Positions 1 to 64,000 of a DNA stretch of 64,000 nt are shown piece after piece. The position numbers were made by a program, and so were the translations under genes. This stretch comes from Candidatus Poribacteria bacterium (GTDB lineage: Bacteria; Poribacteria; WGA-4E; WGA-3G). The notes under the pieces were generated by a model. The model did no database searches and was not told the DNA's origin. It was given only the letters and a program-made list of their open reading frames with translations. How positions within the stretch are numbered: the first letter of the stretch is position 1; every line of letters starts with the position of its first letter. The stretch is from assembly GCA_965200395.1 (NCBI GenBank), contig CBDAUH010000003.1, positions 874,398 to 938,397 of the forward strand, written 5' to 3'.

Positions 1-333
1 TCCCCCCATTTCAATAACATTTTTGCCCTCTCTGTTGTGGATGCTGATAAGGCCTTGTTTTTCGCGTGATTCTATTTGAGCAACGATTTTTCTGTCTCCA
101 TTATGGACGGTGATATTGCCTCCTCCGAACGACGACGATATTTCAGCGACTGTGTTTCCTATATCATTGACGACTCTTATTTTTTTACACACGATTTCGT
201 CTATGACGTTGTTTGTGTTGTCTTGTGCATGTGCGGCTGGCGGTTGGTTGTTGCTGAGTGATGCAAGAAAGTACCCTGCAAGTGTGAATAGACATCCGAT
301 AGACATATAGATTATTTTTTGTTTGATATTCAT
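1..333 (-). CDS. Hypothetical secreted protein, 5' part only; the gene runs off the window start
   Basis: Minus-strand ATG at 331-333, followed by an open frame to position 1. The N-terminus MNIKQKIIYMSIGCLFTLAGYFLA looks like a signal peptide. The ORF track does not list it because no stop lies inside the window. Confidence 0.4.
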   Translation of the reverse strand, partial: MNIKQKIIYMSIGCLFTLAGYFLASLSNNQPPAAHAQDNTNNVIDEIVCKKIRVVNDIGNTVAEISSSFGGGNITVHNGDRKIVAQIESREKQGLISIHNREGKNVIEMGG

Positions 334-420
334 TGTTTTTGTCCTTTTGTTTAGCGTTTGAATATGGAAAATCTTGATAGACTTTTAACGTGAGTTTGGA
401 AATAAGACATTTTTTATCCG

Positions 421-447
421 ATGCACAACCTGGAAAGGTTATGCTAC
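421..447. repeat. Palindromic intergenic repeat, family GCAnAAAC-N-GTTTnTGC (copy F)
   Basis: atgcacaacctggaaaggttatgctac; related copies at 6905-6945, 36700-36757, 52160-52200 and 57863-57890. Confidence 0.5.
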
Positions 448-666
448 AAAGATGCTTCATATCAAGGACATCGAACTCACGTAATTGTACGTCTCTGCTT
501 CGCTATTCTACTAATCTTTTTCTACTACAGCCATCTTAGTAATAAGATCGATGAAAGAACTTGGTGACGAGTATTATTATGATACCGATGGCAGCGTGGC
601 AGATTGGTAAATGTGTCAATGGAAGTTAAAGACTAACCGTCAAGACAACACCCTTTTGATTTTTGC

Positions 667-1413
667 CTAAACAACAGGTTTTCGATGTGCTACATAAGGC
701 GGTTCGAGCATCAACTTCTGGTCTTCATCTGCCATCAAATCGCGGAGGGTGTCGTCATATCTGCCTTGTCCCCAAGATGCATGTCCTGGAGAGTATTTGA
801 ACAGAATTGAGCGGCGTTGATGTGTAGCAGTCCATGGTAATGTGCCGTGTGTCAACGCTTCTGTAAAGATAACCGCGTCTCCCGCTTTCTGATGTACTGG
901 TGCCATACAGGTTTTGTTTTCTACTACGGGTCGGAACTGCGGTGGACATGGATAGTTGCTTTTATGGCTACCCGGAATACAGCAGAATCCTCCGTGTCCT
1001 GGAAGCATATCTGTCAATGCCCATGAGACGACGGTTAATCCGTTATACATTCGATCATTTCTGAAGACATAGTACTGCGATGGATCATAGGGGGTGCCGC
1101 CACCGTGGAGTGTTCCACCGGGGTTGCCATCTATCATTAAAATACCGTAGACATGATCGAGTCTAAATTTTGGGCCGACGATCTCTGCTAAACACGGCAT
1201 GATACGTGGGTGGTTAAGTAGATTACGAAATGCGTCATCTTCCCAGCTTAGAAATCCGCCGAATCGTTGGGAATGGATGTTATCATCTGCAGGATCGGGA
1301 TAGTTTTGTGCGTCAATCAGTGCGTTCAATTGCGTAAGTTCATCTTCACCTAGAACAGCTTCTATATTGACATATCCCCACAAGTCAAACAGATATTTTT
1401 CTTCAGCGTTCAT
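667..1413 (-). CDS. Phytanoyl-CoA dioxygenase (PhyH) family Fe(II)/2-oxoglutarate oxygenase
   Basis: PhyH-like sequence with an HxD...H context and LHGGGTPYDPSQY. ATG at 1413 (MNAEEKY); the ORF-track start at 1464 is a likely over-extension. Confidence 0.65.
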   Translation of the reverse strand: MNAEEKYLFDLWGYVNIEAVLGEDELTQLNALIDAQNYPDPADDNIHSQRFGGFLSWEDDAFRNLLNHPRIMPCLAEIVGPKFRLDHVYGILMIDGNPGGTLHGGGTPYDPSQYYVFRNDRMYNGLTVVSWALTDMLPGHGGFCCIPGSHKSNYPCPPQFRPVVENKTCMAPVHQKAGDAVIFTEALTHGTLPWTATHQRRSILFKYSPGHASWGQGRYDDTLRDLMADEDQKLMLEPPYVAHRKPVV

Positions 1414-1432
1414 ACAGACATCTCCGTTGCTT

Positions 1433-1753
1433 TTATTGATGTGGTGAGCGCGAGGTCGGTTCAAGTCGTGTCACAACTATTTTTGATCTATCAATCAGTT
1501 CACCGACTCGTGCTGATATTTCGTTCACCCATCGGTCATCTTCATAAACTGCTGCGTAGAGTTGTTCTCGTTGTTCTTCGCTTTCGAACCGTCGGATCCA
1601 GACATAAAGGTCATCTTCTTCTCCGACGAAGCTTCCGATGACAACCATTCCTTTGGAAATCTGGAACGGTATGACTGTTTCTTCCATGTATTTCACCCAG
1701 TTTTCGTGTTGTCCGGGTTGTGTTCTATATTGCCGTAATTCAAAAAATGCCAT
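1433..1753 (-). CDS. NIPSNAP family protein
   Basis: MAFFELRQYRTQPGQHENWVKYMEE is a typical NIPSNAP N-terminus. An AGGAG ribosome-binding site precedes the ATG at 1753. Confidence 0.6.
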   Translation of the reverse strand: MAFFELRQYRTQPGQHENWVKYMEETVIPFQISKGMVVIGSFVGEEDDLYVWIRRFESEEQREQLYAAVYEDDRWVNEISARVGELIDRSKIVVTRLEPTSRSPHQ

Positions 1754-1856
1754 ATAAATCTCCTTGTTTGAATATGGTAATTAATTGTGATAATATTACC
1801 TTGTATGTAGCTATGGTTAAGAAAATGAGGAAAAAACTTATTCTGTTGTATTGTTC

Positions 1857-2189
1857 TCAAGTGTGTGCTTTACAGTTTTTTGCTAAATCCGTGCGCACAA
1901 TCTTTGCGATTACAGGGCCAATTTCTTGTAGCTTTTCTTCTAGTCCTTTATTTTGAATAGAGACAGTAGAAATGAATGCACCTTTATCTAAATCAATAGG
2001 GAAACCATCTGCTTGTTCAATGCCGTTAAGGGCGTAACGAACTCTCGCCAGGAAAAGCGGCCCATTGCTATCTTCATATTGGAGTTCTACACGAAGGAAT
2101 TCAATAGCATCAATTCCTGGAACACGTCCATCTAAGTCTAGTGTCTTAATTGTGAGTTTAAACGGAGATTTAACTTTGTATTTATTCAT
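1857..2189 (-). CDS. Hypothetical protein
   Basis: 110-aa ORF with ATG at 2189. No recognisable motif. Confidence 0.35.
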   Translation of the reverse strand: MNKYKVKSPFKLTIKTLDLDGRVPGIDAIEFLRVELQYEDSNGPLFLARVRYALNGIEQADGFPIDLDKGAFISTVSIQNKGLEEKLQEIGPVIAKIVRTDLAKNCKAHT

Positions 2190-2223
2190 GAGTATATCCT
2201 ATCAACAAACAAAGATTGTAGAT

Positions 2224-2859
2224 CTAATAGTACACCTCAAAACGATTTACTACAGAACTTGCAGGTAAGTTACCACAGATAAGTATTTCAGCATCTCTTA
2301 ATACTCTTACAAGTGTCTCCAATTCAATTGTAAGGTTCGGTGTCCTTGGAGTGCCTTCACTTGATGGCGGTTGCATTGAGTGCTGCTCCAAAAAGTGTCC
2401 CATGTTGCTTGGATCGACAATACCAAGCAAAAAATCAGGAAAACCATCATGTTGGTAAGGTGGCCCGAGGCTTGTTGGAGAAGGTAGGGTATTTGCGACT
2501 TCTTTGACTGGATCTAAAAGTTCTAAACCTTGTGGCAGTGGTTCTTGTATTTCAATTTCATGCACATACGCAGGTTCATTTGCGGTAGGGACTCTTACGC
2601 TACTCAACATAGCGTATCGCCACGCAACTGCATAAGATCGTGTGATAGAAATGAAGGGGCTGTTAACAGTACTTCGAGCAATATGTAACATCAACCGAGT
2701 TATTGTAGGTGTCATTTCAGGGGCCCTTGCTGTAAAACCATTTTGTATTGGGTCATTTATGTGCCAATAAGTACCAATACCTGATCCGCGATAGAATATC
2801 GCCATAAATCCTATATTCCGTTCTCGTTTACTGTACCACCCATTTTGTCTATGTGTCAA
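2224..2859 (-). CDS. Hypothetical protein (start uncertain: TTG at 2859 or ATG at 2805)
   Basis: 211-aa ORF downstream of 1857-2189 on the same strand. No recognisable motif. Confidence 0.35.
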   Translation of the reverse strand: MTHRQNGWYSKRERNIGFMAIFYRGSGIGTYWHINDPIQNGFTARAPEMTPTITRLMLHIARSTVNSPFISITRSYAVAWRYAMLSSVRVPTANEPAYVHEIEIQEPLPQGLELLDPVKEVANTLPSPTSLGPPYQHDGFPDFLLGIVDPSNMGHFLEQHSMQPPSSEGTPRTPNLTIELETLVRVLRDAEILICGNLPASSVVNRFEVYY

Positions 2860-2965
2860 GTGGATTTTAGAGTAGAATGGGTAATACTATTTCAAAATTG
2901 GAATCACAATCTAGGTTTGTGAAATACTGTGTTTGATGCTAAAAGAATTATAAGGCAGCTCGGCA

Positions 2966-5900
2966 CTATAATCGATCGTAACCGTAACCGTTACCGGTTA
3001 TCTCGAAGAGAGCGGATGCGGCGAGGAAATGGATATCTGCATCGGTGTCTTCTAAAACTGTCTCCAGAATTTGTGTTGAGCTTTCGTTTTTTGCGTCACC
3101 GAGTGATCTGATGATATCGATCCTGAATGCCCGTTCAGTTTGTTCAGCATGCAGTTCGGTCAACTTTGCCGTGAGTGCGGAAACTGCTTTGTTGTCAGCG
3201 ATTTTGCCGAGTGCGCGTGCAGCATCTCTCCGTATTTCAATATGGTTGTCATCATTGTTCATGATTTGAATGAGCAGGTCGGTGGTAGTAATATCCGCAA
3301 GTTCACCTAATGCCTGTGTTGCTAATCTTCGGACATCTTTATTGTCTTCATTTTCTCCGTTTGCAACAAGGACAAGGTCTGGTAGCAGAGCAACTGTCCC
3401 TGTTTCCCCGATTTTCCGTGCGGTATCTTTACGGGTATCTACATCTGGGTCGGCAAGTGCTTCTCTCATCTGTGCTACGTCGAGTGACCGTGCGCGTGCC
3501 AACGCAACAGATGCTGCATTTCTAATGGGGTTACCTTCCCATTTGTCATCTGAACGTACTTGCATTTTTTCGGCAATGAATTCGGGTAGGTTCAGTTTTT
3601 TTGCGGATCTGACAATTATTTCCCAACTCCAATTTCTTTTAAGATCATTGAGTGCTAAGTTGCGTCTATTTCCGGCATCTTCAAGTGCGACGATATATTC
3701 GGTGTCATCAACGATGTGATTAGCAAGAGCGTTTGTTGCTTCAGTTCCCTCAATTGCTCCGAGTGCTACTGCAGCTTTGGTACGTGGGGAGGCATTTGCC
3801 AATACTGCAGTGCTGGCATCTAAAGGGATTCGTTTGTCCTCCAAGATTGCGATTAGGCGGGGGACGGCTTTTGTGCTTCCTAATTTTCCGAGTGCAGTGA
3901 TTGCATTGTTGGAGATATTACCGATTCGGATGTCAATTGCGCGGATAAGGAGGTTCTCAGATGCGGTATCGCCGATGTTTCCGAGAGCAGTGACAGCAGT
4001 GGCACGGATAATATCTGTCTCTAACTGATTTTCCACCATTTCGCTCAGTTTCGGAACAGCCTTTACGTCTTTTATACTTCCCAAGGCAGCGACTGCTTGT
4101 AACCGAACAGCACTGTTTTCATCATTCAGTGCATTGCGGAGTGCAGTTGCTGATCGTTCGTCCCGAAGTGCATTCAACGAGGCAGCTGCGGCAGCCCGAA
4201 TAGAGACTGATTCATCCTGATTATTAAGAACTTCAATCAAAGGTTCCACTGTTTTTCGGTCTTTAAATCCGCCAAGTCGAGTTACTGCTTCCTTTCTTAT
4301 CACATAACTTGGATTTTCCAATTCAGCGAGTATTGTGTCTAATGCGGAGGCATGATGTATTACGCCGAGCATATAGACGATTGCCCAGTGCGTCCATTCG
4401 TCGTCAGCGGATTTGAGAGCGTCAAGCAGGAGATTGGTTGTTGTTTCATCTCCATTTTTAATGAGTGCGCCGATAATCTCGTTTTGGACAGATTGAACTT
4501 CATGTCCGTCTTCGTAGCTGCCACGTCCTTTTTTAACGATGTCAACAAGTCCTTTATCGACAAGTGTTGGGCTTATTTCATAAAGTGCTTTTGTTGCTTC
4601 GAGGCGTGCGGTTTCATACTTATCATTTCTGATAATATCGAGTAGCGGGTCAGCACTTTTTGTTGATTTGATTGTGCCTAATGCGATTGCTGCTTCTTGT
4701 CGCACGACTCCTTGTTTGTCCTTTTTGAGTGCAGTAATCAATGCATCGACGGCAGTATCGCCGCCGACTCTGCCGAGTGCCCATGCAGCACTGCGTCGGA
4801 CAGTTGCGCGTTGGTCATCTGCTAAGGCGTTCACAAGTGGGTCTACAACGGTATCACCTTTGAAAATACCGAGTGTGCGTGCAACTTCGCTTCGTACGAG
4901 ACTGGGAATGGGCTTAAGTTCGCCCCAAATACGATAATAGGGGCGTGGATAATCTGCAGTCCATTCAATATTCAGAGAATCGAGGTGTGTCCTGAGGGCA
5001 TCAAGGGTTTTATACTTCCGTTTCATGTGTCGCTGAAAATCTGATATATCATCAAATTGCATGGACAGTACCCAAAATAGGATTGGGAGTGTGTCTGTGT
5101 CTTTTATGCGGCTGAGTACCTTTACGGCATCTGCTCGGATAACAGCGCTTGTTTCATCGTTTAGCATCAGCAATAGCATCGGTTGGGTGGCATCTGCAGG
5201 TTTTAGCTGCCATAAAGCATTGATCGCAGCGGATCGCACTGTTTCTCGACGCAATTTATCCATTGAGATCGCGATCAACTTATGTATTGTTTCTTCTGAG
5301 GGAACATTTATTTTTCCGAGTGCTTCTGCAGCTTGCGTAACTGTTGTATCATCCAGTTGAAGGGCATCGGTAAGTGCGGTCACGGCAGTGTTATTGTGTC
5401 CACGTGCGTACATGTTGCCGAGCCCTTTTGCGGCAATAGCCTTGATCTCTTTGCTGGCATCATCCGTTAAGATGTCAATAAACAGTGGTATTGCCCGGCG
5501 ATCTCCTATTGTGCTCAGTGCGTTTGCGGACTCCAGCTGTATGCGGTGTTCGTCGGTTTGTAGTGCATTTATAAGTGGTGGTACTGCTAAACCGCGCATT
5601 GAAGTTAGCGCGGTGAAAGCTGCACCTTTCAGGTCTTCGTCTGCGAGAAGTTGAATTATAGGCAGTACCGCTGATTCAGCTCTGAGTCTTCCCAGAGTAT
5701 CAATTGCAGCGGATTGTGCGCGTAAGCGATATTTTTTCATCCATGCATCATCAATATAAGCACTGGCGATATAACGGTATTGATCAGAATAACCGTTGTC
5801 TACATCAGGAATAATGTTATGGGCGCGTGTTTCAAGTACTGCTAAAAGTGAGGGGATAGCGGGTTGACCAATTCTGTTAAGGGCATCTATTGCTGTATTT

Positions 5901-6820
5901 TGTACATAACTATTGGAATCTGCCAGAAGTTTGATGAGATCATCAACGGCTGCTTGTGCTTGGAGTTTGCCGAGAAGTTTTGCGGCATGCATCCGTACCT
6001 GTGCATTGTTGTTCCTCGTTGCTAACTGAAGGATAGGTACTATTTCGGCATTCGGTTGGAATTTGGGTTGACAAAGTTCACCGATAGCGACGATGGTGCT
6101 GTAAGAAACTTCGGGGGTTTCATCCGTTTTCGTGAGGATTGATTTGTATATTGGTATGAGTTCACTGTTTTGTAAAGTGCCTAATTCGCGAATTGCTGCT
6201 TTTCTTATCTGTGGGTCTTGGTGTAGGATGGCATCTTTTAAGAGCGTTGCAAAGTTTGAGCCTGCCTCTGTGTGGCTTCGTAGTTGTTCCAACAGTTGTT
6301 TAACTGATTGGATAACGGCGGGTTGGTAGCATTTCTGTGCTTCCAAAAGTCCAGTTACGACTACTGCATTGGGTCTCTTTGCTAGATCCGAGAGCAGGTC
6401 AGCGCGTTTTTCAACTGCCATTGTGAGGGTAATTGCCAATAATCCGGATATAGAGTTTCGAGATCTGATAAGTCGTTCCTGTTGGTCGAGCTCATCTGAA
6501 TCTGGGTCTTCCAAAGTTGAAATTGCCTGAATATTAGTATTCAACGTTTCAAGATGTGTCAATGCTTGTTCGATGGCTTGATGCCAGCTATTTGTATCAG
6601 TGCTGTTTTGCAGTTGAAGTAGGCGGTTAAGATGGACTGCTTCCTGAATTTTTGAATTGTTGGCGAGGGATTTTTGTACTGCAGATTCTGCTGCAACGTA
6701 ATCTCCTTGGACGATTGCTTTTCGTGCTGAGAGGATTAATTTATCTTCTTTTTTACCGCATCCGCTAAGCAATGCGACACAAAGAACGAAATGGATACAG
6801 ATAATAAGGAAGTGTTTCAT
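2966..6820 (-). CDS. HEAT-repeat (PBS-lyase-like) lipoprotein, about 1284 aa
   Basis: Dozens of repeats of the form VRxxAAxALGxIGxxxAVxxLIxxLxD. ATG at 6820 gives MKHFLIICIHFVLCVALLSGC, a signal peptide with a lipobox. The ORF-track N-terminal extension is rejected. Confidence 0.8.
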   Translation of the reverse strand: MKHFLIICIHFVLCVALLSGCGKKEDKLILSARKAIVQGDYVAAESAVQKSLANNSKIQEAVHLNRLLQLQNSTDTNSWHQAIEQALTHLETLNTNIQAISTLEDPDSDELDQQERLIRSRNSISGLLAITLTMAVEKRADLLSDLAKRPNAVVVTGLLEAQKCYQPAVIQSVKQLLEQLRSHTEAGSNFATLLKDAILHQDPQIRKAAIRELGTLQNSELIPIYKSILTKTDETPEVSYSTIVAIGELCQPKFQPNAEIVPILQLATRNNNAQVRMHAAKLLGKLQAQAAVDDLIKLLADSNSYVQNTAIDALNRIGQPAIPSLLAVLETRAHNIIPDVDNGYSDQYRYIASAYIDDAWMKKYRLRAQSAAIDTLGRLRAESAVLPIIQLLADEDLKGAAFTALTSMRGLAVPPLINALQTDEHRIQLESANALSTIGDRRAIPLFIDILTDDASKEIKAIAAKGLGNMYARGHNNTAVTALTDALQLDDTTVTQAAEALGKINVPSEETIHKLIAISMDKLRRETVRSAAINALWQLKPADATQPMLLLMLNDETSAVIRADAVKVLSRIKDTDTLPILFWVLSMQFDDISDFQRHMKRKYKTLDALRTHLDSLNIEWTADYPRPYYRIWGELKPIPSLVRSEVARTLGIFKGDTVVDPLVNALADDQRATVRRSAAWALGRVGGDTAVDALITALKKDKQGVVRQEAAIALGTIKSTKSADPLLDIIRNDKYETARLEATKALYEISPTLVDKGLVDIVKKGRGSYEDGHEVQSVQNEIIGALIKNGDETTTNLLLDALKSADDEWTHWAIVYMLGVIHHASALDTILAELENPSYVIRKEAVTRLGGFKDRKTVEPLIEVLNNQDESVSIRAAAAASLNALRDERSATALRNALNDENSAVRLQAVAALGSIKDVKAVPKLSEMVENQLETDIIRATAVTALGNIGDTASENLLIRAIDIRIGNISNNAITALGKLGSTKAVPRLIAILEDKRIPLDASTAVLANASPRTKAAVALGAIEGTEATNALANHIVDDTEYIVALEDAGNRRNLALNDLKRNWSWEIIVRSAKKLNLPEFIAEKMQVRSDDKWEGNPIRNAASVALARARSLDVAQMREALADPDVDTRKDTARKIGETGTVALLPDLVLVANGENEDNKDVRRLATQALGELADITTTDLLIQIMNNDDNHIEIRRDAARALGKIADNKAVSALTAKLTELHAEQTERAFRIDIIRSLGDAKNESSTQILETVLEDTDADIHFLAASALFEITGNGYGYDRL

Positions 6821-6904
6821 AGGCAAATATGTCGCGTTGGTTTTCTCACTCATTTGTTTTATTCTATAATATGAAGGATATTTTGTAGCGAAAGCTGTTA
6901 GTTT

Positions 6905-6945
6905 TTGCATCCGTGGAACGCAAACTGACAGTTTGCTCTACAAAG
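6905..6945. repeat. Palindromic repeat, copy A (perfect 17-mer GCAAACTGACAGTTTGC at 6920-6936)
   Basis: About 100 bp upstream of the HEAT lipoprotein start. It is the inverted counterpart of the copy at 36700-36722. Confidence 0.55.
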
Positions 6946-6998
6946 ATTGTTTATACCGAACTCACGTTACAATATAACCATAATTGTGAGGGACAGGT

Positions 6999-9900
6999 CT
7001 ACTCTCCGGCAATTACCAATTTTGTCAAATCGGCTACGGCATAGATATGTTTTGCTATACGATTTAGCAACGCTAATCTATTTCTGCGAAGGTCAATGTC
7101 TTCAGCCATGACAAGAACATCGTCAAAGAACTTATCTATTGTGGGTTGCAGTTCTGCTAACTGTTTCAAAAGTTCTGCGTATTCTCTTGCCTGGATGCTT
7201 TTCTTAAGGTTAGGTTCTGCTTCGGTGATATGAGCGTTTATTTTTTTTTCTGCATCATCTTTTAGCAATTTAGTATCTACAGTTTCTGGTGCATTTTCAG
7301 GCAATATTCTAAGTACTCGGTTGAGTGCATTATATACTTCTTCAAAATTGGGTGTCAAGCGAAATTCGGCAAGTCCGTTTACCCGTTTGAGGATATCCGT
7401 AATATCGACATCACCGACCGCCAAGATTGCATCGGCGAGGTCAGGGGTGTATCCTTGTGTCTGCAAGATAACGCGTAAGCGTTCTTTGATGAAATTGAGC
7501 ACACTTGTTTTTGTGTCGACAGACAATTCCATGTCATATAGTGAGATGGCTTTTTCTACTACTGCATCTAACGAGAGTGGAAGTTGTAGATCTTGTAGGA
7601 TACGTATTGTGCCGAGGGCATGTCGTCGTAAGGAGTATGGGTCTTGTGATCCTGTAGGCTGTTCTTCTATTCCGAAGTATCCGGCTATGGTGTCAATTTT
7701 GTCAGCGACAGCAAGTATTGCGCCGGCTTCGGTTTCGGGCAGCGGTGTATCCGCACCCAATGGTTGATAATGTTCAGCGATGGCATCTGCTACCTCTGCA
7801 GTTTCACCGGAATTTTGAGCGTAGTACCGTCCTGTAATTCCTTGTAGTGATGGGAATTCTATGACCATTTGGGTGGTTAAATCTGCTTTACAGAGCCAAG
7901 CTGCGCGTTCTGCGTGATGCATGGTTGTGTCCGATAACTTCAATTCTGTGGTAATAAACTTCACCAATGCCTTTATACGATTTGCCTTGTCTAATAACGA
8001 TCCGAGTTTAGCATGAAAGACGACTGCCGCTAAACGTTCAACTTTATCAGCAAGTTTTGTTTTCTGATCTTCACTATAGAAGAACTCAGCATCGTTAAGG
8101 CGTGCATGTAGCACACGTTCATTACCGTGCCGAACACCGTCAATATTGCCATCTGTACTGTTGGAGATGGTAATGAATTTTGGTGCAAGTTCATTATTGC
8201 TTTTCCACATTGGAAAATACCGTAGATGCTTTTTCATTGCTGTAATCAGCACTTCAGGCGGTATTTCCAGATGTGACTCACTGAAATTCCCGACAATTGG
8301 TTGTGGATTTTCTACGAGATAGTTCACCGTATCTAACAATTCTTCATCTATTACAGGCAAACATCCTTCGGATTCTAAGACGGTTCTCACCTGTTTTTCT
8401 ATGGTATTGTGTCGTTGTTTTGGGCAAACGATAACATCAATTTCTTGCAGTTTCTGAATATAGGTATCCACGTCTGACGATGCTAAAGTGATAGGTTCGG
8501 GATGCAGCGATCGATGTCCATAAGTGATTCGATCTGCGTGCGCTGCTCCGTAAGTACAGTTGACTACTGTATCTCCGAGGAGTGCCACAAGCCAACGAAT
8601 TGGGCGGGCAAAACGGGCAAATGCTTTCGGTTCTTCAGGCTTTGTTTCCCATCGCATTGTTTTAGGAAAACGGAGTTCTTCAACCCATTCAGGCAAGAGT
8701 GTTTTCAGCAGTTCGAATGTTGATATTCCCTTTTCGAGTTTGGAGACAGCGATGTATTCTCCTCGTTCGGTTTCAACGATGCGGATGTCGGAAAGTTCAA
8801 TATTTTGTGATTTTGCAAAGCCGATGGCTGCCTTTGTTGGTTCTCCGCTTTCATCATAGGCGATGCTTTTTGGCGGTCCAACGATTTCTGTCTCTTGACT
8901 TTCCTGTAAAGTCCTAACATCTTTGATACTCAGTGTAATCCGTCTCGGTGTGCCGAAGGTCTGAATGTCTCCAAACGGAATTCTGTGTTCTGCAAGGGAC
9001 TTCGTTGCAATATCACGAAGTTGGTCAAGGGCGGGCGGTACATAACTTGCGGGGATCTCCTCTGTGCCGATTTCGAAGAGAAGGTCTGCGGATTCATGAG
9101 GCGTAGAAATCTTAACTGTTTCTGTGGGTTTAGTTTCAACAGGTAATGATTCTGTGGTAAAGCGCCCCAACAAAGGATGCCCCATCTCTTCGCGTTGTGT
9201 GACATAAGCGCGTGCAATACGTTGTGCAAGTCGTCGGACGCGTTCAATATAATTCACCCGTTCCGTTACACTGATAACACCCCGTGCATCCAGCATATTA
9301 AAAGTGTGGGAGCACTTCAAGACATGGTCGGTTGCGGGAAGGACTAAACCGGCATCTAAACACGTGTGTGTTTCCTTTTCATAAGTGCTAAATTGGTCAA
9401 ACAGCATGTCTACGTTGGCATGTTCGAAGTTGTAGGTTGAGTATTCTACCTCGCTTTGATGATGGACATCTTGGTAGTTCAGGTGTTCATTCCAACGGAT
9501 ATCGAAAAAGGTGTCAACATCCTGCAGATAGAGTGCGATACGTTCGAGTCCGTAGGTGATTTCGGCACAGATTGGGGCGAGGTCTATGCTGCCCATCTGT
9601 TGGAAGTATGTGAATTGTGTGACTTCTGCGCCATTCCACCATACTTCCCAGCCGAGTCCGGATGCGCCGAGTGTGGGTGATTCCCAGTCGTCTTCTACGA
9701 AGCGAATATCGTTTTTACGGGGAGAGATGCCGAGATGGTAAAGACTTTGGAGATAAAGTGGTAGTACGTTTTCTGGTGCTGGTTTTAGTAGGACTTGGTA
9801 TTGGTAGTATGCGCCGAGGCGGAAGGGGTTTTGTGCGTATCTGCCGTCGGTGGGTCTCCTGACAGGTTCTACGTACGCGGCGTTCCATGGTTCTGGGCCG

Positions 9901-10028
9901 AGGCATCGTAAAAATGTGGCGGGGTTAAATGTCCCTGCTCCGACTTCTATATCGCAGGGTTGTTGAATGATACATCCGTGTTCTGCCCAAAATTTTTCTA
10001 GTGCTAATATTATTTCTTGAAAGGTCAT
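6999..10028 (-). CDS. glyQS: Glycine--tRNA ligase, fused alpha-beta subunits
   Basis: The N-terminus from [21 protein letters not shown] matches GlyQ alpha; the long beta-like remainder follows in one frame. ATG at 10026-10028. The 10415 start in the ORF track is an over-extension into the IS-flanking repeat. Confidence 0.85.
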
Positions 10029-10189
10029 ATTTGTTTGTTGTTGTCCGCTCCGTTTCTGTTGGTTGATTCGGGTAATTATTATAGCACAATGGAATTGGTT
10101 AATCAACGAATTTTCAGATGCCTCATTTACCCCCTTTATCCTCCCGCAGGCGGGGGGAGATAAGAATGGATGGAAGAGACCCCCCTTTA

Positions 10190-11528
10190 TCCCGCACTTA
10201 CCCCCATTTTTTTTTTGAATGCGTGTGTAGTTGTGTTCATAGGTCTCCAATGTTGTCATGTCAGTTCTTCTGCGGTGAGAAAGTTTATATCTCTCAAACA
10301 AGTCCTCTCGGTGAACAAGAGCAACGCCTCCTGCGTCCACACCTCGCGGATCATACGGTTGATGACACTGATCACGGAGTAAACTTTCCGCGTAGGGTGT
10401 AAAGTTTTTGCCCATCTGTCCGCAGCTTTTTCATAACACAGGAACGCCAAACCATAAGCCACGACTGCCAACAAAAACAGAACTTCCATCCGGGGCTGTT
10501 CGTTCTTTCTCAAAACGAGTGCTTTGAAACCGAAGTTCGTTTTCAAGTCTCTGAACCCGTGTTCAATCTGTGTCCGCCGCTTGTAGCAAGTTCGCAGGGG
10601 GTTCCCCTGAAGCCGATTGGAGATAAGATATAACGGGTCTTTCTTGGTGTGCTGTCCCCCAACATAGAGTGCCACAGGCACCTGCTCCGTGTAGTGATAA
10701 AGCACTTGTGGGTAAAAACCATTTGCCACTTCTTCAAGGCACTGCTTGTTGCCTGCTATACGCACACCAACATTGCGTGGCACACGCATCAAGTAGCAGA
10801 TGCCTTGCCCCTCAAAAAACTTGAGGATCGCTCTCGCTCGGGCGAACCCTCTGTCAAAAACCAACACAGGCTCCCGACTATCCCCTAACACTTTAACAAC
10901 GCGACTATGGACATCACAACAGAACTGCTGAACTAAATCGTTATGTCCTTGATAGGTGCCATCTTTGAGCATCTCATTTTTATACAGAACCCAATAGAGC
11001 GGGATCGCACGATTGCGAAACGGAAGGGCTGCAACAATCGCCTTCCATCCGCCCGGTAAATCTGTCTCGTCTATCAGCACAAGCAGATGCTGCATCCCCA
11101 CAGAACGACACACACTGACAACTATATGTGACAACCAAGCACCCTTCACCGCTGCAACCGGAAAATAGGTGTCAATAAACCGCAACACACGCTTTTGCTT
11201 AGACTTGTCGTGTTTCACACGGATAGGTAGATGTGAGGCAATCGATTGAATACGAAAACTTGGGGCTACACACACAGCCTGTAGCATCAAATAAAAGTTG
11301 CGGAGCGTCGGTTTTTTGATACAAACCCCGTTGAAAACTTTACGAAAACCTGTTATAATCTTTCTGGGATGTACCCAGCTAAGGGTATATTTCATAAGAA
11401 TACCTCCCTGCCGGTTTTTCACCGACATTATTTTATATGGAGGTATTCTACCATAACCCATCAGACTTTCCAACTTATTTCTATACACACACACGCCTAC
11501 ACATACCGCATACAAAAATGGGGGTAAG
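10190..11528 (-). mobile_element. IS4-family insertion sequence
   Basis: DDE transposase ORF flanked by roughly 12-bp terminal inverted repeats: cacttaccccca at 10194-10205 and tgggggtaagtg at 11514-11525. The element sits inside an array of GC-rich palindromic units (CCCGCAGGCGGGG). Confidence 0.6.
10256..11395 (-). CDS. IS4-family DDE transposase
   Basis: [15 protein letters not shown] is a Y-x2-R-x3-E-x6-K signature. ATG at 11395 is preceded by a GGGAGG ribosome-binding site. Confidence 0.75.
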
Positions 11529-11660
11529 TGAGCTTTATCCCCCCGCAGGCGGGGGGAATATGTAGTGATTGTATACCCGCAGGCGGGGGAATGTGTAGTG
11601 ATGCATACCCGCAGGCGGGGGAATGAGAGAGTGGACCCGTAGGCGAGGGGAATGCGTCCA
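11516..11660. repeat. Tandem array of 4 units of about 32 bp, each with the palindrome CCCGCAGGCGGGG (REP-like)
   Basis: Units at about 11537, 11572, 11604 and 11634. One further unit lies at 10148-10162 on the other side of the IS. Confidence 0.6.
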
Positions 11661-11665
11661 TCCTG

Positions 11666-13066
11666 TTACTTCAATAGGGACCAATCAGGTTCGTCTTCTG
11701 GGTTGCCGAGGGGACCGTGTGCGTTGCGGACGATGCGGCGTTGTGCATCATACCAATCGGTGTAGCTTGTGGCAGGTTGAAGTTTGTCGTTTCGGGCATC
11801 CATAAGATTTAAGAGCGTATTTTCCATTTCGTCTGCTAAAGACTTTGCTTCGGGATTGTCAATTAAGTTGTTCATCTGCAGCGGGTCTGTTTCAATGTCG
11901 TATAACATCCGCTTTCCGTCAAGCCACCGCGCGTAACTGTGGGATTTTGTGCGGACACCACGCCATTCGTCACCGTCAACAAAGTAATCGTAGGTTGCGC
12001 CGAAGTTCATTGTCAAAACAGCTTCTTGTTCATAAGCGTTCTTTTCGCCACGCCAGGATGCGGACAGATCATAGCCTTCCACTGTGCGAGAGGGTTGGAT
12101 TCCGCATAAACCGCAGAGGGATGGGAATAGGTCGACGGGGGATGTGAGCGTATCACAGGTGCGGTTTCCTTCAAACACGCCGGGGAGCCGCATTATCAAG
12201 GGCACTTTGATGGATTCCTCGTAAGGTTTTTTCTTTGCCCAAAAATTGATGCCTTGTGCGCCGCCTTGCGTGCCGTGATCAGAACCGAAGATAAGCAATG
12301 TGTTATCTACACGACCTGTTTTTTCAAGATATGTCATCAGTTCTCCGAGCATATCGTCAACTGCTAAAATCATAGCGAGATAGTGACGGTAAATTTTTGT
12401 GGATTGTTCTCGCTGTTTGTCTGACACGTTTTCAGGGAGATAGAGTTTGTCAGGGAGTCGGTCATAGTATTTCTGTGGGGCATATTCGTAGGGTGTGCTA
12501 TGTGCTTGATGTGGAGAGATGAACAGACAAAATGGTGTGTCATCGTTAACGTCATTCATAAACTGAAAAGCGTATCGGTTGAGTGCGTCAGTTTCATATC
12601 CTTCCCATTTTTCGTTCCGCCAATTGTCAAGGTTTACAGTGCCGTTGAAATAGTCTGTATGGAAGTTATAGCCGCGCCAATGTTGGAATCCGAGTCGGTC
12701 GCGTCCTTCTGGGACATAATCGCGTCCGCCGATTTCTGGGAATGAACCTGTGTGGAGATGCCATTTGCCGATCCACGCGGTGCGGTATCCATTTCTGCTA
12801 AAAACGTCACCGAGTCCGATTTCGTCGTGTCGGGTTCTGACGAAGTTTATGAGATGCCCGGTAGTTTGCGGGTGTCGTCCGGTGAGTAGCATGGATCGGT
12901 AGGGCGTGCAGACAGGTGCGGTAGCGATTGCATTGGAGAAAACGGTGCCTTCCTGCGCAAGTCGATCAATGTGAGGTGTTTCAATCTGGGTTTCACCATG
13001 TACTGGCAAAGAGCAGGCACGGATTTGATCTGATAGGAGATAAACGATGTTGGGTTTGTTTGTCAT
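11666..13066 (-). CDS. Sulfatase (arylsulfatase family)
   Basis: The CTPYR motif is a C-x-P-x-R formylglycine site, with sulfatase-like sequence throughout. ATG at 13066. Confidence 0.8.
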   Translation of the reverse strand: MTNKPNIVYLLSDQIRACSLPVHGETQIETPHIDRLAQEGTVFSNAIATAPVCTPYRSMLLTGRHPQTTGHLINFVRTRHDEIGLGDVFSRNGYRTAWIGKWHLHTGSFPEIGGRDYVPEGRDRLGFQHWRGYNFHTDYFNGTVNLDNWRNEKWEGYETDALNRYAFQFMNDVNDDTPFCLFISPHQAHSTPYEYAPQKYYDRLPDKLYLPENVSDKQREQSTKIYRHYLAMILAVDDMLGELMTYLEKTGRVDNTLLIFGSDHGTQGGAQGINFWAKKKPYEESIKVPLIMRLPGVFEGNRTCDTLTSPVDLFPSLCGLCGIQPSRTVEGYDLSASWRGEKNAYEQEAVLTMNFGATYDYFVDGDEWRGVRTKSHSYARWLDGKRMLYDIETDPLQMNNLIDNPEAKSLADEMENTLLNLMDARNDKLQPATSYTDWYDAQRRIVRNAHGPLGNPEDEPDWSLLK

Positions 13067-13124
13067 GATTTAATTTTTTCGGTGGGAAATTATTTGGGTA
13101 GATTTTAATATGTTTCTGAATTTT

Positions 13125-13215
13125 GGATTACACTAAATCAACGGTATGAATGCCTTTTGGCATTCCCCGGATTACGCGGATAAACGTGGATTTTGTTTTT
13201 TGTGAGTACTGATGT
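13125..13215. repeat. Dispersed hairpin-containing intergenic repeat (copy R1)
   Basis: caaatcaacggtatgaatgccttttggcattccccggattacgcggat...ggattttgttttttgtga; near-identical copy at 18786-18890 and a degenerate copy at 15128-15215. Confidence 0.5.
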
Positions 13216-13553
13216 TTGTAGAGCAAATTTTTGAGTCTGCTGAAGAAATATCGGTGGTTAGAATTTCTTGATGATTCCATCTCGAACCGCTTTCAGGGCA
13301 TTCAATTTTAACGTGTTGGGTTTCACTGCGTTCAACCCAACCTACTGTAGGGGCGATCTTCCGCTCATGACCCCCTTCGCAACAATGCCCAAAAATCCGA
13401 CAATTGAATGGCTCTGGTACCGCTTTGCGACTGAATTCTTTATCAGTTGTTGTGTGTGCCCAAATTGTTTAGTTTTCTTCAGTAATTGTGGTGTGCTTCT
13501 AAACTGTTTCTACTCACTTATTAAGAATACGGAGTATTTTCTCAGTTTCTGCT

Positions 13554-14984
13554 TCAAGTTTTACATCGCCCGCCTGTATCGCAAGCCGCAGGGCGGTTGC
13601 GGAGGTCTTGCCTCGCTTCCAGAATCCGACCTAAAAGACCCTTCGCGAGTCCTCGAACATAGTATGCTCTGGCATAATCAAGTTTTAGTCTTATGGCAAT
13701 GTCATAATCGGCAATCGCAGCACTGTATTGTTCCAATTTACCCTTTGCATTTCCCCGATTGTAGTATGCTAAGGCATCAGGTTTTAGTCTTATGGCGATG
13801 TCATAATCAGCAATCGCAGCAAAATGTTGTCCCAAGTTATCCTTCGCAGCTCCCCGATTGTTGTATGCTTCGGCAAAATCGGGCTTGAGTCTTATGGCGA
13901 TGTCATAATCAGCAATCGCAGCACTGTATTGTCCCAAGTTATTCTTGACACTTCCTCGATTGTAGTATGCTAAGGCATCAGGTTTTAGTCTTATGGCAAT
14001 GTCATAATCAGCAATCGCAGCAAAATGTTGTCCCAAGTTATTCTTCGCAGCTCCCCGATTAAGGTATGCATCGGCAGCATTAGGTTTTAGTTTTATGGCA
14101 GTGTCAAAATCGGCAATTGCAGCAAAATGTTGTCCCAAGTTATCCTTCGCAGCTCCCCAATTGAGGTATGCATTGGCATCATCGGGTTTGAGGCGGATAG
14201 CCTTGGTATAGTCTGTGATGGCACCTGCGTAATCGCCTAACTTGTACTTCACGTTTCCCCACAGAAAGTAGGTCTCCGCAGAGATAGAAGATTGTCCTTG
14301 TGATAAAGGTTTTGACAGCCCCGGTCCCTTCAGCAGCTTTTTAAGATATTTGGATGGAATGGCAAAGTTAAGGTTCTGGGCATCCAAGGATCTGTGGGTA
14401 GAAAAGGACACACCAATCACTTCGCCTTTACGATTTAGCACAGGACCGCCACTACTCCCAGGAGAAATCGGCGCAGTCATCTGCAAACGTTCTTTTGTGT
14501 ACTTATCTCTACGGCTACTGATAAGACCATCCGAGAAGGTGCCTTCTAATCCTTTCGGATTACCTGCAACGTAGACTGTCTCACCGATTCGTACGGTATC
14601 GCTTTCACCCAGCGAAAGCGGTTTGATGCCGTACGCGGTCACCTTTAGAAGTGCAAGGTCGTTTACCTTGTCGGTTGCTGTAACGCCTTCAATCTTGTAT
14701 TGGGTATATTTACCGACTAACTTTGCGGTACCTTTAGCTGCGCCTTCAATTACGTGGTAGTTCGTAGCAATGAGATTAGATTTGACAAAGAATCCGCTGC
14801 CGATTCCGAGGGTTTTTCCGTTTTTGTCCTGCATCTCCAAGTATACTGTTGCTGCTAATGCTTTTTCTGCGATGTCTTCGGCGGGGAGGGTGGTTTGTGC
14901 TGGTGCTGTGATTGTTATGCAAAAGAGGAGAAAAGTGGCTGCGCATTGGGAGAATATCCATAATAATTTGGCTTTGTGTTTCAT
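13554..14984 (-). CDS. Secreted trypsin-like (S1/HtrA-like) serine protease with C-terminal TPR array, paralog 1
   Basis: Signal peptide MKHKAKLLWIFSQCAATFLLFCITITAPAQ; catalytic-triad context TNYHV (His), DLALLKV (Asp) and GSSGGPV (Ser); followed by about 7 TPR repeats. The C-terminal tail differs from the paralogs because of a 1-nt indel near 13590. Confidence 0.8.
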   Translation of the reverse strand: MKHKAKLLWIFSQCAATFLLFCITITAPAQTTLPAEDIAEKALAATVYLEMQDKNGKTLGIGSGFFVKSNLIATNYHVIEGAAKGTAKLVGKYTQYKIEGVTATDKVNDLALLKVTAYGIKPLSLGESDTVRIGETVYVAGNPKGLEGTFSDGLISSRRDKYTKERLQMTAPISPGSSGGPVLNRKGEVIGVSFSTHRSLDAQNLNFAIPSKYLKKLLKGPGLSKPLSQGQSSISAETYFLWGNVKYKLGDYAGAITDYTKAIRLKPDDANAYLNWGAAKDNLGQHFAAIADFDTAIKLKPNAADAYLNRGAAKNNLGQHFAAIADYDIAIRLKPDALAYYNRGSVKNNLGQYSAAIADYDIAIRLKPDFAEAYNNRGAAKDNLGQHFAAIADYDIAIRLKPDALAYYNRGNAKGKLEQYSAAIADYDIAIRLKLDYARAYYVRGLAKGLLGRILEARQDLRNRPAACDTGGRCKT

Positions 14985-15040
14985 GGTATTTTCCTTTGAT
15001 GGTGTAGCTTGTCTTGAAGATTGAACGTGTTATTGACAAA

Positions 15041-15069
15041 ATGATAACACAATTTGCTGAAGGTGTCAA
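15041..15069 (-). promoter_or_regulatory. Near-consensus sigma70 promoter of protease paralog 1
   Basis: Minus strand reads TTGACA-17 nt-TATCAT, about 55 bp upstream of the ATG at 14984. The element is conserved upstream of all three paralogs. Confidence 0.55.
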
Positions 15070-15484
15070 GAGTGTTTTTGTTTTCAACGGAGGCATTCAA
15101 AAGTCGCGGATTTTTTGTCAGAATCTCGGATTTTCACCAAATCAACGGTATGAATGTCATTTAGGCGTTCCTCGGATTATCTTTGTCAGGATCGCGGAGG
15201 ACACTAAATCTGAGGCAATTGAATGGCTCTGGAAACATCACAGAAAAGGTTGCCTGTTCTACGGCAAATTTGTTATAATTTTAACATCATGTTTCGGGTG
15301 GAACTGCTACGAATCGGAAACCCTTTTTCGTTTCTCCGCCCCTTCTGCTGTAGCAGAGGATAGAATAAAATGGAGGCGGGAATCCGAGGGAGATGATACT
15401 GGAAGGATCGCTGCGTGTGTAGCAAACAAAACATGGCACACCCATCACCTTGCCACACCAAAATCTAATTTGGAGGTAATTAAA

Positions 15485-16159
15485 TTGGGAAAACACCATA
15501 ACATTCAGAGCGGAACAGACTGGATAAATAACATTGTTACTTTCAACGGACAAGGATGTTCGGGGAAAACGACCCAAGTGAAACTGCTTGCCAACTCAAA
15601 TAAAGAGGAGTATAAACGCATTCATAGTTATAAACTTCGGAGGAAGTTCAAGAAAAAAATTTATGAGAAAACGGAGGGTATGAATACAGATATCAAGTAC
15701 TTAAATGAGAGTGGTACTTGTAAGAAACTATACAGTGTGGAAGTTTCAGGACATCCTTCCTTCGCTTGGTTGATAGCTAATTTTTACAAGACAGCGAAAC
15801 CACTTATGTTGGAGGGCACCACCGTTGTTTTAGATCACTATCTCGGCGACTATTATGCCGATATGTTAGCTTGTGTTGATATTGCGGATCTTCTATCTCT
15901 CGTCAGAGAAGATTTGGTGATACCAGATTTTGATCAAGGTACGCATTTCTATCTTGATATTGATTACGAGATCTATCAGGAGAGATGGCGCGAGCGGGAA
16001 GGAACCGAGCCGCGAGTGAATAGAGAAACTTTTAAAAAACGACGTGAACGCTATCAAGAACTTTGTGAATTGACACCGCTGAAATGTATTGACGCTAAGG
16101 TGAGTAAGGAGGAGGTTGCTAAAAAGGTACAAGAGGTTTTAGCTTGCGAAAATCAATAA
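15485..16159 (+). CDS. P-loop kinase-like protein (thymidylate/dNMP-kinase-like Walker A)
   Basis: FNGQGCSGKTTQ Walker A near the N-terminus. Proposed TTG start at 15485 with a GGAGG ribosome-binding site 8 nt upstream. The upstream part of ORF 15014-16159 overlaps the promoter and repeat and is rejected. Confidence 0.45.
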   Translation: MGKHHNIQSGTDWINNIVTFNGQGCSGKTTQVKLLANSNKEEYKRIHSYKLRRKFKKKIYEKTEGMNTDIKYLNESGTCKKLYSVEVSGHPSFAWLIANFYKTAKPLMLEGTTVVLDHYLGDYYADMLACVDIADLLSLVREDLVIPDFDQGTHFYLDIDYEIYQERWREREGTEPRVNRETFKKRRERYQELCELTPLKCIDAKVSKEEVAKKVQEVLACENQ

Positions 16160-16263
16160 AAAAGCAGTGTGTTATGTAGTACTATGTGGCCAGACGATCA
16201 TGTTCCGAGTCAATGTGGTTTCAGCTTCGATCGCTTATGTACTTACAGATAAAGGAGAAAATA

Positions 16264-16902
16264 ATGTCAAGTGAAATGTTATTACGAAATGCGATTTCCA
16301 CGATTGCCAACGATGGTATTGAAGAATGTCGGAAAGAGATTGAGAAAGCGGAATACCGCTGTGGACTTATTACAGAAAAAGACGTTTTCCTGAATAACTT
16401 CATTTGGATGGGGCCTCCAAAGGAATGGGAAGCGTTTACACCATCGGCTACCGAAATCGGTAAGCTTTATGAAGAGATAGCACCTCAAGAAGAACCGGCG
16501 CGCACACTAAACACTGTTGTTGAAGGTATAAAGAAGAGGTTTCCGGATGCGGATACCGCTGTGGGCGCGGTAAGTGCCCTTTACAAAACGTCTGAATGGT
16601 TTGGCAAACACTTAAGCCTTTGTACACACTTTGATGTGCATCTTATGTCGTCGCTATGGGTCAGGAATCTCCGATCTTCGAGTGGATCAGAATCGGCAGA
16701 TAAACTTTATATTGAAGATGGGAACCATCGAGCGTTAGTTTATGCAATACGGTTGATCTATGGTGCTGAAAAGGAATTTAGACCTGTTCGAGTGATTTGG
16801 TGTAAGTCATGGGAGCACATTCTTTGTTGGGCAGGTGATCCTGAAGCTGGAGATTCACCGCCTAGTGCTCTTGAGGAGTTTTTTACCGCATCGGTGAAAT
16901 AG
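16264..16902 (+). CDS. ParB/Srx-like nuclease-domain protein
   Basis: YIEDGNHRALVYAI is a DGxHR ParB/sulfiredoxin-fold signature. ATG at 16264 is preceded by an AAGGAG ribosome-binding site. Confidence 0.5.
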   Translation: MSSEMLLRNAISTIANDGIEECRKEIEKAEYRCGLITEKDVFLNNFIWMGPPKEWEAFTPSATEIGKLYEEIAPQEEPARTLNTVVEGIKKRFPDADTAVGAVSALYKTSEWFGKHLSLCTHFDVHLMSSLWVRNLRSSSGSESADKLYIEDGNHRALVYAIRLIYGAEKEFRPVRVIWCKSWEHILCWAGDPEAGDSPPSALEEFFTASVK

Positions 16903-16998
16903 AAAGATATCATTGAGGATGTCTACAGGTTTCGCAAAGAAGGGCGTTTATACAAGGATAACGGAATCCGTAGCGTTTTCGGTTGTATAGGTGTGAGT

Positions 16999-17139
16999 TC
17001 ACAATCTGATATACCTATTTTCTATGCCAAGTCTGCGCGCTTCCGCCCAGAGCAACTTCTGAAAGAACGTAACTGCTGTCTCCAGATTGAGTTGATCAAG
17101 GTCGTCGTTCTTCAGGGTGAAAATATTTTCATGATGCAT
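16999..17139 (-). pseudogene. 5' remnant of a second STAND NTPase gene copy
   Basis: Minus-strand translation MHHENIFTLKNDDLDQLNLETAVTFFQKLLWAEARRLG matches the first ~38 aa of the 19081-22860 product; a stop follows 9 codons later. The upstream GGGGGAG ribosome-binding site and conserved intergenic sequence are also present. Confidence 0.6.
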
Positions 17140-17373
17140 CACTTCACTCCCCCAAATTACTGAATTTTCTATTATGGTTAAATATGAAAATAAATAGACA
17201 CCGCATCCATAGAAGTGATCCTAGAATTTCGCCTTATCTCAATAATAGTCGGGTTTCGCAAGCTCTACCTGACCTACAAAATGTCCGATTAATTCTAAAA
17301 TCTACCATAGTTGTTGTGTGTGCCCAAATTGCTTAGTTTTCTTCAGTAATTGTGGCGTGCTTCTAAACTGTTT

Positions 17374-18756
17374 CTACTCACTCATTAAGTTAAGAATACG
17401 CAGTCCCTCCTCGATATCTGCTTTAAGTTTTACATCGCCCGCTTGTGTTGCAAGCCGCAGGGCAGTGCGGAGGTCTTGCCTCGCTTCCAGTGTCCGACCT
17501 AAAAGACCCTTTGCAAGTCCTCGACCGTAGTATGCATCGGCATAATCAGGTTTTAGTCTTATAGCGGTGTCATAATCGGCAATCGCAGCAAAATGTTGTC
17601 CCAAGTTATTCTTCGCAGCTCCCCGATTAAGGTATGCATCGGCAGCATTAGGTTTTAGTCTTATAGCGGTGTCATAATCGGCAATTGCAGCAAAATGTTG
17701 TCCTAAACGAGCCTTTGCATTTCCCCGATTGATGTACGCATCGGCATAATCAGGTTTTAATCTTATGGCGGTGTCAAAATCAGCAATTGCAGCAAAATGT
17801 TGTCCCAATTTACCCTTCGCATTTCCCCGATTATTGTATGCTGTGGCAACATCAGGTTCGAGTCCTATGGCAATGTTATAATCAGTAATCGCAGCAAAAT
17901 GTTGTCCCAATTTACCCTTCGCATTTCCCCGGTTGTTGTATGCTGAGGCAACATCAGGTTCGAGTTGGATAGCCTTAGTATAGTCAGCGATGGCACCCGC
18001 ATAATCGCCTAAATTGTACTTCACATTTCCCCACTGGAAGTAGGTCTCGGCAGAGATAGAACGTTGTCCTTGTGATAAAGGTTTTGACAGCTCCGGTTGC
18101 TTCAGCAGATTTTTAAGATATTTGGATGGAATGGCAAAGTTGAGGTTCTGCGCATCCAAATCCTTATAGACAGCAAAGGACACACCGATTACTTCGCCTT
18201 TTTTGTTTAGCACAGGACCGCCACTGCTCCCAGGAGAAATCGGCGCAGTCATCTGCAAACGTTCTTTTGTATATCTATCTCGACGGCTACTGATAATGCC
18301 ATTCGAGAAGGTTCCCTCTAATCCTTTCGGATTGCCCGCAACATAGACTGTCTCGCCGATTCGCACAGTATCGCTGTCACCAAGGGAAAGCGGTCTGATA
18401 CCGTACGCAGTTACCTTTAGGAGTGCCAGGTCGTTTATCTTGTCGGTTGCTGTAACGCCTTCGATGTTGTATTGGGTATATTTGCCGACTAACTTTGCGG
18501 TGCCTTTGGCTGCGCCTTCAATTACGTGGTAGTTCGTAGCAATGAGGTTAGACTTGACAAAGAATCCGCTGCCGATGCCGAGGGTTTTTCCGTTTTTGTC
18601 CTGCATCTCCAGGTATACTGTTGCTGCTAATGCTTTTTCTGCGATGTCTTCGGCGGGGAGGGTGGTTTGTGCTGGTGCTGTGATTGTTATGGAAAATAGG
18701 AGGAAAGCGATTGCGCATTGGGCGAATATCCACAATAATTTATTTCTGTGTTTCAT
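17374..18756 (-). CDS. Secreted trypsin-like serine protease with TPR array, paralog 2
   Basis: More than 90% identical to paralog 1 across the protease domain, with about 6 TPR units and an intact C-terminus ...LRILNLMSE. Confidence 0.8.
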   Translation of the reverse strand: MKHRNKLLWIFAQCAIAFLLFSITITAPAQTTLPAEDIAEKALAATVYLEMQDKNGKTLGIGSGFFVKSNLIATNYHVIEGAAKGTAKLVGKYTQYNIEGVTATDKINDLALLKVTAYGIRPLSLGDSDTVRIGETVYVAGNPKGLEGTFSNGIISSRRDRYTKERLQMTAPISPGSSGGPVLNKKGEVIGVSFAVYKDLDAQNLNFAIPSKYLKNLLKQPELSKPLSQGQRSISAETYFQWGNVKYNLGDYAGAIADYTKAIQLEPDVASAYNNRGNAKGKLGQHFAAITDYNIAIGLEPDVATAYNNRGNAKGKLGQHFAAIADFDTAIRLKPDYADAYINRGNAKARLGQHFAAIADYDTAIRLKPNAADAYLNRGAAKNNLGQHFAAIADYDTAIRLKPDYADAYYGRGLAKGLLGRTLEARQDLRTALRLATQAGDVKLKADIEEGLRILNLMSE

Positions 18757-18785
18757 GGTATTTTCCTTTGATGGTATGGCTTGTT

Positions 18786-18890
18786 TTGGTTCTGAATCGC
18801 GGATTACGCCAAATCAACGGTATGAATGCCATTTGGGCATTCCCCGGATTACGCGGATGAACGCGGATTTTGTTTTTTGTGACTGCTGGT
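18786..18890. repeat. Dispersed hairpin repeat (copy R3) inserted between promoter and start of protease paralog 2
   Basis: Near-identical to 13125-13215. Confidence 0.5.
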
Positions 18891-19009
18891 GTCTGTTTGT
18901 GGTATAGTTTTTCGTCTATGTTGTGCTTGTGCAACCTAAAGGTTTATGGTATATCGGCGTTTCGACCTATCTTCATATTTCGGGCAGTGAACTCATGTTA
19001 TTGTTGAAA

Positions 19010-19038
19010 ATAATAACACAATTTGTTGAAGGTGTCAA
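19010..19038 (-). promoter_or_regulatory. Sigma70-like promoter of protease paralog 2
   Basis: Minus strand reads TTGACA-17 nt-TATTAT. Confidence 0.45.
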
Positions 19039-19080
19039 GTTCTTAGGGAAGCGGCGGAAGTTTTCAACACAGCATTGTAC

Positions 19081-22000
19081 TTAAAATTCTCGTTCTTCGT
19101 ACATCTTCGCGTTTGTAATCTCTACTTCCAGTATGGCGACAAACTCATCAACCCACTGTTTTACATTCTCATTGTCTTCGCTCGCTTTTATACGGCAAAG
19201 TTTCTGCTTTTTCGCTTGATAGTTTTCACTTTTCAACCCCATCGTTACTCCTTCGAAAAAATTGGAGATGAGCGCACTGCGAACATCTTCTCTATTACCA
19301 TAGCGGACGAGGATTTTTCGCGCCAAGGAATCGCCCCATTCCGCTGCTGCAAGCGTTTTCGGAACACACCCACGCGCAAGAGACCTTGCGCGCTTTTCTA
19401 CGTCTTCGTCAATCCATTCCCAGATGTTTTTCGGTGGGATCAAGGTCAATGCGCCTGTTCCTTTTTTCGTCTCCGAGAGGTCTGTCTCTCTCATCCATTT
19501 TTCAAAAGCGCGTGTTCTCCAAAAGTCTTCTGAATCTTCTAAGGCGTTGCTAACGCGTTTCCAAACCGCTACTGGGGCCTGTTTCGCCATTTCGGTGAGA
19601 ATAGAATTCGTCTGTGAATAGACATCAAACAGTGCTCCCTTTTTACCGAAGTGAACCAGCATACGTTCTACAAGTTCTAAAGCTTTTGTTGGATGGTGGT
19701 GTATGAACATTTTTCCGATTTTTGTCCAATGATAAGTCATCATGCTATCGGTTTGATGTTCTTCCAACACGGATGAATGCGTGAGCACTTGGAACGTAGG
19801 ATCAAGCGGTAAAACCTGTTCGTTTTTATTTAAGATATAGTAACGGTGATACAGCTTTAAGGCGATGGCTACGGCAGATGTCTCCGTGGATTCCAGTAAA
19901 AATTCAATCCATTTCTCAAAGACTCCAACCGATAGATTTTCTAAGCCTTTAGCGGAGCTCAATATTCCGAAGTGCTTATGATTGATGATTCCGTTTTGCG
20001 CGAGTTTCAGGAGGCTCACCCCCGCTGCATCTGTCATGCCTGAATACGAGATGAGTTCCGGAATGTGCACATTCAGTATTATATCTTCGCTGAGCGTCTC
20101 TAGTTGCTTTTCCCATCTCTCAAGGTCGGTGTTAAGGAGTGCAGAAAAATAACCTCCCAGAAAATACACGCTTGCATTTTCTGGGACGTTTCGCTGAGCC
20201 TCCAGCAGCATTGGGAGCAGCGAAAAACCGTTATCTTCTTGACCGAGTGCTTCTCCAAACCGATACCCGTTGTGTGCTTCAGTTGTGGCGAGCCATCGCA
20301 GTTCAGATTGCAAAAGCGATGGTGTCTCCACGGCTTGTTGTGCAAGGACCTGTATCTGTGGATGCCCGTGTACAAGATGATTTTTGTTTTCGTCAAAGTC
20401 GTCTGTGAGCAAATTCATTCCGACATACCGTTGCAGCCTCGATGGAAAGTTATCTCCTAGTAAATCGTCTATGAGCTGTTCCAACTGCTTGCGGATGTCA
20501 ACGGATAAACCTTTGCCATTGACGTAGGAATCATCATGAGACAGAATGTGACTCAGGGCGGTGATCACCTGCTTTTCGGTTGCATACCCTTTTTCAACGG
20601 TTGTTCTCATTGTACGGACAACGGTAGCTGCGAGATCGGGGATTCTCGCCATCGCGCTTGCATGACTCAGCAGAATGTTTATTCCTGTCTCACGCTCATC
20701 TTCAGGTAATATGGGCAATTGCGTAGACAAGAGTTGCCAGACGCGTCGGTAGGCATCCCAAAGTTCACCGTATGTTTTAGGGACCCAAAACGCGGGTTCT
20801 TTGCGTAGCCCTTGATATTCAGCACTTCCTGTCCGTGAAAAAAACTCTGATGTGAGTGCGGAGTCGCAAGCCCTTAAAGCAAGGAGTCTGCGTGCCTTGG
20901 ACTTAGATTTAAGTGCCTCTTCCAAGACAGGGAACCGCTCTGCGGGGGAGGCTTCGGAATGTGCAATGGGGCCAGATCCCGGTGAGAATATCTCGACAAA
21001 CATACCACTGGCGTTGTTTGCACAGCCCTCATTCTCTGCTTCGCCGAGGGCAAGCAGGAGACGCGCCGCATCTGTGAACAGATCTCGCCAAAATGCAATT
21101 TTTTCGAGGGCATATACGATGTTTCTTCTGCTATCTGTGAGTTGCAAAAGCGTTTTTCTGTCCCATTTCCCCACGGTTGCCTTAAGGCATTTTAAGGCAG
21201 AGGCGGGATCAGCGTTTGTCAATGCTAAAAAAAAACGGCTGCCCAGTCTTGTTTTCAGAGATTCGTTATTCTGGAAGGGGCCCTCTGGCCCGAGGAGGTC
21301 TCTGGCAATACCGGAGGCTGCTTCCGATTCAGCTGCGTACTCGAACATCTCGTAGAACCACTCAACCAATCTTGGGGGTAAGTCTTCAATGAACTGTTCA
21401 AGATGAAACAGTCTATGATGCCGTTCCCACCACTGTGTCCATAACTTGATATGGAGTGCTTTGGGTGTAATGTAGAGTGTGAATTCACCTTGAAGGATTT
21501 TACGTTCTTTGAGTTCGTGGAGGATATTTTCAAATTTGTGGGGTGTAATTTCTGGTGCTGCCGCCTGTACTTTTTTTGCGATGGCTTCTGCCTCAACAGC
21601 AACAGAGCGTTCATAGCCGAACCGCTTAAAGAGTGCCAGATGTTGGAGGATTAATCGCCGGTGTTCTGTTTTTTGGTGGTCGTCATCGCCTGCTGCGATA
21701 TAACGTTCCCATATATCCACTGTATCAGGTGGGAGCAGTACATCTTCTGGATGATTTACCAAATTCCATCCGATGACGTGTGCGACCCTGGGGGAGCCGC
21801 CGCAGAGTTCAGCCCACCGATTGACTGAAGGGGCAGAGATCGTCGTATACGTCTCAATGATGCTGCGAATTTGTCCATCTTCAAGTGGTGGCGCGACATA
21901 AGGGATAATGCCGCTGGTCCGCTCCTCATAGTCGTTATAGATCGTAACCAATTTAACGCGAGGTCCGCGGTGTCTTAATTTCTGCCAAATCTCATATTTG

Positions 22001-22860
22001 TTGTCTGGGTCACATTCATCAATAACGACAATCGCACAAAATGGGTTATCCTCTCGGAGCAGCGCGTTTATCAAAACACTGTCTCGAAATTGTGATGGTG
22101 TGCAGTAGATTACTAAAGGTGATAAATCTTCTGCCCGCGTTGCTTCAAGCACTAATCGCGTTTTACCAATACCGGGTTCACCTAAGACGCGTATGTGAAC
22201 GGTATCTTCATCTCGCCGCAATTCGTTTTGTAGCTCTTCAATAAAGTCTTCTTGTGCCTGTCCGAGAAACAGCGGGTCCTGCATACCCGCATTCTGCTCC
22301 CAGCTCTGATGGGTTTGAAATTTTGCCTCGCTAAGTTCCTTGGTGTCCAATGCTAACGATGGGAACCGTTCAACAAAACCGATGAGCGTATTCTGACTCC
22401 ACACCTCAACTTTTGGGGGTTGTCCGTGTTCAGATGTCAGAATGCTCTTAATGTGAGAAAGGATTGCTCTGTGTTCACTATCAACAAGGTCAATTCCGGT
22501 GCATACCAAAACGTAAGTTCCATCAGCCTCAAGACAGGCTTGAATACCTTCCTTAATGTTTTCTTGTATATTGAGGAGTTCTTTTTCGATATTTGGTTTT
22601 GTTTTTCCTGATTTGATCTGATAGAAGGTTTTGCCTGGCTTAATGAGGCCTCCGCTGATTGTTTCTTGAGCTTCGTTCACAGTTGCATCGATCCCTCCAT
22701 CTGGGACATGCACACGGCGCGATATATTTATTTTTCCGATTTCTACGCCGAGTCTACGCGCTTCTGCCCACAGCAGCTTCTGAAAGAACGTAACTGCCCT
22801 CTCCGGATTGAGTTGAGCAAGGTCGCTGTTCTTCAGGGTGAAAATATTTTCATGATGCAT
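19081..22860 (-). CDS. STAND-type P-loop NTPase with N-terminal Mrr-like nuclease domain and about 800-aa C-terminal helical-repeat sensor region (Avs-like candidate)
   Basis: N-terminal segment VHVPDGGIDATVNEAQ...YQIKSGK fits the Mrr-cat D-(E/Q)xK pattern. Walker A VLGEPGIGKT and Walker B IVVIDECD are present. ATG at 22860 with a GGGGGAG ribosome-binding site. Confidence 0.7.
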   Translation of the reverse strand: MHHENIFTLKNSDLAQLNPERAVTFFQKLLWAEARRLGVEIGKINISRRVHVPDGGIDATVNEAQETISGGLIKPGKTFYQIKSGKTKPNIEKELLNIQENIKEGIQACLEADGTYVLVCTGIDLVDSEHRAILSHIKSILTSEHGQPPKVEVWSQNTLIGFVERFPSLALDTKELSEAKFQTHQSWEQNAGMQDPLFLGQAQEDFIEELQNELRRDEDTVHIRVLGEPGIGKTRLVLEATRAEDLSPLVIYCTPSQFRDSVLINALLREDNPFCAIVVIDECDPDNKYEIWQKLRHRGPRVKLVTIYNDYEERTSGIIPYVAPPLEDGQIRSIIETYTTISAPSVNRWAELCGGSPRVAHVIGWNLVNHPEDVLLPPDTVDIWERYIAAGDDDHQKTEHRRLILQHLALFKRFGYERSVAVEAEAIAKKVQAAAPEITPHKFENILHELKERKILQGEFTLYITPKALHIKLWTQWWERHHRLFHLEQFIEDLPPRLVEWFYEMFEYAAESEAASGIARDLLGPEGPFQNNESLKTRLGSRFFLALTNADPASALKCLKATVGKWDRKTLLQLTDSRRNIVYALEKIAFWRDLFTDAARLLLALGEAENEGCANNASGMFVEIFSPGSGPIAHSEASPAERFPVLEEALKSKSKARRLLALRACDSALTSEFFSRTGSAEYQGLRKEPAFWVPKTYGELWDAYRRVWQLLSTQLPILPEDERETGINILLSHASAMARIPDLAATVVRTMRTTVEKGYATEKQVITALSHILSHDDSYVNGKGLSVDIRKQLEQLIDDLLGDNFPSRLQRYVGMNLLTDDFDENKNHLVHGHPQIQVLAQQAVETPSLLQSELRWLATTEAHNGYRFGEALGQEDNGFSLLPMLLEAQRNVPENASVYFLGGYFSALLNTDLERWEKQLETLSEDIILNVHIPELISYSGMTDAAGVSLLKLAQNGIINHKHFGILSSAKGLENLSVGVFEKWIEFLLESTETSAVAIALKLYHRYYILNKNEQVLPLDPTFQVLTHSSVLEEHQTDSMMTYHWTKIGKMFIHHHPTKALELVERMLVHFGKKGALFDVYSQTNSILTEMAKQAPVAVWKRVSNALEDSEDFWRTRAFEKWMRETDLSETKKGTGALTLIPPKNIWEWIDEDVEKRARSLARGCVPKTLAAAEWGDSLARKILVRYGNREDVRSALISNFFEGVTMGLKSENYQAKKQKLCRIKASEDNENVKQWVDEFVAILEVEITNAKMYEEREF

Positions 22861-22963
22861 TACTTCACTCCCCCAAATTACTGAATTCTCTATCAGTTGT
22901 TGTGTGTGTCCAAATTGTTCAGTTTTCTTCAGTGATTGCGGTGTGCTTCTAAACTGTTTCTAC

Positions 22964-24642
22964 TCACCTATTAAGAATACGTAGCAGCTTCTCGATATCT
23001 GCTTTGAGATTTGCATTGCCTGCTTGTGTCGCAAGCCGCAGTGCAGTGCGGAAGTCTTGTCTCGCTTCCAGTGTCCGACCTAAGCTACCCTTCGCAAGTC
23101 CTCGACCGTAGTATGCATCGGCATAATCAGGTTTTAGTCTTATGGTGGTGTCATAATCGGCAATCGCAGCAAAATGTTGGCCTAAGTTACCCTTTGCAAC
23201 TCCCCGGTTGTAGTATGCTAAAACATAGTCGGGTTTTAATCTTATAGCGGTGTCATAATCGGCAATCGCTTCAAAATGTCGTCCTAAGTTTTTCTTCGCA
23301 AGTCCCCGGTTGTTGTATGCTTTGGCATCATTTGGTTTTAGTCTTATAGCGGTATCATAATCGGCAATCGCAGCAATGTATTGTCCTAAATCGGTCTTCA
23401 CATTTCCCTGATTATAGTATGATGATACCTCATCGGGTTTTAGTCTTATAGCGATGTTATAATCGGCAATCGCCTTAAAATGTTGTCCTAAATTAGCGTT
23501 CACATTTCCTCGGTTGTTGTATGCTTTGGCATCATTAGGTTGTAATCTTATGGCGGTGTCATAATCGGCAATCGCAGCAGTGTATTGCCCTAAATCAGCC
23601 TTCGCCAGTCCTCGGTTGTTGTATGCTTTGGCCTCATTTGGTTTTAGCCTTATGGCGATGTTATAATCAGCAATTGCCTCAAAATGTTGCCTCAACTTAT
23701 GCTTCACAAATCCCCGGTTGTTGTATGCTTCGACATAATCAGGTTTTAGTCTTATAGCAGTGTCGTAATCGGCAATCGCCTCAAAATGTTGCCCCAGGTT
23801 ATACTTCGCAAGTCCGCGACTGTAGTATGCCGTGGCATTCTTTGGTTCGAGTTTTATGGCCTTGGTATAGTCTGCGATGGCACCTATATAATCGCCTAAC
23901 TCGGACTTCACATTCCCCCACAGGAGGTAGGTCTCCGCAGAGATAGAAGATTGTCCTTGTGATAAAGGTTTTGACAGCCCCGGCCCCTCCAGCAGCTTCT
24001 TAAGGTATCTGGATGGAATAGCGAAGTTGAGGTTCTGTGCATCCAAAGATCTATGGTAGAAAAGGACACACCGATTACTTTACCTTTTTTGTTTAGCACA
24101 GGACCGCCACTGCTCCCCGGAGAGATCGGCGCAGTCATCTGCAAACGTTCTTTTGTGTACTTATCTCGCCGGCTACTGATAATGCCATCCGAGAAGGTGC
24201 CTTCTAACCCTTTCGGATTACCTGCAACGTAGACTGTCTCACCGATCCGCACAGTATCGCTTTCGCCCAGCGAAAGTGGTTTGATGCCGTACGCTGTCAC
24301 CTTTAGGAGTGCAAGGTCGTTTATCTTGTCGGTTGCTGTAACGCCTTCAATCTTGTATTGGGTGTATTTACCGACTAACTTTGCAGTGCCTTTAGCTGCG
24401 CCTTCAATTACGTGGTGGTTGGTAGCAATAAGATTAGACTTTACAAAGAACCCGCTGCCGATTCCGAGGGTTTTTCCGTTTTTGTCCTGCATCTTCAAGT
24501 ATACTGTTGCTGCTAACGCTTTTTCTGCGATGTCTTCGGCAGGGAGGGTGGTTTGTGCTGGTGCTGTGATTGTTATGCAAAAGAGGAAAAAAGCGGCTGC
24601 ACATTGGGGGAATATCCACGATAATTTATGTCTGTATTTCAT
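22964..24642 (-). pseudogene. Trypsin-like protease with TPR array, paralog 3, frameshifted
   Basis: Split into ORFs 23908-24642 and 22964-24046. A 1-nt deletion relative to the paralogs lies near 24050; about 9 TPR units. Confidence 0.55.
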
Positions 24643-24698
24643 GGTATTTTCCTTTGATGGTATAGCTTGTTTTGGAGACTGAAGATGCTATTGACAAA

Positions 24699-24727
24699 AT
24701 GATAACACAATTTGCTGAAGGTGTCAA
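24699..24727 (-). promoter_or_regulatory. Sigma70-like promoter of protease paralog 3
   Basis: Minus strand reads TTGACA-17 nt-TATCAT. Confidence 0.5.
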
Positions 24728-24766
24728 GGGTGTATTTGTTTTGTCAGTTGGATTTTGTAGTGAAGT

Positions 24767-25834
24767 CTAAAACTTCAGTCCTACACTAACGCGGTGTGCA
24801 TCATTTAGGTATCCAAAATCAGCGAATGCGTAATCTAACGATAGCAGTGTGTTACCGAACTTTAAATGTATTCCTAAACCGAGGGTCAATCCTTCCACGT
24901 CGTCACTGCGGTCAGGGCCTAAACGGAATTTGTAGCCTGCTCGAAGTGCTGCCATCTTTCTATACCAGTATTCTATGCCGAGATTCAAACGTTCACTGTT
25001 ATCGTTCGGATGATTACCGTCAAGGGCGATAGTGAGAAGGTTGCTTTCGTTATCGATTAGGTCATAAGCTAAACCGAGTCTAAAGTTAGATGGTAGCGGA
25101 AATTCGACGGTATCTAGCGTTGCTTTAACTGGTGGATTTGTAGTATCTGGATGCGGTGGATATTCTGCAAGTTGTTCATTCCCCGCAACTTCGGTACCTG
25201 CCTGAAGATCAGGGCCGCTGAAACGCATTTCAGGCCCAAAATTAGCGAAGGACATTCCGATTCGGAGGCTACGCCATCCTGTGTGGTATAAGGTGCCGAC
25301 ATCTATAGCAACCCCTCTTGCGCTTTCTCGATGAACTTGCTGATGGATATATTTGGTATTGATACCGAAGGAGAGCGTGGCACCGGATTCTTTTCGATAG
25401 AGTTGTCTGGAATATGCAAGTGAGACTGCGGTATCCCATGCGGAGTACCAAAGTCCTGTGCCATCCGGGGAGTCAAGCGTTGTGATTTCGGTATCGGGAA
25501 CGTTGAGAAATGTGACACTTGCTCCTAATGTGCCGATCTTCTCTATAGGTATTGCAAAGGCGAGATAGTTGTATCGGACATCTGCAAGCCAGATCGTGTG
25601 TGTATCTGAAAAGCTGGTTTTTTTGAGTTGGCTTAACCCTGCTGGATTCCAATAGATAGTTGTGACGTCGTTTGCAATTGCGCCGAATGCGCCACCTAAA
25701 CTGTCCACGCGTGCGCCAGGTCCAATTTTGAGAAATTGTGCGCCAGCGGTTCCCACATTCGTTGTGGCATAACCGGGAACTATCAATGAAAACATAAGAA
25801 TAAACGTGAATAGTAGAACATGGTAGTGCTGCAT
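24767..25834 (-). CDS. Outer-membrane beta-barrel protein, PorV/UPF0164-like
   Basis: Signal peptide MQHYHVLLFTFILMFSLIVPGYA, alternating-hydrophobic beta-strand pattern, C-terminus ...VSVGLKF ending in Phe. ATG at 25834. Confidence 0.5.
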   Translation of the reverse strand: MQHYHVLLFTFILMFSLIVPGYATTNVGTAGAQFLKIGPGARVDSLGGAFGAIANDVTTIYWNPAGLSQLKKTSFSDTHTIWLADVRYNYLAFAIPIEKIGTLGASVTFLNVPDTEITTLDSPDGTGLWYSAWDTAVSLAYSRQLYRKESGATLSFGINTKYIHQQVHRESARGVAIDVGTLYHTGWRSLRIGMSFANFGPEMRFSGPDLQAGTEVAGNEQLAEYPPHPDTTNPPVKATLDTVEFPLPSNFRLGLAYDLIDNESNLLTIALDGNHPNDNSERLNLGIEYWYRKMAALRAGYKFRLGPDRSDDVEGLTLGLGIHLKFGNTLLSLDYAFADFGYLNDAHRVSVGLKF

Positions 25835-25911
25835 GTCTGCCTTTTGTACTTTTGCTAACGATGTGTCTTGTCTATTTGGGTAAAAAGTAACATTGTGCAT
25901 GTATTTCTCCT

Positions 25912-26418
25912 TTATCGAATGATTGCGAAGCGTCCGACCTTATTTCCGATGACTTCATTATTTTCATCTTGTGCTTCGACATGGAAGATATAAACGCCGC
26001 TGGCAAGGGCTTGATTATAGCGGTTGAGCAGATCGAATTCCGCTGTTCCGCCTTTGTCTCCTTGTGCTAATCGTTCGTCTGGCTTGAAGTCATCGCTACT
26101 TTCGTGTTTGATTTCACGGACTAGTTCCCCTGCCAACGTATAGATTCGTATAGTGCATCGTGGTGGCAGCCGTGTGAAGAAGATTTTGTCCGCTCCTTCA
26201 ACATTTTCCGCTTTGTTCGTAACAAAGTATGGATTTGGCACGACACGGATTCTATCGAGGTCTGCTTTGATGTTTTCGGATTCAAGTGATTCTTTTTTTG
26301 TGGTGAGTAGCTGCTCATCACCGTCCTGTGGGGCGCGGATACCTCCCATTTCAACGGTAAATACATCACCTTCAGATATTTCTCCATTTGGGTCGGAGAT
26401 ATAGACATAATACCATTT
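25912..26418 (-). CDS. C-terminal secretion/sorting-like domain (T9SS-CTD or FlgD-Ig-like), probably a detached C-terminal fragment
   Basis: VVPNPYFVTNKAENVEGADKIFFTRLPPRCTIRIYTLAGELVREI...SGVYIFHVEAQDENNEVIGNKVGRFAIIR. The open frame starts immediately at the IS630 boundary at about 26419. Confidence 0.45.
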   Translation of the reverse strand, partial: KWYYVYISDPNGEISEGDVFTVEMGGIRAPQDGDEQLLTTKKESLESENIKADLDRIRVVPNPYFVTNKAENVEGADKIFFTRLPPRCTIRIYTLAGELVREIKHESSDDFKPDERLAQGDKGGTAEFDLLNRYNQALASGVYIFHVEAQDENNEVIGNKVGRFAIIR

Positions 26419-26426
26419 CTAAGAGT

Positions 26427-27113
26427 TTATACTGCATTAGCAGCCTTTATGAAATGTGAGAACCCAGTGAGTTTAGCGATAGCAGCATCGGAATAACTTT
26501 GAAGTATCTCCGTCACTTTCGCTTGCATAGCCTCAAGCGTCTCATAGAACTCGGTAAACAACTTCGCTTTCAAGTCTTGCCAGAAACGCTCAATTGGGTT
26601 CAACTCCGGACTATACGGCGGTAAGAAAAGTAAAACAACATTAGCAGGAACCACTAACGATTTAGCATGATGAAAACGACCCTTATCAAGCACTAATAAG
26701 TTGAGGCTCTCCGCGTAGGCAACCGATACAGCATCAATGAAACACTGAAAACAATCTGAAGTCAAGTGGGAAAGTTCTAAGAAAAATCGCTCACCTGTCA
26801 AAGGTTCAACCGCACCATAGAGATAAACCGATGTATATTGGTAATCTATCTTCGCGACAGGTTTGACACCGCGTTGCGTGATACGCCGTTCTGTAGTAGG
26901 CAAAAGACCATATCGCGTCTCATCTTGACTGAAAACACGAACGCTTTGAAAATCCGCACCTTTTTCAGCAACCGCATCAGCGACATGTTTGCTAAACTCG
27001 GAGCGGAATGTTTCAGTCGCTACTGCGTTTTTTTTTACATGGCTCTTACGAGGCACTTTGAGTTTGGCTCCCCATTTATCATGAACCATTGCGTAAACAG
27101 TTTTATAGTTCAT
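26427..27113 (-). CDS. IS630 transposase, DDE domain (orfB)
   Basis: ...FLPPYSPELNPIERFWQDLK is the DDE_3 signature. Confidence 0.75.
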   Translation of the reverse strand: MNYKTVYAMVHDKWGAKLKVPRKSHVKKNAVATETFRSEFSKHVADAVAEKGADFQSVRVFSQDETRYGLLPTTERRITQRGVKPVAKIDYQYTSVYLYGAVEPLTGERFFLELSHLTSDCFQCFIDAVSVAYAESLNLLVLDKGRFHHAKSLVVPANVVLLFLPPYSPELNPIERFWQDLKAKLFTEFYETLEAMQAKVTEILQSYSDAAIAKLTGFSHFIKAANAV

Positions 27114-27478
27114 TTGATGCCAAACGTGTCAGCGATATACTTTTGGATTTCCACATAACTCGTAAAACCTTCAGGTTTCCGCAGTTCTTCAAGTAAGAGG
27201 GTTTGCTGTTCTTCAGTGAGGATGGGTTCGCGTCCGGGGGCGTATCCGCGTTGCAGCATTTTCTCAAGTCCGCCGGTTTCATAAGCATGTAGCCAGGTGC
27301 CGACACTTGTGCGATCAACGCCGAGGAGGCGGGCGACTTGGACACGATTTTTCGCCTCGCCACTTTTCAAGAGATAGAGCATATTCAGGCGCAGGATTTC
27401 ATGCTTCTTTTTCGCTTTTCGTAAGAGGTCTTTCAAGACCTCTACACTTTCTGTAATCTCTGGCACTTTTTTATTCAT
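27110..27478 (-). CDS. IS630 transposase, N-terminal HTH domain (orfA)
   Basis: Helix-turn-helix region ARLLGVDRTSVGTWL. It overlaps orfB by 4 nt. Confidence 0.7.
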   Translation of the reverse strand: MNKKVPEITESVEVLKDLLRKAKKKHEILRLNMLYLLKSGEAKNRVQVARLLGVDRTSVGTWLHAYETGGLEKMLQRGYAPGREPILTEEQQTLLLEELRKPEGFTSYVEIQKYIADTFGIK

Positions 27479-27535
27479 GGATGTTTCACTCCTTTAAAAG
27501 AATGGGGACCATAATAACACAGTTATGAAGAATAG

Positions 27536-30061
27536 TCAAATAGATTTGGTATAAGCACCGCGTAGGAATATTCTAATAAATCCTGCTGTTTCTTGTGGTT
27601 TGTATTCGTCGCTCCATCCTGCACCTGTTAAGATGGCGTATCCATCTGCGCGTTGGTCATTGAATTTAATCTCCTCACCTGTCGTTTCGTCTACAACTTT
27701 GATATGTGTATCGTCTGTAAATGTGATAGAGTAGGTGTGTGGATGGTAATATGTTATCCAAAAGATATTCGGGCCGGTGGTAGTGCTTCCGCCAGTTGCC
27801 TCAGGTTGGATGTCCACTGTCCAGCCTGGTACAGCACCTTTGGTAAGTTTAACGTCAATGATTGTGTTTGCTGTTGGGCTATCGTAGGACACGTCAACCC
27901 CTTTTAGGTTCAAAATGATACCATCGAACATCGGTGTGCGGCTCTCAACAGCCTCTCCGTTAATAGGGTCGTACCAATCAAACGTTTGCTTTTCGACGAC
28001 AGTTTTGTTAGTTGTGGTATCGATGATTTCATAAGCAGGGGGTTGGTAGCCGGGACCTGTGATAAAGGCACTGGGTCCGGTCTGTTCAGCACCGTACCAA
28101 ACAATCTTGTATGGATTTCCAGTAACTTTGTCAGGTGCTAACACCGTCGGTTCAATGGTGACAGATACTTCTCCGTTTGGCACTAATTCGACGGTAGGTT
28201 CTTTATATCCTGCGGGATGTGCGCGTGGGACAACATGCACCATTGTTTCAATCTGGCTACTTTCCATAGCGGGTAGTGCTTTTTTAGGATTGCCTGTATC
28301 GTAGGAGGTGACAGCATAGGTGTATTGGATTCCGTTGGTTAAACCTGTGTCTGTGGAGAAATTTTTGATTCCTGCATCTTCTCCGAGTGCCTGTGATGTT
28401 GTAGAAACGACGCGGAAGATATCCCCTGCAACTGGTGGGCCTGAGGGGCCATCAGTAATTTTTACGTAGAGTCCACCGAAATAGATCTGCTCACCGGAAC
28501 GATACGTGCCATCTGGATACGGTTCACCTGTATCTGGATTCTGTACGATGACATATCCACCGCCATCTGCTGGAAATTCGGGATTATATGCCATGACTTC
28601 CCATAATGTTGTGTTGATCACTTCGAAGCTTGTGCTGGAATTGAATTTGATTGCATAGGTTGCGCTTTTGAAGAAGTCGGAGAAAAAGGGTTCATCCCCC
28701 ATGTTTTCAATGATAGCGTCTGACTGCTTTCCGACATGTGCAACGGTGAAATAATTACCGGTAGCACTCGGTTTGTCAAACTCCATCAGTAATTGCCAAT
28801 CTTCAACGGGATTGCCAGTGTTTTCATCGTAGGCGGTATCTCGCCTATAGACTCTGTAACCTTCGAAGATTTTTTCTGGGTCGGTCACGTCAACATATTC
28901 TTCGATACTTTTATTGACACCGTTGTCGACCCAACGTTCTGCGCTTTCCCAAACGAGGGACACTTGTCCATCTGCGGGATATGCTGTTACTAGTGGAGAG
29001 GGTGGCGGTGCGGGCGCTACATATTCGTCGTCGTATAGTTTCTGGGCCCAGTCCGATGATGTTTGCAAACCTGCAAGTCCTTCACCTATTGCGACTGCGA
29101 TGATGACGTTGAATGTTTCTCCGGGGGCAAGCGATTCAACTGGTCCATAAGATTGGACAAAGCGTTGGTCGTCGTAGTTTGCGGGGAGTGGTTCGATGCC
29201 GGGTGTGCTGATGAGTGCATATATCTCGGCATCGGTTGTTGGGTCTGTATCTATTGTGATCCGCTTGTGCGCAATAAATGGAATCTTGGCTGATTCATCC
29301 TGCGAATCATTTCCAATATATGCATCGAGCACGCGTAAGCCGATATACCCTGGGGCAGAAGCGTTAGAGAAACCGTAAGAGAGGTAACGATTTGGGTGAT
29401 CTTCAGGATTAAGGCTGTCTGGTGTCTGATCTAAGGCGACGAAGTCGTCAGCGGAGTAGCTTGCTGTGCCTGTTTCGTTGCTGGATACATCTACATCATA
29501 ACGGAACGCCATAAACGCATCTTCAAGCGTGTCGCTGCCGACATTCTTGACGTTATACTCAAGAATAAAGAAGTCGTAAAGCGGTGCGTAGCTCCATTGG
29601 AATCCGCTGACTTCGATTTCTAAGCCGAGGATCAATTCCTTATTTGCTTCTGGATTGGTATCAGAACATTTGAATCTAATTGCTTGGTTTGTAGGTGTAC
29701 CCTTTGAGGTTACACTTGGTTTTTTGGAAAGAATGTCGACGAAGGTGCCAGTATCAGGGTCTTCAATTGGAATTGGCCATATTTCACTTTGTCTGCCGTC
29801 TGCTTCGGCGACTCCTATTTCGCCATTTCTTTTCGCGCCGATCCAGATGTCGCCTTCAAAGATGTAGGAATCGTTTGTACCTGCTGGCCACCATCCTGAT
29901 GGGTTGGCAGTAGGGTTCCTTGGGTACCCGACAACTGCGGTATTGAAAATAGCAGAGGATAGATTTCCTACGTCCAATGCTTTCCAATCTTCACCTGCAT
30001 TGACTGACAACGTGGTCAATGCTAATACCATAAATAATAGACTATATTGCAGTATCTTCAT
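27536..30061 (-). CDS. Large secreted protein (841 aa), function unknown
   Basis: Signal peptide MKILQYSLLFMVLALTTLSVNA. It ends at the IS630 boundary. Confidence 0.6.
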   Translation of the reverse strand: MKILQYSLLFMVLALTTLSVNAGEDWKALDVGNLSSAIFNTAVVGYPRNPTANPSGWWPAGTNDSYIFEGDIWIGAKRNGEIGVAEADGRQSEIWPIPIEDPDTGTFVDILSKKPSVTSKGTPTNQAIRFKCSDTNPEANKELILGLEIEVSGFQWSYAPLYDFFILEYNVKNVGSDTLEDAFMAFRYDVDVSSNETGTASYSADDFVALDQTPDSLNPEDHPNRYLSYGFSNASAPGYIGLRVLDAYIGNDSQDESAKIPFIAHKRITIDTDPTTDAEIYALISTPGIEPLPANYDDQRFVQSYGPVESLAPGETFNVIIAVAIGEGLAGLQTSSDWAQKLYDDEYVAPAPPPSPLVTAYPADGQVSLVWESAERWVDNGVNKSIEEYVDVTDPEKIFEGYRVYRRDTAYDENTGNPVEDWQLLMEFDKPSATGNYFTVAHVGKQSDAIIENMGDEPFFSDFFKSATYAIKFNSSTSFEVINTTLWEVMAYNPEFPADGGGYVIVQNPDTGEPYPDGTYRSGEQIYFGGLYVKITDGPSGPPVAGDIFRVVSTTSQALGEDAGIKNFSTDTGLTNGIQYTYAVTSYDTGNPKKALPAMESSQIETMVHVVPRAHPAGYKEPTVELVPNGEVSVTIEPTVLAPDKVTGNPYKIVWYGAEQTGPSAFITGPGYQPPAYEIIDTTTNKTVVEKQTFDWYDPINGEAVESRTPMFDGIILNLKGVDVSYDSPTANTIIDVKLTKGAVPGWTVDIQPEATGGSTTTGPNIFWITYYHPHTYSITFTDDTHIKVVDETTGEEIKFNDQRADGYAILTGAGWSDEYKPQETAGFIRIFLRGAYTKSI

Positions 30062-30213
30062 ATAAGTTTACCTTCATATTGATGTGTAATGATATATTGA
30101 TCCTCTTTGAAAATAGTATTAGTGGGTTTCTAACTCTGGTTTAACAACAAAAGTGTTTGTAGTCCTACGATTATTTTGCCTTGAATAGTCTGTCAACAAT
30201 TGGATGCTTCGAG

Positions 30214-32160
30214 TCATTCTGCTTCTGTGATTTCAAATATTCGATACCTCTGCTTATTACCGTTACCAACATCTATTTCGTCTTCAACGTATAGCGGATA
30301 TTTGTATTCCCTATCTGCTACGGAGAAAAGGTATGGAATTGCTCCTGCTTGTCGTGCTTCCTTTGCTTTGGTTTCAAGAATTTGTTGTTCGGCATCGTTT
30401 GTAATTTTTATCGGATATGTTGACCTATCCGCATAATACATTAAATCGAAATGTGCGCCTGATCGTTGTTCATCGAGGAAAAAACAGACATTTTTGGGCA
30501 TCTCCTGTTGAATGCGTTCCCCACTTTTTACGTAGAGAGGGATTTGCTCGTTCCGTTCGGTAACGTTGTATGCTGCGTAGACATAACGGCCTGCGCAGAA
30601 TAGGGCAAGCATAAGTGCGACAACGCGTACCCCTATCCATATCCATCTCAACCATTCTTTTTGATAGAATAAGCGATAGATACAATAAAATATAGCGAGC
30701 AGTAAACCGAATGCAATAAGTTGCTCAACGATAACGAAATGTTTATGTATGAAAGGTGTGAAACCTTTTATGCTATCAAATTGAAAAGACGTTATTCCTT
30801 TACCCCTAACTGGTACAGATAGCCACTTTCCGGTGCTAACAAATAAAATCGTAATGGATATGGCAGCAATGGACATCATTGAAGCACCCCAAATTGCTGT
30901 GTAGAGTTGGGCTTGTTGTTCCGCTATCAGATTACCTTTTGGTGGAGGCAGAGTCGTTCCGATAGATTCGGTATGTCGGTGTTGATATGCTCGGCTGATG
31001 ACCGCTGCTAAACATATTACCAGTGCAGGTACAGAAATCATTGTTGCGGATGGCGTTTTTGTTTCTGCAAGTGTGTGTGGTAAAATCACGCCGATGCCCC
31101 ATGCCAATACAAACAGTTCCGGTAGCCGCCAATGTCTGAGCAACACCACAAGCAAGCACAGCGCAACTGCCAATATTGCAGCGTAAATGTATGGATAGAA
31201 CAACGGCATATATTCAAACAAAGGTCGGTCCCAGGATGCCCCCCATCCTTCAACGTTTGTATTGAGATGGTCAAGGACGCGTTTATGTTCCCATATAAAT
31301 TCCTTCGGATATTTTATTAGGCAATAGATTGTCCACGGTGCGATAGTTGCAATGCCGGTAAGGAGTTGTATGACGACATCACTGAGTCGAATTTTCACAG
31401 TTTCTTCATCTGGGACGGTATTATTCGTTTCTTCTTGCCCCTCTAACGGTGGGGTTTGAGCGTTTTTTACTTTATATTTGCGTATTATCCGTTTGGAAAA
31501 CGCGATAAACCAAACGACGGCAGCTAGACCGAAAGTAATTAGTGCTAGATAGCTTTTTGAGAGATACGCGATTCCCATCGCTATGCCTGATAAGATGTAG
31601 TTTCTTCTTTTGCCGCTACGTATACCGCGAAGCAGAAACCAGCAGGATACTTGTACCCAGAGGAGTAACGCGATGTCTATGTGATCCGAATAACGGTAAC
31701 CGTGGACAGAAGCGAAGAGAAACGGATTGAACGCCTGAAGGAACGCTGCAATGAGCCCCGCACGTTTATCAAATAGATCTGATGTTATTCTGTATGTCAA
31801 CCATGCTGACAGTATAAGGCTGATAGCAGATGGTAGACGGAGCGCGAACGCGTTGATTCCAAAGATAAAGTGTGATATACAGATTTGCCACATAGCGACA
31901 GGCGGTTTGTGTAGCCAAATGTGGTTGTTTCCCCAGCTTTTGTAATCGTATTTGAGCCACGGTTGGTCGTAAAGCGTAAATTTTAACGGATGTTTCGTTA
32001 GATTCCGAGCGACAATTGCATGATACCCTTCATCCCAATAGTGAATCTTACTGTGTCCGAGATTTCGCAATACCAAAGTAAAGGATGCAATGAGAATACA
32101 TAGGAGTATTATTTTAATATGTATATTTTTAGTGTTTATGAATGAGTTCTCAAAAATCAT
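30214..32160 (-). CDS. Membrane glycosyltransferase, GT39/GT83 (ArnT/PMT-like)
   Basis: Multi-TM protein; HYWDEGYHA in the first periplasmic loop is typical of ArnT/PMT_2 proteins. Confidence 0.65.
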   Translation of the reverse strand: MIFENSFINTKNIHIKIILLCILIASFTLVLRNLGHSKIHYWDEGYHAIVARNLTKHPLKFTLYDQPWLKYDYKSWGNNHIWLHKPPVAMWQICISHFIFGINAFALRLPSAISLILSAWLTYRITSDLFDKRAGLIAAFLQAFNPFLFASVHGYRYSDHIDIALLLWVQVSCWFLLRGIRSGKRRNYILSGIAMGIAYLSKSYLALITFGLAAVVWFIAFSKRIIRKYKVKNAQTPPLEGQEETNNTVPDEETVKIRLSDVVIQLLTGIATIAPWTIYCLIKYPKEFIWEHKRVLDHLNTNVEGWGASWDRPLFEYMPLFYPYIYAAILAVALCLLVVLLRHWRLPELFVLAWGIGVILPHTLAETKTPSATMISVPALVICLAAVISRAYQHRHTESIGTTLPPPKGNLIAEQQAQLYTAIWGASMMSIAAISITILFVSTGKWLSVPVRGKGITSFQFDSIKGFTPFIHKHFVIVEQLIAFGLLLAIFYCIYRLFYQKEWLRWIWIGVRVVALMLALFCAGRYVYAAYNVTERNEQIPLYVKSGERIQQEMPKNVCFFLDEQRSGAHFDLMYYADRSTYPIKITNDAEQQILETKAKEARQAGAIPYLFSVADREYKYPLYVEDEIDVGNGNKQRYRIFEITEAE

Positions 32161-32205
32161 TTGTATTGTACGAAATACTCGATCTACTGTTGTTTTCTTA
32201 TGTTA

Positions 32206-32823
32206 TCACCCAACGTAGTGGAATAGATACAACATCGCAATTCCACCGATGACCATGAGCACCCCCATAATGGTATAAAAGATGAAGGTGATAAGTTTAA
32301 TGGGTCCGGATGATAGACTGAAATGTCTATTTATCTCGGCGGCTATTTTTGGAAGCATCGGACGGTGCTCACGTTGTTTAATCTTAACCACTCCTGACCC
32401 TAGCCATGGCTGAATAGCAACTTGTAAATCGGCATCAATGGATGTCAATCGAATGGAGGATAGAGATTCCTCGTAAGGCAACTGCAGTTTTTCGAGGGCG
32501 GCAAGGAGTGCTTCACGGAATGAGGTATCGGTTATGCCATAAGCGGCATATCCTTGCAGTGCGAAACACATCATGACAAGGACAACAGTAAATATGGCAG
32601 GATTAAGCCAGTTCCATAAAGTGATGTCAGTTATCGTAAGAAAGAATGGCATTATTATGTTTGGTACAAAGGCAACAAACATGAATAATAGTAACCATCT
32701 ATTTGATACCAAGAACGGTGTTTTCGTTAAAATGCCGCGTAACCCTAAAATCAAGAAAAATGCAGCCATAACCCCAAACATAATCGGTAACATAATTGAA
32801 AATATGTAGAAACTAGTGTCCAT
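32206..32823 (-). CDS. Hypothetical integral membrane protein
   Basis: Multiple hydrophobic helices; no motif. Confidence 0.45.
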   Translation of the reverse strand: MDTSFYIFSIMLPIMFGVMAAFFLILGLRGILTKTPFLVSNRWLLLFMFVAFVPNIIMPFFLTITDITLWNWLNPAIFTVVLVMMCFALQGYAAYGITDTSFREALLAALEKLQLPYEESLSSIRLTSIDADLQVAIQPWLGSGVVKIKQREHRPMLPKIAAEINRHFSLSSGPIKLITFIFYTIMGVLMVIGGIAMLYLFHYVG

Positions 32824-32864
32824 TTTTTTCTCCTTAAAATGACGGTGGATTGCTTATATCGGGC

Positions 32865-33866
32865 TTATATCCATCCATCTTCAATCATCAGCGTTAGTGG
32901 TGATTCCATCTCTTCCATAGGCATCCGAACACGTTGTCTTTTTCGAGATGATTCGTAGATTGCCATGAGCAACTCAAGCGTAGCATATCCACAATGTCCG
33001 CTTGAGCGATGTTCTCGGTCTTCTTCAATGGCGATGATCATATCTCGTACAGGTGTAATTTCTGGGGGTAGTTCTGGTGTTGCCCATGTTCCATCTGTTT
33101 CTTCGTTTCGGTAGCGGATTCCTGGACCACCGGGAGCTGCGAGTTCTATTTCTCCTTCTGTGCCGTAGCAGTAAATATGATGGTAACCGGGTGCTGTATC
33201 GTTGCCGGATTCGATGATGCCGCGCACATTATCCTCAAATTTGAAGTAGCCGATTGCGAAGTCTTCGGAGTGCAGATCGTATTTGGTCGGTGTGCCGATA
33301 CGTTCGATCTGCCCAATTACCCAGCTGACGGGTGTGTCTCCGTGAAGGTATAACATTAGGTCAACGGTATGTGTAGCATTGTCCTTTAGGTCTCCACCAC
33401 CACAGATGCCGTGAATGCGGAAGAGGTCTCCGATGGTGCCGTCAACGATCATCTGTTTTGCATGTTGATAGGGTGTGCTAAAACGCACTTGGTGGTCAAT
33501 AGCCAATTTCACGTTGTTTTCTGAGCATGACGCGAGCATTGCCTTTCCTCGCCCAAGGTTTTCAGCCATGGGTTTTTCTGACAGGATGCCTTTGACACCG
33601 TGTTTTGCGGTTTCAATCACAAGTGGTGCATGGTGTTTCGGACGTGTGCAAACTGACACAAGATCAATTTCTTCTGTTTTCAGCATTTCGATGTAATCGG
33701 TGTATCGTTTTTCGACCTCGTATCTTTCGCCATAGGAGTTTAGACGGTCTTCGTCGATATCGGAGATGGCGGTTATCTCTGCCTGTGGTTCACTTACATA
33801 CCATCCGGCGTGCATGTGGGAAATTCCCCCGCAGCCGATGATTGCGACCTTATATATTTTGTCCAT
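32865..33866 (-). CDS. Gfo/Idh/MocA family oxidoreductase
   Basis: N-terminal Rossmann motif KVAIIGCGGISHMHA. ATG at 33866 with a GAGGT ribosome-binding site. Confidence 0.8.
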   Translation of the reverse strand: MDKIYKVAIIGCGGISHMHAGWYVSEPQAEITAISDIDEDRLNSYGERYEVEKRYTDYIEMLKTEEIDLVSVCTRPKHHAPLVIETAKHGVKGILSEKPMAENLGRGKAMLASCSENNVKLAIDHQVRFSTPYQHAKQMIVDGTIGDLFRIHGICGGGDLKDNATHTVDLMLYLHGDTPVSWVIGQIERIGTPTKYDLHSEDFAIGYFKFEDNVRGIIESGNDTAPGYHHIYCYGTEGEIELAAPGGPGIRYRNEETDGTWATPELPPEITPVRDMIIAIEEDREHRSSGHCGYATLELLMAIYESSRKRQRVRMPMEEMESPLTLMIEDGWI

Positions 33867-33876
33867 AAAAATACCT

Positions 33877-34875
33877 CTACTTATTTGCCTTTTCAATCTT
33901 ATTATAGATGTCGGTGCTCATATTGACTAATTTTTCACGGATTTCATCCCAATCTTCTCGGTCATTTTTACCTTTGTCAAGGACACGGAATATTACTTTT
34001 GTTTCTTTAGGTGAGTCATCAAATTCATAGTCATAATCTGGTTATGGAAATAATGTCATGATTTCTTCCCTATGGCTGATATCCTTGAAGTATAATCGAA
34101 TATAGCATCGTTGATTTGTGATGTTAGGTTCCACCCTAACCTTAGTATTCGGAACAATTTTCATTATCCGGTCTACCGTAGGAAGCACAGGTTTCCCGAT
34201 AAATAATTCTCCAAATTCACCGTTACGAATTGGTGTCCAGAATTCGTTGTGTCCAGCTTTTGTTTTCTTTTCGGTTTGGGTACTATTGTGAGGCGCAGCG
34301 TGATGAAGAGGGTGAAGTTCGCTGTGTGATTTAGCTAATTTCGACACATGTTTGTCGAGATATTCTTCTATTTGCATCAAACGCATCACGGGACATTGTA
34401 ATGGTTTAGTCTCGGTCTTTGCATAGTTTCTCAGTTCTTCTAAGCAATTTTGAAACTTCTCATTTACTATGCACTCAATGTCAATGCCATACTCGCTTTT
34501 TATGTTTTCTTGAATAATTTTAAGATGTTGCGTTTGATTGTGTTCAGGATTTCCTTTTGGGTTTTTGACTATTGGACTCCAAAGCATGAAATGTTGATCG
34601 TATTCATCGAAATAATTCCTCGCGTATTCAATATCTCTTGAGAATTTATCTGTTAGTTTCTGGACATTATTGAGTTGGCTGTTTTTTGTATACCGAAGTC
34701 CTGTTGCAAGATGTATAGCTACTTCACAAATATAAACCTGTTGTTTCGCTATATTCAATCCAACGACATCAATTTCACCCTGGGATTCGATAGTGTACAA
34801 GTTAGTTTGAGTGAGACTACACTGTCGTATGTATCGCAAGTATGAAGATACAAGTTGTTCGCCGACATTTAACAT
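33877..34875 (-). pseudogene. Hypothetical protein (PD-(D/E)xK-like N-terminus plus shared C-terminal domain) interrupted by an in-frame TAA
   Basis: ORF 34042-34875 ends ...EIMTLFP*. The same frame continues PDYDYEFDD...VLDKGKNDREDWDEIREKLVNMSTDIYNKIEKANK to 33877. The paralog has K (AAA) at the position of the stop. Confidence 0.5.
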
Positions 34876-34930
34876 TTTGATCTCCTTGATGGATTTAGTG
34901 TTCCTTTGTTAATTTTGTGCGGGCTGCCTG

Positions 34931-36013
34931 CTATAAGTCAGATTCGCTGATTTTATTGTAGATGTCGGTGCCCATAGTTACTAATGCTTCTCGGATTTCG
35001 TTCCAATCGTCTCGATCATTTTTACCTTTATCAAGGATAGGAAATTTCAGAACTGTTGCATCATAGCGTGTTTCTTTATATGTGTAAATAAAATCTGATT
35101 TTGGAAATAATGCTTCAACTTCATTCCCTGGTTTCAATCTGTTTGATCCTTTCACCCACAATTGAACATAACATTCGTGGTTATTAAGACGGAGACACAC
35201 TTCTATACCGTGAATGGTTTTGATGATCTGACTTTCGTCACGGATTGGTACGGGTTTTCCAGAAAATACACTGTTTCCATCGCGAATTGGTGCCCAAAAT
35301 TCACTGTATCCAGCTTTAGTTTTCTTGTTCGTGTTTGTATCAGTAGCATCTTGCTGCCCACGCGCACCCCTATCCCAAATGTAAGCGTCAACGTCTCGGA
35401 CAGATATCTTCAGCTTTGCCGAAGATGCTTCTAAGATATTAAGTGCTTCAAAGGCTGAAACGTTCCGGTCCAAGAGACTTGAAACGAATCTGATAATATG
35501 TACATCAGGTTTCGTAGTATCAGCACCGAACAGCATGCGAAGGTATTGAAAACCTGCAATTCCAAAACCGCTGATGTTCAAATCTCGGTGTTCATCAGGT
35601 TTGGCATTAATTGCCCACTGTTTGAGAGTTTCTTCTTCTGGAACATGAGGAGTTTCTTCAACGATTTTGCAAACGAAGTCTACAACTGATTGAAGTATAT
35701 TGGCACGTTTTTTATAATTGAAATTGAGTTCTTGTCGCATGAATGTGTGAGGAGTCCGATAACTTTCCATGAGACTTGCTAATTCGTTTATAGTGTTTAT
35801 GTCAGGATGTTTCTCAGCGAATGCATCTAACCGCGGCACTACAAAGGCATCGTATTTTCTGTTGAGGGAAAGGACGCAGTCGATGACAAGAACCGCAGTT
35901 GGTCGTGACCACGTTGGATCTACGGTTCCGTACCCACGAACATCAGGTCCGAGTCTTTTGATTCCTTCTGTGACAGCATCGATATCTTCTGTAGGCAAAT
36001 TAACATTTTGCAT
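34931..36013 (-). CDS. Hypothetical protein, paralogous in its C-terminal ~130 aa to 33877-34875
   Basis: Shared segments KKTKAGYSEFWAPIRDG... and ...ILDKGKNDRDDWNEIREALVTMGTDIYNKI. Confidence 0.55.
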   Translation of the reverse strand: MQNVNLPTEDIDAVTEGIKRLGPDVRGYGTVDPTWSRPTAVLVIDCVLSLNRKYDAFVVPRLDAFAEKHPDINTINELASLMESYRTPHTFMRQELNFNYKKRANILQSVVDFVCKIVEETPHVPEEETLKQWAINAKPDEHRDLNISGFGIAGFQYLRMLFGADTTKPDVHIIRFVSSLLDRNVSAFEALNILEASSAKLKISVRDVDAYIWDRGARGQQDATDTNTNKKTKAGYSEFWAPIRDGNSVFSGKPVPIRDESQIIKTIHGIEVCLRLNNHECYVQLWVKGSNRLKPGNEVEALFPKSDFIYTYKETRYDATVLKFPILDKGKNDRDDWNEIREALVTMGTDIYNKISESDL

Positions 36014-36050
36014 TGAGATTCCTCCTAAAAATTCAAACTTGCACCTATTG

Positions 36051-36410
36051 TTAAAGGTTTAAAGTATGTCGTAAAGCCTCATCAATTTTATTCATTCGAA
36101 TTGAGCCGATGACCCGGTCGATCTCAGATTCTGCTACAGTAGCAAGATTGTCTGTCATCACTACTGAGTCCGTAATTAACCCTGATTCTTGTCCTTCATA
36201 AGTAGCAAGGAAAATTGGAACACGACTCGGGTGGTCAGATCGGAACATCTTGCTGGTTATCATCGCTACAATTACTTGTGGTAAACCCGTTTGCAGATTA
36301 TCTGCTTGAATAATCAATGCTGGACGGGGTTTGGCTGTAAGCATGTTTGAATCAGGGAAAATTGCTAAAATTACATCACTGCGTTTGTAATTTAGCTTTT
36401 TCCTCATCAT
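36051..36410 (-). CDS. MazF/PemK-family toxin (type II TA)
   Basis: YKRSDVILAIFPDSN...PRPALIIQADNL... fits a PemK-like fold. Start assumed at MMRKK. Confidence 0.6.
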   Translation of the reverse strand: MMRKKLNYKRSDVILAIFPDSNMLTAKPRPALIIQADNLQTGLPQVIVAMITSKMFRSDHPSRVPIFLATYEGQESGLITDSVVMTDNLATVAESEIDRVIGSIRMNKIDEALRHTLNL

Positions 36411-36636
36411 AGTTGTCATAGACACTCATCTCGGGGCTTTCCCAATCCTCTGCAAAGGTTGAGAAGCGTGCACGCAGATCTGCTGCTTGTGCTTCGTCAA
36501 TACCACGTTCACGCAAATCTATAGCATCAGATGAAAGAAAAGTTATGATGACGCGTGTGCCTTCATACGCATCATTAGGTGTTTCTGAGAGTTCTATTTT
36601 CCCATTGTGATATATACCTTCAATAGTTATTGACAT
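36376..36636 (-). CDS. Antitoxin (DUF104-like) paired with the MazF-like toxin
   Basis: MSITIEGIYHNGKIELSE is a typical DUF104 antitoxin N-terminus. It overlaps the toxin gene. Confidence 0.5.
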   Translation of the reverse strand: MSITIEGIYHNGKIELSETPNDAYEGTRVIITFLSSDAIDLRERGIDEAQAADLRARFSTFAEDWESPEMSVYDNYDEEKAKLQTQ

Positions 36637-36699
36637 GGTTATTTCTCCTTTTAAATGTAAAGTCTACTATATAACTGTGAATTTGGTATAAACAATTTT

Positions 36700-36757
36700 T
36701 GTAGAGCAAACTGTCAGTTTGCGTTCCACAGATGCACAAACTGTCAGTTCGATGCTC
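36700..36757. repeat. Palindromic repeat, copy B (two adjacent units; perfect GCAAACTGTCAGTTTGC at 36706-36722)
   Basis: tttgtagagcaaactgtcagtttgcgttccacagatgcacaaactgtcagttcgatgc. Confidence 0.55.
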
Positions 36758-36879
36758 AGTTTACGGTGATTTCATAAGACATTATGTTCTTCATACTTCT
36801 TACACCAATTGTATTTGAGTTAAAAGTAAAAACTCCTAACAGCTTCACGGTTTAATTTCGAGATTTGAGACGTTCAAAG

Positions 36880-37377
36880 TTACCTCATCTCAAGAAGATC
36901 TTTCCGCAGAAGTTTAAGGGCTTCACGAACTGTGTGGATTGCTGATGTACGTACATCCCTGCTTAGTGTAAACAATCTTGGGTCGTGTGTATCAGCTGCC
37001 CACACAACTTCCCCTGTTTCAATACTTACGAGTCTCACGTTTAGATGGGAGTCAATCCATGTAATACTTGTCTCGCCTGTAATGTTACCAACAAAAATGC
37101 CTTCTATTCCAAGCAATTTTCCTAAGTGTTCATGTGTTGTGAAATCAACTAAGTCACTTTGCTGAAAATTCAACTCTTTCAGTACAGCATTAATCTGTGA
37201 GCGTTCAACGACTTGGAATCCTAAAGTCGGAAGACCGTTCAAAAATTGTTCTGTTGCCTGTTGAGCAATAGTCGAGTCTCCTTTAAAGGTAATCACTTCC
37301 ACCCGCGCAGGAACTCCGGGAGGTAGAGACTGTTGGCGCGGTGTCGTGATTATTCCGGTGGAAGTTGATGTCGTCAT
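36880..37377 (-). CDS. Hypothetical protein with LpoB/CsgG/TolB-N-like alpha/beta module
   Basis: VITFKGDS...QFLNGLPTLGFQVVERSQINAVLKELNFQQSDLVD...LGKLLGIEGIFVGNIT. Confidence 0.4.
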   Translation of the reverse strand: MTTSTSTGIITTPRQQSLPPGVPARVEVITFKGDSTIAQQATEQFLNGLPTLGFQVVERSQINAVLKELNFQQSDLVDFTTHEHLGKLLGIEGIFVGNITGETSITWIDSHLNVRLVSIETGEVVWAADTHDPRLFTLSRDVRTSAIHTVREALKLLRKDLLEMR

Positions 37378-37485
37378 GATAAAATACTCTCTTTTTCACA
37401 AACTAATCATAGATTAGATTTAAGTTCTTATAGGTTTTCTACTTTCAAGATTGCAAGAAACCTTTCGTATAAAATTATTTTCCCG

Positions 37486-40014
37486 CTAAAAATCCAAGCT
37501 CACGCCCACCATAATCAAGCGTGGGGAACTCCATGAGGCGGGACTGGAATGCTTCTGCGCAGTTAATGGAATACCATAGCGATCATACGTAACAGCGTCA
37601 AGTATGTTATCAAGGTTTTTCGTGTTAAAGATATTCCGAATATCTGCAAAGAGGGTGTATGTTATCCCACCAACCTGACTCCGTTTGCTAACGAGGGCGT
37701 CGACGTTGTAAGTTGCTGGATAACGTTTTGAGTTGATAGCAGGTTTGACCGGTGCTCTGGGATTGGGTGTGTAGGGTAAACCGCTGGCATATCTACCGAC
37801 AAAGTTAACAGCGGAAGCAAAGGGCAATTGAATGTCCAACGCTGCGGAAACAATATGGCGTTGATCCCAAGACAACGGATGACTTTCGGTTACTTCAGGT
37901 TGCTGGCGGTAATAAAGCAGGTATCCTAGGTTTCGACTGGAACCTTTACCTTTTGCCACAGAATAGGTATAGCTCAGCATGCCAGAGACTGGACTTCTAC
38001 CTGTTCGCCATTTTCGGATGGTAAGTTCAAATCCTTGAACGCGTCCATAAATGTCATTGAAGAAGTAACTATAATCGTTGGATATATCTACATGGATACT
38101 ATTGACAAGGTTTTCTATGTCTTTGGTAAATCCTGTTATGTCGATTGTTAAATCATCTGTGAATTGCTGGATAACCCCGACTTCATAAGCGATAGTTTTC
38201 TCAGGTTCCAAATCAGGATTACCTCTTCTACGGATTGCGCCCCGCATATCAAAGCTCAGGTTTTCGTACAGGTCATCACCGCGTGGGATTTGGTAGTAAT
38301 GTCCGTAAGTAAAATGCAATTTTGCCCTTTCTGTAATTGGGAACGAGATACCGAGCCGGGGTGCTATCATGTGTTTCGTTGATGCGTCAACAGGATTCTT
38401 GATAATCGGCAACCCGACTGAATACGTATCATAATCCAGTTTGATCGTTCCATCATCCTCGTTTAGGACGAGTGGATCTTCCGGTTTTTGGGGCGAGATA
38501 CCGTCTGGATTATACATGTCATACCGCAACCCAGCATTGACAATCATACCTTCATATTCCATTTTATCTTGGGCATATAGACTGAGGGATGTAGGTGTAA
38601 CATCGTAATACTCCATATAGAGGTTTGAACTGCCATAATTCGTAGTGCCTAGATTATAGAGATGGTTCGCTGAAAATTCAATACCTGTCTGGATTTGATG
38701 ATTTTCCGTAACTTGACTTGCAAAAACTCCTTTGAGAATTGATGTTGTGGAATTGCGGGTGACCCAGAAGTTGTTATCACCAGCGACATCATAGGTTGTG
38801 TCGTTGTATGCTTGCTGTGCAGGGTTTCTAATTCTACCTTCTTCCTGATTAAGCTCGAAGGATTTTTCGGGATCGTATGCGTTTTCTTCGAATGTTTTGT
38901 TCAATGGATCCCACAGTTTATCCGGTTGGTGACTATCGTAAGAACGGTGAAATTGCCCAAGTGTTAAGGTATAAAATGTTCCGGAGTTGATATTGTGTGA
39001 GAGCTGAACGGAAAGACTTCGGCCATCTCTGTTGTCCACCTCAATTGCATTGGGGATGAAACGTAGACTTCCGCCAGCGTTGCTAAATTCCCGTATATCG
39101 TAAAGTCCACTTGCAGTGAGTTTAATTTGTGGTGTCACTTCAAACTTGAGTTTACCTTGTAGTGTGTGTCCGCCGCTATTACTATTAGGCAGATAACTTT
39201 CATCTCTGCGCAACTGACTGGCGAAGGAGAATGTCAACCGATTACCTAATATTGGTCCGCTCAGTGCGAACTCTCCGATATGGCTTGGAGATAATCCGTA
39301 TTTTTTTGTATCGTTGAATAATCCGCTATATTGCTCTAGATCCACGGTGTAACCGTCTATCAGGGTGACCTGTTTTTTCTCGTAGTCAATTACGGTGCCA
39401 TCTGCGTCCATGAATGGTTGGCGTTCCATAATCACTTCACCTGTTTCTGGATTCACCTTGTTTTCGCCTGTTTCGGGATCAATTACTGGTTGCAATGGAT
39501 TTTCGGTTCTATCGGCATATACACCGGGAAATATTTCTGTAAAGACGATCTTATCATCACCTTCTTGATTTGCCAATTCACCAACTGTGGTAGGGTTTCC
39601 GCGGTAAGGGGTTTGATAATCGTAGGGTTTTCCGATAAATATACCTCTGAAGGGTTCAAGTGCTACTGGTCGGAAACCGTTGTCTGGGTCTAGCCAAGAT
39701 CCATAATAGGGGTCACCGTGGTGTTGTCCCCATTGGCCGACCCGGTATCTGATTCTTCCAGAAAATTTTTGTGTGCCAGCTTTTGTAATGAGATTAATGA
39801 CGCCAGATTGTGCGTCGCCGTGTTCTGCGTTGAAACCGCCGGTGATAACCTCCATCTGTTCAAGTGCGTTTGTACTAATTTGTAATCCCATGCCTCTGAA
39901 GATTGGGTCATTCACTGGGATGCCATCGATGAGATATTTAATCTCCATTGATCTACCCCCGCGAATGTGTAGCGAACCACTTGAATTAAGTACTGCAACA
40001 CCGGGTTGGGTTTG
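37486..40014 (-). pseudogene. TonB-dependent receptor, C-terminal plug plus barrel portion; gene interrupted by ISAs1
   Basis: Frame upstream of the M reads QTQPGVAVLNSSGSLHIRGGRSMEIKYLIDGIPVND (plug motifs). C-terminus ...LIMVGVSLDF. The N-terminal part of the gene lies at 41337-41822. Confidence 0.7.
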
Positions 40015-41336
40015 GTAGGGTTATTTAGTTTTATGTATTTTAGTTGTTTTTTATCACAATCGTTAATATTTTAGGATGTGCAGATATACCGTGATTTTTC
40101 ACGCTATATCTGCTATACTTCACCTTAAAAACTTACGATCTTTTGAGGTGAAGAATGACAAGAAAAAAGTCCTGCCACTTAATGGATATGTTAGCAGAAC
40201 TTACAGACCCACGCAAGGAAAAAGGGAAACGACACCCGTTGAAAGCAATCCTCGCACTTTTAGTCGTTGGATTGATGTGCGGGCATAAAGGGTATACATC
40301 CATCGCTACCTGGGCACGCTCACAGCCCGCACTCACAAAAGCACTCGGGTTCACACATCACAAAACGCCTTGTGCCGCAACTATCCATAATCTGTTGAAA
40401 AAGTTGGACGTTGAAGCATTAGAAAACATCCTGTCAAAATGGGTAAACGCCGCATTAGCAGAGTGCCCTGATTTGCGGGGGTGTTCCGACGCAGTCGCTA
40501 TAGATGGCAAAACACTGCGTGCGTCTAAAAAAAGTGGTGCGATGATCAGCCATTTACTCTCCGTCGTCTCTCATGAGTTAGGGATCACCCTCACGCAGCG
40601 AGGTGTCAGCGACAAAACCAATGAAATACCGGTATCAACGGAAATCCTCAAAGCGTTTGATGTAGCAGGCAAAGTTATCACAACGGATGCCCTTTTGACA
40701 CAACGCTCTTTCTGCCACGGAATCATAAACAGCGGGGGCGACTATATGCTGCCTGTTAAAGGCAATCAACCGGACCTGTTAGAAGCGATTGAAAAACTTT
40801 TTCAAGGCGTGCCTGACGCGGTTTCTGAAGACACAACACACCCTACTTTAGGGAAACCGATATACATGCATGAGACGATTGAAAAGTCGCATGGCAGACT
40901 TGAGACGCGATGTATCAAGGCAAGCACAAGTCTCAACGCATATCTGGATTGGCCGGGCGTAGCACAAGTGATCCAATATTGCTATACTTCCAAAAATATG
41001 AAGACAGGAGAAGAGACAACCCGCACTACCTATGGGATTACGAGCCTGAAACCGAGTGAGGCATCCGCAGAACGCTTACTTGCTTTACGGAGAGGCCATT
41101 GGGCAATAGAGAACAAGTCGCATTGGATGCGCGATGTGCTACTCGGCGAGGACGCATCACCTGTCAGATGCGGGGCTATTCCACAAGTCATGGCCGCTTT
41201 ACGAAATACCGCATTATCCGTATTCCGTTTTCAAGGCATAACACGGATCGCTGATAAAATAAAGGAATATGCATCAAAACCTTTACTCACAGTTAACTTG
41301 ATAAAATGAATATCTATAAAACTAAATAACCCTATG
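40015..41336 (+). mobile_element. ISAs1-family insertion sequence with 8-9 bp target-site duplication
   Basis: Inverted repeats TAGGGTTATTTAGTTTTAT at 40015-40033 and ATAAAACTAAATAACCCTAT at 41317-41336, flanked by direct repeats TGGGTTTGG. Confidence 0.75.
40155..41309 (+). CDS. ISAs1-family transposase
   Basis: C-terminal HWAIENKSHWMRDVLLGEDASPVR is the ISAs1/H-repeat signature. Confidence 0.8.
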   Translation: MTRKKSCHLMDMLAELTDPRKEKGKRHPLKAILALLVVGLMCGHKGYTSIATWARSQPALTKALGFTHHKTPCAATIHNLLKKLDVEALENILSKWVNAALAECPDLRGCSDAVAIDGKTLRASKKSGAMISHLLSVVSHELGITLTQRGVSDKTNEIPVSTEILKAFDVAGKVITTDALLTQRSFCHGIINSGGDYMLPVKGNQPDLLEAIEKLFQGVPDAVSEDTTHPTLGKPIYMHETIEKSHGRLETRCIKASTSLNAYLDWPGVAQVIQYCYTSKNMKTGEETTRTTYGITSLKPSEASAERLLALRRGHWAIENKSHWMRDVLLGEDASPVRCGAIPQVMAALRNTALSVFRFQGITRIADKIKEYASKPLLTVNLIK

Positions 41337-41822
41337 GGTTTGGAGAATGCCATTGACGGTATCGCGTGGCATGGAGGCAATTTCATCCGCTTCAATTATA
41401 CGTGTGGTTTGTGTTACATCCTTTTTAATCAGGGGTTTGGTCGCTGTCACCGTTACACCTTCAAGTTCTACTATCTCTGTCGCTTCCAATGTAAAGTTGA
41501 TGGTTGTGGTGAGGCCAGCAAATACTGTTGTCGATGCGATGGTTTTGGGAAGGTATCCTGGCAATTCAGCGCGAACATCATATCCGCCCGGATCTATATT
41601 TGTCATGACATAGTAGCCAGATTCGTTTGTTGTCGTGGATGTGCTTGTGTCGACGATTGAAATCTTGACATTCGCTAATGGTTGTTTTGATGCTTCAGCG
41701 GTGACAGTACCGGAGATTTTACCGATTGTGGCTGCATCAGTCATTTGAACGTTGAAGATTACAAATAATGTGAAAATACTCAGGGTGGAAAGAGCTATTT
41801 TAGAGATATTATTTACTTTCAA
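41337..41822 (-). pseudogene. TonB-dependent receptor N-terminal fragment (signal peptide, carboxypeptidase-regulatory-like domain, start of plug)
   Basis: Ends ...ASMPRDTVNGILQT and then reads into the IS inverted repeat. Continuity with the 37486-40014 fragment: ...ILQT | QPGVAV... Confidence 0.7.
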
Positions 41823-41883
41823 TGGATGACTCCTTTTCTTCTGTAGCCCATGGCTTAAGTGTGCTGAAGTTATTAATCGGATT

Positions 41884-42669
41884 TCACACTTTTAATACAC
41901 TTTCGATGAATTTCAGACTTTTTAGACTACGTTCCGTATGGTATTGGATAAAACTGCCGAGTATGAGTTTTAGTTCGCGATGGTTACGTTCAGATGCGCG
42001 AATTCTACTCAATTTACTGAACTCTGATTTCCGTAAGTTCTTTAGCAATTCACAGCTCCCAGGCGCAATTGAAAACGCTGAGGTATCTCTGTGTTGACAC
42101 CTTCCACAAAGCAAACCGCCATGTTGAACGCTGAAAAGCATCACCAACACAAGACTTTGTGAATTTTGGAGAGGGGATGGTGTCACGATTGAACCACAAT
42201 TTGCACACTGAGAAAGTTGTGGTGCGTAACCTACAAGGTCAAGAAACTTTATTTCAAAGGCACGAGCGAGTAGTGGTACGTCGTCAGTATCTGCTAAGAA
42301 ATAGTAAGTACTTCGTAAGAGTTCGAAAACTTTGGGATTAGCGTCGCCTTCTGATGCGATAGCGTCGACTAATTCTGCTAAATAACAACCGTAGGTTATC
42401 CGCGTGAGATCTGTGCGGATGCCATCAAATCCTTCGATGAGGTCAAAACCTGTAAGGCTCTGTAAGTCTTTATTTTCGCGATAGTTAAAAAGCAGCATGC
42501 CGTGGTTGAGTAGTTCTAGACTACCGCTCAATTTACTTTTAGGGCTCTTTACGCCGTAAGCCACAGCTTTAACTTTTCCATAATCAGGTGTATAGAAGGT
42601 GATGATTTTGTGTGCTTCGCGCAGTGGAAAGGCACGAATTACAATTGCTTGCGTTTTTTGAGCGGGCAT
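41884..42669 (-). CDS. recO: DNA repair protein RecO
   Basis: RecO-like OB-fold N-terminus with C-terminal CANCGS...CGRC zinc motif. Confidence 0.75.
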   Translation of the reverse strand: MPAQKTQAIVIRAFPLREAHKIITFYTPDYGKVKAVAYGVKSPKSKLSGSLELLNHGMLLFNYRENKDLQSLTGFDLIEGFDGIRTDLTRITYGCYLAELVDAIASEGDANPKVFELLRSTYYFLADTDDVPLLARAFEIKFLDLVGYAPQLSQCANCGSIVTPSPLQNSQSLVLVMLFSVQHGGLLCGRCQHRDTSAFSIAPGSCELLKNLRKSEFSKLSRIRASERNHRELKLILGSFIQYHTERSLKSLKFIESVLKV

Positions 42670-42703
42670 AATTTATACCGATATGATAGGAGGTGGGACA
42701 AAA

Positions 42704-42778
<75 letters not shown>

Positions 42779-42788
42779 TTTTGCTTTA

Positions 42789-42818
42789 ATTATACCCACT
42801 CGTATCATCTTTGTCAAA
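42789..42818 (-). promoter_or_regulatory. Consensus sigma70 promoter for tRNA-Pro
   Basis: Minus strand reads TTGACA-17 nt-TATAAT, ending about 10 nt before the tRNA 5' end. Confidence 0.6.
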
Positions 42819-42832
42819 TTTTTAACTTATTT

Positions 42833-44101
42833 TCAATCAACATCCTCGGTTGCATTTTTCGGCATCTGAATTTGAATGCGATGGATCCTACGGTCGTCAG
42901 CTTCTAATATCGTAAATTCGATGTGATGGTATGTGAAAACAGCATCCACTTCAGGAACGCGTCCCATGTGGTCAACAACAAATCCGCCGATGGTGTCTAT
43001 ATTTTCTGCATCAAGTTCTGTCTCAAGTTTTTCATTTAATTCAGCAAGGTTCAATCTGGCATCGACGGAATAGCTGTTTGTATCTATTTGAATGAAGGCA
43101 TCCTGTTCATCTGCTTCATCTTCGTCATGAATTTCTCCGACGATTTCTTCGATTATGTTTTCAAGTGTTATAATCCCTGCTGTGCCTCCGTATTCATCTA
43201 CGACGATGGAGATGTGTTGTTTATGTTCTCTGAGCTCTCGAAATAGGTCAGATATCTTTTTACTTTCTGGTGTGAAAAAGGCGGGGCGACCGACTATCAG
43301 TTCACGGAGGTTAATCGGTTTGTTTTCTGCCCAACAATCCAACATATCCTTTACGTGTAAAATACCGACGATGTTATCGATTGTTTCTTCGTATATGGGG
43401 ATTCGCGTGTGCCTACATGCGATTGTGGTTTGTAGTACTTCATCAGCAGGCGTTCCGACTTCGAGCCATACCACATCGGTTCGAGCGACCATTATTTCTC
43501 TTGCGACTTTATCGGGTAAGTCTAAAATCCGAGAGATCATTTCCCGGTCATCTGGTTCTAAAATATCTCGGATGTCGGCAACATTATCAAGTGTTTCTAA
43601 TACCTCTGGAGAAACAAGACTATCCTGGGCAGACGTAATCTTACCACCGCAAATACGTACGATAAGATTTACAAGAAAATTCAAGGGGATTAAAATTAGA
43701 AAACCACCCCAATAGATTATGCGTAAGGCACGTAGCGCGTGGATAGCTGTTCCGCTGGGACTATTTTGGACATAGTTTTTAGGAAACAGTTCTGTGAAAA
43801 CGACAAGGCACAGCGCGGCGAGCCCACCGCTCAGTATGCGGTTGTTCCAAAATGTCGTAAACAAGACAACGCATGCTGTTATCAGGAGAATCTTAACTGT
43901 GATAATGGTTAACGAGTAGCGTCTCGGATGGCGTAAGAGTGAGGTTAGCACCTCATAACGTTTACCACCTTCCTCTGCAAATTCGAGAATATCTGTCTTC
44001 GTCAACCGTGCAAGCAATGCCTCTGCTGCTGAGAATAATGCATTAAGGATTAACAGAATTCCTAATAGAACTAATTTTATAACTATATGTAGGTCATCCA
44101 A
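42833..44101 (-). CDS. corC: CNNM/CorC/HlyC-family transporter (DUF21-CBS-CorC)
   Basis: N-terminal TM helices, CBS-pair region and C-terminal CorC_HlyC-like domain. TTG start at 44099-44101 with a GGAGGTG ribosome-binding site. Confidence 0.7.
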   Translation of the reverse strand: MDDLHIVIKLVLLGILLILNALFSAAEALLARLTKTDILEFAEEGGKRYEVLTSLLRHPRRYSLTIITVKILLITACVVLFTTFWNNRILSGGLAALCLVVFTELFPKNYVQNSPSGTAIHALRALRIIYWGGFLILIPLNFLVNLIVRICGGKITSAQDSLVSPEVLETLDNVADIRDILEPDDREMISRILDLPDKVAREIMVARTDVVWLEVGTPADEVLQTTIACRHTRIPIYEETIDNIVGILHVKDMLDCWAENKPINLRELIVGRPAFFTPESKKISDLFRELREHKQHISIVVDEYGGTAGIITLENIIEEIVGEIHDEDEADEQDAFIQIDTNSYSVDARLNLAELNEKLETELDAENIDTIGGFVVDHMGRVPEVDAVFTYHHIEFTILEADDRRIHRIQIQMPKNATEDVD

Positions 44102-44146
44102 GCCTAAAATAACACCTCCGTAGTATTTCTTGTATTGTTTCTATTT

Positions 44147-45562
44147 ACATATACTATAGTTTGGACATTTTGGGACATTCAGGCTGCGTTGTCCGCAGGC
44201 AATGCTGTCTCTTTGTGAAAATCGGTGTGTATTTTCTGTGAGTTTGTTTTTTCAGAGTAAATCGCAGAAAATACCGCTCTGTAGAGCTGCCAGCGGAGAT
44301 AAACTACACGCAACCCTTGTGTGAGACGCTTCGGATGATACCAATGGATGCCCAACTGATCACAAACTACCTGAGCACTTATCTCCTCCGCCGTCCCATC
44401 CCGTGGGGTGAATAGCAACTTCGTCAGACTTGCTGCAACGAAACTCAATTGCACAAACCGATTGATGCTTTTGCGGGATTTCAGGCGATAGTCATCAAAA
44501 CCGAAGTGTTGCTTCGCATCCCGAAAAGCCGTCTCTATGTGCCATCTCTTGCGATAATATATAGCGATCTGTGGTATCCCAATCGTCAAATCTGTTGTCC
44601 ATACACAGAAATACCGATAAGGTTTCGAGGTTTTCGGGCGACTTCGGATAACAACGAGGCGAATATCAGCATCGCACATCTTCGTTCTCACGACTTTGGA
44701 GGCGATTGAATACTTTTGGCCTTCTATATCCATAAGCGTATACCGCATCCTGCGAATATCCAAGCGGTCTCCATATTTTCGCGGACGGCCACGCTGGCGA
44801 TGTTTCGGCTGTTCCGGTAAACGATAGAAGACGGCATTAGACTTCGCACGACACAAGATATGATGTCCATAACTTTGAACCAGCGTAAACACTTTTCGCC
44901 TTGAGAACCCACGATCAAAAATAATAAGACCCGGAGCGATCTGGGAACAGATGCGTTTCAACACCGCATCGCTTTTATCACGGCACGTCTGCGGCACCAT
45001 CAGTCTCGCCCATACGGGGAATAGCTGCCAACCTATAGATGTTTGGCAAAGTAAACCTAAGGCACCAAACTCGTGTCCATAATGGAACTTGGATCGGTTC
45101 ACGCGACCCTTTTGATAACTGAAGTTGCGGAAAAAATGCAACCCCCACTGGCGTTCACCTGTTTTTATGGCTTTGGTCTCATCATACACATAAACCCAGT
45201 TAGGAAATGCTTGCTGAACCTTTTTTGTCAGGTGTCCTGCGACTTTATCCGCATCCCATTTACCACGCGATAGAAACTTTGGAAAAGACCAGTATCGCGT
45301 CTGTGAAAAACCTGATTGATAAAGTTCCGTTAGCGTGCCACTATTTCCATCTGCGATAAATCCGAAAATAAACGCTTGGAAAAGAGCATAGTTTTGTGTG
45401 TTGAACAGATACTGAAAATCTGATAGAATGTCGTCTAAGCAGAAAAGGAGGTTCATTTTTTATTCTCCTTTCAAAAAATATATTTGTTTATGAAAGGATA
45501 CCTGCTTTTCTGTTTTTTCGCACTAAAAATTTCTAAAATTGTCCAAACTATAGTTACATATA
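44147..45562 (-). mobile_element. IS4-superfamily insertion sequence, copy 1, inserted at the 3' end of ybeY
   Basis: Inverted repeats acatatactatagtttggacatttt at 44147-44171 and aaaattgtccaaactatagttacatat at 45536-45562; internal DDE transposase ORF. Confidence 0.7.
44179..45456 (-). CDS. IS4-superfamily DDE transposase
   Basis: RWHIETAFRDAKQHFGFDDYRLKS; paralog of 52530-53762. Confidence 0.75.
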   Translation of the reverse strand: MNLLFCLDDILSDFQYLFNTQNYALFQAFIFGFIADGNSGTLTELYQSGFSQTRYWSFPKFLSRGKWDADKVAGHLTKKVQQAFPNWVYVYDETKAIKTGERQWGLHFFRNFSYQKGRVNRSKFHYGHEFGALGLLCQTSIGWQLFPVWARLMVPQTCRDKSDAVLKRICSQIAPGLIIFDRGFSRRKVFTLVQSYGHHILCRAKSNAVFYRLPEQPKHRQRGRPRKYGDRLDIRRMRYTLMDIEGQKYSIASKVVRTKMCDADIRLVVIRSRPKTSKPYRYFCVWTTDLTIGIPQIAIYYRKRWHIETAFRDAKQHFGFDDYRLKSRKSINRFVQLSFVAASLTKLLFTPRDGTAEEISAQVVCDQLGIHWYHPKRLTQGLRVVYLRWQLYRAVFSAIYSEKTNSQKIHTDFHKETALPADNAA

Positions 45563-45986
45563 GGCGTTGCAGAATAATGTTCTGTTTTTCGAACATTATA
45601 GAGGCTTCATTTTGGGTTTGATGGTCATATCCGAGCAAATGAAGTACACCGTGGACTGTAAGAAACGTTACTTCTTCTTCAAGCGTATGGGTTTCTTGTG
45701 TTGCTTGGCGTTCTGCTGTTTCCATTGAGATGACAACATCACCAAGGATACGAGTGTTAGCGAGATTGTTATCCTCACCTTCTTGCATAGCAAATGCCAG
45801 GACATCTGTCGGTGCATCTATCTCTCTATATTCACGATTGAGTTGTGTCATGTGGGGGTCGTCTGTCAATAGAACGCTAACCTCACAATCTTCGGAATTG
45901 TGTGCTATCAGCGTTTCTGACACTGCCCGTTCGATTTTTTCTACATCAAATGTTGTTTTGCTGCTGATATTAGTGATGTCGGTCAA
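45471..45986 (-). CDS. ybeY: Endoribonuclease YbeY; last ~30 codons derive from the IS end
   Basis: HGVLHLLGYDH zinc-binding motif. TTG start at 45986. Confidence 0.7.
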   Translation of the reverse strand: MTDITNISSKTTFDVEKIERAVSETLIAHNSEDCEVSVLLTDDPHMTQLNREYREIDAPTDVLAFAMQEGEDNNLANTRILGDVVISMETAERQATQETHTLEEEVTFLTVHGVLHLLGYDHQTQNEASIMFEKQNIILQRLYVTIVWTILEIFSAKKQKSRYPFINKYIF

Positions 45987-45990
45987 ACCT

Positions 45991-46998
45991 TTATTCCTCG
46001 TTATTTTCTGTTTCTGTTAATATCTGTTTAGTCTGTGGATGGGGTGACCGTTCGTAAGCTTCAATGATTCGTTGTACTAGTTCATGTCGGACAACATCTA
46101 TTTTGGAGAAGTATATGAACTCAATTCCTTTGATACCGTGAAGTACCTTTTGTGCGTCAGCGAGTCCGGAAACTTTGTGTGTAGGCAGATCTGTTTGGGT
46201 TATGTCGCCAGTAATGACGGCTTTTGAATCGAACCCGAGTCGTGTCAGGAACATTTTCATCTGTTCGATAGTAGCATTTTGTGCTTCGTCGAGGACGACA
46301 AAGGAGTTATTGAGTGTTCTCCCGCGCATGAATGCGATGGGTGCTACTTCAATAATATTCTGTTCGATGTATTTGTCAAGTGTATCAGGTGGCATCATAT
46401 CGTACAACGCGTCGTATAGGGGTCGTAAATATGGATGTACCTTGGCTGCGATATCGCCGGGTAAAAATCCGAGTCGTTCACCTGCTTCAACGGCAGGTCG
46501 GGTCAAGATGATACGGCTCACTTGTCCGTTTTTAAGAGCGGAAACGGCCATTGCCATGGCAAGGTATGTTTTGCCTGTTCCCGCTGGGCCGATACCGAAG
46601 ACGAGGTCATTGTGTTTGATTGCTTGGACGTATCGTTTTTGTCCGGCTGTTTTCGGGCGAATGACACCACGTTTAGAAAACACAGGTATGGATTCTGCGG
46701 GACTGTGATTGTCAACGTTGGGTTCATCTGCTTCCGATGCCCGGATTTCGTAGTTAACATCGGTTGCCTCGATTCGTTCCCCTTTACGGATGCGGTGAAG
46801 TAGCGATTCCAACACTGTAACAACTTTATTGACCTTTTTTTGGTTTTCACCAAGGACAGCGATACTATCACTTTTCAAAACAACGCGTACATCAAAATCA
46901 TCTTCAATCATTTTTAAGAAGGCATCACTTTGTCCGAAAAGGACTTGTACCTCAGCGTTGTTTTGTATAGGAACACCCTTGAATGTCTGTTTTTCCAA
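45991..46998 (-). CDS. phoH: PhoH-like ATPase
   Basis: GPAGTGKTYLAMA Walker A with PhoH-like sequence. TTG start at 46998 with a GGAGGA ribosome-binding site. Confidence 0.8.
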   Translation of the reverse strand: MEKQTFKGVPIQNNAEVQVLFGQSDAFLKMIEDDFDVRVVLKSDSIAVLGENQKKVNKVVTVLESLLHRIRKGERIEATDVNYEIRASEADEPNVDNHSPAESIPVFSKRGVIRPKTAGQKRYVQAIKHNDLVFGIGPAGTGKTYLAMAMAVSALKNGQVSRIILTRPAVEAGERLGFLPGDIAAKVHPYLRPLYDALYDMMPPDTLDKYIEQNIIEVAPIAFMRGRTLNNSFVVLDEAQNATIEQMKMFLTRLGFDSKAVITGDITQTDLPTHKVSGLADAQKVLHGIKGIEFIYFSKIDVVRHELVQRIIEAYERSPHPQTKQILTETENNEE

Positions 46999-47479
46999 TC
47001 GGGTTTTGATCCTCCAAGAAAGCTATGTGTTAAACTTAACACCTGGCATACAAACGGTAGGTGCGCTTTGTAAGCGAGTTCCATGAAGATTATTTGCTAA
47101 GCTTAACACGGTTTGTAGAAAGCGTCAAACGAAAATACATAGGTTAATGCAAAACCGCATCCAACAATGTTTCTCTGGAGTTGGTACGATTTTTTTTATT
47201 ATATAACAACGTTGAACATAATTCAAGCAAATTCTCTCATGCATATATTTTTCTTACATAACATGGATATGTGCCTCAAAACGAAAAGGGACGTTATATA
47301 TTGTAGAACGAGGATTAGATAATTGACTGCAGGCGTTATTATCATAATAATGGAATTATATATCAATGTTTAGGGTATTGTCAAGACGATACTAGTGAAA
47401 GATTGGGTTGAAATCTGCAAATGAATATGATAAACTTATAGATAGGATTAACCGAATTCCTGATCTATAAAGAGGCAAT

Positions 47480-48787
47480 ATGCAACAACTTTACGATACA
47501 CAAATACCTAATCCACCTTCACGTGCAATCCTGATTGGCGTAAAACTCAAAGGTGCTATGCTCCATGAGACTGAGGAATCTTTGCAGGAGCTGCGTCAAT
47601 TAGCGGAAACTGCGGGGATTGAAGTGGTGTGTGAAACTGTACAAGCGCGCAATGTTCCGAATCCGACGTATTTTGTTGGCGAGGGCAAGGTTGAAGAGCT
47701 AAAGGCAGTCGATGAAGAATCTGAAGCGGATGTGGTTATTTTTGACGAGGAACTTACACCTGCACAAACACGAAATATTGAAAATACTCTTGATGTTGCA
47801 ACTCTTGACAGGATTGGTCTCATCCTGCGTGTGTTTGCACAACGGGCGTTGACAAGTGAAGCTCGCTTGCAAGTTACTTTGGCGCAATTAGAGTATGCGC
47901 TTCCACGACTTACACGTATGTGGACACACCTTTCACGAATGGCAACGGGTGCTGGCAGTGGGAGTGGTGCTCTACGCGGTCCAGGTGAGACGCAGCTGGA
48001 AATGGACAGACGTTGGATACGTAGACATATCTCTCATGTCAAAAAGGAGTTGCTGAAGGTTGAAAAGCGTCGAAAAGTTCAACGACAAAATCGTTCGGAG
48101 AAGACCAATGTATCACTTGTCGGATATACAAATGCTGGAAAATCAACGCTATTTAATACATTAACAGGTGAGAACTTGCTTGCAGAAGACAAGCTCTTTG
48201 CTACTTTGGATTCTACTACGAGACGCGTGAGTCTGCCCCAAAATCAAACCATTCTGTTAAGCGATACTGTTGGTTTTATCAAGAAATTGCCACATCAATT
48301 AGTCGAGGCCTTTAAAGCGACTTTGGAAGAGGTGGTGCAGGCGGATTTGTTGTTGCATGTGGTAGACGTTAGTCATTCGGAAGCTGAAGCGCAAATGAGT
48401 GCTGTAGATAAAGTTCTTACCGATTTGGGAGCGGACGACATACCTACGATTATGATTTTCAACAAGATTGACCAGCTTGAATCTGAGGACCAATTGCTTA
48501 TACTGCAGACACGATATACAGATGCTGTTTCTATTTCAGCACAGCGTGGGGACGGTATTCCGAAATTAATGGAGGTGTTAGCAGAACGTTTTGCTCCGCA
48601 AGGTGCGACGATTAATTTACATATTCCTTATAAGGATGGTAAAGTTTTAGACTTGCTGTATAAGCACGGAACAGTTCTCAATACAGAATATGCTGACGAA
48701 GCGGTTCATGTAAAAGCAAGAGTACCCAGTCGTTATCTCAAATCGGTATCACAATTTGCTGTCACAGACCTCAATCCAACGTTATAG
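47480..48787 (+). CDS. hflX: GTPase HflX
   Basis: HflX N-terminal domain with G motifs GYTNAGKST and DTVGF. Confidence 0.85.
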   Translation: MQQLYDTQIPNPPSRAILIGVKLKGAMLHETEESLQELRQLAETAGIEVVCETVQARNVPNPTYFVGEGKVEELKAVDEESEADVVIFDEELTPAQTRNIENTLDVATLDRIGLILRVFAQRALTSEARLQVTLAQLEYALPRLTRMWTHLSRMATGAGSGSGALRGPGETQLEMDRRWIRRHISHVKKELLKVEKRRKVQRQNRSEKTNVSLVGYTNAGKSTLFNTLTGENLLAEDKLFATLDSTTRRVSLPQNQTILLSDTVGFIKKLPHQLVEAFKATLEEVVQADLLLHVVDVSHSEAEAQMSAVDKVLTDLGADDIPTIMIFNKIDQLESEDQLLILQTRYTDAVSISAQRGDGIPKLMEVLAERFAPQGATINLHIPYKDGKVLDLLYKHGTVLNTEYADEAVHVKARVPSRYLKSVSQFAVTDLNPTL

Positions 48788-48837
48788 ATATGGATAAGTT
48801 GGGAAAGTCCGACATATTTGAAGGGGCAACATAGACG

Positions 48838-49083
48838 ATGGGATGGTTAGACAATATTGAGATTGGATATGATCTGCAAATTTGTCCAGATTGTGATCAG
48901 GAGTACGAGGTACTTGAACAATTCTTAGGATCTTCAAATAATAGGCGAACAAACTGGATTGATTCAGTGTTTAACGATATGTTTTATGTTGAGCTGCGGT
49001 GTCCTCAATGCCTTGAAACGCGTTACTTGTGTATTCAGTCGTTGACACCGTTACAGTTCTACACAGAAAAGGAGAAAGAATAA
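48838..49083 (+). CDS. Small hypothetical zinc-ribbon-like protein
   Basis: CPDC...CPQC pairs. Confidence 0.3.
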   Translation: MGWLDNIEIGYDLQICPDCDQEYEVLEQFLGSSNNRRTNWIDSVFNDMFYVELRCPQCLETRYLCIQSLTPLQFYTEKEKE

Positions 49084-49087
49084 TAAG

Positions 49088-49886
49088 ATGAAGATAGGTG
49101 TCACCCAAATAATTCTCGGTAATATGTCTCTTGATGATACACTTTCACTTTGTCAAGATGCGGGTTACGATGCGGTTGAACTCACCTTTGGGGAAGGTAA
49201 GGACACGGACATAAATATGAGTGATACGGAACTAAGGTCCATTGCTGCGAAGTGTGAATCTGTTGGTGTTGAAATTGCAAGTATTACTGCAGGTTACGCG
49301 AATCGCGGGAATCTCCTCAGTCCTGATGCAGAGCTACGAAATAACGGTGTGAAGTCGCTTGCACGGGGATTAGAGGTGGCAGGAGCACTTGGTGTTGGTG
49401 GGATACTCCTCCATCCGGGACAACTCAGTGTTGAAGGTACATATCAACAAGTTTGGGATAATCTTGTAGACATACTAAAAGACCTTGCGCCATCCGCAGA
49501 AAAGCACAAGGTTGCCATTGGATTGGAGAATGTATGGAACAAATTTCTACTCAGTCCGAAGGAGATGCGTGAGATTGTTGACGAGGTTGGCAGTGTCTGG
49601 GTCGGTACTTATCTTGATACTGCTAACATGATGGCTTACGGTTATCCTGAGCATTGGATACGTGAACTTGGAGAACGTATTACGTATTAAACGTGTGCAC
49701 TTTAAAGATTTTTCACGGGGCTCACATCGGTTTGTTAATCTATTAGATGGTGATACTGATTGGGCGGCGGTTATGGAAGCGTTCCGTGCTATCGGCTATG
49801 ATGGATATGTTGTTCACGAAGTTGGGGGCGATAGGGATGCGCAAATTGATCTGGCAGAACGAATGCGAAAGATTGTTGCTATGTAG
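49088..49886 (+). pseudogene. Sugar phosphate isomerase/epimerase (xylose-isomerase-like TIM barrel) with a frameshifting 7-bp tandem duplication
   Basis: CGTATTA CGTATTA at 49676-49689. Removing one copy restores ...RELGERIKRVHFKDF... and joins ORFs 49088-49690 and 49662-49886. Confidence 0.65.
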
Positions 49887-49924
49887 CACAAAAGAGAGGC
49901 GACAGTTTAAGAAACTGCCGCCTT

Positions 49925-50009
49925 ATGCCGGAGGTCGGACTCGAACCGACATGGACCTAGGGTCCGCTGGATTTTGAGTCCAGTGCGTCTACCAATTTCA
50001 CCACTCCGG
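49925..50009 (-). tRNA. tRNA-Leu (anticodon CAA)
   Basis: Reverse complement GCCGGAGTGGTGAAATTGGTAGACGCACTGGACTCAAAATCCAGCGGACCCTAGGTCCATGTCGGTTCGAGTCCGACCTCCGGCA with a long variable arm. Confidence 0.85.
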
Positions 50010-50091
50010 CAAATTTTAGAAAATTCTGATTGTTGCAAAACCGATTGACTCGTTAAATATAACATATTTCGGGAGAAATGTCAATAAAATT

Positions 50092-50943
50092 ATGGCAAGA
50101 CAACAACGAGGTCTAGCATCAGAGAGCATATTTCAACGTATTTCGAACTTCGCGCGTGGGTTGTTTGCATTGGTTCGGGAAAAGGAAACTTATATTGCAA
50201 TTCTACGTTGGAGTTTCTGGCGTATTACACCTAAGCGTCGCCGTATTCTCAGGTTAATCCGTGAGCTCAAACCACTTGTTGAGGAGGCTCCGGCTGAAAT
50301 GCATGCCCTTCGTGAAGAAGTTTTTTCAAAATGCTGTCTTGAGCTCCGACTACAGCATGACCAACAAAAGTTATTGGAAATTCTGAACAGTGTTGAACAT
50401 CCCGTGGGCTATGAGCAGATTTTTTTCACTGCTATTTACCCGATATTGATTAAGCGAGATATGGCGGCAAATCCAATCCATACTGAACAACACCATCGGC
50501 TTGAGGTTGAAATTGGATATTTGGCACACAACGAGGATTATTTCTTCTGGGTATTTGAGATTGACAGTGAGAGACGCATGTCTCTGAATACGGAGCTGGA
50601 TGTACGGGAAGAACAACGTGAAGACAAACGGTTTGTAGTCTATACACTTGGGTGTAGGGGGTTGGTTGAAACCGACTTTGCGGAATATGCGGAGCAATGG
50701 TTACTAAACGCTCCTCGTTTATCAATATCACTTCCGATGCTTGCAACTGCGTATTCTGAGCAGTGGATTCTTAACACACGGATATATTTTTCACACATAT
50801 TAAAGGATCTTAAGAGACGGAATTATAAAGTCACAGCAGAGGCGATACCTGATTTTGAACGGGCGCGGTTGTCAATTCTACGCCGTCTTTCCCTGCTTCA
50901 GTTAGAAAGACGTCAATCTCAGTCCTCACGCCGAAATCGTTGA
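50092..50943 (+). CDS. Hypothetical protein
   Basis: 283-aa ORF with ATG at 50092; no motif. Its 3' end overlaps the convergent aminopeptidase gene by 113 bp. Confidence 0.35.
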   Translation: MARQQRGLASESIFQRISNFARGLFALVREKETYIAILRWSFWRITPKRRRILRLIRELKPLVEEAPAEMHALREEVFSKCCLELRLQHDQQKLLEILNSVEHPVGYEQIFFTAIYPILIKRDMAANPIHTEQHHRLEVEIGYLAHNEDYFFWVFEIDSERRMSLNTELDVREEQREDKRFVVYTLGCRGLVETDFAEYAEQWLLNAPRLSISLPMLATAYSEQWILNTRIYFSHILKDLKRRNYKVTAEAIPDFERARLSILRRLSLLQLERRQSQSSRRNR

Positions 50944-52012
50944 GATAGATACCGGGTTCAATTGAAAAACAGATTCCGGGAATGAGTATTCGGGCATCTC
51001 GTGTCTCAAGATTGTCTAAATTGACTCCATTACCGTGTATCACGGTTCCAATGTTATGTCCCGTGCGGTGTATAAAGTACTCGCCATATCCTTTTTCTGT
51101 AATGTACCCACGAACACAATCATCAACTGCGTAACCTGGAATTGGTTCGTTTGCGGCATATTTTTCGCGTATGAACGTTACTGCTCTATCTCGTGCTTCT
51201 TTAACAATTTCAAATATTTTTACATATTTGTCAGGGACAGAAGAACCGGCATAAGCGACCCATGTTGTGTCTGCGAATACTGCATCTGGTTCCTTCTGTT
51301 TTGCCCATAGATCGATTAGGATAAAATCCCCCTTCTGGATCTGTTGAGATTTATCTGCGGTTGGTGTGTAATGTGGGTCGCTACTGTTAGCATTGACTGC
51401 GACAATAGGTGGGTGATCGGCGATTAAGTTCATCTCATCGAACAGATTAAGAATCTGTTGTTGAACATCATATTCAGTAATTGGATTACCGGTTTTGAGT
51501 TGGTTGCCAATCCATGCGAATGCGTAATCTTTTACCTGCAGAATCTGTCGTGCAGATTTCACATGCCCTTCATATTGGGCGTTGGTAAGTCGTGCTTCTA
51601 CATGTTGTGCAAGTTCTGCTGATGATACGATCTCGATACCAAAACTACGGATCCATTCCAATGTACCAGCGTCTACACGGGAAATGTAGGGAATTGATGC
51701 GTTAGGTGAATACTCCATTGCTACCGATTGAATATTTTTGAGCAGTTTTGGCATTTCTTGGTTGAGTTCTTGCCACCCGGCATATAGAGATACCTCTCCG
51801 GACACATCCGTAAAATTTGATGTTTCAATTCGATGGATTAACCATCGTGGGTCACCTTGTTTAGGTATTAGGCAAAACCAGCGGCGTGTGATATTTTTTT
51901 CTGCAAAGCCTGCTACGTTTTGTGAGATAGGGTTGATACCGCGAAAGTCATAGAGGAGCCAAGCTTCAATATTTAATGTTGAGAGTATACTTTGGATTTC
52001 ATATATTTTCAT
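50831..52012 (-). CDS. M24-family Xaa-Pro aminopeptidase/creatinase-like peptidase
   Basis: HRTGHNIGTVIHGNG...CFSIEPGIY pita-bread motifs. ATG at 52012. Confidence 0.75.
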   Translation of the reverse strand: MKIYEIQSILSTLNIEAWLLYDFRGINPISQNVAGFAEKNITRRWFCLIPKQGDPRWLIHRIETSNFTDVSGEVSLYAGWQELNQEMPKLLKNIQSVAMEYSPNASIPYISRVDAGTLEWIRSFGIEIVSSAELAQHVEARLTNAQYEGHVKSARQILQVKDYAFAWIGNQLKTGNPITEYDVQQQILNLFDEMNLIADHPPIVAVNANSSDPHYTPTADKSQQIQKGDFILIDLWAKQKEPDAVFADTTWVAYAGSSVPDKYVKIFEIVKEARDRAVTFIREKYAANEPIPGYAVDDCVRGYITEKGYGEYFIHRTGHNIGTVIHGNGVNLDNLETRDARILIPGICFSIEPGIYLNDFGVRTEIDVFLTEAGKDGVELTTAPVQNQVSPLL

Positions 52013-52159
52013 AATATGTCAATCTGTTGAAGAACAAGATTCGTTTTGAAAACTGGCAATTATATTAGCAAAAGAATTAGATCGAGTCAAATTTGTTAAA
52101 TGGTTGCAAAGTGTCATCGCAAGTCTTGTTGGGCTTGCTCCTTTCTTTACCTACGGTGT

Positions 52160-52200
52160 ACAACCTAGGGAGTTCGATGCTCAATGCGTAAGTTCTGTTC
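52160..52200. repeat. Palindromic repeat family, copy D
   Basis: tgtacaacctagggagttcgatgctcaatgcgtaag. Confidence 0.4.
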
Positions 52201-52334
52201 GCTGTGCAAAATATTTTACGCATTCTGCATATACACGCATGATATAGTAACGGAAAAATAAATCTTATTGTGGAGATATAAATGACGTTTTTCGATTTCA
52301 TCCCCCCTGTTATATTTATATTTTGGGGAACTGT

Positions 52335-53911
52335 TATTATTACTATAGTTTGGACATTTTTGGTCTTGTTATAGATTATGAATAGTTGGCAGCATTTCCC
52401 CGTTAGCACTTCTGAACAGGTGTTAGAACCGCTGCTAACGCCCCTTTTCTGTCTAAATTCTGTTAGAAATCACTGTTTTTTAGCCATCATTTTTCCAATA
52501 ATCGTGAAAATAGTTGCTGTTGAACTAGTTCATGTAGTATCTTCGGGGATTTTTAGTTTTTTCTGTGCGTTTTTCCTCGGATCGTAACCCGTATAAAAAT
52601 AGTTTTGTTGTAAACGTCGCTGCAAGTAAGCGGTCATCAAGCCGCGTGTGAGATGTTTCGGTTTATACCAGTGTATATTGAGCGTGGATAGCACGTCTTC
52701 TAAATCAAGAGAAACCTTGTCTGTGTCTGTGTCTGCGGGTGTCTTAGGCAATGGCGACGGACTGAAAGCGAGTTGTGTCAGCGTTGCTGCGGTGAAACTG
52801 AGTTGAGCGAACCGATCCAAACTTTTCCTGTCTCGGAGTTGATAGGTGTCAAATCCGAAGTTTTCTTTAGCGTCCCGAAAGGCAGTTTCAATCTGCCATC
52901 GGTTTCTATAGTGTCGGATAACTGTTTCTACGGGCAGTCGTAAATCTGAAGTAAATACACAAAAATACCGATAGGGTTTAGACTTTTTCAAGCGTTTGCG
53001 TATCACAACGATGCGGACATCTACAGGACACATCTTTGTTCGCACGACTTTATCAGCGACAGAAAGTGTCTGATCCTCAACAACGATATCTGTATACTTC
53101 AGGTGTGGAATAGACACACGGCTACCATACCGACGGGGTCTGCCTCTCTTGAGACGCTTAGGGCGTTTCGGTATATCAAAAAACGCTGCGTTTGACTTCG
53201 CACGACAAAGTAAATGATGTCCTTGTGAGAGTATCTCCGTGAACACTTTGCGTCTATTGAAACCTCTATCAAAAATGATAAGACCCGGTGGCACAAGATT
53301 ACATAAATGCTTCAGCACAGCGAGGCTATTCGCGTCCTCGCTTTTCGGTTCCATCATCCGTGTGGCTAATGGAAATAGGCGCGTGCCTTCGCGCGTTTCT
53401 GCCAGCCAGCCAATCGCACCGAACTCGTGTCCGTGATGAAACTTGGACTGGTTCTTGTTACGTGCCTGATACGCAGGGTTCCTGCGGAAATGCAAACCCG
53501 CTTGTTTTGAACCGCTACTTATGGCATGCGTCTCATCATAGACATAGACGCCCGTGGGGTAAGCGGATAGCACTTGATGGCTTAGCGTAGTGGCGACTTG
53601 ATCCACACACCAGATGCCACGCGAGAGAAACTTTGGCAGAGACCAATACCGACCTGCTTGGGCTGTCGCAAGATAGATTTGTGTCATTGTGCCTCGGTAG
53701 GGCGTATTTATCAGACCTTTTACGAAAGTCTGAAAGTGGTGAAAGTTATTATACTTGAACAAAGGTCAAAAATCTGATAACATGTTGTCCAAGTAGGAAA
53801 GTGGGGTCATTTGAAATATCCTTTCAAATTTGTGTTTCCTAAAAGGATACCCGCTTTCCTGCTTTATGTCCATAAAAAAAACAAAAATTGTCCAAACTAT
53901 AGTTATTATTA
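52335..53911 (-). mobile_element. IS4-superfamily insertion sequence, copy 2 (related to 44147-45562)
   Basis: Inverted repeats ttattactatagtttggacattttt at 52335-52361 and tgtccaaactatagttattatta at 53889-53911. Confidence 0.7.
52530..53762 (-). CDS. IS4-superfamily DDE transposase
   Basis: RWQIETAFRDAKENFGFDTYQLRD; about 50% identical to 44179-45456. Confidence 0.75.
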   Translation of the reverse strand: MFKYNNFHHFQTFVKGLINTPYRGTMTQIYLATAQAGRYWSLPKFLSRGIWCVDQVATTLSHQVLSAYPTGVYVYDETHAISSGSKQAGLHFRRNPAYQARNKNQSKFHHGHEFGAIGWLAETREGTRLFPLATRMMEPKSEDANSLAVLKHLCNLVPPGLIIFDRGFNRRKVFTEILSQGHHLLCRAKSNAAFFDIPKRPKRLKRGRPRRYGSRVSIPHLKYTDIVVEDQTLSVADKVVRTKMCPVDVRIVVIRKRLKKSKPYRYFCVFTSDLRLPVETVIRHYRNRWQIETAFRDAKENFGFDTYQLRDRKSLDRFAQLSFTAATLTQLAFSPSPLPKTPADTDTDKVSLDLEDVLSTLNIHWYKPKHLTRGLMTAYLQRRLQQNYFYTGYDPRKNAQKKLKIPEDTT

Positions 53912-54230
53912 TGTTAATTGTTATAGTGCATGTGTTTTTTGCTTTTGGTGTCTACTCAGATGCATTGAGACTGCGAAGAACCTTGAGGACGACGATACTG
54001 GTCAATCCTTCGGTATGGTTATTTGCAACTATCCTTGGTGGTGTGTTGGTTGCTGCTGTTTATTGGATATTGCACCATTCCACGTTAAATCCCACAATTT
54101 CACTCAGAGCTAAAGAAATAAATAAAGAACCGATTGTGTGACATAATGCCACTCATAAGAATCGGACTACAAATGGGATAACCTGTAACAGCCCGTTGTT
54201 ACAGGTTATTCAAACTAAAAAATGTAGGTT

Positions 54231-55091
54231 CTATTTTATTCTTGACTTGATACTTCCCCAAGTAGTTGTCAGTTTGCCGTTAGGGTCAACGGCGAAGAAA
54301 ACGGAATTTTCACCGAGGTAATTGAGAACGTTTGTCGTTAGCTTTCTTAGATTATCGCTCTCTGGGGACTTTGTATCGGTATAAACGCCATTATGATGTC
54401 CAAGTGTGATGATTTTGCCATCTTTAACATCGTATTCAACAAATGGGCGTTCTCCTGCGCCCCCGCCTCCCTTAAGTGTTTTGGTGCCGAGGATTAGACC
54501 GGATGGAGGTGCAGCCTTGAAATTGTGAAAATCTGCGCTGAATCCTTGCTGTGCCATAATTGTTATAAAAACAGGCTTATTTGTATCAAAACCTTTGTAT
54601 ACTGGATGGTTTTTTGCATCATCTGTCGGTATAACACTGATTTGTCCATTACCTTTACTTAATGGTGAGATACGGCGTGGGATTCCCCCCTCTTCAACGC
54701 CTATGTCTGCTACGTATCGCAGAGAAAGTGCGGAGAGAAACAATCCGCCTCCCGCTTCTACATAGTCAAGAATAGACTTCTTTGTGGAATCTTCAAGAAA
54801 AGCAGCTGGCAAGGTGTTCGTTTCTGTATAAATGAACCACAACATTGCAAATTGATCCAAATTTTGTGCATTACCGCTGCTGTTCTTGAATGTGCCATCG
54901 TTCCCAGCTATAAGTATTGTCGCTTTATAGTTATCTTCTGCCCAATTGTAGGCTGCTTCCTCAACTTCCCCAAGTTTGTTACTGCCAGCCAAGAAGCCAA
55001 CGGTCACATCCACCGAATATGCTGGTAAAGTTGAAACTACTGTTATAAGCAGGAATATAAACAAGCAACGAAGAGTTACTGATTTTGTCAT
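54231..55091 (-). CDS. Secreted hypothetical protein (possible ThuA/DUF4159-like fold)
   Basis: Signal peptide MTKSVTLRCLFIFLLITVVSTLPAYS. ATG at 55091 with a GGAGAT ribosome-binding site. Confidence 0.45.
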   Translation of the reverse strand: MTKSVTLRCLFIFLLITVVSTLPAYSVDVTVGFLAGSNKLGEVEEAAYNWAEDNYKATILIAGNDGTFKNSSGNAQNLDQFAMLWFIYTETNTLPAAFLEDSTKKSILDYVEAGGGLFLSALSLRYVADIGVEEGGIPRRISPLSKGNGQISVIPTDDAKNHPVYKGFDTNKPVFITIMAQQGFSADFHNFKAAPPSGLILGTKTLKGGGGAGERPFVEYDVKDGKIITLGHHNGVYTDTKSPESDNLRKLTTNVLNYLGENSVFFAVDPNGKLTTTWGSIKSRIK

Positions 55092-55260
55092 TTGGTTATC
55101 TCCTTCATCAGTTTTTTACATAATAACATGAGATAATGTTGTATGTCCAATAAAATGACACTAGATAATCACCACAAGAAATTGGAAATAGGATATAATC
55201 TTTCATATCATACACATTAAGTCTTTCAATTTTGCTTATTTTATGGAGGAGAGATTTTAA

Positions 55261-56295
55261 ATGTATAATGCTGAAAAACATTTTAGAACGTTATATGATA
55301 TTGTCCCAAGAAGATATGATTTCCGGGAAACTACACGCGAAGGTTTGATAACGTGGCAAGCCAATTTTCGTCCTGAACTCCGTACCATCCTCGGTTTAGA
55401 CAACATGGAATCTGACTTTGCTGGTTATGTTCCAAAAGCGGAACAATTGGACATATTAGATATGGATGACCATATTCGAGAGAGTTGGTATCTTTGGGTA
55501 GAACCTACTGTACCGTTGCCGTTTTACTTGTTGAAGCCGAAGGGAATCAAAGGTAAACTCCCATTGATCCTTACTCCGCACGGGCATAACCATCCACATA
55601 TCTACGTTGGAATTGCTAATTCTGAGAAAGAGGAACAGGAGATGATAGAAGGTGAACGAGATATAGCACGGCAAGCTGTTGTGGAAGAGGGATATATTGC
55701 GATTGCCCCTACAACACGCGCATTTGGAGAGACACGTACTGAAGCGGACAAAAAGAATAATGCTACACATTCTTGTAGGCATCAATTGGTGCATAGCATA
55801 CTTGTTGGCAGAACACCGATTGGTGAGAGGGTGTGGGATATGTCACGACTGATTGATTGGGCAGTAGGTAATTTGCCGATTGATGCTAAACGGATTGCAA
55901 TAACTGGAAATTCTGGCGGTGGCACCGTGTCTCTATTTGCAGCTGCTTGTGAAACTCGTATCGCTGTGGCGGTACCGAGTTGCTACTATTGCACGTTTGA
56001 GGGGAGTATTGGCACGATTCGGCACTGTGAATGCAACTATGTTCCCGGTATAATGCGGTTAGGCGAGATGTATGATGTTGCTGGGTTGATTGCACCGCGT
56101 CCGTTTTGTGCAATCGCTGGACGAGACGATCCTATTTTTCCGATTGATCATGTCAAGTTTGCTTATGAACGTTTGAAGGAAATATACGTTGTTGCGGGTG
56201 TTGGGGATCGATGTGAGTTGTACGTCGGAGATGGTGAGCATCGGTATTACAAAGCGGCGGCGTGGCAGTTTATTCGCCGCTTTTTCTCCGAATAG
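55261..56295 (+). CDS. Alpha/beta hydrolase (carbohydrate-esterase-like)
   Basis: GNSGGG nucleophile elbow. ATG at 55261 with a GGAGGAG ribosome-binding site. Confidence 0.6.
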   Translation: MYNAEKHFRTLYDIVPRRYDFRETTREGLITWQANFRPELRTILGLDNMESDFAGYVPKAEQLDILDMDDHIRESWYLWVEPTVPLPFYLLKPKGIKGKLPLILTPHGHNHPHIYVGIANSEKEEQEMIEGERDIARQAVVEEGYIAIAPTTRAFGETRTEADKKNNATHSCRHQLVHSILVGRTPIGERVWDMSRLIDWAVGNLPIDAKRIAITGNSGGGTVSLFAAACETRIAVAVPSCYYCTFEGSIGTIRHCECNYVPGIMRLGEMYDVAGLIAPRPFCAIAGRDDPIFPIDHVKFAYERLKEIYVVAGVGDRCELYVGDGEHRYYKAAAWQFIRRFFSE

Positions 56296-56307
56296 TATGA
56301 AGTATAT

Positions 56308-57720
56308 TTACCCTTTTATGATTGCCCAAACTGTTCTCAAGATGATTTTTATGTCTAAGGTGATAGACCAGTTTTCTATATAGTATCGATCATAGTTTAC
56401 GCGGTCTTCAAGTGGTGTATTTCCGCGCAATCCGTTAACTTGTGCCCATCCTGTCATTCCAGATTTAACGCGCTGTCGTGCAAGGTAGTGTGGTATTGTT
56501 TCTTGGAATGTATCGATTAGGCCGGACATCTCTGGGCGGGGTCCTACTAGGCTCATATCACCTTTGAGAACATTTAGGAATTGGGGCAATTCGTCCAAAC
56601 TCCATCGTCTCAGAAATTTGCCGAGGCTAGTCTGGCGTGGGTCATCATTTTTTGCCCACACATGTCCGACGTTATATTCTGCGTCTGCGTGCATAGATCG
56701 GAATTTATAGATGTTGAATCGTTTACCTGCTCTACTGACGCGTTCTTGTGTGAAAATTGCTTTACCGGGAGAATTCAGCCGTATAGCTGCTGCAATTATT
56801 AACATGAGTGGGCTTAATACTATTAAAGCGAACAGACTAAACACAATGTCTATCAATCGTTTTATGATTCCACTTACCCCTTGCATCGGTATGTCACGGA
56901 GTTGAAGGGCGGGTAATCCTTCAAAGTATGTTACTGCTGTTCTGCCTTTGATGAATTCTGAAAGTTCAGGCAGAACGTATATCTGAATAGGGATTCCTTC
57001 ACATGCATGAAGAATATGCAGGATCGTATGATTTGCCACGGTTGGTGCTGTAATAAATAGCATATCAAGTTGGCATCTTTTCACTATTTCAAGTATCTCA
57101 TTGCTGTTACCGAGTAATGCAAAATGTGAACCATCAGCGAGAGATATATCTGTGTTTTCTTCATCATCAATCAATCCAACTAATTTGTGTCCACAGTTTG
57201 ATTCGGAATTTATAGCGTTGATGAATTGTATGCTCCGTTCATCATAACCGACGAGTGCAACACGACTTATGCCTACACCTTGTGCTTGTACTGCTTGGCG
57301 AAACCGGTGAAACACAAGACGGCATAACAGTAAGAAAACGAGGTTAAAACCTGTTGCAAGGAGCATAACCCATCGGGAATACGGAACATGATGCTGGACA
57401 AAAAAGAGTGTGGCTAATGTGCCGATTAAGGCGATAGCAGATGTTTTGCATAGGTTCCAAAAAACTACTGATGCGGCATATTTATCTGGTTGGTATAACT
57501 TAAACCCCTTCAACGCCGCTAGCCAGATAATTGCTGTCACTGGGATTAGTCGGAGATAGTCATTGAAAGGCGGTGTGCCCCCTTTATGTAATGCCAGTGT
57601 GCTGAGCCAATTTGATTCAAATCGAACCCAATATGCAATAACGATTGCAGTTGCGATAAAACATAGATCACATAGGACTGTAAGTGCAATTAGTAAATGG
57701 TCAAGTGTTTTTTTGCTCAT
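56308..57720 (-). CDS. Polyprenyl-phosphate sugar phosphotransferase (bacterial sugar transferase, WbaP-like)
   Basis: C-terminal RPEMSGL... with ...KFRSM...DELPQFLNVLKGDMSLVGPRPE. ATG at 57720 chosen over TTG at 57735. Confidence 0.75.
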   Translation of the reverse strand: MSKKTLDHLLIALTVLCDLCFIATAIVIAYWVRFESNWLSTLALHKGGTPPFNDYLRLIPVTAIIWLAALKGFKLYQPDKYAASVVFWNLCKTSAIALIGTLATLFFVQHHVPYSRWVMLLATGFNLVFLLLCRLVFHRFRQAVQAQGVGISRVALVGYDERSIQFINAINSESNCGHKLVGLIDDEENTDISLADGSHFALLGNSNEILEIVKRCQLDMLFITAPTVANHTILHILHACEGIPIQIYVLPELSEFIKGRTAVTYFEGLPALQLRDIPMQGVSGIIKRLIDIVFSLFALIVLSPLMLIIAAAIRLNSPGKAIFTQERVSRAGKRFNIYKFRSMHADAEYNVGHVWAKNDDPRQTSLGKFLRRWSLDELPQFLNVLKGDMSLVGPRPEMSGLIDTFQETIPHYLARQRVKSGMTGWAQVNGLRGNTPLEDRVNYDRYYIENWSITLDIKIILRTVWAIIKG

Positions 57721-57862
57721 GAATGAAGTCCGCAAATCTAACCTATTCTAACGTCGTTAAATGATTTATAGGACTTACGCAATTTCGGTTGAATTCGGGG
57801 TTACAAACCGCTCTAAAAAAGTTTGTGCTCCTTGTAGGGTAACCTTTCTAGGCTGCGTCCCC

Positions 57863-57890
57863 GATGCACAAACTGGAAAGTTTATGCTAC
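57863..57890. repeat. Palindromic repeat family, copy C, in a divergent promoter region
   Basis: gatgcacaaactggaaagtttatgctac. Confidence 0.5.
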
Positions 57891-58045
57891 GATGCGTAAG
57901 TCTTGTGATTTATTATTATACAACGTCTGACTTGAGATTTCAACAAGGATGTATTGCAATATCATTTCGCCAAACTTTTGAGCTGAAACATTGCTGATAA
58001 TTTGTTGATGATGTGCTATTCTATTGCTTATTAGGAGGGATAGAC

Positions 58046-59134
58046 ATGACAAATAAACTCAAAGTGGGAATTGTCGGTGCAAACAGAGGGAGTTCATATT
58101 TCCACCAATTTGGTACAATAACCGAAACAGAGGTTGCGGCTATCTGCGACATCAATGAGACTTCACTTCAGAACCTTGCAGAAAGGTTTAATGTTCCATA
58201 TCAATTTACAGATTACACGGAAATGTTAGATGCGGTTGATCTTGTCGTACTTGCTACGCCTGAAAATCTGCACGTTCCGCAATCAATAGCGGCATTAGAT
58301 GTTGGGAAACATGTCATTAGTGAAGTTACGGCTGCTGTCAAGTTGGAAGAATGCTATGACCTTGTGAGGGCGGTTCGAAAGTCCTCTGCTAAGTATACGA
58401 TGGCTGAGAATACATGTTATTCCAAACACAATGTGCTTATACGTAATATGGTGGAAAAAGGATTGTTCGGAGATTTGTATTTTGGTGAGGGAGAGTATTT
58501 ACACAACATCAAATCACTTCATCACGATGCAAGTGGCAATCCAACATGGCGTTACTATTGGCAGGTAGGGATAAATCGGTGCAACTATGCGACACACAGT
58601 CTCGGTCCTGTGCTGCAGTGGTTTGGTGAGCGGGTTGTGAGTGTCTGCTGCTTGGGGACTGGTGTTAATACGGATCCAGAGCATGCAATGGAAGATACGG
58701 TGATGATGCTGTGTAAAACGGAGAGCGGTGGATTAATCAAGATTCGGATTGACATGCTATCGAATCGTCCTGCGAATTCATATTTTAGTCTGCAAGGTAC
58801 GAAGGGGTGTTATGAGAGTTCACGAGGGTTAGGGGCTGCTCCGAAAATATGGCTAAGTGAGTTTGGGATCAGTGAACAGTGGAGGCCATTATCTCAATTT
58901 GACGATCTTTTACCTGATCGTTGGAAGAATCCACCTGCCGAGGCGCAAGATGTGGGTGACCTTGGTGAGTATTTTAAGGTGCGCGATTTTGTTGATAGTA
59001 TTTTGAATGATACTCAACCGCCGATTGATGTTTATACAGCGATGGATTACACGGTGCCGGGGCTGGTTTCGGAGCAATCAATTGCGGGTGGCGGTGCGCC
59101 TATGGAAGTGCCAGATTTTCGGGAAATTAAATAG
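58046..59134 (+). CDS. Gfo/Idh/MocA family oxidoreductase
   Basis: KVGIVGANRGSSY Rossmann N-terminus. ATG at 58046 with an AGGAGGG ribosome-binding site. Confidence 0.8.
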   Translation: MTNKLKVGIVGANRGSSYFHQFGTITETEVAAICDINETSLQNLAERFNVPYQFTDYTEMLDAVDLVVLATPENLHVPQSIAALDVGKHVISEVTAAVKLEECYDLVRAVRKSSAKYTMAENTCYSKHNVLIRNMVEKGLFGDLYFGEGEYLHNIKSLHHDASGNPTWRYYWQVGINRCNYATHSLGPVLQWFGERVVSVCCLGTGVNTDPEHAMEDTVMMLCKTESGGLIKIRIDMLSNRPANSYFSLQGTKGCYESSRGLGAAPKIWLSEFGISEQWRPLSQFDDLLPDRWKNPPAEAQDVGDLGEYFKVRDFVDSILNDTQPPIDVYTAMDYTVPGLVSEQSIAGGGAPMEVPDFREIK

Positions 59135-59158
59135 ACCGACCAGGATCACTTAATTTTG

Positions 59159-59347
59159 TTAGGAAACTGTCTCAGATTCTTCATCTACAGGTTTGAAGAC
59201 AAGTCCGCAGCTGCTGCATCGGTATCCACTCTCAGGTTTAGATTCCACAGCAGGAAATAGCATCCCGCAACATGTTGGACAGGGTTCATCAATTTCCATT
59301 TCTGCTTGTTCCATATCGCCGGAACGGTTTTCAAATTCGACGAGCAT
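59159..59347 (-). CDS. Small zinc-ribbon protein
   Basis: CPTCCG...CSSCG; last gene of the suf-linked cluster. Confidence 0.35.
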   Translation of the reverse strand: MLVEFENRSGDMEQAEMEIDEPCPTCCGMLFPAVESKPESGYRCSSCGLVFKPVDEESETVS

Positions 59348-59350
59348 GTT

Positions 59351-59686
59351 TTAGTATCTCCTTAGCGTTGTATCAATTTCTGCTGCCCACTGATCTATAC
59401 CGCCGGTTAGGTTTTTTGCTTCAGTAAATCCGTTTTGGTGCAGATAAGCGGTTGCATAGAAACTTCGTTGTCCGTGGTGACAGTAGACAACAATCTCTTG
59501 ATCAGGTGGAAGACTGTCTATATGCTGTGGCAATGTATTGAGCGGGATCAACTGTGCATGTTCAAGGTGTACGATGTCGTATTCGCTCTGTTCACGCACA
59601 TCTAGCAAAAACACTGAGTTGTCTTTATCAAGTTTCTGTTTTAGTTCCTGTGGTGATATTTCAGGAAGTGATGTTCCGGTCTGCAT
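59351..59686 (-). CDS. Single-domain rhodanese (sulfurtransferase)
   Basis: Active-site loop CHHGQRS. ATG at 59684-59686 overlaps the upstream stop (TAATG). Confidence 0.7.
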   Translation of the reverse strand: MQTGTSLPEISPQELKQKLDKDNSVFLLDVREQSEYDIVHLEHAQLIPLNTLPQHIDSLPPDQEIVVYCHHGQRSFYATAYLHQNGFTEAKNLTGGIDQWAAEIDTTLRRY

Positions 59687-60072
59687 TACTCTGTTTTTTC
59701 CTCGGTTTGTATAGGTGGTAACGGTGCACACTCTGTACACGGGCATGTCTCACGTAGGATTTCAAATGGATAAATGCCTGTATTGTGTCCATCATTCCAA
59801 CTAAATTGGAGTGCGTAACGACCCACCAGCTGAATATCAATCGGTTGTATATTTTCCGATACTTCAATCAACGTTATATCTCCGTCGCCTTGTGGGGAAA
59901 AGAGGGAGTGAACATCTTTTCCTTCATGTCGGATGATGGCACATTCGGCACATGGGCACATCTGCCTGAGATAACGATATGGATACCAGCTGGTATGTCC
60001 ATCCTTCCATTCTATTTGAAAGGCGTTGTCATGCTTTTTGAGTAGTTTGGGACTTTTGCAGTCTGTATTCAT
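59686..60072 (-). CDS. DUF971-family protein
   Basis: Two CPCxEC-type motifs (CPCAECA, CPCTECA). Confidence 0.55.
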   Translation of the reverse strand: MNTDCKSPKLLKKHDNAFQIEWKDGHTSWYPYRYLRQMCPCAECAIIRHEGKDVHSLFSPQGDGDITLIEVSENIQPIDIQLVGRYALQFSWNDGHNTGIYPFEILRETCPCTECAPLPPIQTEEKTE

Positions 60073-60105
60073 TAACTGTTGATTGCGTTGTTCTTAGTAA
60101 ACTCG

Positions 60106-60405
60106 TTAGAAAATTCCGAGTTCGTCTTTTGCGTCTTCGCTCATCATTTCGGGTGTCCAACGTGGTGTCCACACGACACTGACGTTAACTTCTTCTACGC
60201 CATCCATCTGTTGTGTGACGTGCTGGGTGCCATTGACAATTTGTCCGCCAGCGGGACATCCGGGGCTTGTCAGGGTCATTGTAATATCAACTGTTGTGTC
60301 GTCGATGTCGACTTCGTAGATAAGTCCCATGTCGACGATGTTAATACCGATTTCGGGGTCAATAATTTCCTTGATTGCTTCGTAGACAGATTCTTCTGTT
60401 ACCAT
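60106..60405 (-). CDS. sufT: DUF59 / SufT-like Fe-S assembly protein
   Basis: EAIKEIIDPEIGINIVDMGLIYEV...TSPGCP is the DUF59 signature. AGGAGG ribosome-binding site. Confidence 0.65.
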   Translation of the reverse strand: MVTEESVYEAIKEIIDPEIGINIVDMGLIYEVDIDDTTVDITMTLTSPGCPAGGQIVNGTQHVTQQMDGVEEVNVSVVWTPRWTPEMMSEDAKDELGIF

Positions 60406-60460
60406 TTTAGATTTCCTCCTAAAGTGAACTATGGTAATCGGTTTTGATGGCGTAGTGAGT

Positions 60461-60772
60461 TTAATCGATGCTGATCAAGATTTCGTCATCTTCAATTTTG
60501 ACAGGAAAGCATTCGATGTCTTCGACTCCAGGCATACAGAGTGCTTTACCGGTTTTGACACAGAATCGTGCGCCGTGACGGGGACATTCTATCTCATCGC
60601 CATCTAAAAAGCCCTCTCCGAGAGGTCCTCCATCATGTGTGCATACATCTTCCATTGCAAAGTACTCGCCGTCAATGTTAAAGAGTAGCACAGGAACGAA
60701 ATCTACTTCAACTATTTTTTTTGTGCCTTCAGGCACTTCACTTACATTTGCAACTCTATAATATTCTGCCAT
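60461..60772 (-). CDS. Rieske [2Fe-2S] domain protein
   Basis: CTHDGG...CPRHGARF is the CxH...CxxH Rieske motif. Confidence 0.75.
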   Translation of the reverse strand: MAEYYRVANVSEVPEGTKKIVEVDFVPVLLFNIDGEYFAMEDVCTHDGGPLGEGFLDGDEIECPRHGARFCVKTGKALCMPGVEDIECFPVKIEDDEILISID

Positions 60773-60784
60773 TATGTTCCTTTC

Positions 60785-61174
60785 TTATTCATCTTCCTCG
60801 CCGGGCCATCCTTTGATACCGTAAGCACCAGTTTTGAGTACTTTGAGAGCCAATAAAGCGCATTTTACACGGACTGGACCTAACGGGATTCCGATCATGT
60901 CCATAATGTCATCTCTTGTGAGTTGTTTAACTTCTTCAAGAGATTTTCCTTGTATTTTCTCTGTGAGCATGGAGGCAGCCGCTAGGCTAATAGTACATCC
61001 GTGTCCACAGAACCTTACCTCTTTGATAGTATCATCCTCCACAAGCAGGTCCATCCGAATTTTATCTCCACATAACGGATTGTCTTCTTCATGGGAAATA
61101 TCGGGTTCAGGCAATGTACCGTAGTTGCTGGGATTTTCGTAGTGGTCAAGGAGTTCTTCTTGATATATGTTCAT
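60785..61174 (-). CDS. sufU: SufU/NifU-like Fe-S cluster assembly scaffold/sulfur acceptor
   Basis: CGD...CGHGC conserved cysteines. Confidence 0.7.
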   Translation of the reverse strand: MNIYQEELLDHYENPSNYGTLPEPDISHEEDNPLCGDKIRMDLLVEDDTIKEVRFCGHGCTISLAAASMLTEKIQGKSLEEVKQLTRDDIMDMIGIPLGPVRVKCALLALKVLKTGAYGIKGWPGEEDE

Positions 61175-62434
61175 TTATTTATTTCTCCGAGTCATAAGTT
61201 CCTGTGTTTTTCGTAGGCCGTCACTTAAGCGATCGATATCTTCTATGGTATTGTATAAGTAGAAACTTGCGCGGGCGGTGGCGATAACGTCGAATTTTTT
61301 CATGAGCGGTTGTGCGCAGTGATGCCCTGCGCGGATAGCGACGTTATGCATATCCAAAATGCCCGCGATGTCATGTGGGTGGATACCGTCTATATTAAAG
61401 GAGATAACGCCTGCTTTTTGATGTGGTGCTGGTCCGTAAAGTGTTATACCTTCAATTTCTTGTAGGCGTTCATGTGCATATTTGAGGAGTTCCTGTTCGT
61501 GGACATGAATTGATGCTAATCCTGCTTGCGTAATATAATCTACGGCACTACCGAGTCCGATGGCTTCAGCGATGCTTGGGGTGCCCGCTTCAAATTTTGC
61601 TGGCACATCTGCGTAGGTTGATGTATCGCGTTCGACGCTGCGAATCATGGAACCGCCGCCGAGGAAGGGTGGCATTTCGTCGAGGAGTTCCAATTTGCCG
61701 TATAGTACACCGACACCGGTTGGGCCACACATTTTGTGTCCAGAAAATGCAAGAAAATCGCAATCTAGTTGTTGAACGTTCACACGAAAATGTGGTACGG
61801 ATTGTGCGGCGTCCACTATGACTTTTGCCCCTGCAGCGTGTGCAGCGTCAACAACAGACTGTATCGGATTAATTGTGCCGAGAACATTTGAGACGTGCGT
61901 TATTGCGACTAACTTTGTTTTTTCGGAAAGCATGTCGTGGAGTTGTGTGAAGTCAAGCAAACCTTGCTGGGTTATTTCAAGGAATTTGAGATTTGCGCCG
62001 GTGCGCTGTGCAAGCAGTTGCCACGGAACGAGGTTGCTATGGTGTTCAAGGTCGGTGAGAAGTATCTCATCTCCCTGATGGATATTCATACTTCCCCAGC
62101 TGTATGCGACGAGGTTGATGGATTCGGTAGTATTGCGTGTGAAGACGATTTGGCTTGTCCGTGGTGCGTTAATCAGTCGTGCGATTTTTTGCCGTGCGTT
62201 TTCGTACTGTGCTGTTGCTTCTTCTGAAATCCGGTAGATGCCGCGATGGATATTGGAGCGGTATGTATCATAATATGCGTCCATTGCTTCAACGACGGGG
62301 CGCGGTGTTTGGGTTGACGCAGCACTGTCAAGGAATGCTAACGGTGGTGTATCGGCGAAGATTGGGAAATCTTCGCGAATTGCCTGAACATCAAGTGGGC
62401 GATAGTCGGAGGTGTGTTCTATTTTTTGTGTCAT
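61175..62434 (-). CDS. sufS: Cysteine desulfurase SufS (class II aminotransferase)
   Basis: SGHKMCGPTGVGVLYGK PLP-lysine region and RAGHHCAQPLM active-site Cys motif. ATG at 62434 preferred over TTG at 62455. Confidence 0.8.
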   Translation of the reverse strand: MTQKIEHTSDYRPLDVQAIREDFPIFADTPPLAFLDSAASTQTPRPVVEAMDAYYDTYRSNIHRGIYRISEEATAQYENARQKIARLINAPRTSQIVFTRNTTESINLVAYSWGSMNIHQGDEILLTDLEHHSNLVPWQLLAQRTGANLKFLEITQQGLLDFTQLHDMLSEKTKLVAITHVSNVLGTINPIQSVVDAAHAAGAKVIVDAAQSVPHFRVNVQQLDCDFLAFSGHKMCGPTGVGVLYGKLELLDEMPPFLGGGSMIRSVERDTSTYADVPAKFEAGTPSIAEAIGLGSAVDYITQAGLASIHVHEQELLKYAHERLQEIEGITLYGPAPHQKAGVISFNIDGIHPHDIAGILDMHNVAIRAGHHCAQPLMKKFDVIATARASFYLYNTIEDIDRLSDGLRKTQELMTRRNK

Positions 62435-62451
62435 ATTGTATCCAATAGATT

Positions 62452-62973
62452 TCAATTACTGTTTTGACGGTTCGGGAGTGGATCAATTTTACGCGTGGCG
62501 AATTTGAGGCATGCCGCAATGTCATCGGAATTAAGGTCTGGCATTTCCGCAAGTATCTCTTTAATAGAGAGGCCGCTGGCAAGTAAGTCTAAAACATCTG
62601 TTACTCGAATTCTCATACCTCTTATGCAAGGTTTGCCACCACACTGTTCTGGATTAGAGGTAATTCTCAACCTCAAGTTGAAGTAGGTCCAGACTTTTGC
62701 CCAATCAGCTCCGTTTGAATAGACACTGCCGGGCCCAGGTCCAGGCACAAAAAAACTTAGGTTAGTAGCCTCTTCTAATTTGTTGCATATTCTCCCACAT
62801 ACCTCAAAATCACGTTCGGTGTCGAGGATGGTTACTTTTACGGACAGCACATCGCCCTTGGAACGACTTTCATCGTATTCCAGATAATCATAATCTTTCA
62901 GAATTCGCTTGAGAGCCTCTACGATTTTTGGGTTTTCTGATAGTTGCATAGTCCGTTCCTTAATCTCATTCAA
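62452..62973 (-). CDS. DUF433-domain protein with an uncharacterised ~100-aa N-terminal extension
   Basis: C-terminal CGGKPCIRGMRIRVTDVLDLLASGLSIKEILAEMPDLNSDDIAACLKFA matches DUF433. Confidence 0.5.
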   Translation of the reverse strand: MNEIKERTMQLSENPKIVEALKRILKDYDYLEYDESRSKGDVLSVKVTILDTERDFEVCGRICNKLEEATNLSFFVPGPGPGSVYSNGADWAKVWTYFNLRLRITSNPEQCGGKPCIRGMRIRVTDVLDLLASGLSIKEILAEMPDLNSDDIAACLKFATRKIDPLPNRQNSN

Positions 62974-63056
62974 ATATCTAACGTGAACTCAGTACGGGTT
63001 ATCAGGTTATATGTCCGCGTGACATGCGTGAATCAAGTAGACCAATAATAGACACT

Positions 63057-64000
63057 TTACTTTTTATCAACTATTTTTGTGTCCAAGTAGACACCAAGAT
63101 CTGAGGCAATTTCGTCAAGTAGTCGTTTTTTCGTTTCTGTATTGCTATTTGTCATTATGTAATAATTCCCGGATCTAGCTTGATTATATTTAGGGTGTTT
63201 AGAATCTGATATGAGAGGGATGATATATTTCTTATTCAGATCTCTCACTTTTTCTATTCCTAACTTTTCAATTACCTCGACGAAAGTATCTGATGCCCTA
63301 GAGTGATTAATCACTTCTCTATTAGGCATAATAACAACAAGCCCTTGCCGTACGGATGATGTTTGCTGGTGGTATGATGTGTTACCTGATCCTGACTGAG
63401 TGGTCTCCCCTATCCAATCTGACTCAGTTTTCCTTTCTAAGCTTTTTAGAAAGTCTATCACTTGTTCTGTTGTAGGTCTAGCACCACACAAACTTTCGGT
63501 TTTGCCTGCCATCGCTTCCATTAAGAACTCAGAAAATTCATCTTCGTCCTGTAACAATTTGCTCCATGCTTCCGGTAAACGTGCTTCAATCTCGCGCTGC
63601 TTAGAAACGCGCTGATAGTCATTCCTAATTGCAGTAATAGCGTCACCTTTTTGGATTGCCTCATAGTTCAAGTATCTGTTAAAACGTTCTATACCTTCCT
63701 CACTGTCGCTTTCAAGCAGATCTAATTCGTATACCTTGCGTTCTCTAAATTTTCCTTCTCCGGTTGGATGAAAAAATCGCCACTTCTGACCATCAGTGAG
63801 AATTGCTATTGGTACTCCTTCTCGAAAAGCGTATCCAGATAACTGTTCCTCTGCTCCATCAAGATTTCCGACTTGTTTAACCTCAATGAAAACACGTGGC
63901 TTTCCTGGTGGGTGACACAGCGCAAAGTCTACTCTCTGTCTCTCCATTGCATATTCAGGGATAATGATCTGAGGTTTGAATTTTGGCCATCCTAATGCCT
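63057..64000 (-). CDS. Restriction-endonuclease-like (HsdR-N/Mrr-type PD-(D/E)xK) domain protein; 5' end beyond window
   Basis: The frame stays open upstream of M63947: ALGWPKFKPQIIIPEYAMERQRVDFALCHPPGKPRVFIEVKQ (D...EVK motif). Confidence 0.4.
   Translation of the reverse strand, partial: ALGWPKFKPQIIIPEYAMERQRVDFALCHPPGKPRVFIEVKQVGNLDGAEEQLSGYAFREGVPIAILTDGQKWRFFHPTGEGKFRERKVYELDLLESDSEEGIERFNRYLNYEAIQKGDAITAIRNDYQRVSKQREIEARLPEAWSKLLQDEDEFSEFLMEAMAGKTESLCGARPTTEQVIDFLKSLERKTESDWIGETTQSGSGNTSYHQQTSSVRQGLVVIMPNREVINHSRASDTFVEVIEKLGIEKVRDLNKKYIIPLISDSKHPKYNQARSGNYYIMTNSNTETKKRLLDEIASDLGVYLDTKIVDKK

Follow-up and report, generated by a model that had tools for sequence, protein, structure and literature searches.

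Why are three copies of a secreted protease gene clustered beside an antiphage-type STAND gene, and do the two gene products form one system? The question arises from a window, 64,000 nt of DNA from a sponge-symbiont, Poribacteria-type chromosome, in which a gene for a secreted serine-protease/TPR protein is present as three diverged copies. Our favoured reading, with a probability of about 0.7, is a lineage-specific segmental triplication in which the protease dragged an adjacent defence gene along, the adjacency being opportunistic and involving no two-component mechanism. The three paralogous units cluster within 11 kb, all on the minus strand. In each, a sigma70-like promoter precedes a Trypsin_2-TPR gene whose N-terminus resembles a signal peptide, and a segment of ~87 nt common to all three follows the gene. 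From unit 3 to unit 1, the features are:

24699-24727, minus strand: promoter-like element of unit 3, TTGACA-17-TATCAT with TG
22964-24642, minus strand: protease-TPR copy 3, with signal-peptide-like N-terminus, Trypsin_2 and 8 TPR units plus cap
22861-22963, minus strand: spacer between copy 3 and STAND, 103 nt, of which ~22880-22963 is the conserved protease 3' segment
19081-22860, minus strand: STAND gene, intact, 1259 aa, Avs8/PD-lambda-4A-like
19010-19038, minus strand: promoter-like element of unit 2, TTGACA-17-TATTAT with TG, homologous to those of units 1 and 3
18790-19006, minus strand: 217-nt insertion separating the copy 2 promoter from its 5'UTR
17374-18756, minus strand: protease-TPR copy 2, the sole intact copy, 460 aa, 5 TPR units plus cap
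17140-17373, minus strand: downstream segment of copy 2, comprising the conserved 3' segment (17309-17373) and the STAND RBS region (17140-17172)
16999-17139, minus strand: STAND 5' remnant after copy 2, an ORF of 46 codons plus stop
15014-16902, plus strand: two-gene cassette, in the place expected for the rest of the second STAND copy
15137-15179: partial copy of repeat R, just upstream of the unit 1 promoter-like element
15041-15069, minus strand: promoter-like element of unit 1, TTGACA-17-TATCAT with TG
13554-14984, minus strand: protease-TPR copy 1, 476-aa ORF, 6 TPR units
13430-13513, minus strand: conserved 3' segment after copy 1, ending at GAATTCAGT
13111-13219, minus strand: second full copy of repeat R, between unit 1 and a sulfatase gene (ATG at 13066)

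The units are homologous and diverged. Comparing the region with itself by blastn matched 13641-15084 to 23294-24742 at 85.4%, 13740-15016 to 17506-18788 at 86.1% and 17545-18789 to 23432-24675 at 84.7% (E=0 each). Over codons 1-194, the protease domain, DNA identity between copies reaches 90.5-91.9%, in line with the high identity reported in the initial annotation. Divergence between copies is 8-15%, and TPR numbers, insertions and flanks also differ. Homology starts at 24742 in unit 3, 25 nt past the stop of a PorV-family gene, and at 15084 in unit 1. The three promoter-like elements are the best minus-strand sites (11/12) in the 12 kb scanned. The same element does occur before each paralog, as first described, but that of copy 2 has been displaced by the 217-nt insertion, whose 3' part is repeat R (18787-18896) with a palindrome, GAATGCC-N5-GGCATTC.

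Only one of the three protease genes is intact. Copy 3, originally read as a single ORF over 22964-24642, has lost 1 nt from a C run at ~24055-24056 and now consists of two ORFs, 23908-24642 (244 aa) and 22964-24046; with the missing base put back, it reads through as a full-length ORF of 559 aa. The 3' end of the copy 1 ORF, likewise taken at face value, is shifted out of frame by a 1-nt insertion at ~13598 that replaces the last ~28 residues, and the repaired gene encodes 489 aa with its stop at 13514-13516. Both frameshifts might be sequencing errors shared in homopolymer or short runs. A 102-nt periodicity marks the TPR arrays, with a cap in addition to the units listed above. The protease domains differ with dS 0.27-0.36, dN/dS 0.10-0.13 and pS 0.23-0.28.

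The protease belongs to a Poribacteria family of TPR-containing serine proteases. Its homologs number >7000, and the closest (70-88% identical, 290-440 aa) have both Trypsin_2 and TPR among their precomputed domains; NCBI gives several of them the name 'TPR repeat-containing serine protease family protein [Candidatus Poribacteria]'. Architecture and variable TPR number are common to the family and one paralog shares the 3' flank, whereas three copies lie within 11 kb here and single ones in the six other loci examined. Pfam detected Trypsin_2 (E~1e-31; 3.5e-31 in one test) and TPR in every copy. Motifs for the catalytic His (NYHV), Asp (NDLALL) and Ser (GSSGGP) are present, and relatives of solved structure in the PDB are RsgI9, HtrA, HhoA, HtrA2 and DegP/Q, plus consensus TPR proteins; domain, motifs and structures identify a chymotrypsin-fold domain with the His-Asp-Ser triad of S1C proteases. 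The N-terminus, MKHRNK-LLWIFAQCAIAFLLFSITIT-APA/Q, has a mean Kyte-Doolittle hydropathy of 2.15, and its inspection suggests that the protease is secreted, a further likeness to HtrA/DegP/HhoA. Unlike those proteins, no copy has a Pfam match to the PDZ domain expected of S1C; the C-terminus is TPR, with 5-8 near-consensus units replacing PDZ, and the window protease comes from a multi-copy family that is apparently largely Poribacteria-specific. HtrA/DegP/HhoA are also the best NCBIfam matches, all far under their cut-offs (124 bits against 416). The protein is predicted to work like an HtrA-type protease domain, not as a canonical HtrA.

The STAND gene resembles a known stand-alone defence gene. 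The PADLOC model PD-Lambda-4_A (PDLC03991) matches residues 6-687 to profile positions 3-699 of 1283 (E=6.8e-32, 108 bits), covering only the N-terminal 55% of the protein. PD-lambda-4A is reportedly the E. coli antiviral STAND NTPase system of Vassallo et al. 2022, later renamed Avs8. Avs8 (PD-lambda-4) senses the major capsid protein, and E. coli Avs8A alone suffices for defence (bioRxiv 10.1101/2025.07.02.662641; bioRxiv 10.64898/2026.01.04.697583). The 1259-aa protein compares with a profile of 1283 positions and has the same plan: a restriction-endonuclease-fold N-terminus with D...QxK, here an Mrr-type PD-(D/E)xK nuclease with invariant D54, Q81 and K83; a STAND NTPase module of P-loop, helical domain and winged helix, with Walker A GEPGIGKT at 227-234 and Walker B DE at 281-282; and a helical-repeat sensor, an alpha-solenoid from ~467 to the C-terminus. 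An AF2 model, which ends at residue 1200, places an alpha/beta N-terminal domain, P-loop domain, helical and winged-helix domains and solenoid in that order, and Foldseek relates the sensor to importin/CAND1-type solenoids. AAA_16 is weakly matched in 22 of 23 family members and NB-ARC in 19 of 23.

Differences from Avs8 concern the sensor sequence, the partner and the taxonomic range. The Avs8 profile gives no alignment over the sensor half, and the trigger of this protein may differ accordingly from that of Avs8, whose C-terminal helical-repeat sensor binds the HK97-fold major capsid protein. No Avs8B-like partner was identified for the window STAND, and its clade centres on Candidatus Poribacteria, with scattered members in archaea and CPR bacteria, and not on Gammaproteobacteria. 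As with Avs8, genes of the window type stand alone in variable, defence-rich contexts; relatives occur in bacteria, archaea and plasmids, in varied settings beside R-M genes. By analogy, the gene would be a mobile single-gene antiphage sensor.

The sequence joining protease and STAND belongs mostly to the protease. The GGGGGAG RBS and the ATG of the STAND gene follow copy 3, as annotated, and only ~20 nt before the ATG, the RBS region at 22861-22879, are STAND-specific; the remainder is the protease gene's 3' segment. The shared segment measures 87 nt at 94% after copy 1 and 72 nt at 92% after copy 2. It was correctly noted behind all three copies, but in copy 2 it is broken by a ~136-nt insertion (17173-17308) with a REP-like hairpin, and it is part of the protease gene rather than of the STAND gene: the ~87-nt segment also accompanies L083, a paralog whose locus is unrelated. 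Copy 1 does have the segment alone, its homology stopping at 13430, short of the RBS, yet this need not be the relic of a STAND unit: L083 has the segment too and shares the end-point GAATTCAGT. Identity among paralogs is 90-97% in the 3' segment and 91% in the 5'UTR, against about 72-77% at synonymous sites; the 3' segment is thus under constraint, a point against the favoured reading.

The STAND remnant bears on the age of the duplication. The short remnant proposed behind copy 2 is homologous to STAND over its first 40 codons, ending at 17019, with 12 of 120 nt different. Six of 25.3 synonymous sites differ (pS 0.24; pN 0.06). This pS matches that of the protease domains, which fits one old event and upholds the initial idea of segmental duplication with differential decay. 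The duplicated unit comprised the promoter, the protease-TPR gene, the 3' segment and at least the first 120 nt of STAND, and the pattern fits a second STAND copy that was under selection and then recently truncated. Of the two genes in the cassette, one encodes a P-loop dTMP-kinase-like protein. The product of the other has 212 aa, lacks any Pfam match and belongs to a small family (42 database hits), of which one member adjoins HATPase_c_3 and ScoMcrA-SBD/HNH genes.

From the observed repeat anatomy, divergence and selection figures, domain identities and rarity of the pairing, we infer an order of events. The starting point would have been a member of a large gene family of Poribacteria, encoding secreted HtrA-like (S1C) proteases with TPR replacing PDZ, directly followed by an antiphage STAND gene that had arrived by horizontal transfer and was self-sufficient. 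If it acts as Avs8 does in E. coli, the STAND product would bind a structural protein of the phage, oligomerise and cut DNA. Duplication would then have copied a stretch that began at the protease promoter and reached into the STAND gene. The protease copies would have spent long under purifying selection as their TPR arrays changed length (5, 6 and 8 units), and the second STAND copy was probably functional most of that time before its recent truncation to 40 codons; the opposite-strand cassette would now fill its place. The small insertions and the two single-base frameshifts would be recent. Because the STAND gene has almost no sequence of its own before the RBS, its expression probably depends on transcripts that read through from the strong protease promoter or start at a weak promoter in the protease 3' segment.

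It is unlikely that a tandem protease-TPR array came first, with STAND or its 5' end added later by insertions or gene conversion, so that the apparent decay would be patchwork recombination. The flanks (3' segment 91-97%, 5'UTR 91%) exceed synonymous sites (72-77%) in similarity, a pattern expected from gene conversion, and copy 1, whose homology ends exactly as that of L083, need never have had a STAND neighbour. Copies of repeat R and REP-like hairpins lie at the junctions of the locus, and transposases flank it. However, the agreement of the remnant pS (0.24) with that of the protease domains (0.23-0.28) argues for one shared duplication rather than recent conversion, and the unit 2 promoter-like element begins 43 nt past the STAND stop, abutting it as in a head-to-tail tandem duplicate.

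Judging from about ten loci, the space downstream of Poribacteria protease-TPR genes seems to receive defence genes and other variable genes. In other Poribacteria, the interval between protease-TPR and atpC may be empty or be occupied by small ORFs or by SLFN_AlbA_2 and AAA_15/AAA_21 genes: it is nearly empty at one locus (L092), and at another (L090) an atpC fragment flanks the insert. Other loci have SLFN_AlbA_2, AAA_21 and a faint TIR_2 match downstream of the protease. Such variable cargo, together with the Avs8-like gene and the other cassette downstream of the window copies, recalls defence-island hotspots; unlike those, no integrase or defined att site was found, and the window locus is a chromosomal site other than the atpC-linked one.

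Could the 3' segment itself recruit such genes? No terminator-like site was found in the 103-nt copy 3-STAND spacer, a weak TGGACA-16-GAGAAT site lies inside its conserved 3' segment, and co-transcription of protease and STAND is plausible. We regard as improbable the stronger proposal that the ~87-nt segment is a functional element that captures and drives promoter-less defence cassettes. Its basis is the conservation of the segment among paralogs, unlinked L083 included (90-97%, against 72-77% at synonymous sites), the lack of a terminator, the weak outward promoter-like site and the Avs8-like gene ~20 nt on, and it also cites the other cassette after copy 2. If true, the 3' ends of the protease-TPR family would be expression platforms or insertion hotspots for Poribacteria immune genes. 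In a weaker variant, joint regulation of the STAND gene and the secreted protease would serve some function.

Pairing of the two genes is rare. Conserved protease-TPR to STAND order, which the initial annotation suggested seeking in relatives, was seen once among 80 other Avs8-like loci. That case, L010, comes from a second Poribacteria genome and has the same order and a similar ~100-nt spacer. Flanks of 78 of the 80 are free of any trypsin match; in a further two, L023 and L026, the sole match is distant and lies two genes upstream. The STANDs of L010 and the window do not group as sisters: the smallest clade to include both takes in 24 of 77 sequences. The nearest STAND homologs, P0001 (70%) and P0002 (60%), have no protease called alongside, and looking up eight protease homologs at six distinct other loci turned up no called Avs8-like neighbour. 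Paralogs and orthologs of the protease are found next to either the dcw cluster or the ATP synthase operon, again with no Avs8-like gene called.

These counts bear on a still more doubtful possibility, a real two-gene module amplified as a unit, in which the protease processes or regulates STAND or a phage component, or the TPR serves as an accessory sensor. The genes share a strand and a short spacer, STAND lacks upstream sequence of its own, and the duplicated unit contained the STAND 5' end. Trypsin-like domains do occur in some defence systems, and the protease domain matched the PADLOC models RT-Protease_XI, LmuA and PDC-M35A. The order recurs in L010 with flanks not syntenic with the window, a recurrence that could reflect selection for the pair. 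Against this stand the rarity of the pairing, the absence of called partners beside the closest STAND homologs and at the dcw and ATP synthase loci, and the self-sufficiency of E. coli Avs8A. The proteins have no mutual similarity, shared domain or common adaptor (best BLASTP E=0.98), and their sequences suggest different compartments, the protease being signal-peptide-like and STAND free of any hydrophobic segment (maximum 19-residue hydropathy 1.38). In the window itself, the intact STAND adjoins broken protease copy 3, and the intact protease copy 2 adjoins the broken STAND. This evidence points to chance or opportunistic adjacency and does not support functional coupling.

That the triplication is an assembly artefact of mis-joined or expanded metagenome repeats is not credible: the source is evidently a metagenome-assembled genome and internal 102-nt tandem repeats are hard to assemble, but the copies are 8-15% apart and unlike in TPR number, insertions and flanks, and a second, independent contig reproduces the layout. 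That 14.5-kb contig (L082), from an ENA sample, spans all three copies and is 99.97% identical to window positions 11548-26056, with 1 mismatch and 4 gaps across the whole locus, which settles the initial annotation's concern over collapse or expansion in favour of a real repeat.

The three-fold protease-TPR repeat is real. All relevant genes lie on the minus strand, and blastn of region 12000–26000 against itself returned three long matches, mostly bearing out the layout as first described.

Long self-matches among copies 1 (13554–14984), 2 (17374–18756) and 3 (22964–24642)
13641–15084 and 23294–24742: copy 1 with copy 3, 85.4%
13740–15016 and 17506–18788: copy 1 with copy 2, 86.1%
17545–18789 and 23432–24675: copy 2 with copy 3, 84.7%

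Extra off-register matches with a 102-nt period correspond to the TPR arrays, and protease codons 1–194 share 90.5–91.9% DNA identity between copies. Because the copies differ by 8–15% and have distinct TPR numbers and insertions, collapse or expansion during assembly is impossible. An independent ENA contig, L082 (14.5 kb, sample ERZ25068762), reproduces window positions 11548–26056 with 1 mismatch and 4 gaps, including all three units, both frameshifts, the STAND remnant and an opposite-strand cassette. We therefore rejected an assembly artefact.

Only one of the three protease genes is intact. All three gene products begin with a signal-peptide-like N-terminus, in which MKHRNK precedes 20 hydrophobic residues and APA/Q, and continue with a Trypsin_2 domain (E~1e-31) and TPR units. 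The initial annotation rightly recognized three paralogs but overlooked frameshifts in copies 1 and 3, leaving copy 2 (460 aa) as the sole intact protease. Copy 3 lacks 1 nt in a C run (about 24055–24056) and so breaks into two ORFs, one for the protease (244 aa) and one for the TPR part, and a 1-nt insertion (about 13598) alters the last ~28 residues of copy 1. Single-base repair yields proteins of 559 aa (copy 3) and 489 aa (copy 1) with a C-terminus normal for the family. The TPR region is likewise called as two ORFs in three other protease-TPR loci (L084 9244–9477; L087 6208–6582; L088 6314–6718), and in three aligned flanks the TPR reading continues past the called stop. The family thus seems to show split TPR arrays often, through real frameshifts or assembly errors in repeats.

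The protease belongs to a known multi-copy family of variable TPR number that appears centred on Poribacteria. A protein database search returned >7000 relatives, the nearest at 70–88% identity and 290–440 aa, several annotated 'tetratricopeptide repeat-containing serine protease family protein [Candidatus Poribacteria]'. HtrA, DegP and HhoA are closest to the protease domain, but the window protease lacks PDZ and scores far under the cut-offs of those families; the TPR part is near consensus TPR proteins. The three copies share 92–94% amino-acid identity, more than any of them shares with a listed database member, which makes the triplication lineage-specific. A scan of metagenomes for the protease domain, which was not a systematic sample, found one locus of different architecture (L081, 887-aa ORF).

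The STAND gene downstream of copy 3 (19081–22860, minus strand) encodes an Avs8-like protein. Its 1259-aa product matches the PADLOC PD-Lambda-4_A profile (E=6.8e-32, residues 6–687), and an AF2 model (mean pLDDT 76.6) contains an alpha/beta N-terminal domain, a P-loop domain, helical and winged-helix domains, and an alpha-solenoid from about residue 467. D54, Q81, K83, the Walker A motif GEPGIGKT and a Walker B DE are invariant in 36 homologs, and among 23 members weak matches to AAA_16 (22/23) and NB-ARC (19/23) recur. The profile match, structure and motifs together support the original STAND label and sharpen it to Avs8-like. PD-lambda-4 is now named Avs8; Avs8A, which combines a Mrr nuclease with a STAND NTPase, binds HK97-fold major capsid proteins and confers defence independently of Avs8B (bioRxiv 10.1101/2025.07.02.662641; bioRxiv 10.64898/2026.01.04.697583). 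In the window protein, the sensor half fails to align to the Avs8 profile, so its trigger may differ. Searches with the STAND protein against PDB sequences and PHROGs gave no match, and phage carriage was rejected, as a viral-contig scan contained no relative. Scanning one genome per species identified 152 relatives, and 80 loci were retained. Candidatus Poribacteria, where the family is widespread, account for about half, and many bacterial phyla, CPR bacteria and archaea for the rest; relatives also occur on cyanobacterial and haloarchaeal plasmids. This distribution fits a mobile defence gene.

Pairing of protease and STAND genes is not conserved. The expectation that related genomes would keep the protease-TPR to STAND gene order failed: tblastn with the protease domain found a close protease relative (76%) in just one of the 80 Avs8-like loci, the Poribacteria locus L010 (protease 6335–7900; STAND 7998–11792), whose remaining flanks differ in gene content from those of the window. 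The window and L010 STAND proteins do not pair as sisters in a neighbour-joining tree of 77 sequences; the smallest clade uniting them comprises 24 members, the others without the protease. The nearest homologs of the window protein adjoin an FGE-sulfatase gene (P0001, 70% identical) and a type I R-M system (P0002, 60% identical), neither with a protease. Neighbour clustering across the 80 loci also excluded a conserved partner gene for the family, since no cluster occurred in more than 13; Eco57I-type methylase, BatA/DUF58 operon genes and type I R-M subunits each occurred in ~8–13.

The protease, for its part, occupies other settings. One paralog from the same sample, 88% identical, has the dcw cluster on one side and nadD-like, YacG and HD genes on the other, and orthologs elsewhere keep to a conserved site flanked by PhyH genes and the ATP synthase operon; no Avs8-like gene was called in these dcw-linked or ATP-synthase-linked loci. 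Within the window, the intact STAND gene follows a frameshifted protease and the intact protease precedes a STAND stump. The two proteins have no domain in common, and their predicted compartments differ. Rare pairing, absence of shared domains, different predicted compartments and mismatched intact copies leave a dedicated protease–STAND system unsupported, correcting a tempting reading of the locus.

About ten Poribacteria genomes (L026 2610–14053; L023 63–9484; L001) carry an Avs8-like gene between BatA-like 672-aa and CARDB 735-aa genes, separated by gaps of 16–24 nt, within a DUF58/BatA-type operon whose 339-aa first gene was left out of the scan. A distant (31%) trypsin-like 454-aa gene lies two genes upstream. 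Such tight embedding in an operon is unusual for a defence gene.

Protease-TPR genes may instead mark where variable genes land. Downstream of atpC-linked orthologs there is almost nothing in L092 and L093, small ORFs in L084 and L088, and in L090 SLFN_AlbA_2 and AAA_15/AAA_21 genes bordered by a 72-aa atpC fragment. The protease-TPR to atpC interval of L090 (7364–12674), compared with its nearly empty counterpart in L092 (7180–8096), is a candidate defence-island insertion hotspot. Downstream of the protease in two further loci are SLFN_AlbA_2, AAA_21 and a faint TIR_2 match. This small sample suggests, as a lead, that the 3′ side of protease-TPR genes is a frequent landing place for variable or defence genes, a tendency that would explain two independent protease–Avs8 juxtapositions without a functional link. 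If the hotspot holds up, these flanks could help find immune islands in Poribacteria.

The conserved stretch after the protease stop codon belongs to the protease, not to STAND. As initially annotated, all three copies share a segment from the stop codon onward, and copy 2 is followed by a STAND remnant. In copy 1 the homology spans 87 nt and ends at GAATTCAGT (13430); in copy 2 it runs for 72 nt, then a ~136-nt insertion (17173–17308), the RBS region and the first 40 STAND codons.

Positions of the 3′ segment
22880–22963: copy 3
13430–13513: copy 1
17309–17373: copy 2
L083 9269–9355: unlinked protease paralog

Because L083 carries the same segment with the same end-point, the ~87 nt belong to the protease unit, and copy 1, although followed by the segment alone as claimed, need never have adjoined a STAND gene. 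The segment is 91–97% identical among copies and 90% to L083, with synonymous sites at 72–77%, and is under some constraint.

STAND expression probably relies on the protease unit. STAND-specific sequence before the ATG amounts to only about 20 nt (AATTTGGGGGAGTGAAGTA), of which L010 shares only the GGAGTGAAGTGATG part. The protease–STAND spacer contained no terminator-like site, RNA folding of the spacers was not significant (z-scores -0.4 to -0.6), and an Rfam E-value scan of 12900–25000 gave a sole match, a sub-threshold fluoride riboswitch (E=0.23) within the STAND coding region. A structured RNA in the 3′ segment was rejected on these grounds. The segment does contain a weak TGGACA-16-GAGAAT promoter-like site. 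Judged from this sequence context, the STAND gene probably depends on that weak site or on read-through from the strong protease promoter, and protease–STAND co-transcription is plausible.

Synonymous distances date the decay of the locus. Between protease domains, dS is 0.27–0.36 and dN/dS 0.10–0.13, indicating old duplicates kept as working genes and hence recent frameshifts. Over its 40 codons the STAND remnant has 12/120 nt differences from the intact gene (pS 0.24, pN 0.06), a synonymous distance equal to that of the adjacent protease domains, with signs of constraint. In the simplest account, a single duplication would have taken in the STAND gene, or at least its start; the second STAND copy would then have been maintained under selection and recently truncated at 17019, its place now held by a two-gene cassette (15014–16902, plus strand, between units 2 and 1). 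Segmental duplication with differential decay, as first proposed, holds on the matching distances and the remnant, corrected for the two frameshifts and for the 3′ segment as part of the protease unit. The locus is a checked example of an Avs8-like defence gene carried along, then lost, in segmental duplication of a housekeeping-type family gene in an uncultured sponge symbiont. Apart from these points it consists of known parts and is of modest interest overall: all belong to known families, and the novelty lies in new members rather than a new system.

The cassette may be another defence-type insertion replacing the second STAND copy. Its first gene encodes a dTMP-kinase-like protein with a P-loop (GQGCSGKT), with the match limited to residues ~173–378 and the first ~170 codons looking non-coding. 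The second (212 aa, EDGNHRAL motif) belongs to a small family (42 matches) without a Pfam match; a 50%-identical homolog adjoins HATPase_c_3 and ScoMcrA-SBD/HNH genes and IS630 fragments.

The units are accompanied by promoter-like elements and, at their junctions, by repeats.

Promoter-like and junction elements
24727–24699, minus: unit 3, TTGACA-17-TATCAT with extended TG (site scan)
15069–15041, minus: unit 1, TTGACA-17-TATCAT with extended TG (site scan)
19038–19010, minus: unit 2, homologous TTGACA-17-TATTAT (site scan)
13111–13219 and 18787–18896, partial at 15137–15179: repeat R (~109 nt)
17248–17278 and about 13314–13344: REP-like hairpins (TGTAGGTYRGGT...GAAACCCRAC)

The three promoter-like elements are the top minus-strand sites (11/12) in 12 kb scanned. 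The same element does precede each copy, as initially annotated, but in copy 2 it is displaced by a 217-nt insertion (18790–19006) between the promoter and the last 33 nt of the 5′UTR. The unit 2 promoter starts 43 nt past the STAND stop, the layout of a head-to-tail tandem duplicate.

Repeat R and the hairpins mark the junctions, with repeat R also upstream of the sulfatase gene. A perfect palindrome, GAATGCC-N5-GGCATTC, lies within repeat R, alongside recurring GTAATCCG motifs. A genome-wide MITE was rejected, as the 64-kb window has just two copies of the core and a further partial one, all at this locus, and other loci hold short fragments at most. By its distribution, repeat R is a locus-specific junction repeat, which could be an operator or the scar of a recombination event. 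One hairpin lies within the ~136-nt insertion 3′ of copy 2 and the other just beyond the end of copy 1 homology. With a single exact pattern match in the window they are not a frequent element, and they resemble a small mobile or palindromic element sited at the breakpoints. Two transposase ORFs, one DDE and one IS630-family (10256–11515 and 26427–27113), flank the sulfatase-to-PorV region that contains the triplication.

Follow-up and report, generated by a model that had tools for sequence, protein, structure and literature searches.

We lean towards reading the two neighboring genes described here, ORF1 and ORF2, as independent accessory genes from the mobile pool of Poribacteria sponge symbionts, which recombination would have joined into one block of 1.84 kb that overwrote a STAND gene. 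Both genes lie in the window, i.e., the whole 64,000-nucleotide stretch of Candidatus Poribacteria DNA that was analyzed. Nothing in the data suggests that either needs the other, and an obligate pairing is not supported.

Two tandem genes in a block unique within the window

ORF1 (15485–16159, 224 aa) and ORF2 (16264–16902, 212 aa) are encoded in tandem on the + strand and separated by a spacer of 104 bp (16160–16263), and not divergently as a preliminary description of this DNA had it; the only divergent arrangement here is that of ORF1 and the trypsin-TPR gene upstream of it. The gene calls of that description held up in their details. ORF1 starts with TTG at 15485, eight nucleotides after a GGAGG ribosome-binding site read from the sequence (15472–15476, + strand), and carries the Walker A string GQGCSGKTTQ (residues 22–31), of which the P-loop GQGCSGKT (residues 22–29; 15548–15571, + strand) is at least 90% conserved in the ORF1-family alignment (A2, 31 members). 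ORF2 has an ATG start, is preceded within the spacer by an AAGGAG ribosome-binding site (16252–16257), and contains at residues 152–156 (16717–16731, + strand) the sequence DGNHR, a putative ParB/Srx-type phosphate-binding motif. Since the two proteins have 77 (ORF1) and 42 (ORF2) homolog clusters and keep all family-invariant residues, and since the TTG start of ORF1 with its context GGAGGTAATTAAATTG is kept in homologs L011 and L065, both are, judged from sequence, real genes and not chance open reading frames. In the public annotation, ORF1 (P0043) is 372 aa long, with an N-terminus over-extended into a duplicated promoter region.

The leader, ORF1, and ORF2 together occupy a block of about 1.84 kb (15176–17018, + strand) that is unique within the window and has a GC content of 0.40–0.43, compared to 0.45–0.50 in its flanks. 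This block sits in a tandemly amplified trypsin-TPR/STAND array, between two protease paralogs on the − strand, the first at 13554–14984 (Pfam Trypsin_2 and TPR; repeat families D1–D6) and the second at 17374–18756, with an intact STAND NTPase gene nearby (19081–22860, − strand; 1259 aa) that matched PADLOC PD-Lambda-4_A (6.8e-32) and, weakly, AAA_16 and NB-ARC. The preliminary description was correct in placing the genes between protease/STAND paralog loci, in a defense-island position and outside a housekeeping context. The homology to the paralogous unit breaks off on the left near 15175 and is taken up again on the right at 17019. There, a STAND gene remnant (17019–17172, − strand), which consists of approximately the first 40 codons and some 35 nt upstream of them, is 91% identical to 22740–22893, where the intact STAND gene has its 5′ end. 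In place of the STAND gene body that the other repeat unit contains, this unit has the block, which appears to have replaced most of one immune-type STAND paralog.

Promoter, leader, and plasmid-like relatives of ORF1

Within the block, ORF1 is preceded by a promoter and conserved leader element (15230–15368, + strand), which comprises a promoter-like site at 15250–15279 (TTGCCT-N18-TATAAT, 10 of 12 positions matched, with a TG extension) and then a conserved leader of about 90 nt. Copies of this leader, 72–78% identical, sit on plasmid-like contigs upstream of an ORF2-family gene (L065–67), an ORF1 homolog (L068), and a 178-aa gene (L066/67). The leader region had no match in Rfam, and an RNAalifold analysis of five copies, too few for covariation to be informative, gave almost no covariation; candidate stems are GGGUGGCA/UGCCACCC and CUGCUACG/CGUAGCAG. 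No promoter-like and no terminator-like site was found in the 104-bp spacer, and ORF1 and ORF2 in the window are probably co-transcribed from the plasmid-type promoter.

The closest relatives of ORF1 (72–77% amino acid and 81–86% nucleotide identity) lie behind the same promoter and leader on plasmid-like contigs from sponge metagenomes, which carry Rep3 (L011, L065, and L068), ParA-like (L059/60 and L069), and HicAB (L066–68) genes. Distinct ORF1-family contexts are few (about nine), and many of the contigs are short. A JGI metagenome scan for ORF1 returned only four short loci, none of them (0/4) with an ORF2-family gene, and the IMG/VR scan found no ORF1 relative. When both proteins were searched by tblastn, PLSDB plasmids gave no match and GenBank phages only a marginal one, to the thymidylate kinase of phage Goslar. 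Integration of a whole plasmid was considered and rejected, because no other plasmid genes (Rep3, ParA, or HicAB) were found in the window.

A thymidylate kinase-like protein outside the housekeeping family

The assignment of ORF1 as a kinase, made in the preliminary description from the Walker A motif, was borne out by profile and structure searches. ORF1 matched Pfam PF02223 (Thymidylate_kin) with 38.7 bits (gathering threshold 27) over profile positions 6–184 of 185, most of its homologs carry a precomputed match to the same family, and the ORF1-family profile matched solved thymidylate kinases (TMKs) in the PDB. When its AF2 model (pLDDT 85.8) was compared with the PDB by Foldseek, the top 50 matches were all TMKs (E 4e-8 to 2e-6, probability 1.0), with a full-length fold match (TM 0.65–0.76) and Aquifex 2pbr, Vibrio 3lv8, and Plasmodium 2wwf among the nearest structures. 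Common to ORF1 and the TMK family are the P-loop GxxxxGKT, the Asp of DR[Y/H], conserved LID-region arginines (R167), and a C-terminal F-x2-RR-x-RY helix. The ORF1 family differs in having an invariant His for the Arg of DR[Y/H], no conservation of the SxxAYQ-type segment that contacts thymine, and, after the P-loop helix, an additional conserved insertion of about 40 residues (R52, F55, Y60, E86, G89, and W95). Its members are carried on plasmids, and all known ones come from sponge-metagenome or Poribacteria-like contigs. The altered motif, DHY (residues 117–119; 15833–15841, + strand), aligns with DRY of the Plasmodium TMK and DRH of the Vibrio TMK, and D117 and H118 show no variation among the 31 family members aligned. 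As modeled, ORF1 has a thymidylate-kinase fold with an intact P-loop, conserved LID arginines, and a His in place of the acceptor-phosphate Arg.

From its sequence, ORF1 does not appear to be a housekeeping tmk, because it scored only 33.7 bits against the NCBIfam equivalog TIGR00041, far below the cut-off of 83.25, has the invariant DHY, and belongs to a family of only 77 clusters in 5.8 billion proteins. It is extremely improbable that ORF1 is the organism's housekeeping thymidylate kinase and ORF2 an unrelated neighbor: such a reading can draw on the Pfam match above threshold and the TMK-like structure, but besides the equivalog score and the replacement of DR[Y/H], the family is patchy and found on plasmid-like contigs, and its member here lies inside a recombined block. 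Mechanistically, ORF1 would phosphorylate a nucleoside monophosphate, or a close analog of one, with the ATP gamma-phosphate, its acceptor specificity being altered; with the His-for-Arg change, it could also have a non-nucleotide substrate or be non-catalytic.

Weak matches of ORF1 to Pfam AAA_33 and CPT-type kinases were also recorded. In addition, ORF1 weakly matched VakA of PADLOC (21.4 bits, 7e-5), a model whose name we guess to stand for viperin-associated kinase. Viperin-associated kinases are related to CMPK2/TMK (bioRxiv 10.1101/2023.09.13.557418), and ORF1 resembles these CMPK2-like nucleoside monophosphate kinases in being a TMK-superfamily kinase among immune genes, but it differs from them in having no viperin/radical-SAM gene beside it, and its VakA score is marginal. 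The immediate neighbors of ORF1 in the window are ORF2 and the trypsin-TPR protease gene, with no radical-SAM gene beside it, and none was recorded among the called genes of its relatives' loci.

A Poribacteria-restricted family with a probable ParB/Srx core

ORF2 belongs to a Poribacteria-restricted family, as all 47 of its genome loci (47/47) were from Candidatus Poribacteria or unnamed MAGs, and a genome carries several copies; the closest relatives of ORF2 share about 50% amino acid identity with it. The IMG/VR scan gave a single ORF2 relative, on a contig that has the length of the Poribacteria MAG contig L028 (78,675 bp) and is probably the same one; for P0185, a distant ORF2-like protein, the contigs retrieved were all just about 1.3 kb long. 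Apart from weaker relatives of about 177 aa, the family was found in Poribacteria genomes only.

The preliminary description had assigned ORF2 to the ParB/sulfiredoxin fold from its DGNHR motif. This superfamily includes PF02195 (e.g., E. coli YbdM/IbrB-like), DndB (PF14072), and GmrS/DUF262 (PF03235), and the assignment stood at the level of the motif and its structural surroundings, while significant profile or PDB fold matches were not obtained. The AF2 model of ORF2 (pLDDT 88.9, pTM 0.86) is helical in its N-terminal half and has a C-terminal core of the order strand-strand-DGNHR-helix-strand, in which the motif falls at the junction of a strand (residues 148–152) and a helix (154–165) that is followed by another strand (175–180). 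The family motif EDGNHRALVYA is conserved, with D152, G153, and R156 invariant and H155 at least 90% conserved in A1, one of two ORF2-family profiles (A1 and A3). ORF2 thus shares with the ParB/Srx superfamily a DG-x-[HQ]-R at the end of a strand, then a helix and a PV-containing strand; it differs in having no HMM-level membership, a family-specific helical N-terminal half, and no fused nuclease or HTH domain.

ORF2 had no match in Pfam, NCBIfam, PHROGs, or PADLOC, and the Pfam models proposed for checking it (ParBc, DndB, and DUF262) were unmatched by ORF2, 30 family members, and 10 distant relatives. HMMER searches of the PDB with A1 and A3 gave only matches that we rejected as chance (uS10 and PrsA) and no ParB, and Foldseek found nothing significant in the PDB for the ORF2 model (best E 0.88), its list including Noc/Spo0J/ParB over about 66 columns at a probability of 0.06–0.11. 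In BFVD, the best match to the model was a ParB-like nuclease domain protein (E 0.02, probability 0.94), many of the top 20 matches had ParB/Srx names, and ParB/Srx/DndB/GmrS names were strongly enriched among the top matches. Profile-profile alignment of A3 by hhalign gave P 0.097 for DndB, 0.031 for DUF262, and 0.0063 for the YbdM family, with probabilities of at most 6% against shallow templates; the ParB template profile was shallow because the YbdM homolog search returned close relatives only. In these alignments, DGNHR of ORF2 was in register with DGQHR of DndB, DGQQR of DUF262, and DGFHR of YbdM, i.e., three unrelated ParB-clan templates align at DGxxR, with the register extending through the subsequent helix and strand for two of the three. 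A ParB/Srx-like core in ORF2 is plausible, although not significant by fold or profile-profile comparison, and we regard such a core as probable. It is unlikely that ORF2 lacks the ParB/Srx fold, with DGNHR convergent and the protein either novel in fold or serving restriction islands as a regulator or DNA-binding protein without NTP chemistry. While the blank profile searches and the insignificant PDB and hhalign results would agree with that alternative, the register of the three templates and the enrichment of ParB-type names in BFVD argue against it, as does the fusion or adjacency of family members to DNA methyltransferases (P0181, P0152, and cluster c3), which is common for ParB-like domains.

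The genomic setting of the ORF2 family, as of the ParB/Srx superfamily, is among restriction/modification genes. Across 80 immediate neighbors of ORF2 relatives, the commonest Pfam families were all of restriction-modification or nuclease types (DUF4268, HSDR_N, N6_N4_Mtase, N6_Mtase, HNH_2/5, SNase, BsobI, and Mrr_cat) and none was a kinase; the window has no homologs of these neighbor genes. Binding of NTPs is a general property of ParB/Srx domains, and the invariant DGNHR loop of ORF2 would bind NTP phosphates. By analogy with the roles of the corresponding domains in DndB, DpdB, and GmrS/DUF262, ORF2 may take part in restriction-type conflicts as an accessory that binds or nicks DNA in an NTP-dependent manner, a role that fits its relatives adjoining solitary Mrr/HNH/HSDR_N nucleases and methylases. 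In GmrSD/SspE-type type IV restriction, a ParB-like NTPase domain is combined with a His-Me nuclease, sometimes as two genes (PMC4619093). In a similar arrangement, ORF2 relatives often have a solitary nuclease gene (HNH, Mrr_cat-DUF4268, SBD-HNH, or HSDR_N) as their direct same-strand neighbor, but the partner nuclease varies and is present in a minority of loci and absent in most, and ORF2 in the window has no adjacent nuclease and a kinase as its neighbor.

Co-occurrence of the two gene families

The preliminary description took the pair for an unnamed two-gene defense or toxin module, a reading that did not survive the gene-neighborhood comparison it had suggested. None of 51 ORF2-family genes (49 loci; tblastn and HMM) had an ORF1-family gene within 10 kb, and an ORF2-family gene was nearby in one of about nine ORF1-family contexts, a plasmid operon, leaving eight of about nine without one. 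A search for any recurrent Walker-A protein beside ORF2 relatives also found none. The nearest relatives of ORF2 are set in chromosomal restriction islands and those of ORF1 on plasmid-like contigs, and identity to the nearest relatives is unequal (about 50% for ORF2 and about 75% for ORF1 at the amino acid level). At the DNA level, the window is homologous to the plasmid ORF1 loci up to 16144 and to ORF2 relatives from about 16318 onwards, and the ORF1-ORF2 junction is therefore unique. Counting the window and the plasmid operon (L065–67), the two families meet twice, which is above random placement in a 5–6 Mb genome, and some functional link is therefore possible.

A dedicated two-gene conflict module, for defense or plasmid anti-defense, in which the ParB/Srx-like protein would bind, or use on DNA, a nucleotide that the kinase produces or uses up, seems to us unlikely. 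Consistent with it are the compact same-strand arrangement with a promoter upstream of ORF1 only and no terminator-like site between the genes, the position of the block inside a defense-type array where it replaced a STAND gene, the weak VakA match, the general NTP binding of ParB/Srx domains, and the second, independent co-occurrence under the same leader. In that plasmid operon, however, the order is leader, ORF2-like gene, three small open reading frames, and ORF1-like gene, so that the two co-occurrences share neither gene order nor spacing, and their ORF2 copies fall in different subfamilies that are only about 30–40% identical. Together with the near absence of co-occurrence elsewhere, the lack of another recurrent P-loop partner, and a junction unique to this genome, this argues against such a module.

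A toxin-antitoxin pair, with a zeta-toxin-type P-loop kinase and ORF2 as its antidote, is very improbable. Two small adjacent genes on the same strand in a mobile, defense-rich context could suggest such a pair, as could the AAA_33 and CPT-type matches of ORF1 and weak matches to the VapB antitoxin model in 18 of 30 ORF2-family members; yet the pairing is not conserved, the best VapB score in the family (E 0.0012) is below threshold and ORF2 of the window is unmatched, the best fold and profile matches of ORF1 are nucleotide kinases and not zeta toxins, and ORF1 relatives occur singly on plasmids with HicAB modules of their own. We judged the VapB matches to be motif-level noise, which in the one member checked (P0002) covered about 20 residues over the DGNHR-helix segment.

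More speculatively, the ORF2 family might be an unrecognised, Poribacteria-specific ParB/Srx-like NTP-binding branch that serves as a portable partner of solitary nucleases and methylases (a "split GmrSD"), and that on plasmids would join a TMK-fold kinase of the DHY type, with which it shares a structured leader, in a nucleotide-based restriction or anti-restriction module, of which the window would hold a chromosomally captured minimal version. We consider this decidedly unlikely.

Implications for Poribacteria mobile elements

Because the pairing is not conserved, the candidate new defense system loses most of its appeal, and the scope of what follows is modest: the two genes, read as independent accessory genes, provide useful annotation leads for Poribacteria mobile elements, none of which opens a long-standing question. 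The plasmid-borne TMK-fold clade, with an invariant His for the catalytic Arg, may have an unusual acceptor. Sponge symbionts are enriched in restriction-modification genes (PMC5649159), and the ORF2 family is a lineage-restricted, multi-copy family with a probable ParB/Srx core that tracks restriction nucleases in such symbionts. Overall, the block would be a concrete case in which a cassette of plasmid-type promoter and genes has overwritten an immune STAND gene, and it would illustrate the turnover of variable islands in an uncultured symbiont.

Gene calls and genomic setting

The TMK-fold (thymidylate-kinase-fold) P-loop kinase gene, ORF1, and the gene for a DGNHR-containing protein, ORF2, were both found on the + strand. 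The preliminary description of the pair as divergently encoded was thus wrong, and a divergent arrangement holds only between ORF1 and the trypsin-TPR gene at 13554-14984. Both ORFs lie where that description placed them: ORF1 (15485-16159, 224 aa) has a TTG start, GGAGG at 15472-15476, and the Walker A motif GQGCSGKTTQ at residues 22-31, and ORF2 (16264-16902, 212 aa), which follows after a 104-bp spacer, has an ATG start, AAGGAG at 16252-16257, and DGNHR at residues 152-156. Searching 5.8 billion protein clusters returned 77 homologue clusters for ORF1 and 42 for ORF2, the family-invariant residues in the alignments are all kept in both window genes, and the TTG start of ORF1 with its GGAGGTAATTAAATTG context is kept in homologous loci. 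Both are genuine genes. The public gene call for ORF1 (P0043, 372 aa) begins far ahead of the conserved start codon, TTG 15485; its extension (15014-15484) takes in both the leader and the duplicated trypsin-TPR promoter region, receives no support from homologues, and is an annotation artefact.

As previously proposed, the pair lies among protease and STAND paralogs. Trypsin-TPR protease genes form a tandem array (13554-14984, 17374-18756, and 22964-24642) interleaved with STAND NTPase genes, of which the one at 19081-22860 is intact (PADLOC PD-Lambda-4_A, 7e-32). In the third protease paralogue, the protease (244 aa) and TPR (360 aa) portions are encoded by separate, overlapping ORFs (22964-24046 and 23908-24642, - strand), owing either to a frameshift or to a true gene split. 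DDE transposase genes (10256-11515 and 26427-27113, - strand) bracket this sulfatase/protease/STAND/ORF1-ORF2 island, and two further transposase paralogues (44179-45456 and 52530-53762) are similar to a transposase that neighbours the ORF1 homologue of locus L061.

Between the first two proteases, a STAND gene remnant (17019-17172, - strand; some 40 codons preceded by about 35 nt of upstream sequence) is 91% identical to the intact paralogue at its 5' end (22740-22893). On the left edge, homology to the paralogous unit stops at about 15175, and the intervening 1.84 kb is of lower GC and contains only the leader, ORF1, and ORF2; the rest of the remnant's STAND gene appears to have been replaced by the ORF1-ORF2 block. 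A conserved element of about 130-140 nt (15230-15368), a promoter-like site plus leader, comprises TTGCCT-N18-TATAAT (15250-15279) followed by GTTTCGGGTGGCACTGCTACGAAT...CCGTAGCAGGGGG. Because the sole promoter-like site is the one ahead of ORF1 and the spacer showed no terminator-like site, the two genes are likely co-transcribed. Copies of the whole element, with 72-78% identity, occur on Poribacteria plasmid-like contigs, where they precede three kinds of gene: an ORF2-family member, an ORF1 homologue, and a third gene (L065 4037-4166; L066/L067 951-1088 and 4038-4167; L068 5729-5871). Two overlapping stems are possible in the leader, GGGUGGCA/UGCCACCC and CUGCUACG/CGUAGCAG, in copies too few and too similar for covariation, and Rfam returned no match. 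No other plasmid genes were found anywhere in the 64-kb window.

ORF1 is a divergent thymidylate kinase relative

ORF1 scored 38.7 bits against Pfam Thymidylate_kin (gathering threshold 27) with the whole domain covered, and its family profile matched solved TMKs (best, Vibrio 3lv8, 7e-9). The best 50 Foldseek matches to its AF2 model (pLDDT 85.8) were all TMK structures (E about 4e-8, TM 0.65-0.76), and therefore the earlier kinase call stands. ORF1 is not the housekeeping enzyme: it reached only 33.7 bits against TIGR00041 (cut-off 83.25), and DHY replaces DR[Y/H], where D117 and H118 are invariant among family members and line up with the DRY/DRH of solved TMKs. The family also conserves its P-loop, the LID-region residue R167, and the C-terminal helix residues F183-R186-R187-R189-Y190. 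A weak match to PADLOC VakA (21 bits) probably reflects TMK/CMPK2 ancestry shared with viperin-associated kinases, and no viperin gene was found near ORF1. Overall, ORF1 is a divergent member of an already known family.

The closest ORF1 homologues (72-77% protein and 81-86% DNA identity) reside on contigs of 15-54 kb that also carry transposases and restriction-modification genes. Rep3 replication initiators occur on three homologue contigs (L011, L065, and L068), ParA-like ATPases lie directly downstream in L059/60 and L069, and HicAB modules are found in L066-68. The Aplysina aerophoba sponge metagenome MKWU01 holds another two homologues. ORF1 is therefore an accessory gene of plasmid type that belongs to sponge symbionts. 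Searches of PLSDB and IMG/VR turned up no relatives, and among GenBank phages there was only a marginal match to one phage TMK.

ORF2 represents a Poribacteria family with a probable ParB/Srx fold

No Pfam, NCBIfam, PHROGs, or PADLOC model matched ORF2, whose family has the invariant core EDGNHRALVYA. In GTDB contigs, searched with one genome per species, 47 loci were recovered, and the named genomes among these all belonged to Candidatus Poribacteria. The family is often multi-copy per genome and is expanded within this lineage. Paralogues co-occur on contig CBDHDL010000007.1 (L035, L054, and L056) and within assemblies VYCT01 (L034, L046, and L057) and CAZGAW01 (L018, L024, and L047), and one contig holds three inside about 100 kb. 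An exhaustive profile search yielded 232 proteins; among these, a weaker-scoring group of ~177-aa proteins shares the core DG-x-H-[KR]-x-LV and belongs to no Pfam family.

The confident AF2 model of ORF2 (pLDDT 88.9, pTM 0.86) has a helical N-terminal half, then strands 131-135 and 148-152, DGNHR, helix 154-165, and strand 175-180, the strand/motif/helix/strand order of the ParB/Srx core. The best Foldseek match in BFVD was a 'ParB-like nuclease domain protein' (E 0.02, probability 0.94), and about half of the best 20 were named ParB, sulfiredoxin, Spo0J, or 'sulfur modification'; against PDB none was significant, with Noc, Spo0J, and ParB-CDP at E 2-7 over about 66 columns. By hhalign, the DG-x-x-R motifs were in register with three ParB-clan templates, namely a DndB and a DUF262 protein of the compared loci and the YbdM family of E. 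coli (P values 0.097, 0.031, and 0.0063, respectively; probabilities at most 6%), and the flanking helix and strand also aligned with DndB and YbdM. This fold and profile support is weak but consistent. We consider the ParB/Srx assignment likely though unproven. The ORF2 family, unannotated and restricted to one lineage, is probably a distant variant of a superfamily already known.

Neighbourhoods of ORF2 relatives vary, and any one gene cluster recurs in at most 9 of the 49 loci. Their 80 immediate neighbours are mostly restriction-type genes, including DUF4268 (with Mrr_cat or HNH fused on in the two members examined), HSDR_N, N6_N4 and N6 methylases, HNH_2/HNH_5 (including ScoMcrA-like SBD-HNH), SNase, BsobI, and AAA_15. 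A same-strand solitary nuclease of the Mrr_cat-DUF4268, HNH-DUF4268, ScoMcrA-like SBD-HNH, or HSDR_N type often adjoins the family gene, and solitary nucleases flank it in L004, L010, L012, L017, L021, L024, L027-L029, L032, L034, L039, L040, L042, and L046; N6_N4 methylases neighbour it in other loci. The nuclease neighbours suggest a split arrangement of a ParB-like protein and a nuclease. Two relatives are fused: P0181 (349 aa) has Methyltransf_24 at the N-terminus and a DG-x-HK core at the C-terminus, and in P0152 (371 aa) the N-terminal half is ORF2-like and leads into a segment resembling, by eye, the N6_N4 DNA methylase neighbours, a fusion that could be an assembly or frameshift artefact. 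Such use resembles the deployment of ParB-like domains of the DndB, DpdB, and GmrS types. GmrSD has been described in a two-gene form (PMC4619093).

Pairing of ORF1 and ORF2

The preliminary description noted a position typical of accessory defence or toxin modules, and the outcome that it named as counting against its reading, an absence of co-occurrence among homologues, is essentially what was observed. By tblastn and HMM search of six-frame ORFs, an ORF1-family gene lay within 10 kb of an ORF2-family gene in 0 of 51 cases. The 80 immediate neighbours of ORF2 relatives included no kinase, and no other Walker-A partner recurred. Conversely, an ORF2-family gene was present in one of ~9 distinct ORF1 contexts, the plasmid-like lineage L065-67, the only place besides the window where the families meet. 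There, one strand (L065 4200-6726; also L066 and L067) carries the leader, an ORF2-like gene (A3 family profile, E 8e-49), three small ORFs (108, 104, and 105 aa, the last HTH_36-like), and an ORF1 homologue of 73% identity. A 134-aa ORF comes next, and Rep3 (L065) or a HicAB module (L066/67) is only a few kb away. This gene order is reversed relative to the window, with an ORF2 copy from another subfamily (about 40% core identity). Window DNA homology to plasmid ORF1 loci ends at 16144 and that to ORF2 relatives begins at about 16318, and therefore the junction is unique; amino-acid identity to the nearest relatives is also unequal (about 75% for ORF1 and about 50% for ORF2).

Two independent meetings nevertheless exceed random genome-wide placement, and they fit both families sharing one plasmid and island gene pool. 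A genuine two-gene module seems unlikely to us, and a "new system" is not supported. We lean towards independent accessory genes that were secondarily juxtaposed; the probability left by these two readings is shared by ORF2 not being ParB-like, a toxin-antitoxin pair, and a housekeeping tmk. In the simplest history, ORF1, in a cassette with its plasmid-type promoter, would have been joined to an ORF2 gene of island type, and the joined block would have replaced a STAND paralogue. A long shot is a role for ORF2 as a portable, ParB-like partner of solitary nucleases that is joined on plasmids by the DHY kinase under a shared leader.

Functionally, ORF1 has a TMK fold in the AF2 model, a P-loop, and conserved LID-region arginines; it may phosphorylate a nucleoside monophosphate or analogue, with the Arg-to-His change altering acceptor handling. 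ORF2, with its conserved DGNHR at a strand-helix junction of the model, might bind NTP through this motif and act on or with DNA in restriction-type conflicts, a role that would serve either the host or, as anti-restriction, the plasmid.

Follow-up and report, generated by a model that had tools for sequence, protein, structure and literature searches.

A distant homolog of the antiviral protein Avs8A (PD-λ-4A) encoded in a Candidatus Poribacteria genome

The gene and its surroundings

The window analysed here is a 64,000-nt stretch of a Candidatus Poribacteria contig (CBDAUH010000003.1), and the gene under study occupies positions 19081 to 22860 on its minus strand. Translation showed the open reading frame to be intact, with an ATG start and 1259 codons plus a stop, and to contain every motif quoted in the original prediction, which had been made from the letters of the window. 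A ribosome-binding site (GGGGGAG, 22868–22874, minus strand) lies 7 nt 5′ of the start. A chance frame is contradicted by more than 1300 full-length homologs of 1257 to 1323 amino acids that share 53% to 70% identity. Features were assigned as follows, where conservation is given among 136 diverse relatives with 31% to 52% identity to the query.

22861–22912, minus strand: upstream region with the ribosome-binding site and a weak sigma-70-like match (TGGACA, 16-nt spacer, GAGAAT), from the sequence and a promoter scan
19081–22860, minus strand: complete coding sequence of an Avs8-like STAND nuclease (1259 amino acids plus stop), from full-length homologs of the same size, PADLOC and hhalign
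22276–22860, minus strand: predicted N-terminal PD-(D/E)xK (Mrr-type) nuclease effector domain, residues 1–195
22687–22701, minus strand: nuclease motif D54-G-G-I-D58 (the PDGGID segment), from conservation across the family
22612–22620, minus strand: nuclease motif Q81-I-K83 (the QxK of D...QxK), from conservation and alignment with the Avs8A invariants Q78 and K80
21406–22275, minus strand: STAND NTPase, residues 196–485, comprising nucleotide-binding domain, helical domain and winged helix
22159–22182, minus strand: Walker A GEPGIGKT, residues 227–234, from translation (K233 in 135 of 136)
22012–22032, minus strand: Walker B IVVIDEC, residues 277–283 (D281 in 136 of 136; E or D at position 282 in 132 of 136)
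21787–21798, minus strand: G-S-P-R motif, residues 355–358 (P357 in 135 of 136, R358 in 129 of 136)
19084–21405, minus strand: predicted C-terminal alpha-solenoid (HEAT/ARM-like) sensor, residues 486–1259, from the AlphaFold 2 (AF2) model and deep-profile homology
17019–17172, minus strand: relic of a second copy, from repeat family D7, DNA alignment and tblastn

The upstream promoter is treated as a candidate because promoter-like sites in the region were not more numerous than in shuffled sequence; counts from both the promoter and the terminator scans were at chance level. In GC content the gene resembles its neighbours, and GC and GC3 gave no clear sign of recent transfer. A scan of IMG/VR viral contigs and a tblastn search of INPHARED phages found nothing and thus gave no indication of carriage by phages.

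The window is a plastic region rich in insertion sequences; around the gene it holds secreted-protease genes, a kinase/ParB-like pair, housekeeping genes and IS elements. Three paralogous genes encode secreted trypsin-like protease–TPR proteins, and the pair consists of a P-loop kinase gene and a ParB-like gene with a DGNHR motif. The original prediction had placed the gene in an island. The amplified paralogs, IS transposases and kinase/ParB-like pair that it named are present; the region is not a recognisable defence island, and no other recognised defence gene was found near the gene within the window. The relic consists of 33 nt of upstream sequence and the first ∼41 codons of the gene at 91% identity, after which it is truncated. 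Its translation (tblastn and translation) reads MHHENIFTLKNDDLDQLNLETAVTFFQKLLWAEARRLGIE, with a stop a few codons further on.

Domain organization of the protein

The predicted Mrr-type PD-(D/E)xK nuclease at the N-terminus was upheld by the fold of the model, the D...QxK motif and homology to Avs8A. The strings HVPDGGIDATV and YQIKSGK fall at residues 52–62 and 80–86 of the translation. D54 occurs in 135 of the 136 relatives and G56, D58, Q81 and K83 occur in all of them; the motif of the PDGGID segment is also invariant in canonical Avs8A. An AlphaFold model of residues 1–200 adopts the restriction-endonuclease PD-(D/E)xK fold, with FokI, MspJI, LlaBIII, AF1548 and Avs4 as neighbours in fold comparison. 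The Pfam family Mrr_cat (PF04471), against which the original prediction had proposed a check, gave nothing for residues 1–200 even at E ≤ 10. We use the label “Mrr-type” without a Pfam match because of the D...QxK motif, the fold neighbours MspJI, LlaBIII, AF1548 and Avs4, and the literature on Avs8A. The effector domain typical of Avs proteins, which kills the cell or degrades DNA, would be supplied by this predicted fold with its near-invariant D54, D58, Q81 and K83. Note that in MspJI, AspBHI and LlaBIII the nuclease is joined to DNA-recognition or helicase–methylase modules, whereas here it is joined to a STAND switch and a protein sensor. Note also that Avs4 (EcAvs4, PDB 8DGF), a portal-sensing STAND protein with an Mrr-like nuclease, has no detectable sequence similarity to the window protein and differs from it in sensor family and published target.

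The central module carries conserved Walker A and B motifs (the previously quoted string IVVIDECD is residues 277–284) and, in structure comparison of the model, matches the NLRs NRC2 and NRC3 as well as ORC1, Cdc6 and SSO1545. In plant and eukaryotic NLRs (NRC2/NRC3) and in Cdc6/ORC1, the effector and sensor domains are unlike those of the window protein. GSPR is located at the start of a helix within the helical domain of the model and is presumably the GxP or “GLPL” motif of that domain, as known in general from STAND and NB-ARC proteins. With the whole protein and three slices, Pfam AAA_16 remained below its cut-off (20.8 to 22.2 bits versus 32.6), as did NB-ARC (12.8 to 15.6 bits versus 23.5, E 0.01 to 0.07), and NACHT gave no match, so the proposed NACHT/AAA_16 check came back negative. 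The module is homologous to the NTPase domain of Avs8A, which is itself among the NTPase-domain sequences in the Gao-lab supplementary table. Assignment as a STAND-type P-loop NTPase follows from the conserved motifs, the NLR and Cdc6/ORC-like fold and the Avs8A homology, in agreement with the original prediction.

The remaining ∼770 residues form an all-helical structure in the AF2 model (pLDDT about 80), with top structural matches to the HEAT/ARM solenoids of SF3B1, importins, TOG domains and beta-catenin. Pfam gave nothing on this slice. The predicted all-alpha, HEAT/ARM-like solenoid accords with the helical-repeat C-terminus proposed at the outset and would represent the long C-terminal repeat sensor of an Avs protein. 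Because the Pfam tests fell short of significance, support for the tripartite reading comes from PADLOC, profile–profile comparison and fold comparison. Searches of PDB sequences with the single sequence and with a profile found no relative, and NCBIfam gave nothing relevant.

Relationship to Avs8A and proposed mechanism

PADLOC, which the original prediction had suggested running, matched the protein to PD-Lambda-4_A (PDLC03991) at E 6.8e-32, covering residues 6–687 and profile positions 3–699 of 1283; close homologs match this profile in like manner. The comparison set was anchored by an Enterobacter plasmid protein scoring 1764 bits on the PD-Lambda-4_A model, and its member P0401 is 98.4% identical to the published NTPase fragment of ECOR07 Avs8A. 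P0403, which is outside the set and near-identical to P0401, shares 99.5% identity with that fragment and was matched by BLASTP at 3e-21 (23% identity over 738 amino acids). Comparison of a shallow profile with Avs8A gave E 1.3e-28 over 1194 columns. Using hhalign, the 136-sequence profile aligned with canonical Avs8A at E 1.8e-59 over 1206 columns, with E 4.4e-22 for the nuclease, 1.1e-22 for the NTPase and 2.8e-16 for residues 520–700. Beyond residue ∼700, homology was undetected by pairwise comparison, the PADLOC HMM and the shallow profile, which with 31 sequences gave a non-significant E of 0.069 for the sensor. It was accepted only when the 136-sequence profile gave E 7.9e-15 from residue 700 to the end (6.4e-12 for 700–1000 and 1.7e-5 for 1000 to the end), at a sensor identity of about 17% to 19%. 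From these alignments, the window protein is distantly homologous to PD-λ-4A/Avs8A, a STAND NTPase of E. coli that carries an Mrr-type nuclease; the homology is collinear from end to end, and the window protein appears to share with Avs8A the sensor homology that defines an Avs family. The Avs-type tripartite layout of the original prediction is thus retained, on the basis of full-length homology to PD-λ-4A/Avs8A and the nuclease and NTPase folds.

Avs8A of E. coli ECOR07 (WP_000963924.1) and its gammaproteobacterial orthologs have the same three-part order (1283 versus 1259 amino acids), with homology that is collinear from residue 5 through the C-terminus. Common to both are the nuclease signature PDGG[IV]D ... 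Q-x-K, the Walker A pattern G-x-x-G-x-GKT and a similar acidic C-terminal tail (EEREF here, EQRFE in Avs8A). Identity, however, is just 19% to 23%; Walker B is D-N-C in Avs8A and D-E-C in the window protein, which has the GxP proline (GSPR) where Avs8A has another residue (GNAR), and the gene comes from a Poribacteria-like sponge symbiont, not from one of the Enterobacteriaceae. Both are single-gene systems, a state that for the window protein is proposed by analogy. PD-λ-4 is defined by Vassallo et al. and in PADLOC as two genes, with B beside A, and this arrangement is not found here: a tblastn search of the window with the B protein of E. coli gave a best E of 2.3, and the PD-Lambda-4_B model matched none of the neighbours of the gene. 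The same B protein used as query scores 649 bits on PDLC03992. Avs8B is reported to be dispensable in E. coli.

In the literature, Avs8A is a tripartite protein of Mrr-type nuclease, STAND NTPase and sensor, classed as an MCP-sensing Avs family, that binds monomeric HK97-fold major capsid protein (MCP) and then degrades DNA (two preprints). Defence needs Avs8A alone, λ gpE and the Bas21 capsid protein are bound, and DNase activity requires ATP and Mg2+. The gene product is, in our view, likely to be an antiviral receptor–effector of this Avs8 (PD-λ-4A) type that acts alone as a single polypeptide. The following steps, from autoinhibition through MCP binding and oligomerization to DNA degradation, are proposed by analogy with Avs8A as published, given the homology. 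In an uninfected cell, the protein would be an autoinhibited monomer. During infection, the solenoid would wrap around a newly made, unassembled phage protein, most likely an HK97-fold major capsid protein. Ligand binding would free the NTPase to oligomerize with ATP and Mg2+, probably as a tetramer, and the oligomer would bring the N-terminal nuclease domains together for indiscriminate degradation of double-stranded DNA. Phage replication would be aborted at the cost of the cell. A partner gene would be unnecessary, consistent with the absence of Avs8B here.

Trigger specificity may differ from that of Avs8A, given the 19% to 23% identity and the difficulty of detecting sensor homology past residue ∼700. 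A protein with the same Avs architecture and effector logic, in which a diverged sensor recognizes a phage protein or cue other than the HK97 MCP, is a real though clearly less probable possibility. It is favoured by a sensor so distant from that of Avs8A that only the deep profile reveals the homology and the final 260 residues reach just E 1.7e-5, and by the C-terminal sensor thirds being the most variable part of the protein within the close clade (57% to 60% pairwise identity versus 67% to 70% for NTPase and winged helix). At least three lineages ∼60% identical could likewise reflect differing specificities, and alternative activators have been published for some Avs proteins. Against this, homology to the MCP-binding sensor of Avs8A runs collinearly through the whole of the sensor, which is near-equal in length and has a conserved C-terminal tail in common with it. 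Moreover, Avs8A is reported to read MCPs that share <15% identity by their fold and not by their sequence, which would leave a diverged sensor able to recognize that fold.

Homologs and their genomic contexts

The family is very large. Clusters at 50% identity that match the protein number 3511 at E ≤ 1e-3 and 1136 at E ≤ 1e-30, and members occur in Bacteria and haloarchaea, named “hypothetical” wherever a source names them. Distribution is patchy across phyla and domains, with full-length copies on cyanobacterial and haloarchaeal plasmids, and protein length and architecture are unusually constant over more than 150 clusters. A scan of genome contigs with the single protein found nothing, and with the alignment found 19 loci. 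Relatives in Poribacteria-type genomes stand alone as single genes; among these homologs there are at least three locus-specific lineages with ∼60% mutual identity, which are possibly paralogs.

The original prediction had set consistent placement of homologs in housekeeping operons against a defence role, and the nine homolog loci gave a mixed picture. Four homologs directly follow a MoxR–DUF58–BatA operon, in itself not a defence context. At three of the nine loci a type I restriction–modification (R-M) operon encloses the gene, with hsdM on one side and hsdS/hsdR on the other, and an AAA_15/DUF3696 gene is adjacent; four of the nine adjoin a DarT gene cluster, and one is near an Mtase-HNH gene and IS. 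Association with defence islands is thus seen at homolog loci (R-M and DarT) and on plasmids, and not in the window. A STAND protein with a housekeeping or regulatory role outside defence (DNA repair or signal-dependent regulation, for instance) would fit the constant length and architecture, the GC close to that of the neighbours, the four syntenic copies behind MoxR–DUF58–BatA and a window free of defence neighbours. We regard this as very improbable in view of the homology to an experimentally proven defence protein, the patchy spread with plasmid copies, and the copies inside type I R-M operons or beside DarT. Divergent lineages at several loci and a decayed second copy in the window also argue against it, and a regulatory role sits poorly with an unspecific Mrr-type nuclease as the head.

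A multi-gene system, in which the flanking trypsin-like protease–TPR genes would provide a protease effector or co-sensor to the STAND protein, was also considered. Paralogs lie on both sides of the gene, the relic suggests that a [protease–TPR + STAND] unit was duplicated en bloc, and the protease domain matches defence-associated protease models in PADLOC. All three proteins, however, have a hydrophobic, signal-peptide-like N-terminus that suggests export, such a neighbour occurs at none of the nine homolog loci, and Avs8A acts alone. The link was rejected on the grounds of these N-termini and of the homolog loci, and the reading is very improbable.

As an Avs8-type protein, the gene product is a distant unannotated relative of a known system and reveals no new principle. 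Through the Avs8 link, a very large family (the 1136 clusters at E ≤ 1e-30) acquires a function that can be tested. With a PADLOC match to about half of the A model and no B gene, the gene may well be missed by rule-based defence annotation. The homologs suggest Avs8-like pattern recognition well beyond enterobacteria, including sponge symbionts and haloarchaeal plasmids, and their divergent sensors are comparison material for how one solenoid scaffold recognizes a conserved viral fold. More speculatively, most of the Avs8 superfamily may consist of this largely unannotated family, from which the E. coli proteins would be a divergent offshoot; in sponge-symbiont Poribacteria it may have divided into several locus-specific paralogs, with sensors for different viral proteins or for capsid folds from distinct groups of viruses. 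The family would then comprise the thousands of sequence clusters from many bacterial phyla and haloarchaea, with one fixed nuclease–NTPase–solenoid architecture; if so, capsid-pattern sensing would extend to archaea and uncultured symbionts. Effector swapping was considered for members with odd N-terminal alignments and was rejected, since these members retain the nuclease, with either a basic loop inserted or an HTH added at the N-terminus.

The STAND gene and its homology to Avs8A

The STAND gene (19081-22860, minus strand) was identified from the ORF list and its translation as a single uninterrupted ORF of 1259 codons with an ATG start, preceded in the sequence by a GGGGGAG ribosome-binding site 7 nt 5' of that start. 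Its GC content (0.469; GC3 0.46) differs little from that of its neighbours. A search of 5.8 billion proteins with the window protein gave 1378 matches, the best 120 of which were nearly all full-length (1257-1323 aa) with 53-70% identity. Exhaustive HMMER searching of 1.84 billion cluster representatives gave 3511 clusters at E<=1e-3, of which 1136 reached E<=1e-30; the best 150 of the 3511 were mostly single collinear matches to proteins of ~1220-1360 aa, the remainder being shorter fragments. The ORF is a real gene. All motifs quoted in the original prediction were found in its translation.

Motifs in the window protein translation
Residues 52-62: HVPDGGIDATV, nuclease
Residues 80-86: YQIKSGK, nuclease
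Residues 227-234: GEPGIGKT, Walker A
Residues 277-284: IVVIDECD, Walker B

The domain assignments of that prediction were not recovered by Pfam, where residues 1-200 and the C-terminal 740 residues had zero matches, and AAA_16 (E 5.7e-4) and NB-ARC (E 0.07), both around the P-loop, were sub-threshold. By HMM threshold, the window protein is not a member of Pfam Mrr_cat or NB-ARC. Searches of NCBIfam and of PDB sequences returned nothing relevant. The PADLOC model PD-Lambda-4_A (PDLC03991) matched residues 6-687 over profile positions 3-699 of 1283 (E 6.8e-32).

The set used for comparison with canonical Avs8A was anchored by an Enterobacter mori plasmid protein with an end-to-end score of 1764 bits on PD-Lambda-4_A. 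Homolog P0401, in the set, is 98.4% identical to the published NTPase fragment of ECOR07 Avs8A at the same coordinates, and P0403, near-identical to P0401 and outside the set, is 99.5% identical to the same fragment. By BLASTP, the window protein matched P0403 over 738 residues (E 3e-21, 23% identity). Using hhalign, a window-clade profile built from 31 sequences was aligned to 27 canonical Avs8A sequences with a probability of 99.8% and E 1.3e-28 over 1194 columns, spanning positions 5-1266 versus 2-1274 of 1283. Because a strong N-terminal half can suffice to produce a long collinear alignment, the comparison was redone part by part. This shallow profile gave separate significant matches for nuclease, NTPase and residues 520-700, and a non-significant one (E 0.069) for the sensor from residue 700 on. 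With a deep profile, consisting of the window protein and 135 diverse cluster representatives (Neff about 5.5-6.5), every part was significant.

Deep profile versus canonical Avs8A (hhalign E)
Full length, 1206 columns: 1.8e-59
Nuclease: 4.4e-22
NTPase: 1.1e-22
Residues 520-700: 2.8e-16
Sensor 700-end, 515 columns: 7.9e-15
Sensor 700-1000: 6.4e-12
Sensor 1000-end: 1.7e-5

Both clades end in a conserved acidic tail, EEREF in the window clade and EQRFE in Avs8A. The EEREF tail occupies residues 1255-1259 (window 19084-19098), and E1255, E1256 and R1257 are nearly invariant in the window clade; the tail is a possible autoinhibitory or oligomerisation contact. On these alignments, the window protein truly belongs to the Avs8A superfamily over its full length, though as a remote member with ~20% identity to the characterised proteins.

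Structure, conservation and proposed mechanism

The model of residues 196-1259 (pLDDT 80) begins with an α/β P-loop domain, followed by a helical domain and by a winged helix whose β-hairpin lies at TLYITP; the remainder is one unbroken α-solenoid. Fold neighbours of the modelled sensor solenoid are SF3B1, importins, CRM1, TOG domains and β-catenin, all with HEAT/ARM-type repeats. Conservation was scored in 136 relatives that are only 31-52% identical to the window protein.

Residues conserved among the 136 relatives
D54, nuclease: 135/136
G56, D58, Q81 and K83, nuclease: each 136/136
K233, Walker A: 135/136
D281, Walker B: 136/136
Position 282 (E or D), Walker B: 132/136
P357, GSPR (GxP-like) motif: 135/136

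Functional residues this close to invariant place both catalytic centres under purifying selection. Within the close clade, mean pairwise identity is 67-70% in the NTPase and winged helix and 57-60% in the last two thirds of the sensor, the most variable region. The nuclease was replaced by another effector in none of the best 150 family members. Four homologs (P0237, P0249, P0263 and P0271) carry an extra XRE-like helix-turn-helix of ~90-110 residues N-terminal to the nuclease domain, and four others (P0164, P0183, P0212 and P0284) have a basic low-complexity loop inserted within it.

PD-λ-4 was renamed Avs8 in two preprints (bioRxiv 10.1101/2025.07.02.662641; bioRxiv 10.64898/2026.01.04.697583). 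Avs8A, a STAND NTPase whose N-terminal domain is an Mrr-family nuclease, provides full defence alone, Avs8B being dispensable; its affinity for λ gpE and for the major capsid protein of Bas21 is nanomolar, and after binding it degrades dsDNA, for which it requires ATP and Mg2+, whereas assembled capsids elicit no response (bioRxiv 10.1101/2025.07.02.662641). In the Gao-lab survey, three Avs families, Avs8 among them, sense MCPs by means of sensors that wrap around the HK97 fold (bioRxiv 10.64898/2026.01.04.697583).

By analogy with the Avs8A work, and with Avs and STAND proteins in general, the ligand of the solenoid would be a phage protein in monomeric form, and most likely a major capsid protein of the HK97 fold. 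Binding would relieve autoinhibition of the NTPase, ATP-dependent oligomerisation would bring the Mrr-type nuclease domains together, and these would cut dsDNA non-specifically, leading to abortive infection.

The analysis establishes the folds of the domains, the conservation of the catalytic residues and the homology to Avs8A over nuclease, NTPase and sensor, and these support the original reading of an Avs-like STAND NTPase with an Mrr-type nuclease and a helical sensor. The window protein, which would work as Avs proteins do, passed every structural Avs test that was run, and its best placement is within the Avs8A superfamily, as a divergent member. A search of the window for a PD-Lambda-4_B (Avs8B) homolog found none, and due to the absence of the B gene the window gene lies outside the PD-λ-4 two-gene system as defined by PADLOC. 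What is new is a deeply divergent, unannotated member or clade of Avs, unsurprising to a specialist; its main value lies in annotation and in a set of natural sensor variants.

Distribution and homolog loci

Identity to the window protein of relatives in species-representative genomes
Many Poribacteria MAGs: 48-56%
One gammaproteobacterial MAG: 55%
Clostridia: 43%
Coatesbacteria: 39%
Sulfuricella: 37%
Acidobacteriota: 35%
Nitrosomonas: 34%
Hyphomicrobiales: 33%
Pirellulaceae, Aeoliella: 30%

Plasmids of Pseudanabaena (35% identity) and of Haloarcula, Haloglomus and Halorubrum (25-30%) also carry full-length copies. Tailed viruses of bacteria and of haloarchaea alike have HK97-fold capsids, which fits this distribution of the family but does not thereby prove the trigger. 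Phage genomes and IMG/VR contigs were searched for relatives of the window protein, and none were found.

At all nine close-homolog loci examined the gene is solitary, in three kinds of place. Three (L001, L006, L033) are type I R-M operons, where it lies between hsdM and hsdS/hsdR and adjoins an AAA_15/DUF3696 gene. At four others (L003, L008, L031, L032) it directly follows MoxR-DUF58-BatA, and at three of these four a DarT(-Macro) gene lies two or three genes downstream of it. The remaining two are elsewhere, one near an N6_N4-Mtase-HNH gene and IS1595. Identity is 70-94% within a kind of locus and ~60-64% between kinds; the window protein and homolog P0001 (70% identical) form a further lineage. 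These locus-specific lineages of large Poribacteria-type genomes, no two of which were seen in one genome, may be paralogs, possibly of different specificities.

On the contig of a protein near-identical to ECOR07 Avs8A (L036), Avs8A-Avs8B lies directly downstream of HTH_VI and RT_VI retron-type genes (PADLOC models), with an Upx-like gene nearby, in a typical defence island.

Surroundings of the gene in the window

Features of the window
2966-6910, minus: 1314-aa eukaryote-like repeat protein, almost all HEAT/PBS-lyase-type repeats (HEAT_2 E 1e-105)
10256-11515, 26427-27478, 40155-41309, 44179-45456, 52530-53762: five transposase genes
13111-13219, 18787-18896, 15115-15164: ~50-110 nt intergenic element with internal inverted repeat
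13554-14984, minus: trypsin-like serine protease + TPR, paralog 1
15014-16159, plus: P-loop kinase, weakly thymidylate-kinase-like, motif GQGCSGKT
16186-16902, plus: ParB-like, with ParB-nuclease-like DGNHR motif and no Pfam match
17019-17172, minus: 5' relic of a second STAND copy (154 nt, 91% identical)
17374-18756, minus: trypsin-like serine protease + TPR, paralog 2
22964-24642, minus: trypsin-like serine protease + TPR, paralog 3, split by a frameshift near residue 197

The island originally described is present in its protease paralogs, transposases and kinase/ParB-like pair, but the setting is unlike a classic defence island. The three protease-TPR proteins are 76-82% identical and vary in their number of 34-residue TPR repeats. 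Because all three have a hydrophobic, signal-peptide-like N-terminus, they probably leave the cytoplasm and have no part in Avs function. The relic comprises the upstream 33 nt and the first ~41 codons, translates to MHHENIFTLKNDDLDQLNLETAVTFFQKLLWAEARRLGIE and then breaks off. It points to a past tandem duplication of the protease-TPR and STAND block, and implies that most of the second STAND copy was subsequently lost. The kinase and ParB-like genes stand in the place of the lost copy on the opposite strand, and the true start of the kinase gene is probably internal. The inverted-repeat element occurs three times, confined to this local region; in copy 2 it has the start of the protease gene on one side and the shared upstream block on the other, suggesting a small insertion or recombination scar.

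Four of the transposases in the 64 kb are of the DDE_Tnp_1 type and one is IS630-like (DDE_3, with an HTH ORF). Other genes encode a fused GlyRS, HflX, a TonB-dependent receptor, a HEAT-repeat protein and glycosyltransferases. A neighbouring sulfatase shares a 90% identity cluster with a protein of a Poribacteria MAG; the window is most likely Candidatus Poribacteria DNA. Note that ~130 codons of the GlyRS ORF (6999-10415) precede its first Pfam domain and that this ORF overlaps a transposase ORF, so that its true start is probably later.

Follow-up and report, generated by a model that had tools for sequence, protein, structure and literature searches.

The window and its genes

The window analysed here, by which is meant the whole 64 kb stretch of DNA, derives from the genome of a Candidatus Poribacteria bacterium, a sponge symbiont, and has a G+C content of 43.8%. 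It contains a fused glycyl-tRNA synthetase gene (6999-10415), a search with which matched 80 Poribacteria loci among species-representative genomes (best identity 88%). About 46 of the 59 retained open reading frames (ORFs) lie on the minus strand, and five DDE insertion sequences (IS) are present. A short palindromic motif recurs at five places, referred to as sites A to E (Table 1), and the labels originally given to the genes beside it agree with Pfam. The only Rfam matches in the window are two tRNAs, and nothing is found at site A even at E values up to 1.

Table 1. Positions in the 64 kb window of the repeat units, the boxes that accompany them and the neighbouring genes
Feature	Position	Strand	Basis or remark
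Site D, single unit GTAGCATAACCTTTCCAGGTTGTGC	414-456 (447 down to 423)	-	CM 42.8 bits, exact match to refined consensus
Inverted ACGTGAGTTYG box pair bracketing unit D	388-399, 472-482	+, -
Site B, head-to-head dimer	6876-6950 (units 6876-6917, 6909-6950)	.	CM 37.1 and 41.2 bits
Site B, first unit	GTAG 6885-6888, stem-loop 6888-6908	+
Site B, second unit	perfect palindrome 6920-6936, CTAC 6938-6941
Flank box ACGTGAGTTCGG adjoining site B	6956-6967	-
Degenerate copy ACTGTGAATTTGG of flank box ACGTGAGTTYGG	36674-36686	+	sequence read, alignment with site B
Site A, head-to-head dimer	36692-36766 (units 36692-36733, 36725-36766)	.	CM R1 42.0 and 26.7 bits
Site A, unit 1	GTAG 36701-36704, perfect palindrome GCAAACTGTCAGTTTGC 36706-36722	+	11-nt spacer follows
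Site A, unit 2	36734-36755		degenerate tag CTCA, not CTAC (36755-36758); bulged stem
Site E, degenerate unit	52149-52195 (unit 52149-52191)	-	weak, CM 20.2 bits, E=0.03; tag TGAG, poor stem
Site C, complete 137-bp MITE with head-to-head dimer	57769-57905	.
Site C, degenerate unit	57825-57867		weak, E=0.27
Site C, intact unit	57857-57899, GTAG 57890-57887	-
ACGTGAGTTYG box, all places	window 388-399, 472-482, 6956-6967; L026, L029, L045, L060, L061, L063, L078, L080, L083		GTAG units nearby or not
PhyH-family dioxygenase	667-1464		Pfam
HEAT-repeat protein	2966 to about 6820		Pfam
PemK/MazF toxin and upstream partner	36051-36636		Pfam
M24 peptidase	50831-52012		Pfam
Sugar transferase, divergent from Gfo/Idh/MocA gene	56308-57735		Pfam

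Recognition of the repeat at five loci

The original prediction described a dispersed palindrome, GCAnAAAC-N5/6-GTTTnTGC, upstream of five unrelated genes. Copies at all five claimed loci were borne out by profile and covariance-model searches. With a profile made from the five copies, nhmmer matched those five loci only within the 64 kb window, and a covariance model (R1) built from 34 units recovered eight units at the same five loci and none elsewhere in the window. The motif itself is thus real, but the consensus as first written is loose. Its N5 form, with up to two mismatches, finds only 6888-6908, which is not above chance, whilst the N6 form finds 423-444 and 57866-57887, a count of two that is reached by 3 of 100 shuffles. 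Read on the better-folding strand, the refined consensus is TTGTAGCAYARNCT-N3-4-AGNYTGTGC, in which a GTAG tag is followed by a 9-bp stem. The form GTAGCAYARNCT-N4-AGNYTGTGC, again on the GTAG strand, occurs exactly at sites C and D, and none of 100 shuffles reaches the observed count.

Sites D and E are single units, and A, B and C are head-to-head dimers with their GTAG tags outside. The two units predicted at 36700-36757 were recovered by R1 as such a dimer, site A. Sites A and B have 71 nt in common at 90% identity, in inverted orientation, and at site A the degenerate box copy lies 14 nt ahead of the GTAG. The stem of D differs from that of C by a compensatory change, AAAC/GTTT to AACC/GGTT. 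At site E the unit adjoins a single inverted repeat of MITE type, TGCGTAAGTTC (52185-52195), which recurs in part, inverted, at 52216-52226. Including loci from other species, seven tight head-to-head dimers were recorded (A, B and C, together with L029, L060, L086 and L095), as against a single tandem pair and no tail-to-tail dimer.

A hairpin carrying a GTAG tag

The motif forms a hairpin and does not represent two half-sites for a protein. In the 34-unit alignment, both partners have changed in 8 of the 12 base pairs of the model, and the measures applied were not equalled by any of 500 shuffles. The 9-bp core stem is paired, with covariation, in most cells. Six variants of the inner stem were found, all of them complementary (AAAC/GTTT, AACC/GGTT, AATC/GATT, AGGC/GCCT, AGCC/GGCT and AGAC/GTCT), and several occur within one genome. 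The two arms co-vary so as to keep their pairing, both within one genome and between genomes, as is characteristic of a nucleic-acid hairpin and not of two sites bound by a protein. Wobble pairs in the core stem are distributed unequally, with 45 cells on the GTAG strand and 15 on the other, and at one stem position the pair is C-G, or else T-G, a wobble present on just one of the strands. The tag itself, which reads CTAC on the strand of the model, is kept in 45 of the 59 aligned matches (76%), its GTA being mostly unpaired.

Folding computations give -6.6 kcal/mol for single units, with z of about -4.2, and z = -4.3 for site D folded as DNA. The dimers at A and B fold as single hairpins, with z from -2.6 to -4.4; the 71-nt stretch at site A forms one long hairpin (z = -3.6 and -4.4). 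No stable fold was obtained for site E. An intrinsic terminator was considered for these hairpins and ruled out, there being no T run and both strands reading TTT-stem-AAA.

Location with respect to genes

The units are strictly extragenic. As originally proposed, every unit in the window lies outside plausible genes; the only ORF call to cover a unit well inside its length is a short one with a GTG start (52077-52409), which is probably spurious. Across the window and the other species, 54 of 54 units are extragenic in DNA of which some 90% is ORF.

The further claim that the copies stand upstream of minus-strand start codons is correct, the distances being 56-164 nt from starts at 333, 6820, 36636, 52012 and 57720-57735, but it is scarcely informative. 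With so large a share of the ORFs on the minus strand such a position carries little information, and for the same reason the spacers that hold A, B and D are also downstream of a minus-strand gene. Of the 54 units, 31 occupy spacers between co-directional genes, 4 are in convergent and 7 in divergent spacers, and the rest fall at locus edges or at over-extended ORF starts. Among the co-directional units, GTAG is on the sense side in 27 and on the antisense side in 4. After merging of orthologous sites this bias falls to 9 versus 2 independent loci (p = 0.065); it was accordingly dropped as not significant, and it is in any case confounded with replication-strand bias, as most genes lie on one strand.

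Transposon scaffolds and flanking boxes

Site C is a complete MITE. It is bounded by 13-bp inverted repeats, TAGGACTTACGCA (57769-57781) and TGCGTAAGTCTTG (57893-57905), and alignment with L108, L109 and L111 reveals a 7-bp target duplication, TGATTTA, at 57762-57768 and 57906-57912. At least this copy arrived by cut-and-paste transposition, and its ends point to a DDE transposase, not a Y1 enzyme. It is the only one of the five sites to combine inverted repeats, a target duplication, lack of coding sequence and a length under about 300 bp. At A and B neither inverted repeats nor target duplications were seen and the element ends are indefinite, and at D the inverted box pair is present with no duplication seen.

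The first of the shared flanks in the original prediction, 'gatgcgtaagt' at C and E, proved to be the terminal inverted repeat of this MITE family, in keeping with the view taken then that the shared flanks favour a mobile repeat. The second, 'ggtataaacaat...tttgtagag', is indeed shared, but by A and B only. The end pair GGACTTACGCA/TGCGTAAGTCC was found at nine further places in other species, the ends being 88-250 bp apart and flanked by duplications of 5-7 bp. The interiors of these elements are unrelated: some hold the unit hairpin, some other GTAG hairpins, and some none. No autonomous IS with TAGGACTTACGCA-type ends was found as a partner in the sampled DNA.

A second scaffold is provided by elements of IS630 type. 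In L069 (two copies) and L086 the unit lies inside MITEs that are flanked by TA and bounded by TACCATTTCT and AGAAATGGTA, and the window itself has an IS630-family element with DDE_3 and HTH ORFs (~26412-27510), the left end of which, at ~26412, reads TACCATTTCT. As a separate observation, ten loci of other Poribacteria have TA-flanked MITEs of 107-397 bp with TACCATTTCT ends, and the GTAG-type hairpin inside differs from one to the next.

A third association is with a box, (T)A-ACGTGAGTTYGR (ACGTGAGTTYG), followed by an A-rich stretch, which is found beside A, B and D and, in other species, on its own as well. The pattern ACGTGA[GA]TT[TC]G has 14 matches in 1.73 Mb, as against ~0.8 expected. 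That the box is the end of the MITE is doubtful, as at D and B it runs opposite to the TGCGTAAGTCC ends and it is solitary elsewhere; it may mark the end of a different element or be associated with promoters. The hairpin is thus held by TA-flanked IS630-type elements, by TAGGACTTACGCA-ended elements and by ACGTGAGTTYG-box composites, and since it is found in several scaffolds as well as on its own, it behaves as a module.

Distribution among Poribacteria

Particular lineages have gained or lost units, each time as a discrete block. The scan covered the window, with its eight units in 64 kb, and 1.66 Mb of other Poribacteria species, in which about 45 units are spread very unevenly. No unit occurs in 92 kb from the four nearest relatives, against three within the 20 kb of the window that is syntenic. 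Positions orthologous to B, C and E, and the region upstream of the antitoxin gene (A), lack the unit in relatives with 84-88% protein identity, and the empty sites at B and C are short or clean.

The spacer between glyQS and the HEAT gene is 31 nt in ten related species and 177 nt in the window, where the extra ~140 nt hold the site B dimer. The element at site C is present in the same-strain locus L108, and a clean empty site is found in L109 and L111, relatives at 87-88% protein identity (and in L110 too). Precise empty-site polymorphism is also seen for a 108-bp element that contains a unit in L069 and is missing from its close relative L080. In L022, what precedes the orthologous antitoxin gene is a set of other genes and no unit, and same-strain short-read (Logan) contigs terminate inside site A. 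For site E, no unit occurs in the syntenic region of L109-L111, and the segment differs in all three genomes compared. A promoter-like sequence, TTGACT-17-TAATAT, lies upstream of the M24 gene (52053-52092, minus strand), outside the site E unit; it is conserved in L109 and L111, and the DNA further upstream is fully variable. In L067 another repeat family is nested inside the loop of a unit.

The spacer between the NIPSNAP and PhyH genes is an insertion hot spot. It is empty in eight species (the window and seven others), holds a unit in ten, and in three (L056, L076 and L082) holds a different GTAG-tagged hairpin, CTACGGCACACGGCGTGTGCCTGCTAC or GTAGCAGGCACACGCCGTGTGCCGTAG. The inserted segment upstream of PhyH is only ~36-40 nt long and has no recognisable ends, and the TAG stop codon of the upstream gene overlaps the GTAG tag of these units. 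Site D has no alignable counterpart in the relatives. All that the window retains of one gene is its final 19 codons (MKELGDEYYYDTDGSVADW*), at 555-612; in 45 other Poribacteria this gene is complete, runs convergently to PhyH and encodes a product ending ...PEELGGE[FY]YYDTDGSVADW*. Unit D lies beside the breakpoint.

Searches of wider collections returned little. The exact 27-mer has no match in the species-representative genomes, and a degenerate pattern gave 11 single matches in JGI metagenomes, none with hairpin or flank similarity, which is consistent with chance. Two IMG/VR contigs classed as viral carry one well-formed intergenic unit each (L105, 6051-6092; L107, 13974-14015); a third match, in L106, lies inside coding sequence and looks like chance.

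Relationship to known repeats

The idea that the motif is a selfish repeat of REP or MITE kind, offered in the original prediction as an alternative to an operator, is borne out by the GTAG hairpins, the head-to-head dimers, the empty-site polymorphism, the complete MITE at C and the nested insertion in L067. The family is new, but its kind is already known. GTAG REPs form a superfamily that includes the E. coli REP/BIME, Pseudomonas GTAG-1 and Stenotrophomonas SMAG repeats; they were surveyed in eight phyla, Poribacteria not among them (Di Nocera, De Gregorio and Rocco 2013, PMC3733652). They have a stem of 6-13 bp and an unpaired GTAG, fall into compensatory subfamilies, contain G-T pairs, form head-to-head dimers, and lie between unidirectional or convergent genes, where the tag may supply a TAG stop codon (PMC3733652). 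The Poribacteria units resemble them closely, with a 9-bp core stem and a largely unpaired terminal GTAG, compensatory stem subfamilies, G-T pairs that favour one strand and a predominance of head-to-head dimers, and with extragenic positions, mostly in unidirectional or convergent spacers, in which the tag is usable as a TAG stop. High copy number, tens to hundreds per genome, is a further mark of this class; the counts for the present family cover 64 kb of the source genome and 1.66 Mb of other species. Two features of the sequence set the Poribacteria units apart. The stem is A+T-rich (GCAYAAACT), whereas those of proteobacterial REPs are typically G+C-rich, and the tag is kept in 76% of matches, whereas in most published GTAG families it is conserved in more than 90% (PMC3733652). 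No description of REPs or MITEs in Poribacteria was found in the literature.

The dimers also resemble REPINs, in which an inverted pair of units with a short spacer forms one long hairpin (Bertels and Rainey 2011, PMC3116915), and single units beside dimers, with a lineage-specific distribution, are likewise features of the REPIN-RAYT system (PMC3116915). In that system, however, a single-copy RAYT gene is flanked by the same REPs, and no such gene was found in the sampled DNA; nor do REPINs lie, as the dimer at C does, within a MITE that has terminal inverted repeats and has duplicated its target. Site C is instead reminiscent of DDE-derived MITEs (the IS630-derived RUP, and Correia/NEMIS), being 137 bp long and non-coding, with inverted repeats, a duplication and an empty site. 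In other species, too, the unit is found, as in IS630-derived MITEs, between TA-flanked ends that are those of the IS630-family element in the window. Unlike in DDE-derived MITEs, the conserved part is the internal hairpin and not the ends, and the hairpin also occurs without any ends. A comparable case is GTAG-15 of Anabaena variabilis, dimers of which are inserted within long palindromes (PMC3733652). In both cases REP dimers regularly lie in a longer inverted-repeat framework; in Poribacteria there are several different frameworks, at least two of them with transposition-type target duplications.

Mobilisation and alternative explanations

The reading preferred here, to which a probability of about 0.7 is attached, is that the motif is the stem-loop of a GTAG-tagged REP-type repeat belonging to a Poribacteria family, the free units and dimers of which would be copied by a RAYT-type Y1/HUH enzyme. 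By analogy with the mechanism proposed for other GTAG REPs, copying would involve single-stranded DNA hairpins as the substrate of the transposase. Copies in the sense orientation within transcribed spacers would also fold in the mRNA, possibly with a side effect on stability or translation, and such folding of the units is plausible. No RAYT/Y1 (PF01797) gene was found by Pfam among 40 ORFs of the window, and none by phmmer with E. coli TnpA-REP (4ER8) in 1.92 Mb, a sample that covers ~0.4% (~23 kb) of each related genome. The regular expression MPNHVH gave no match; this pattern is narrow, the E. coli RAYT having PEHMH. As the hairpin is also present inside IS630-type MITEs, some or all of its spread could have been as a passenger. 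It may be spread by a RAYT-type enzyme, by DDE transposases acting on the carrier MITEs, or by both.

The passenger idea can be taken to its limit by supposing that all copies are pieces of DDE-moved MITEs, carried either by an IS with TAGGACTTACGCA ends or by the IS630-family element with TACCATTTCT ends, and that the hairpin is internal cargo with no mobility of its own, free units and dimers being decayed remnants. This is unlikely, although much of the evidence from the scaffolds speaks for it: the inverted repeat, duplication and clean empty site at C, the recurrence of the same ends with their 5-7 bp duplications in nine more places, the TA-flanked elements of L069 and L086 whose end is shared with the window IS630 element, the single MITE end retained at E and the inverted boxes around D. 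The same inverted repeats nevertheless enclose unrelated interiors, some with no hairpin, the PhyH-upstream insertion lacks recognisable ends, and A and B display neither inverted repeats nor a target duplication. Moreover, three or more unrelated scaffolds contain the hairpin, facing either way with respect to their ends, which argues that the hairpin acts as an independent module. It is tempting to go further and to regard the hairpin as an independently mobile cassette that has settled repeatedly in unrelated MITE scaffolds throughout this candidate phylum, or the MITEs as having been built around hairpins, by hairpin-targeted insertion or through a selected function at the RNA level, possibly without a classical RAYT; this, too, is a doubtful proposition at present.

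Considerably less probable is that the units are kept mainly as RNA hairpins, acting as mRNA stabilisers, processing sites or translation dampers, with mobility secondary. The sense orientation of GTAG in co-directional spacers (27 against 4 units, or 9 against 2 loci) and the concentration of wobble pairs on that strand (45 against 15) are what such a role would lead one to expect, and the PhyH-upstream unit has been kept in about ten species, between the stop codon and the ribosome-binding site. The orientation bias, however, reaches only p = 0.065 in independent counts and is confounded with replication strand, dimers place one unit antisense, there is neither a terminator-like U run nor an Rfam match, and the orthologous genes of close relatives manage without a unit. 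The other reading in the original prediction, in which a dimeric regulator binds the dyad as its operator and controls the five genes as a regulon, is refuted. In its favour are the dyad symmetry and the intergenic position 56-164 nt upstream of start codons, and site C does fall within a divergent promoter region. Half-sites for a protein would be held to one consensus, but here the arms co-vary for complementarity even within one genome, and in relatives at 84-88% protein identity every orthologous site open to examination is empty. No common function links the neighbouring genes, the dimer at C lies between transposon ends with a duplicated target, and site E does not include the promoter-like sequence conserved ahead of the M24 gene. 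The 90% identity of A and B over 71 nt indicates common descent rather than convergence.

Implications

For the interpretation of this genome, a false lead is removed, in that the five neighbours of the motif do not form a regulon. A repertoire of REPs and MITEs is added for Poribacteria, an uncultured phylum of sponge symbionts that lay outside the 2013 survey of GTAG repeats (PMC3733652). Such repeats break short-read assemblies, as in the Logan contigs; they also flag hot spots of insertion and can be used to tell strains apart. The interaction of REPs with MITEs may become clearer from the occurrence of REP-type hairpins inside several transposon scaffolds, and, were the cassette or scaffold explanation true, hairpin-targeted insertion or a selected RNA-level function would be operating in Poribacteria.

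Other repeats and insertion sequences in the window

A TonB-dependent receptor gene is interrupted at 40016-41334 by an IS that encodes a DDE_Tnp_1 transposase and has inverted repeats of 26 bp; the two parts of the gene are the flanking ORFs 37486-39948 and 41322-41822. The receptor gene is intact (1002 aa) in the same-strain Logan contigs L001-L003, and this insertion is therefore polymorphic in the population. A second IS, with a DDE_5/DDE_Tnp_1 transposase and the ends CTATAGTTTGGACA, is present in two copies (44153-45554 and 52336-53909) with 9-bp duplications, TTACATATA and TTATTATTA, the second copy being 145 nt from unit E. That IS elements target the REPs was considered and ruled out: the two IS701-like copies in the window, with their 9-bp duplications, lie in ordinary spacers and not in units.

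Two further repeat families were noted. The hairpin repeat CCCGCAGGCGGGG(G)AATG, at 10137-10160 and 11536-11650, has four tandem copies ~32-34 nt apart and one more copy across the DDE transposase gene at 10256-11515. Three paralogous genes (13554-14984, 17374-18756 and 22964-24642) contain arrays of 102-nt repeats, equivalent to 34 codons and thus of TPR length, and their upstream regions are conserved (repeat families D1-D7). The repeat family AATCAACGGTATGAATGCC...GGCATTCCCCGGATTACGCGGAT (13111-13219, 15115-15164 and 18787-18896) adjoins these paralogues, and it is this family that is nested within the loop of the GTAG unit in L067 (1966-2038).
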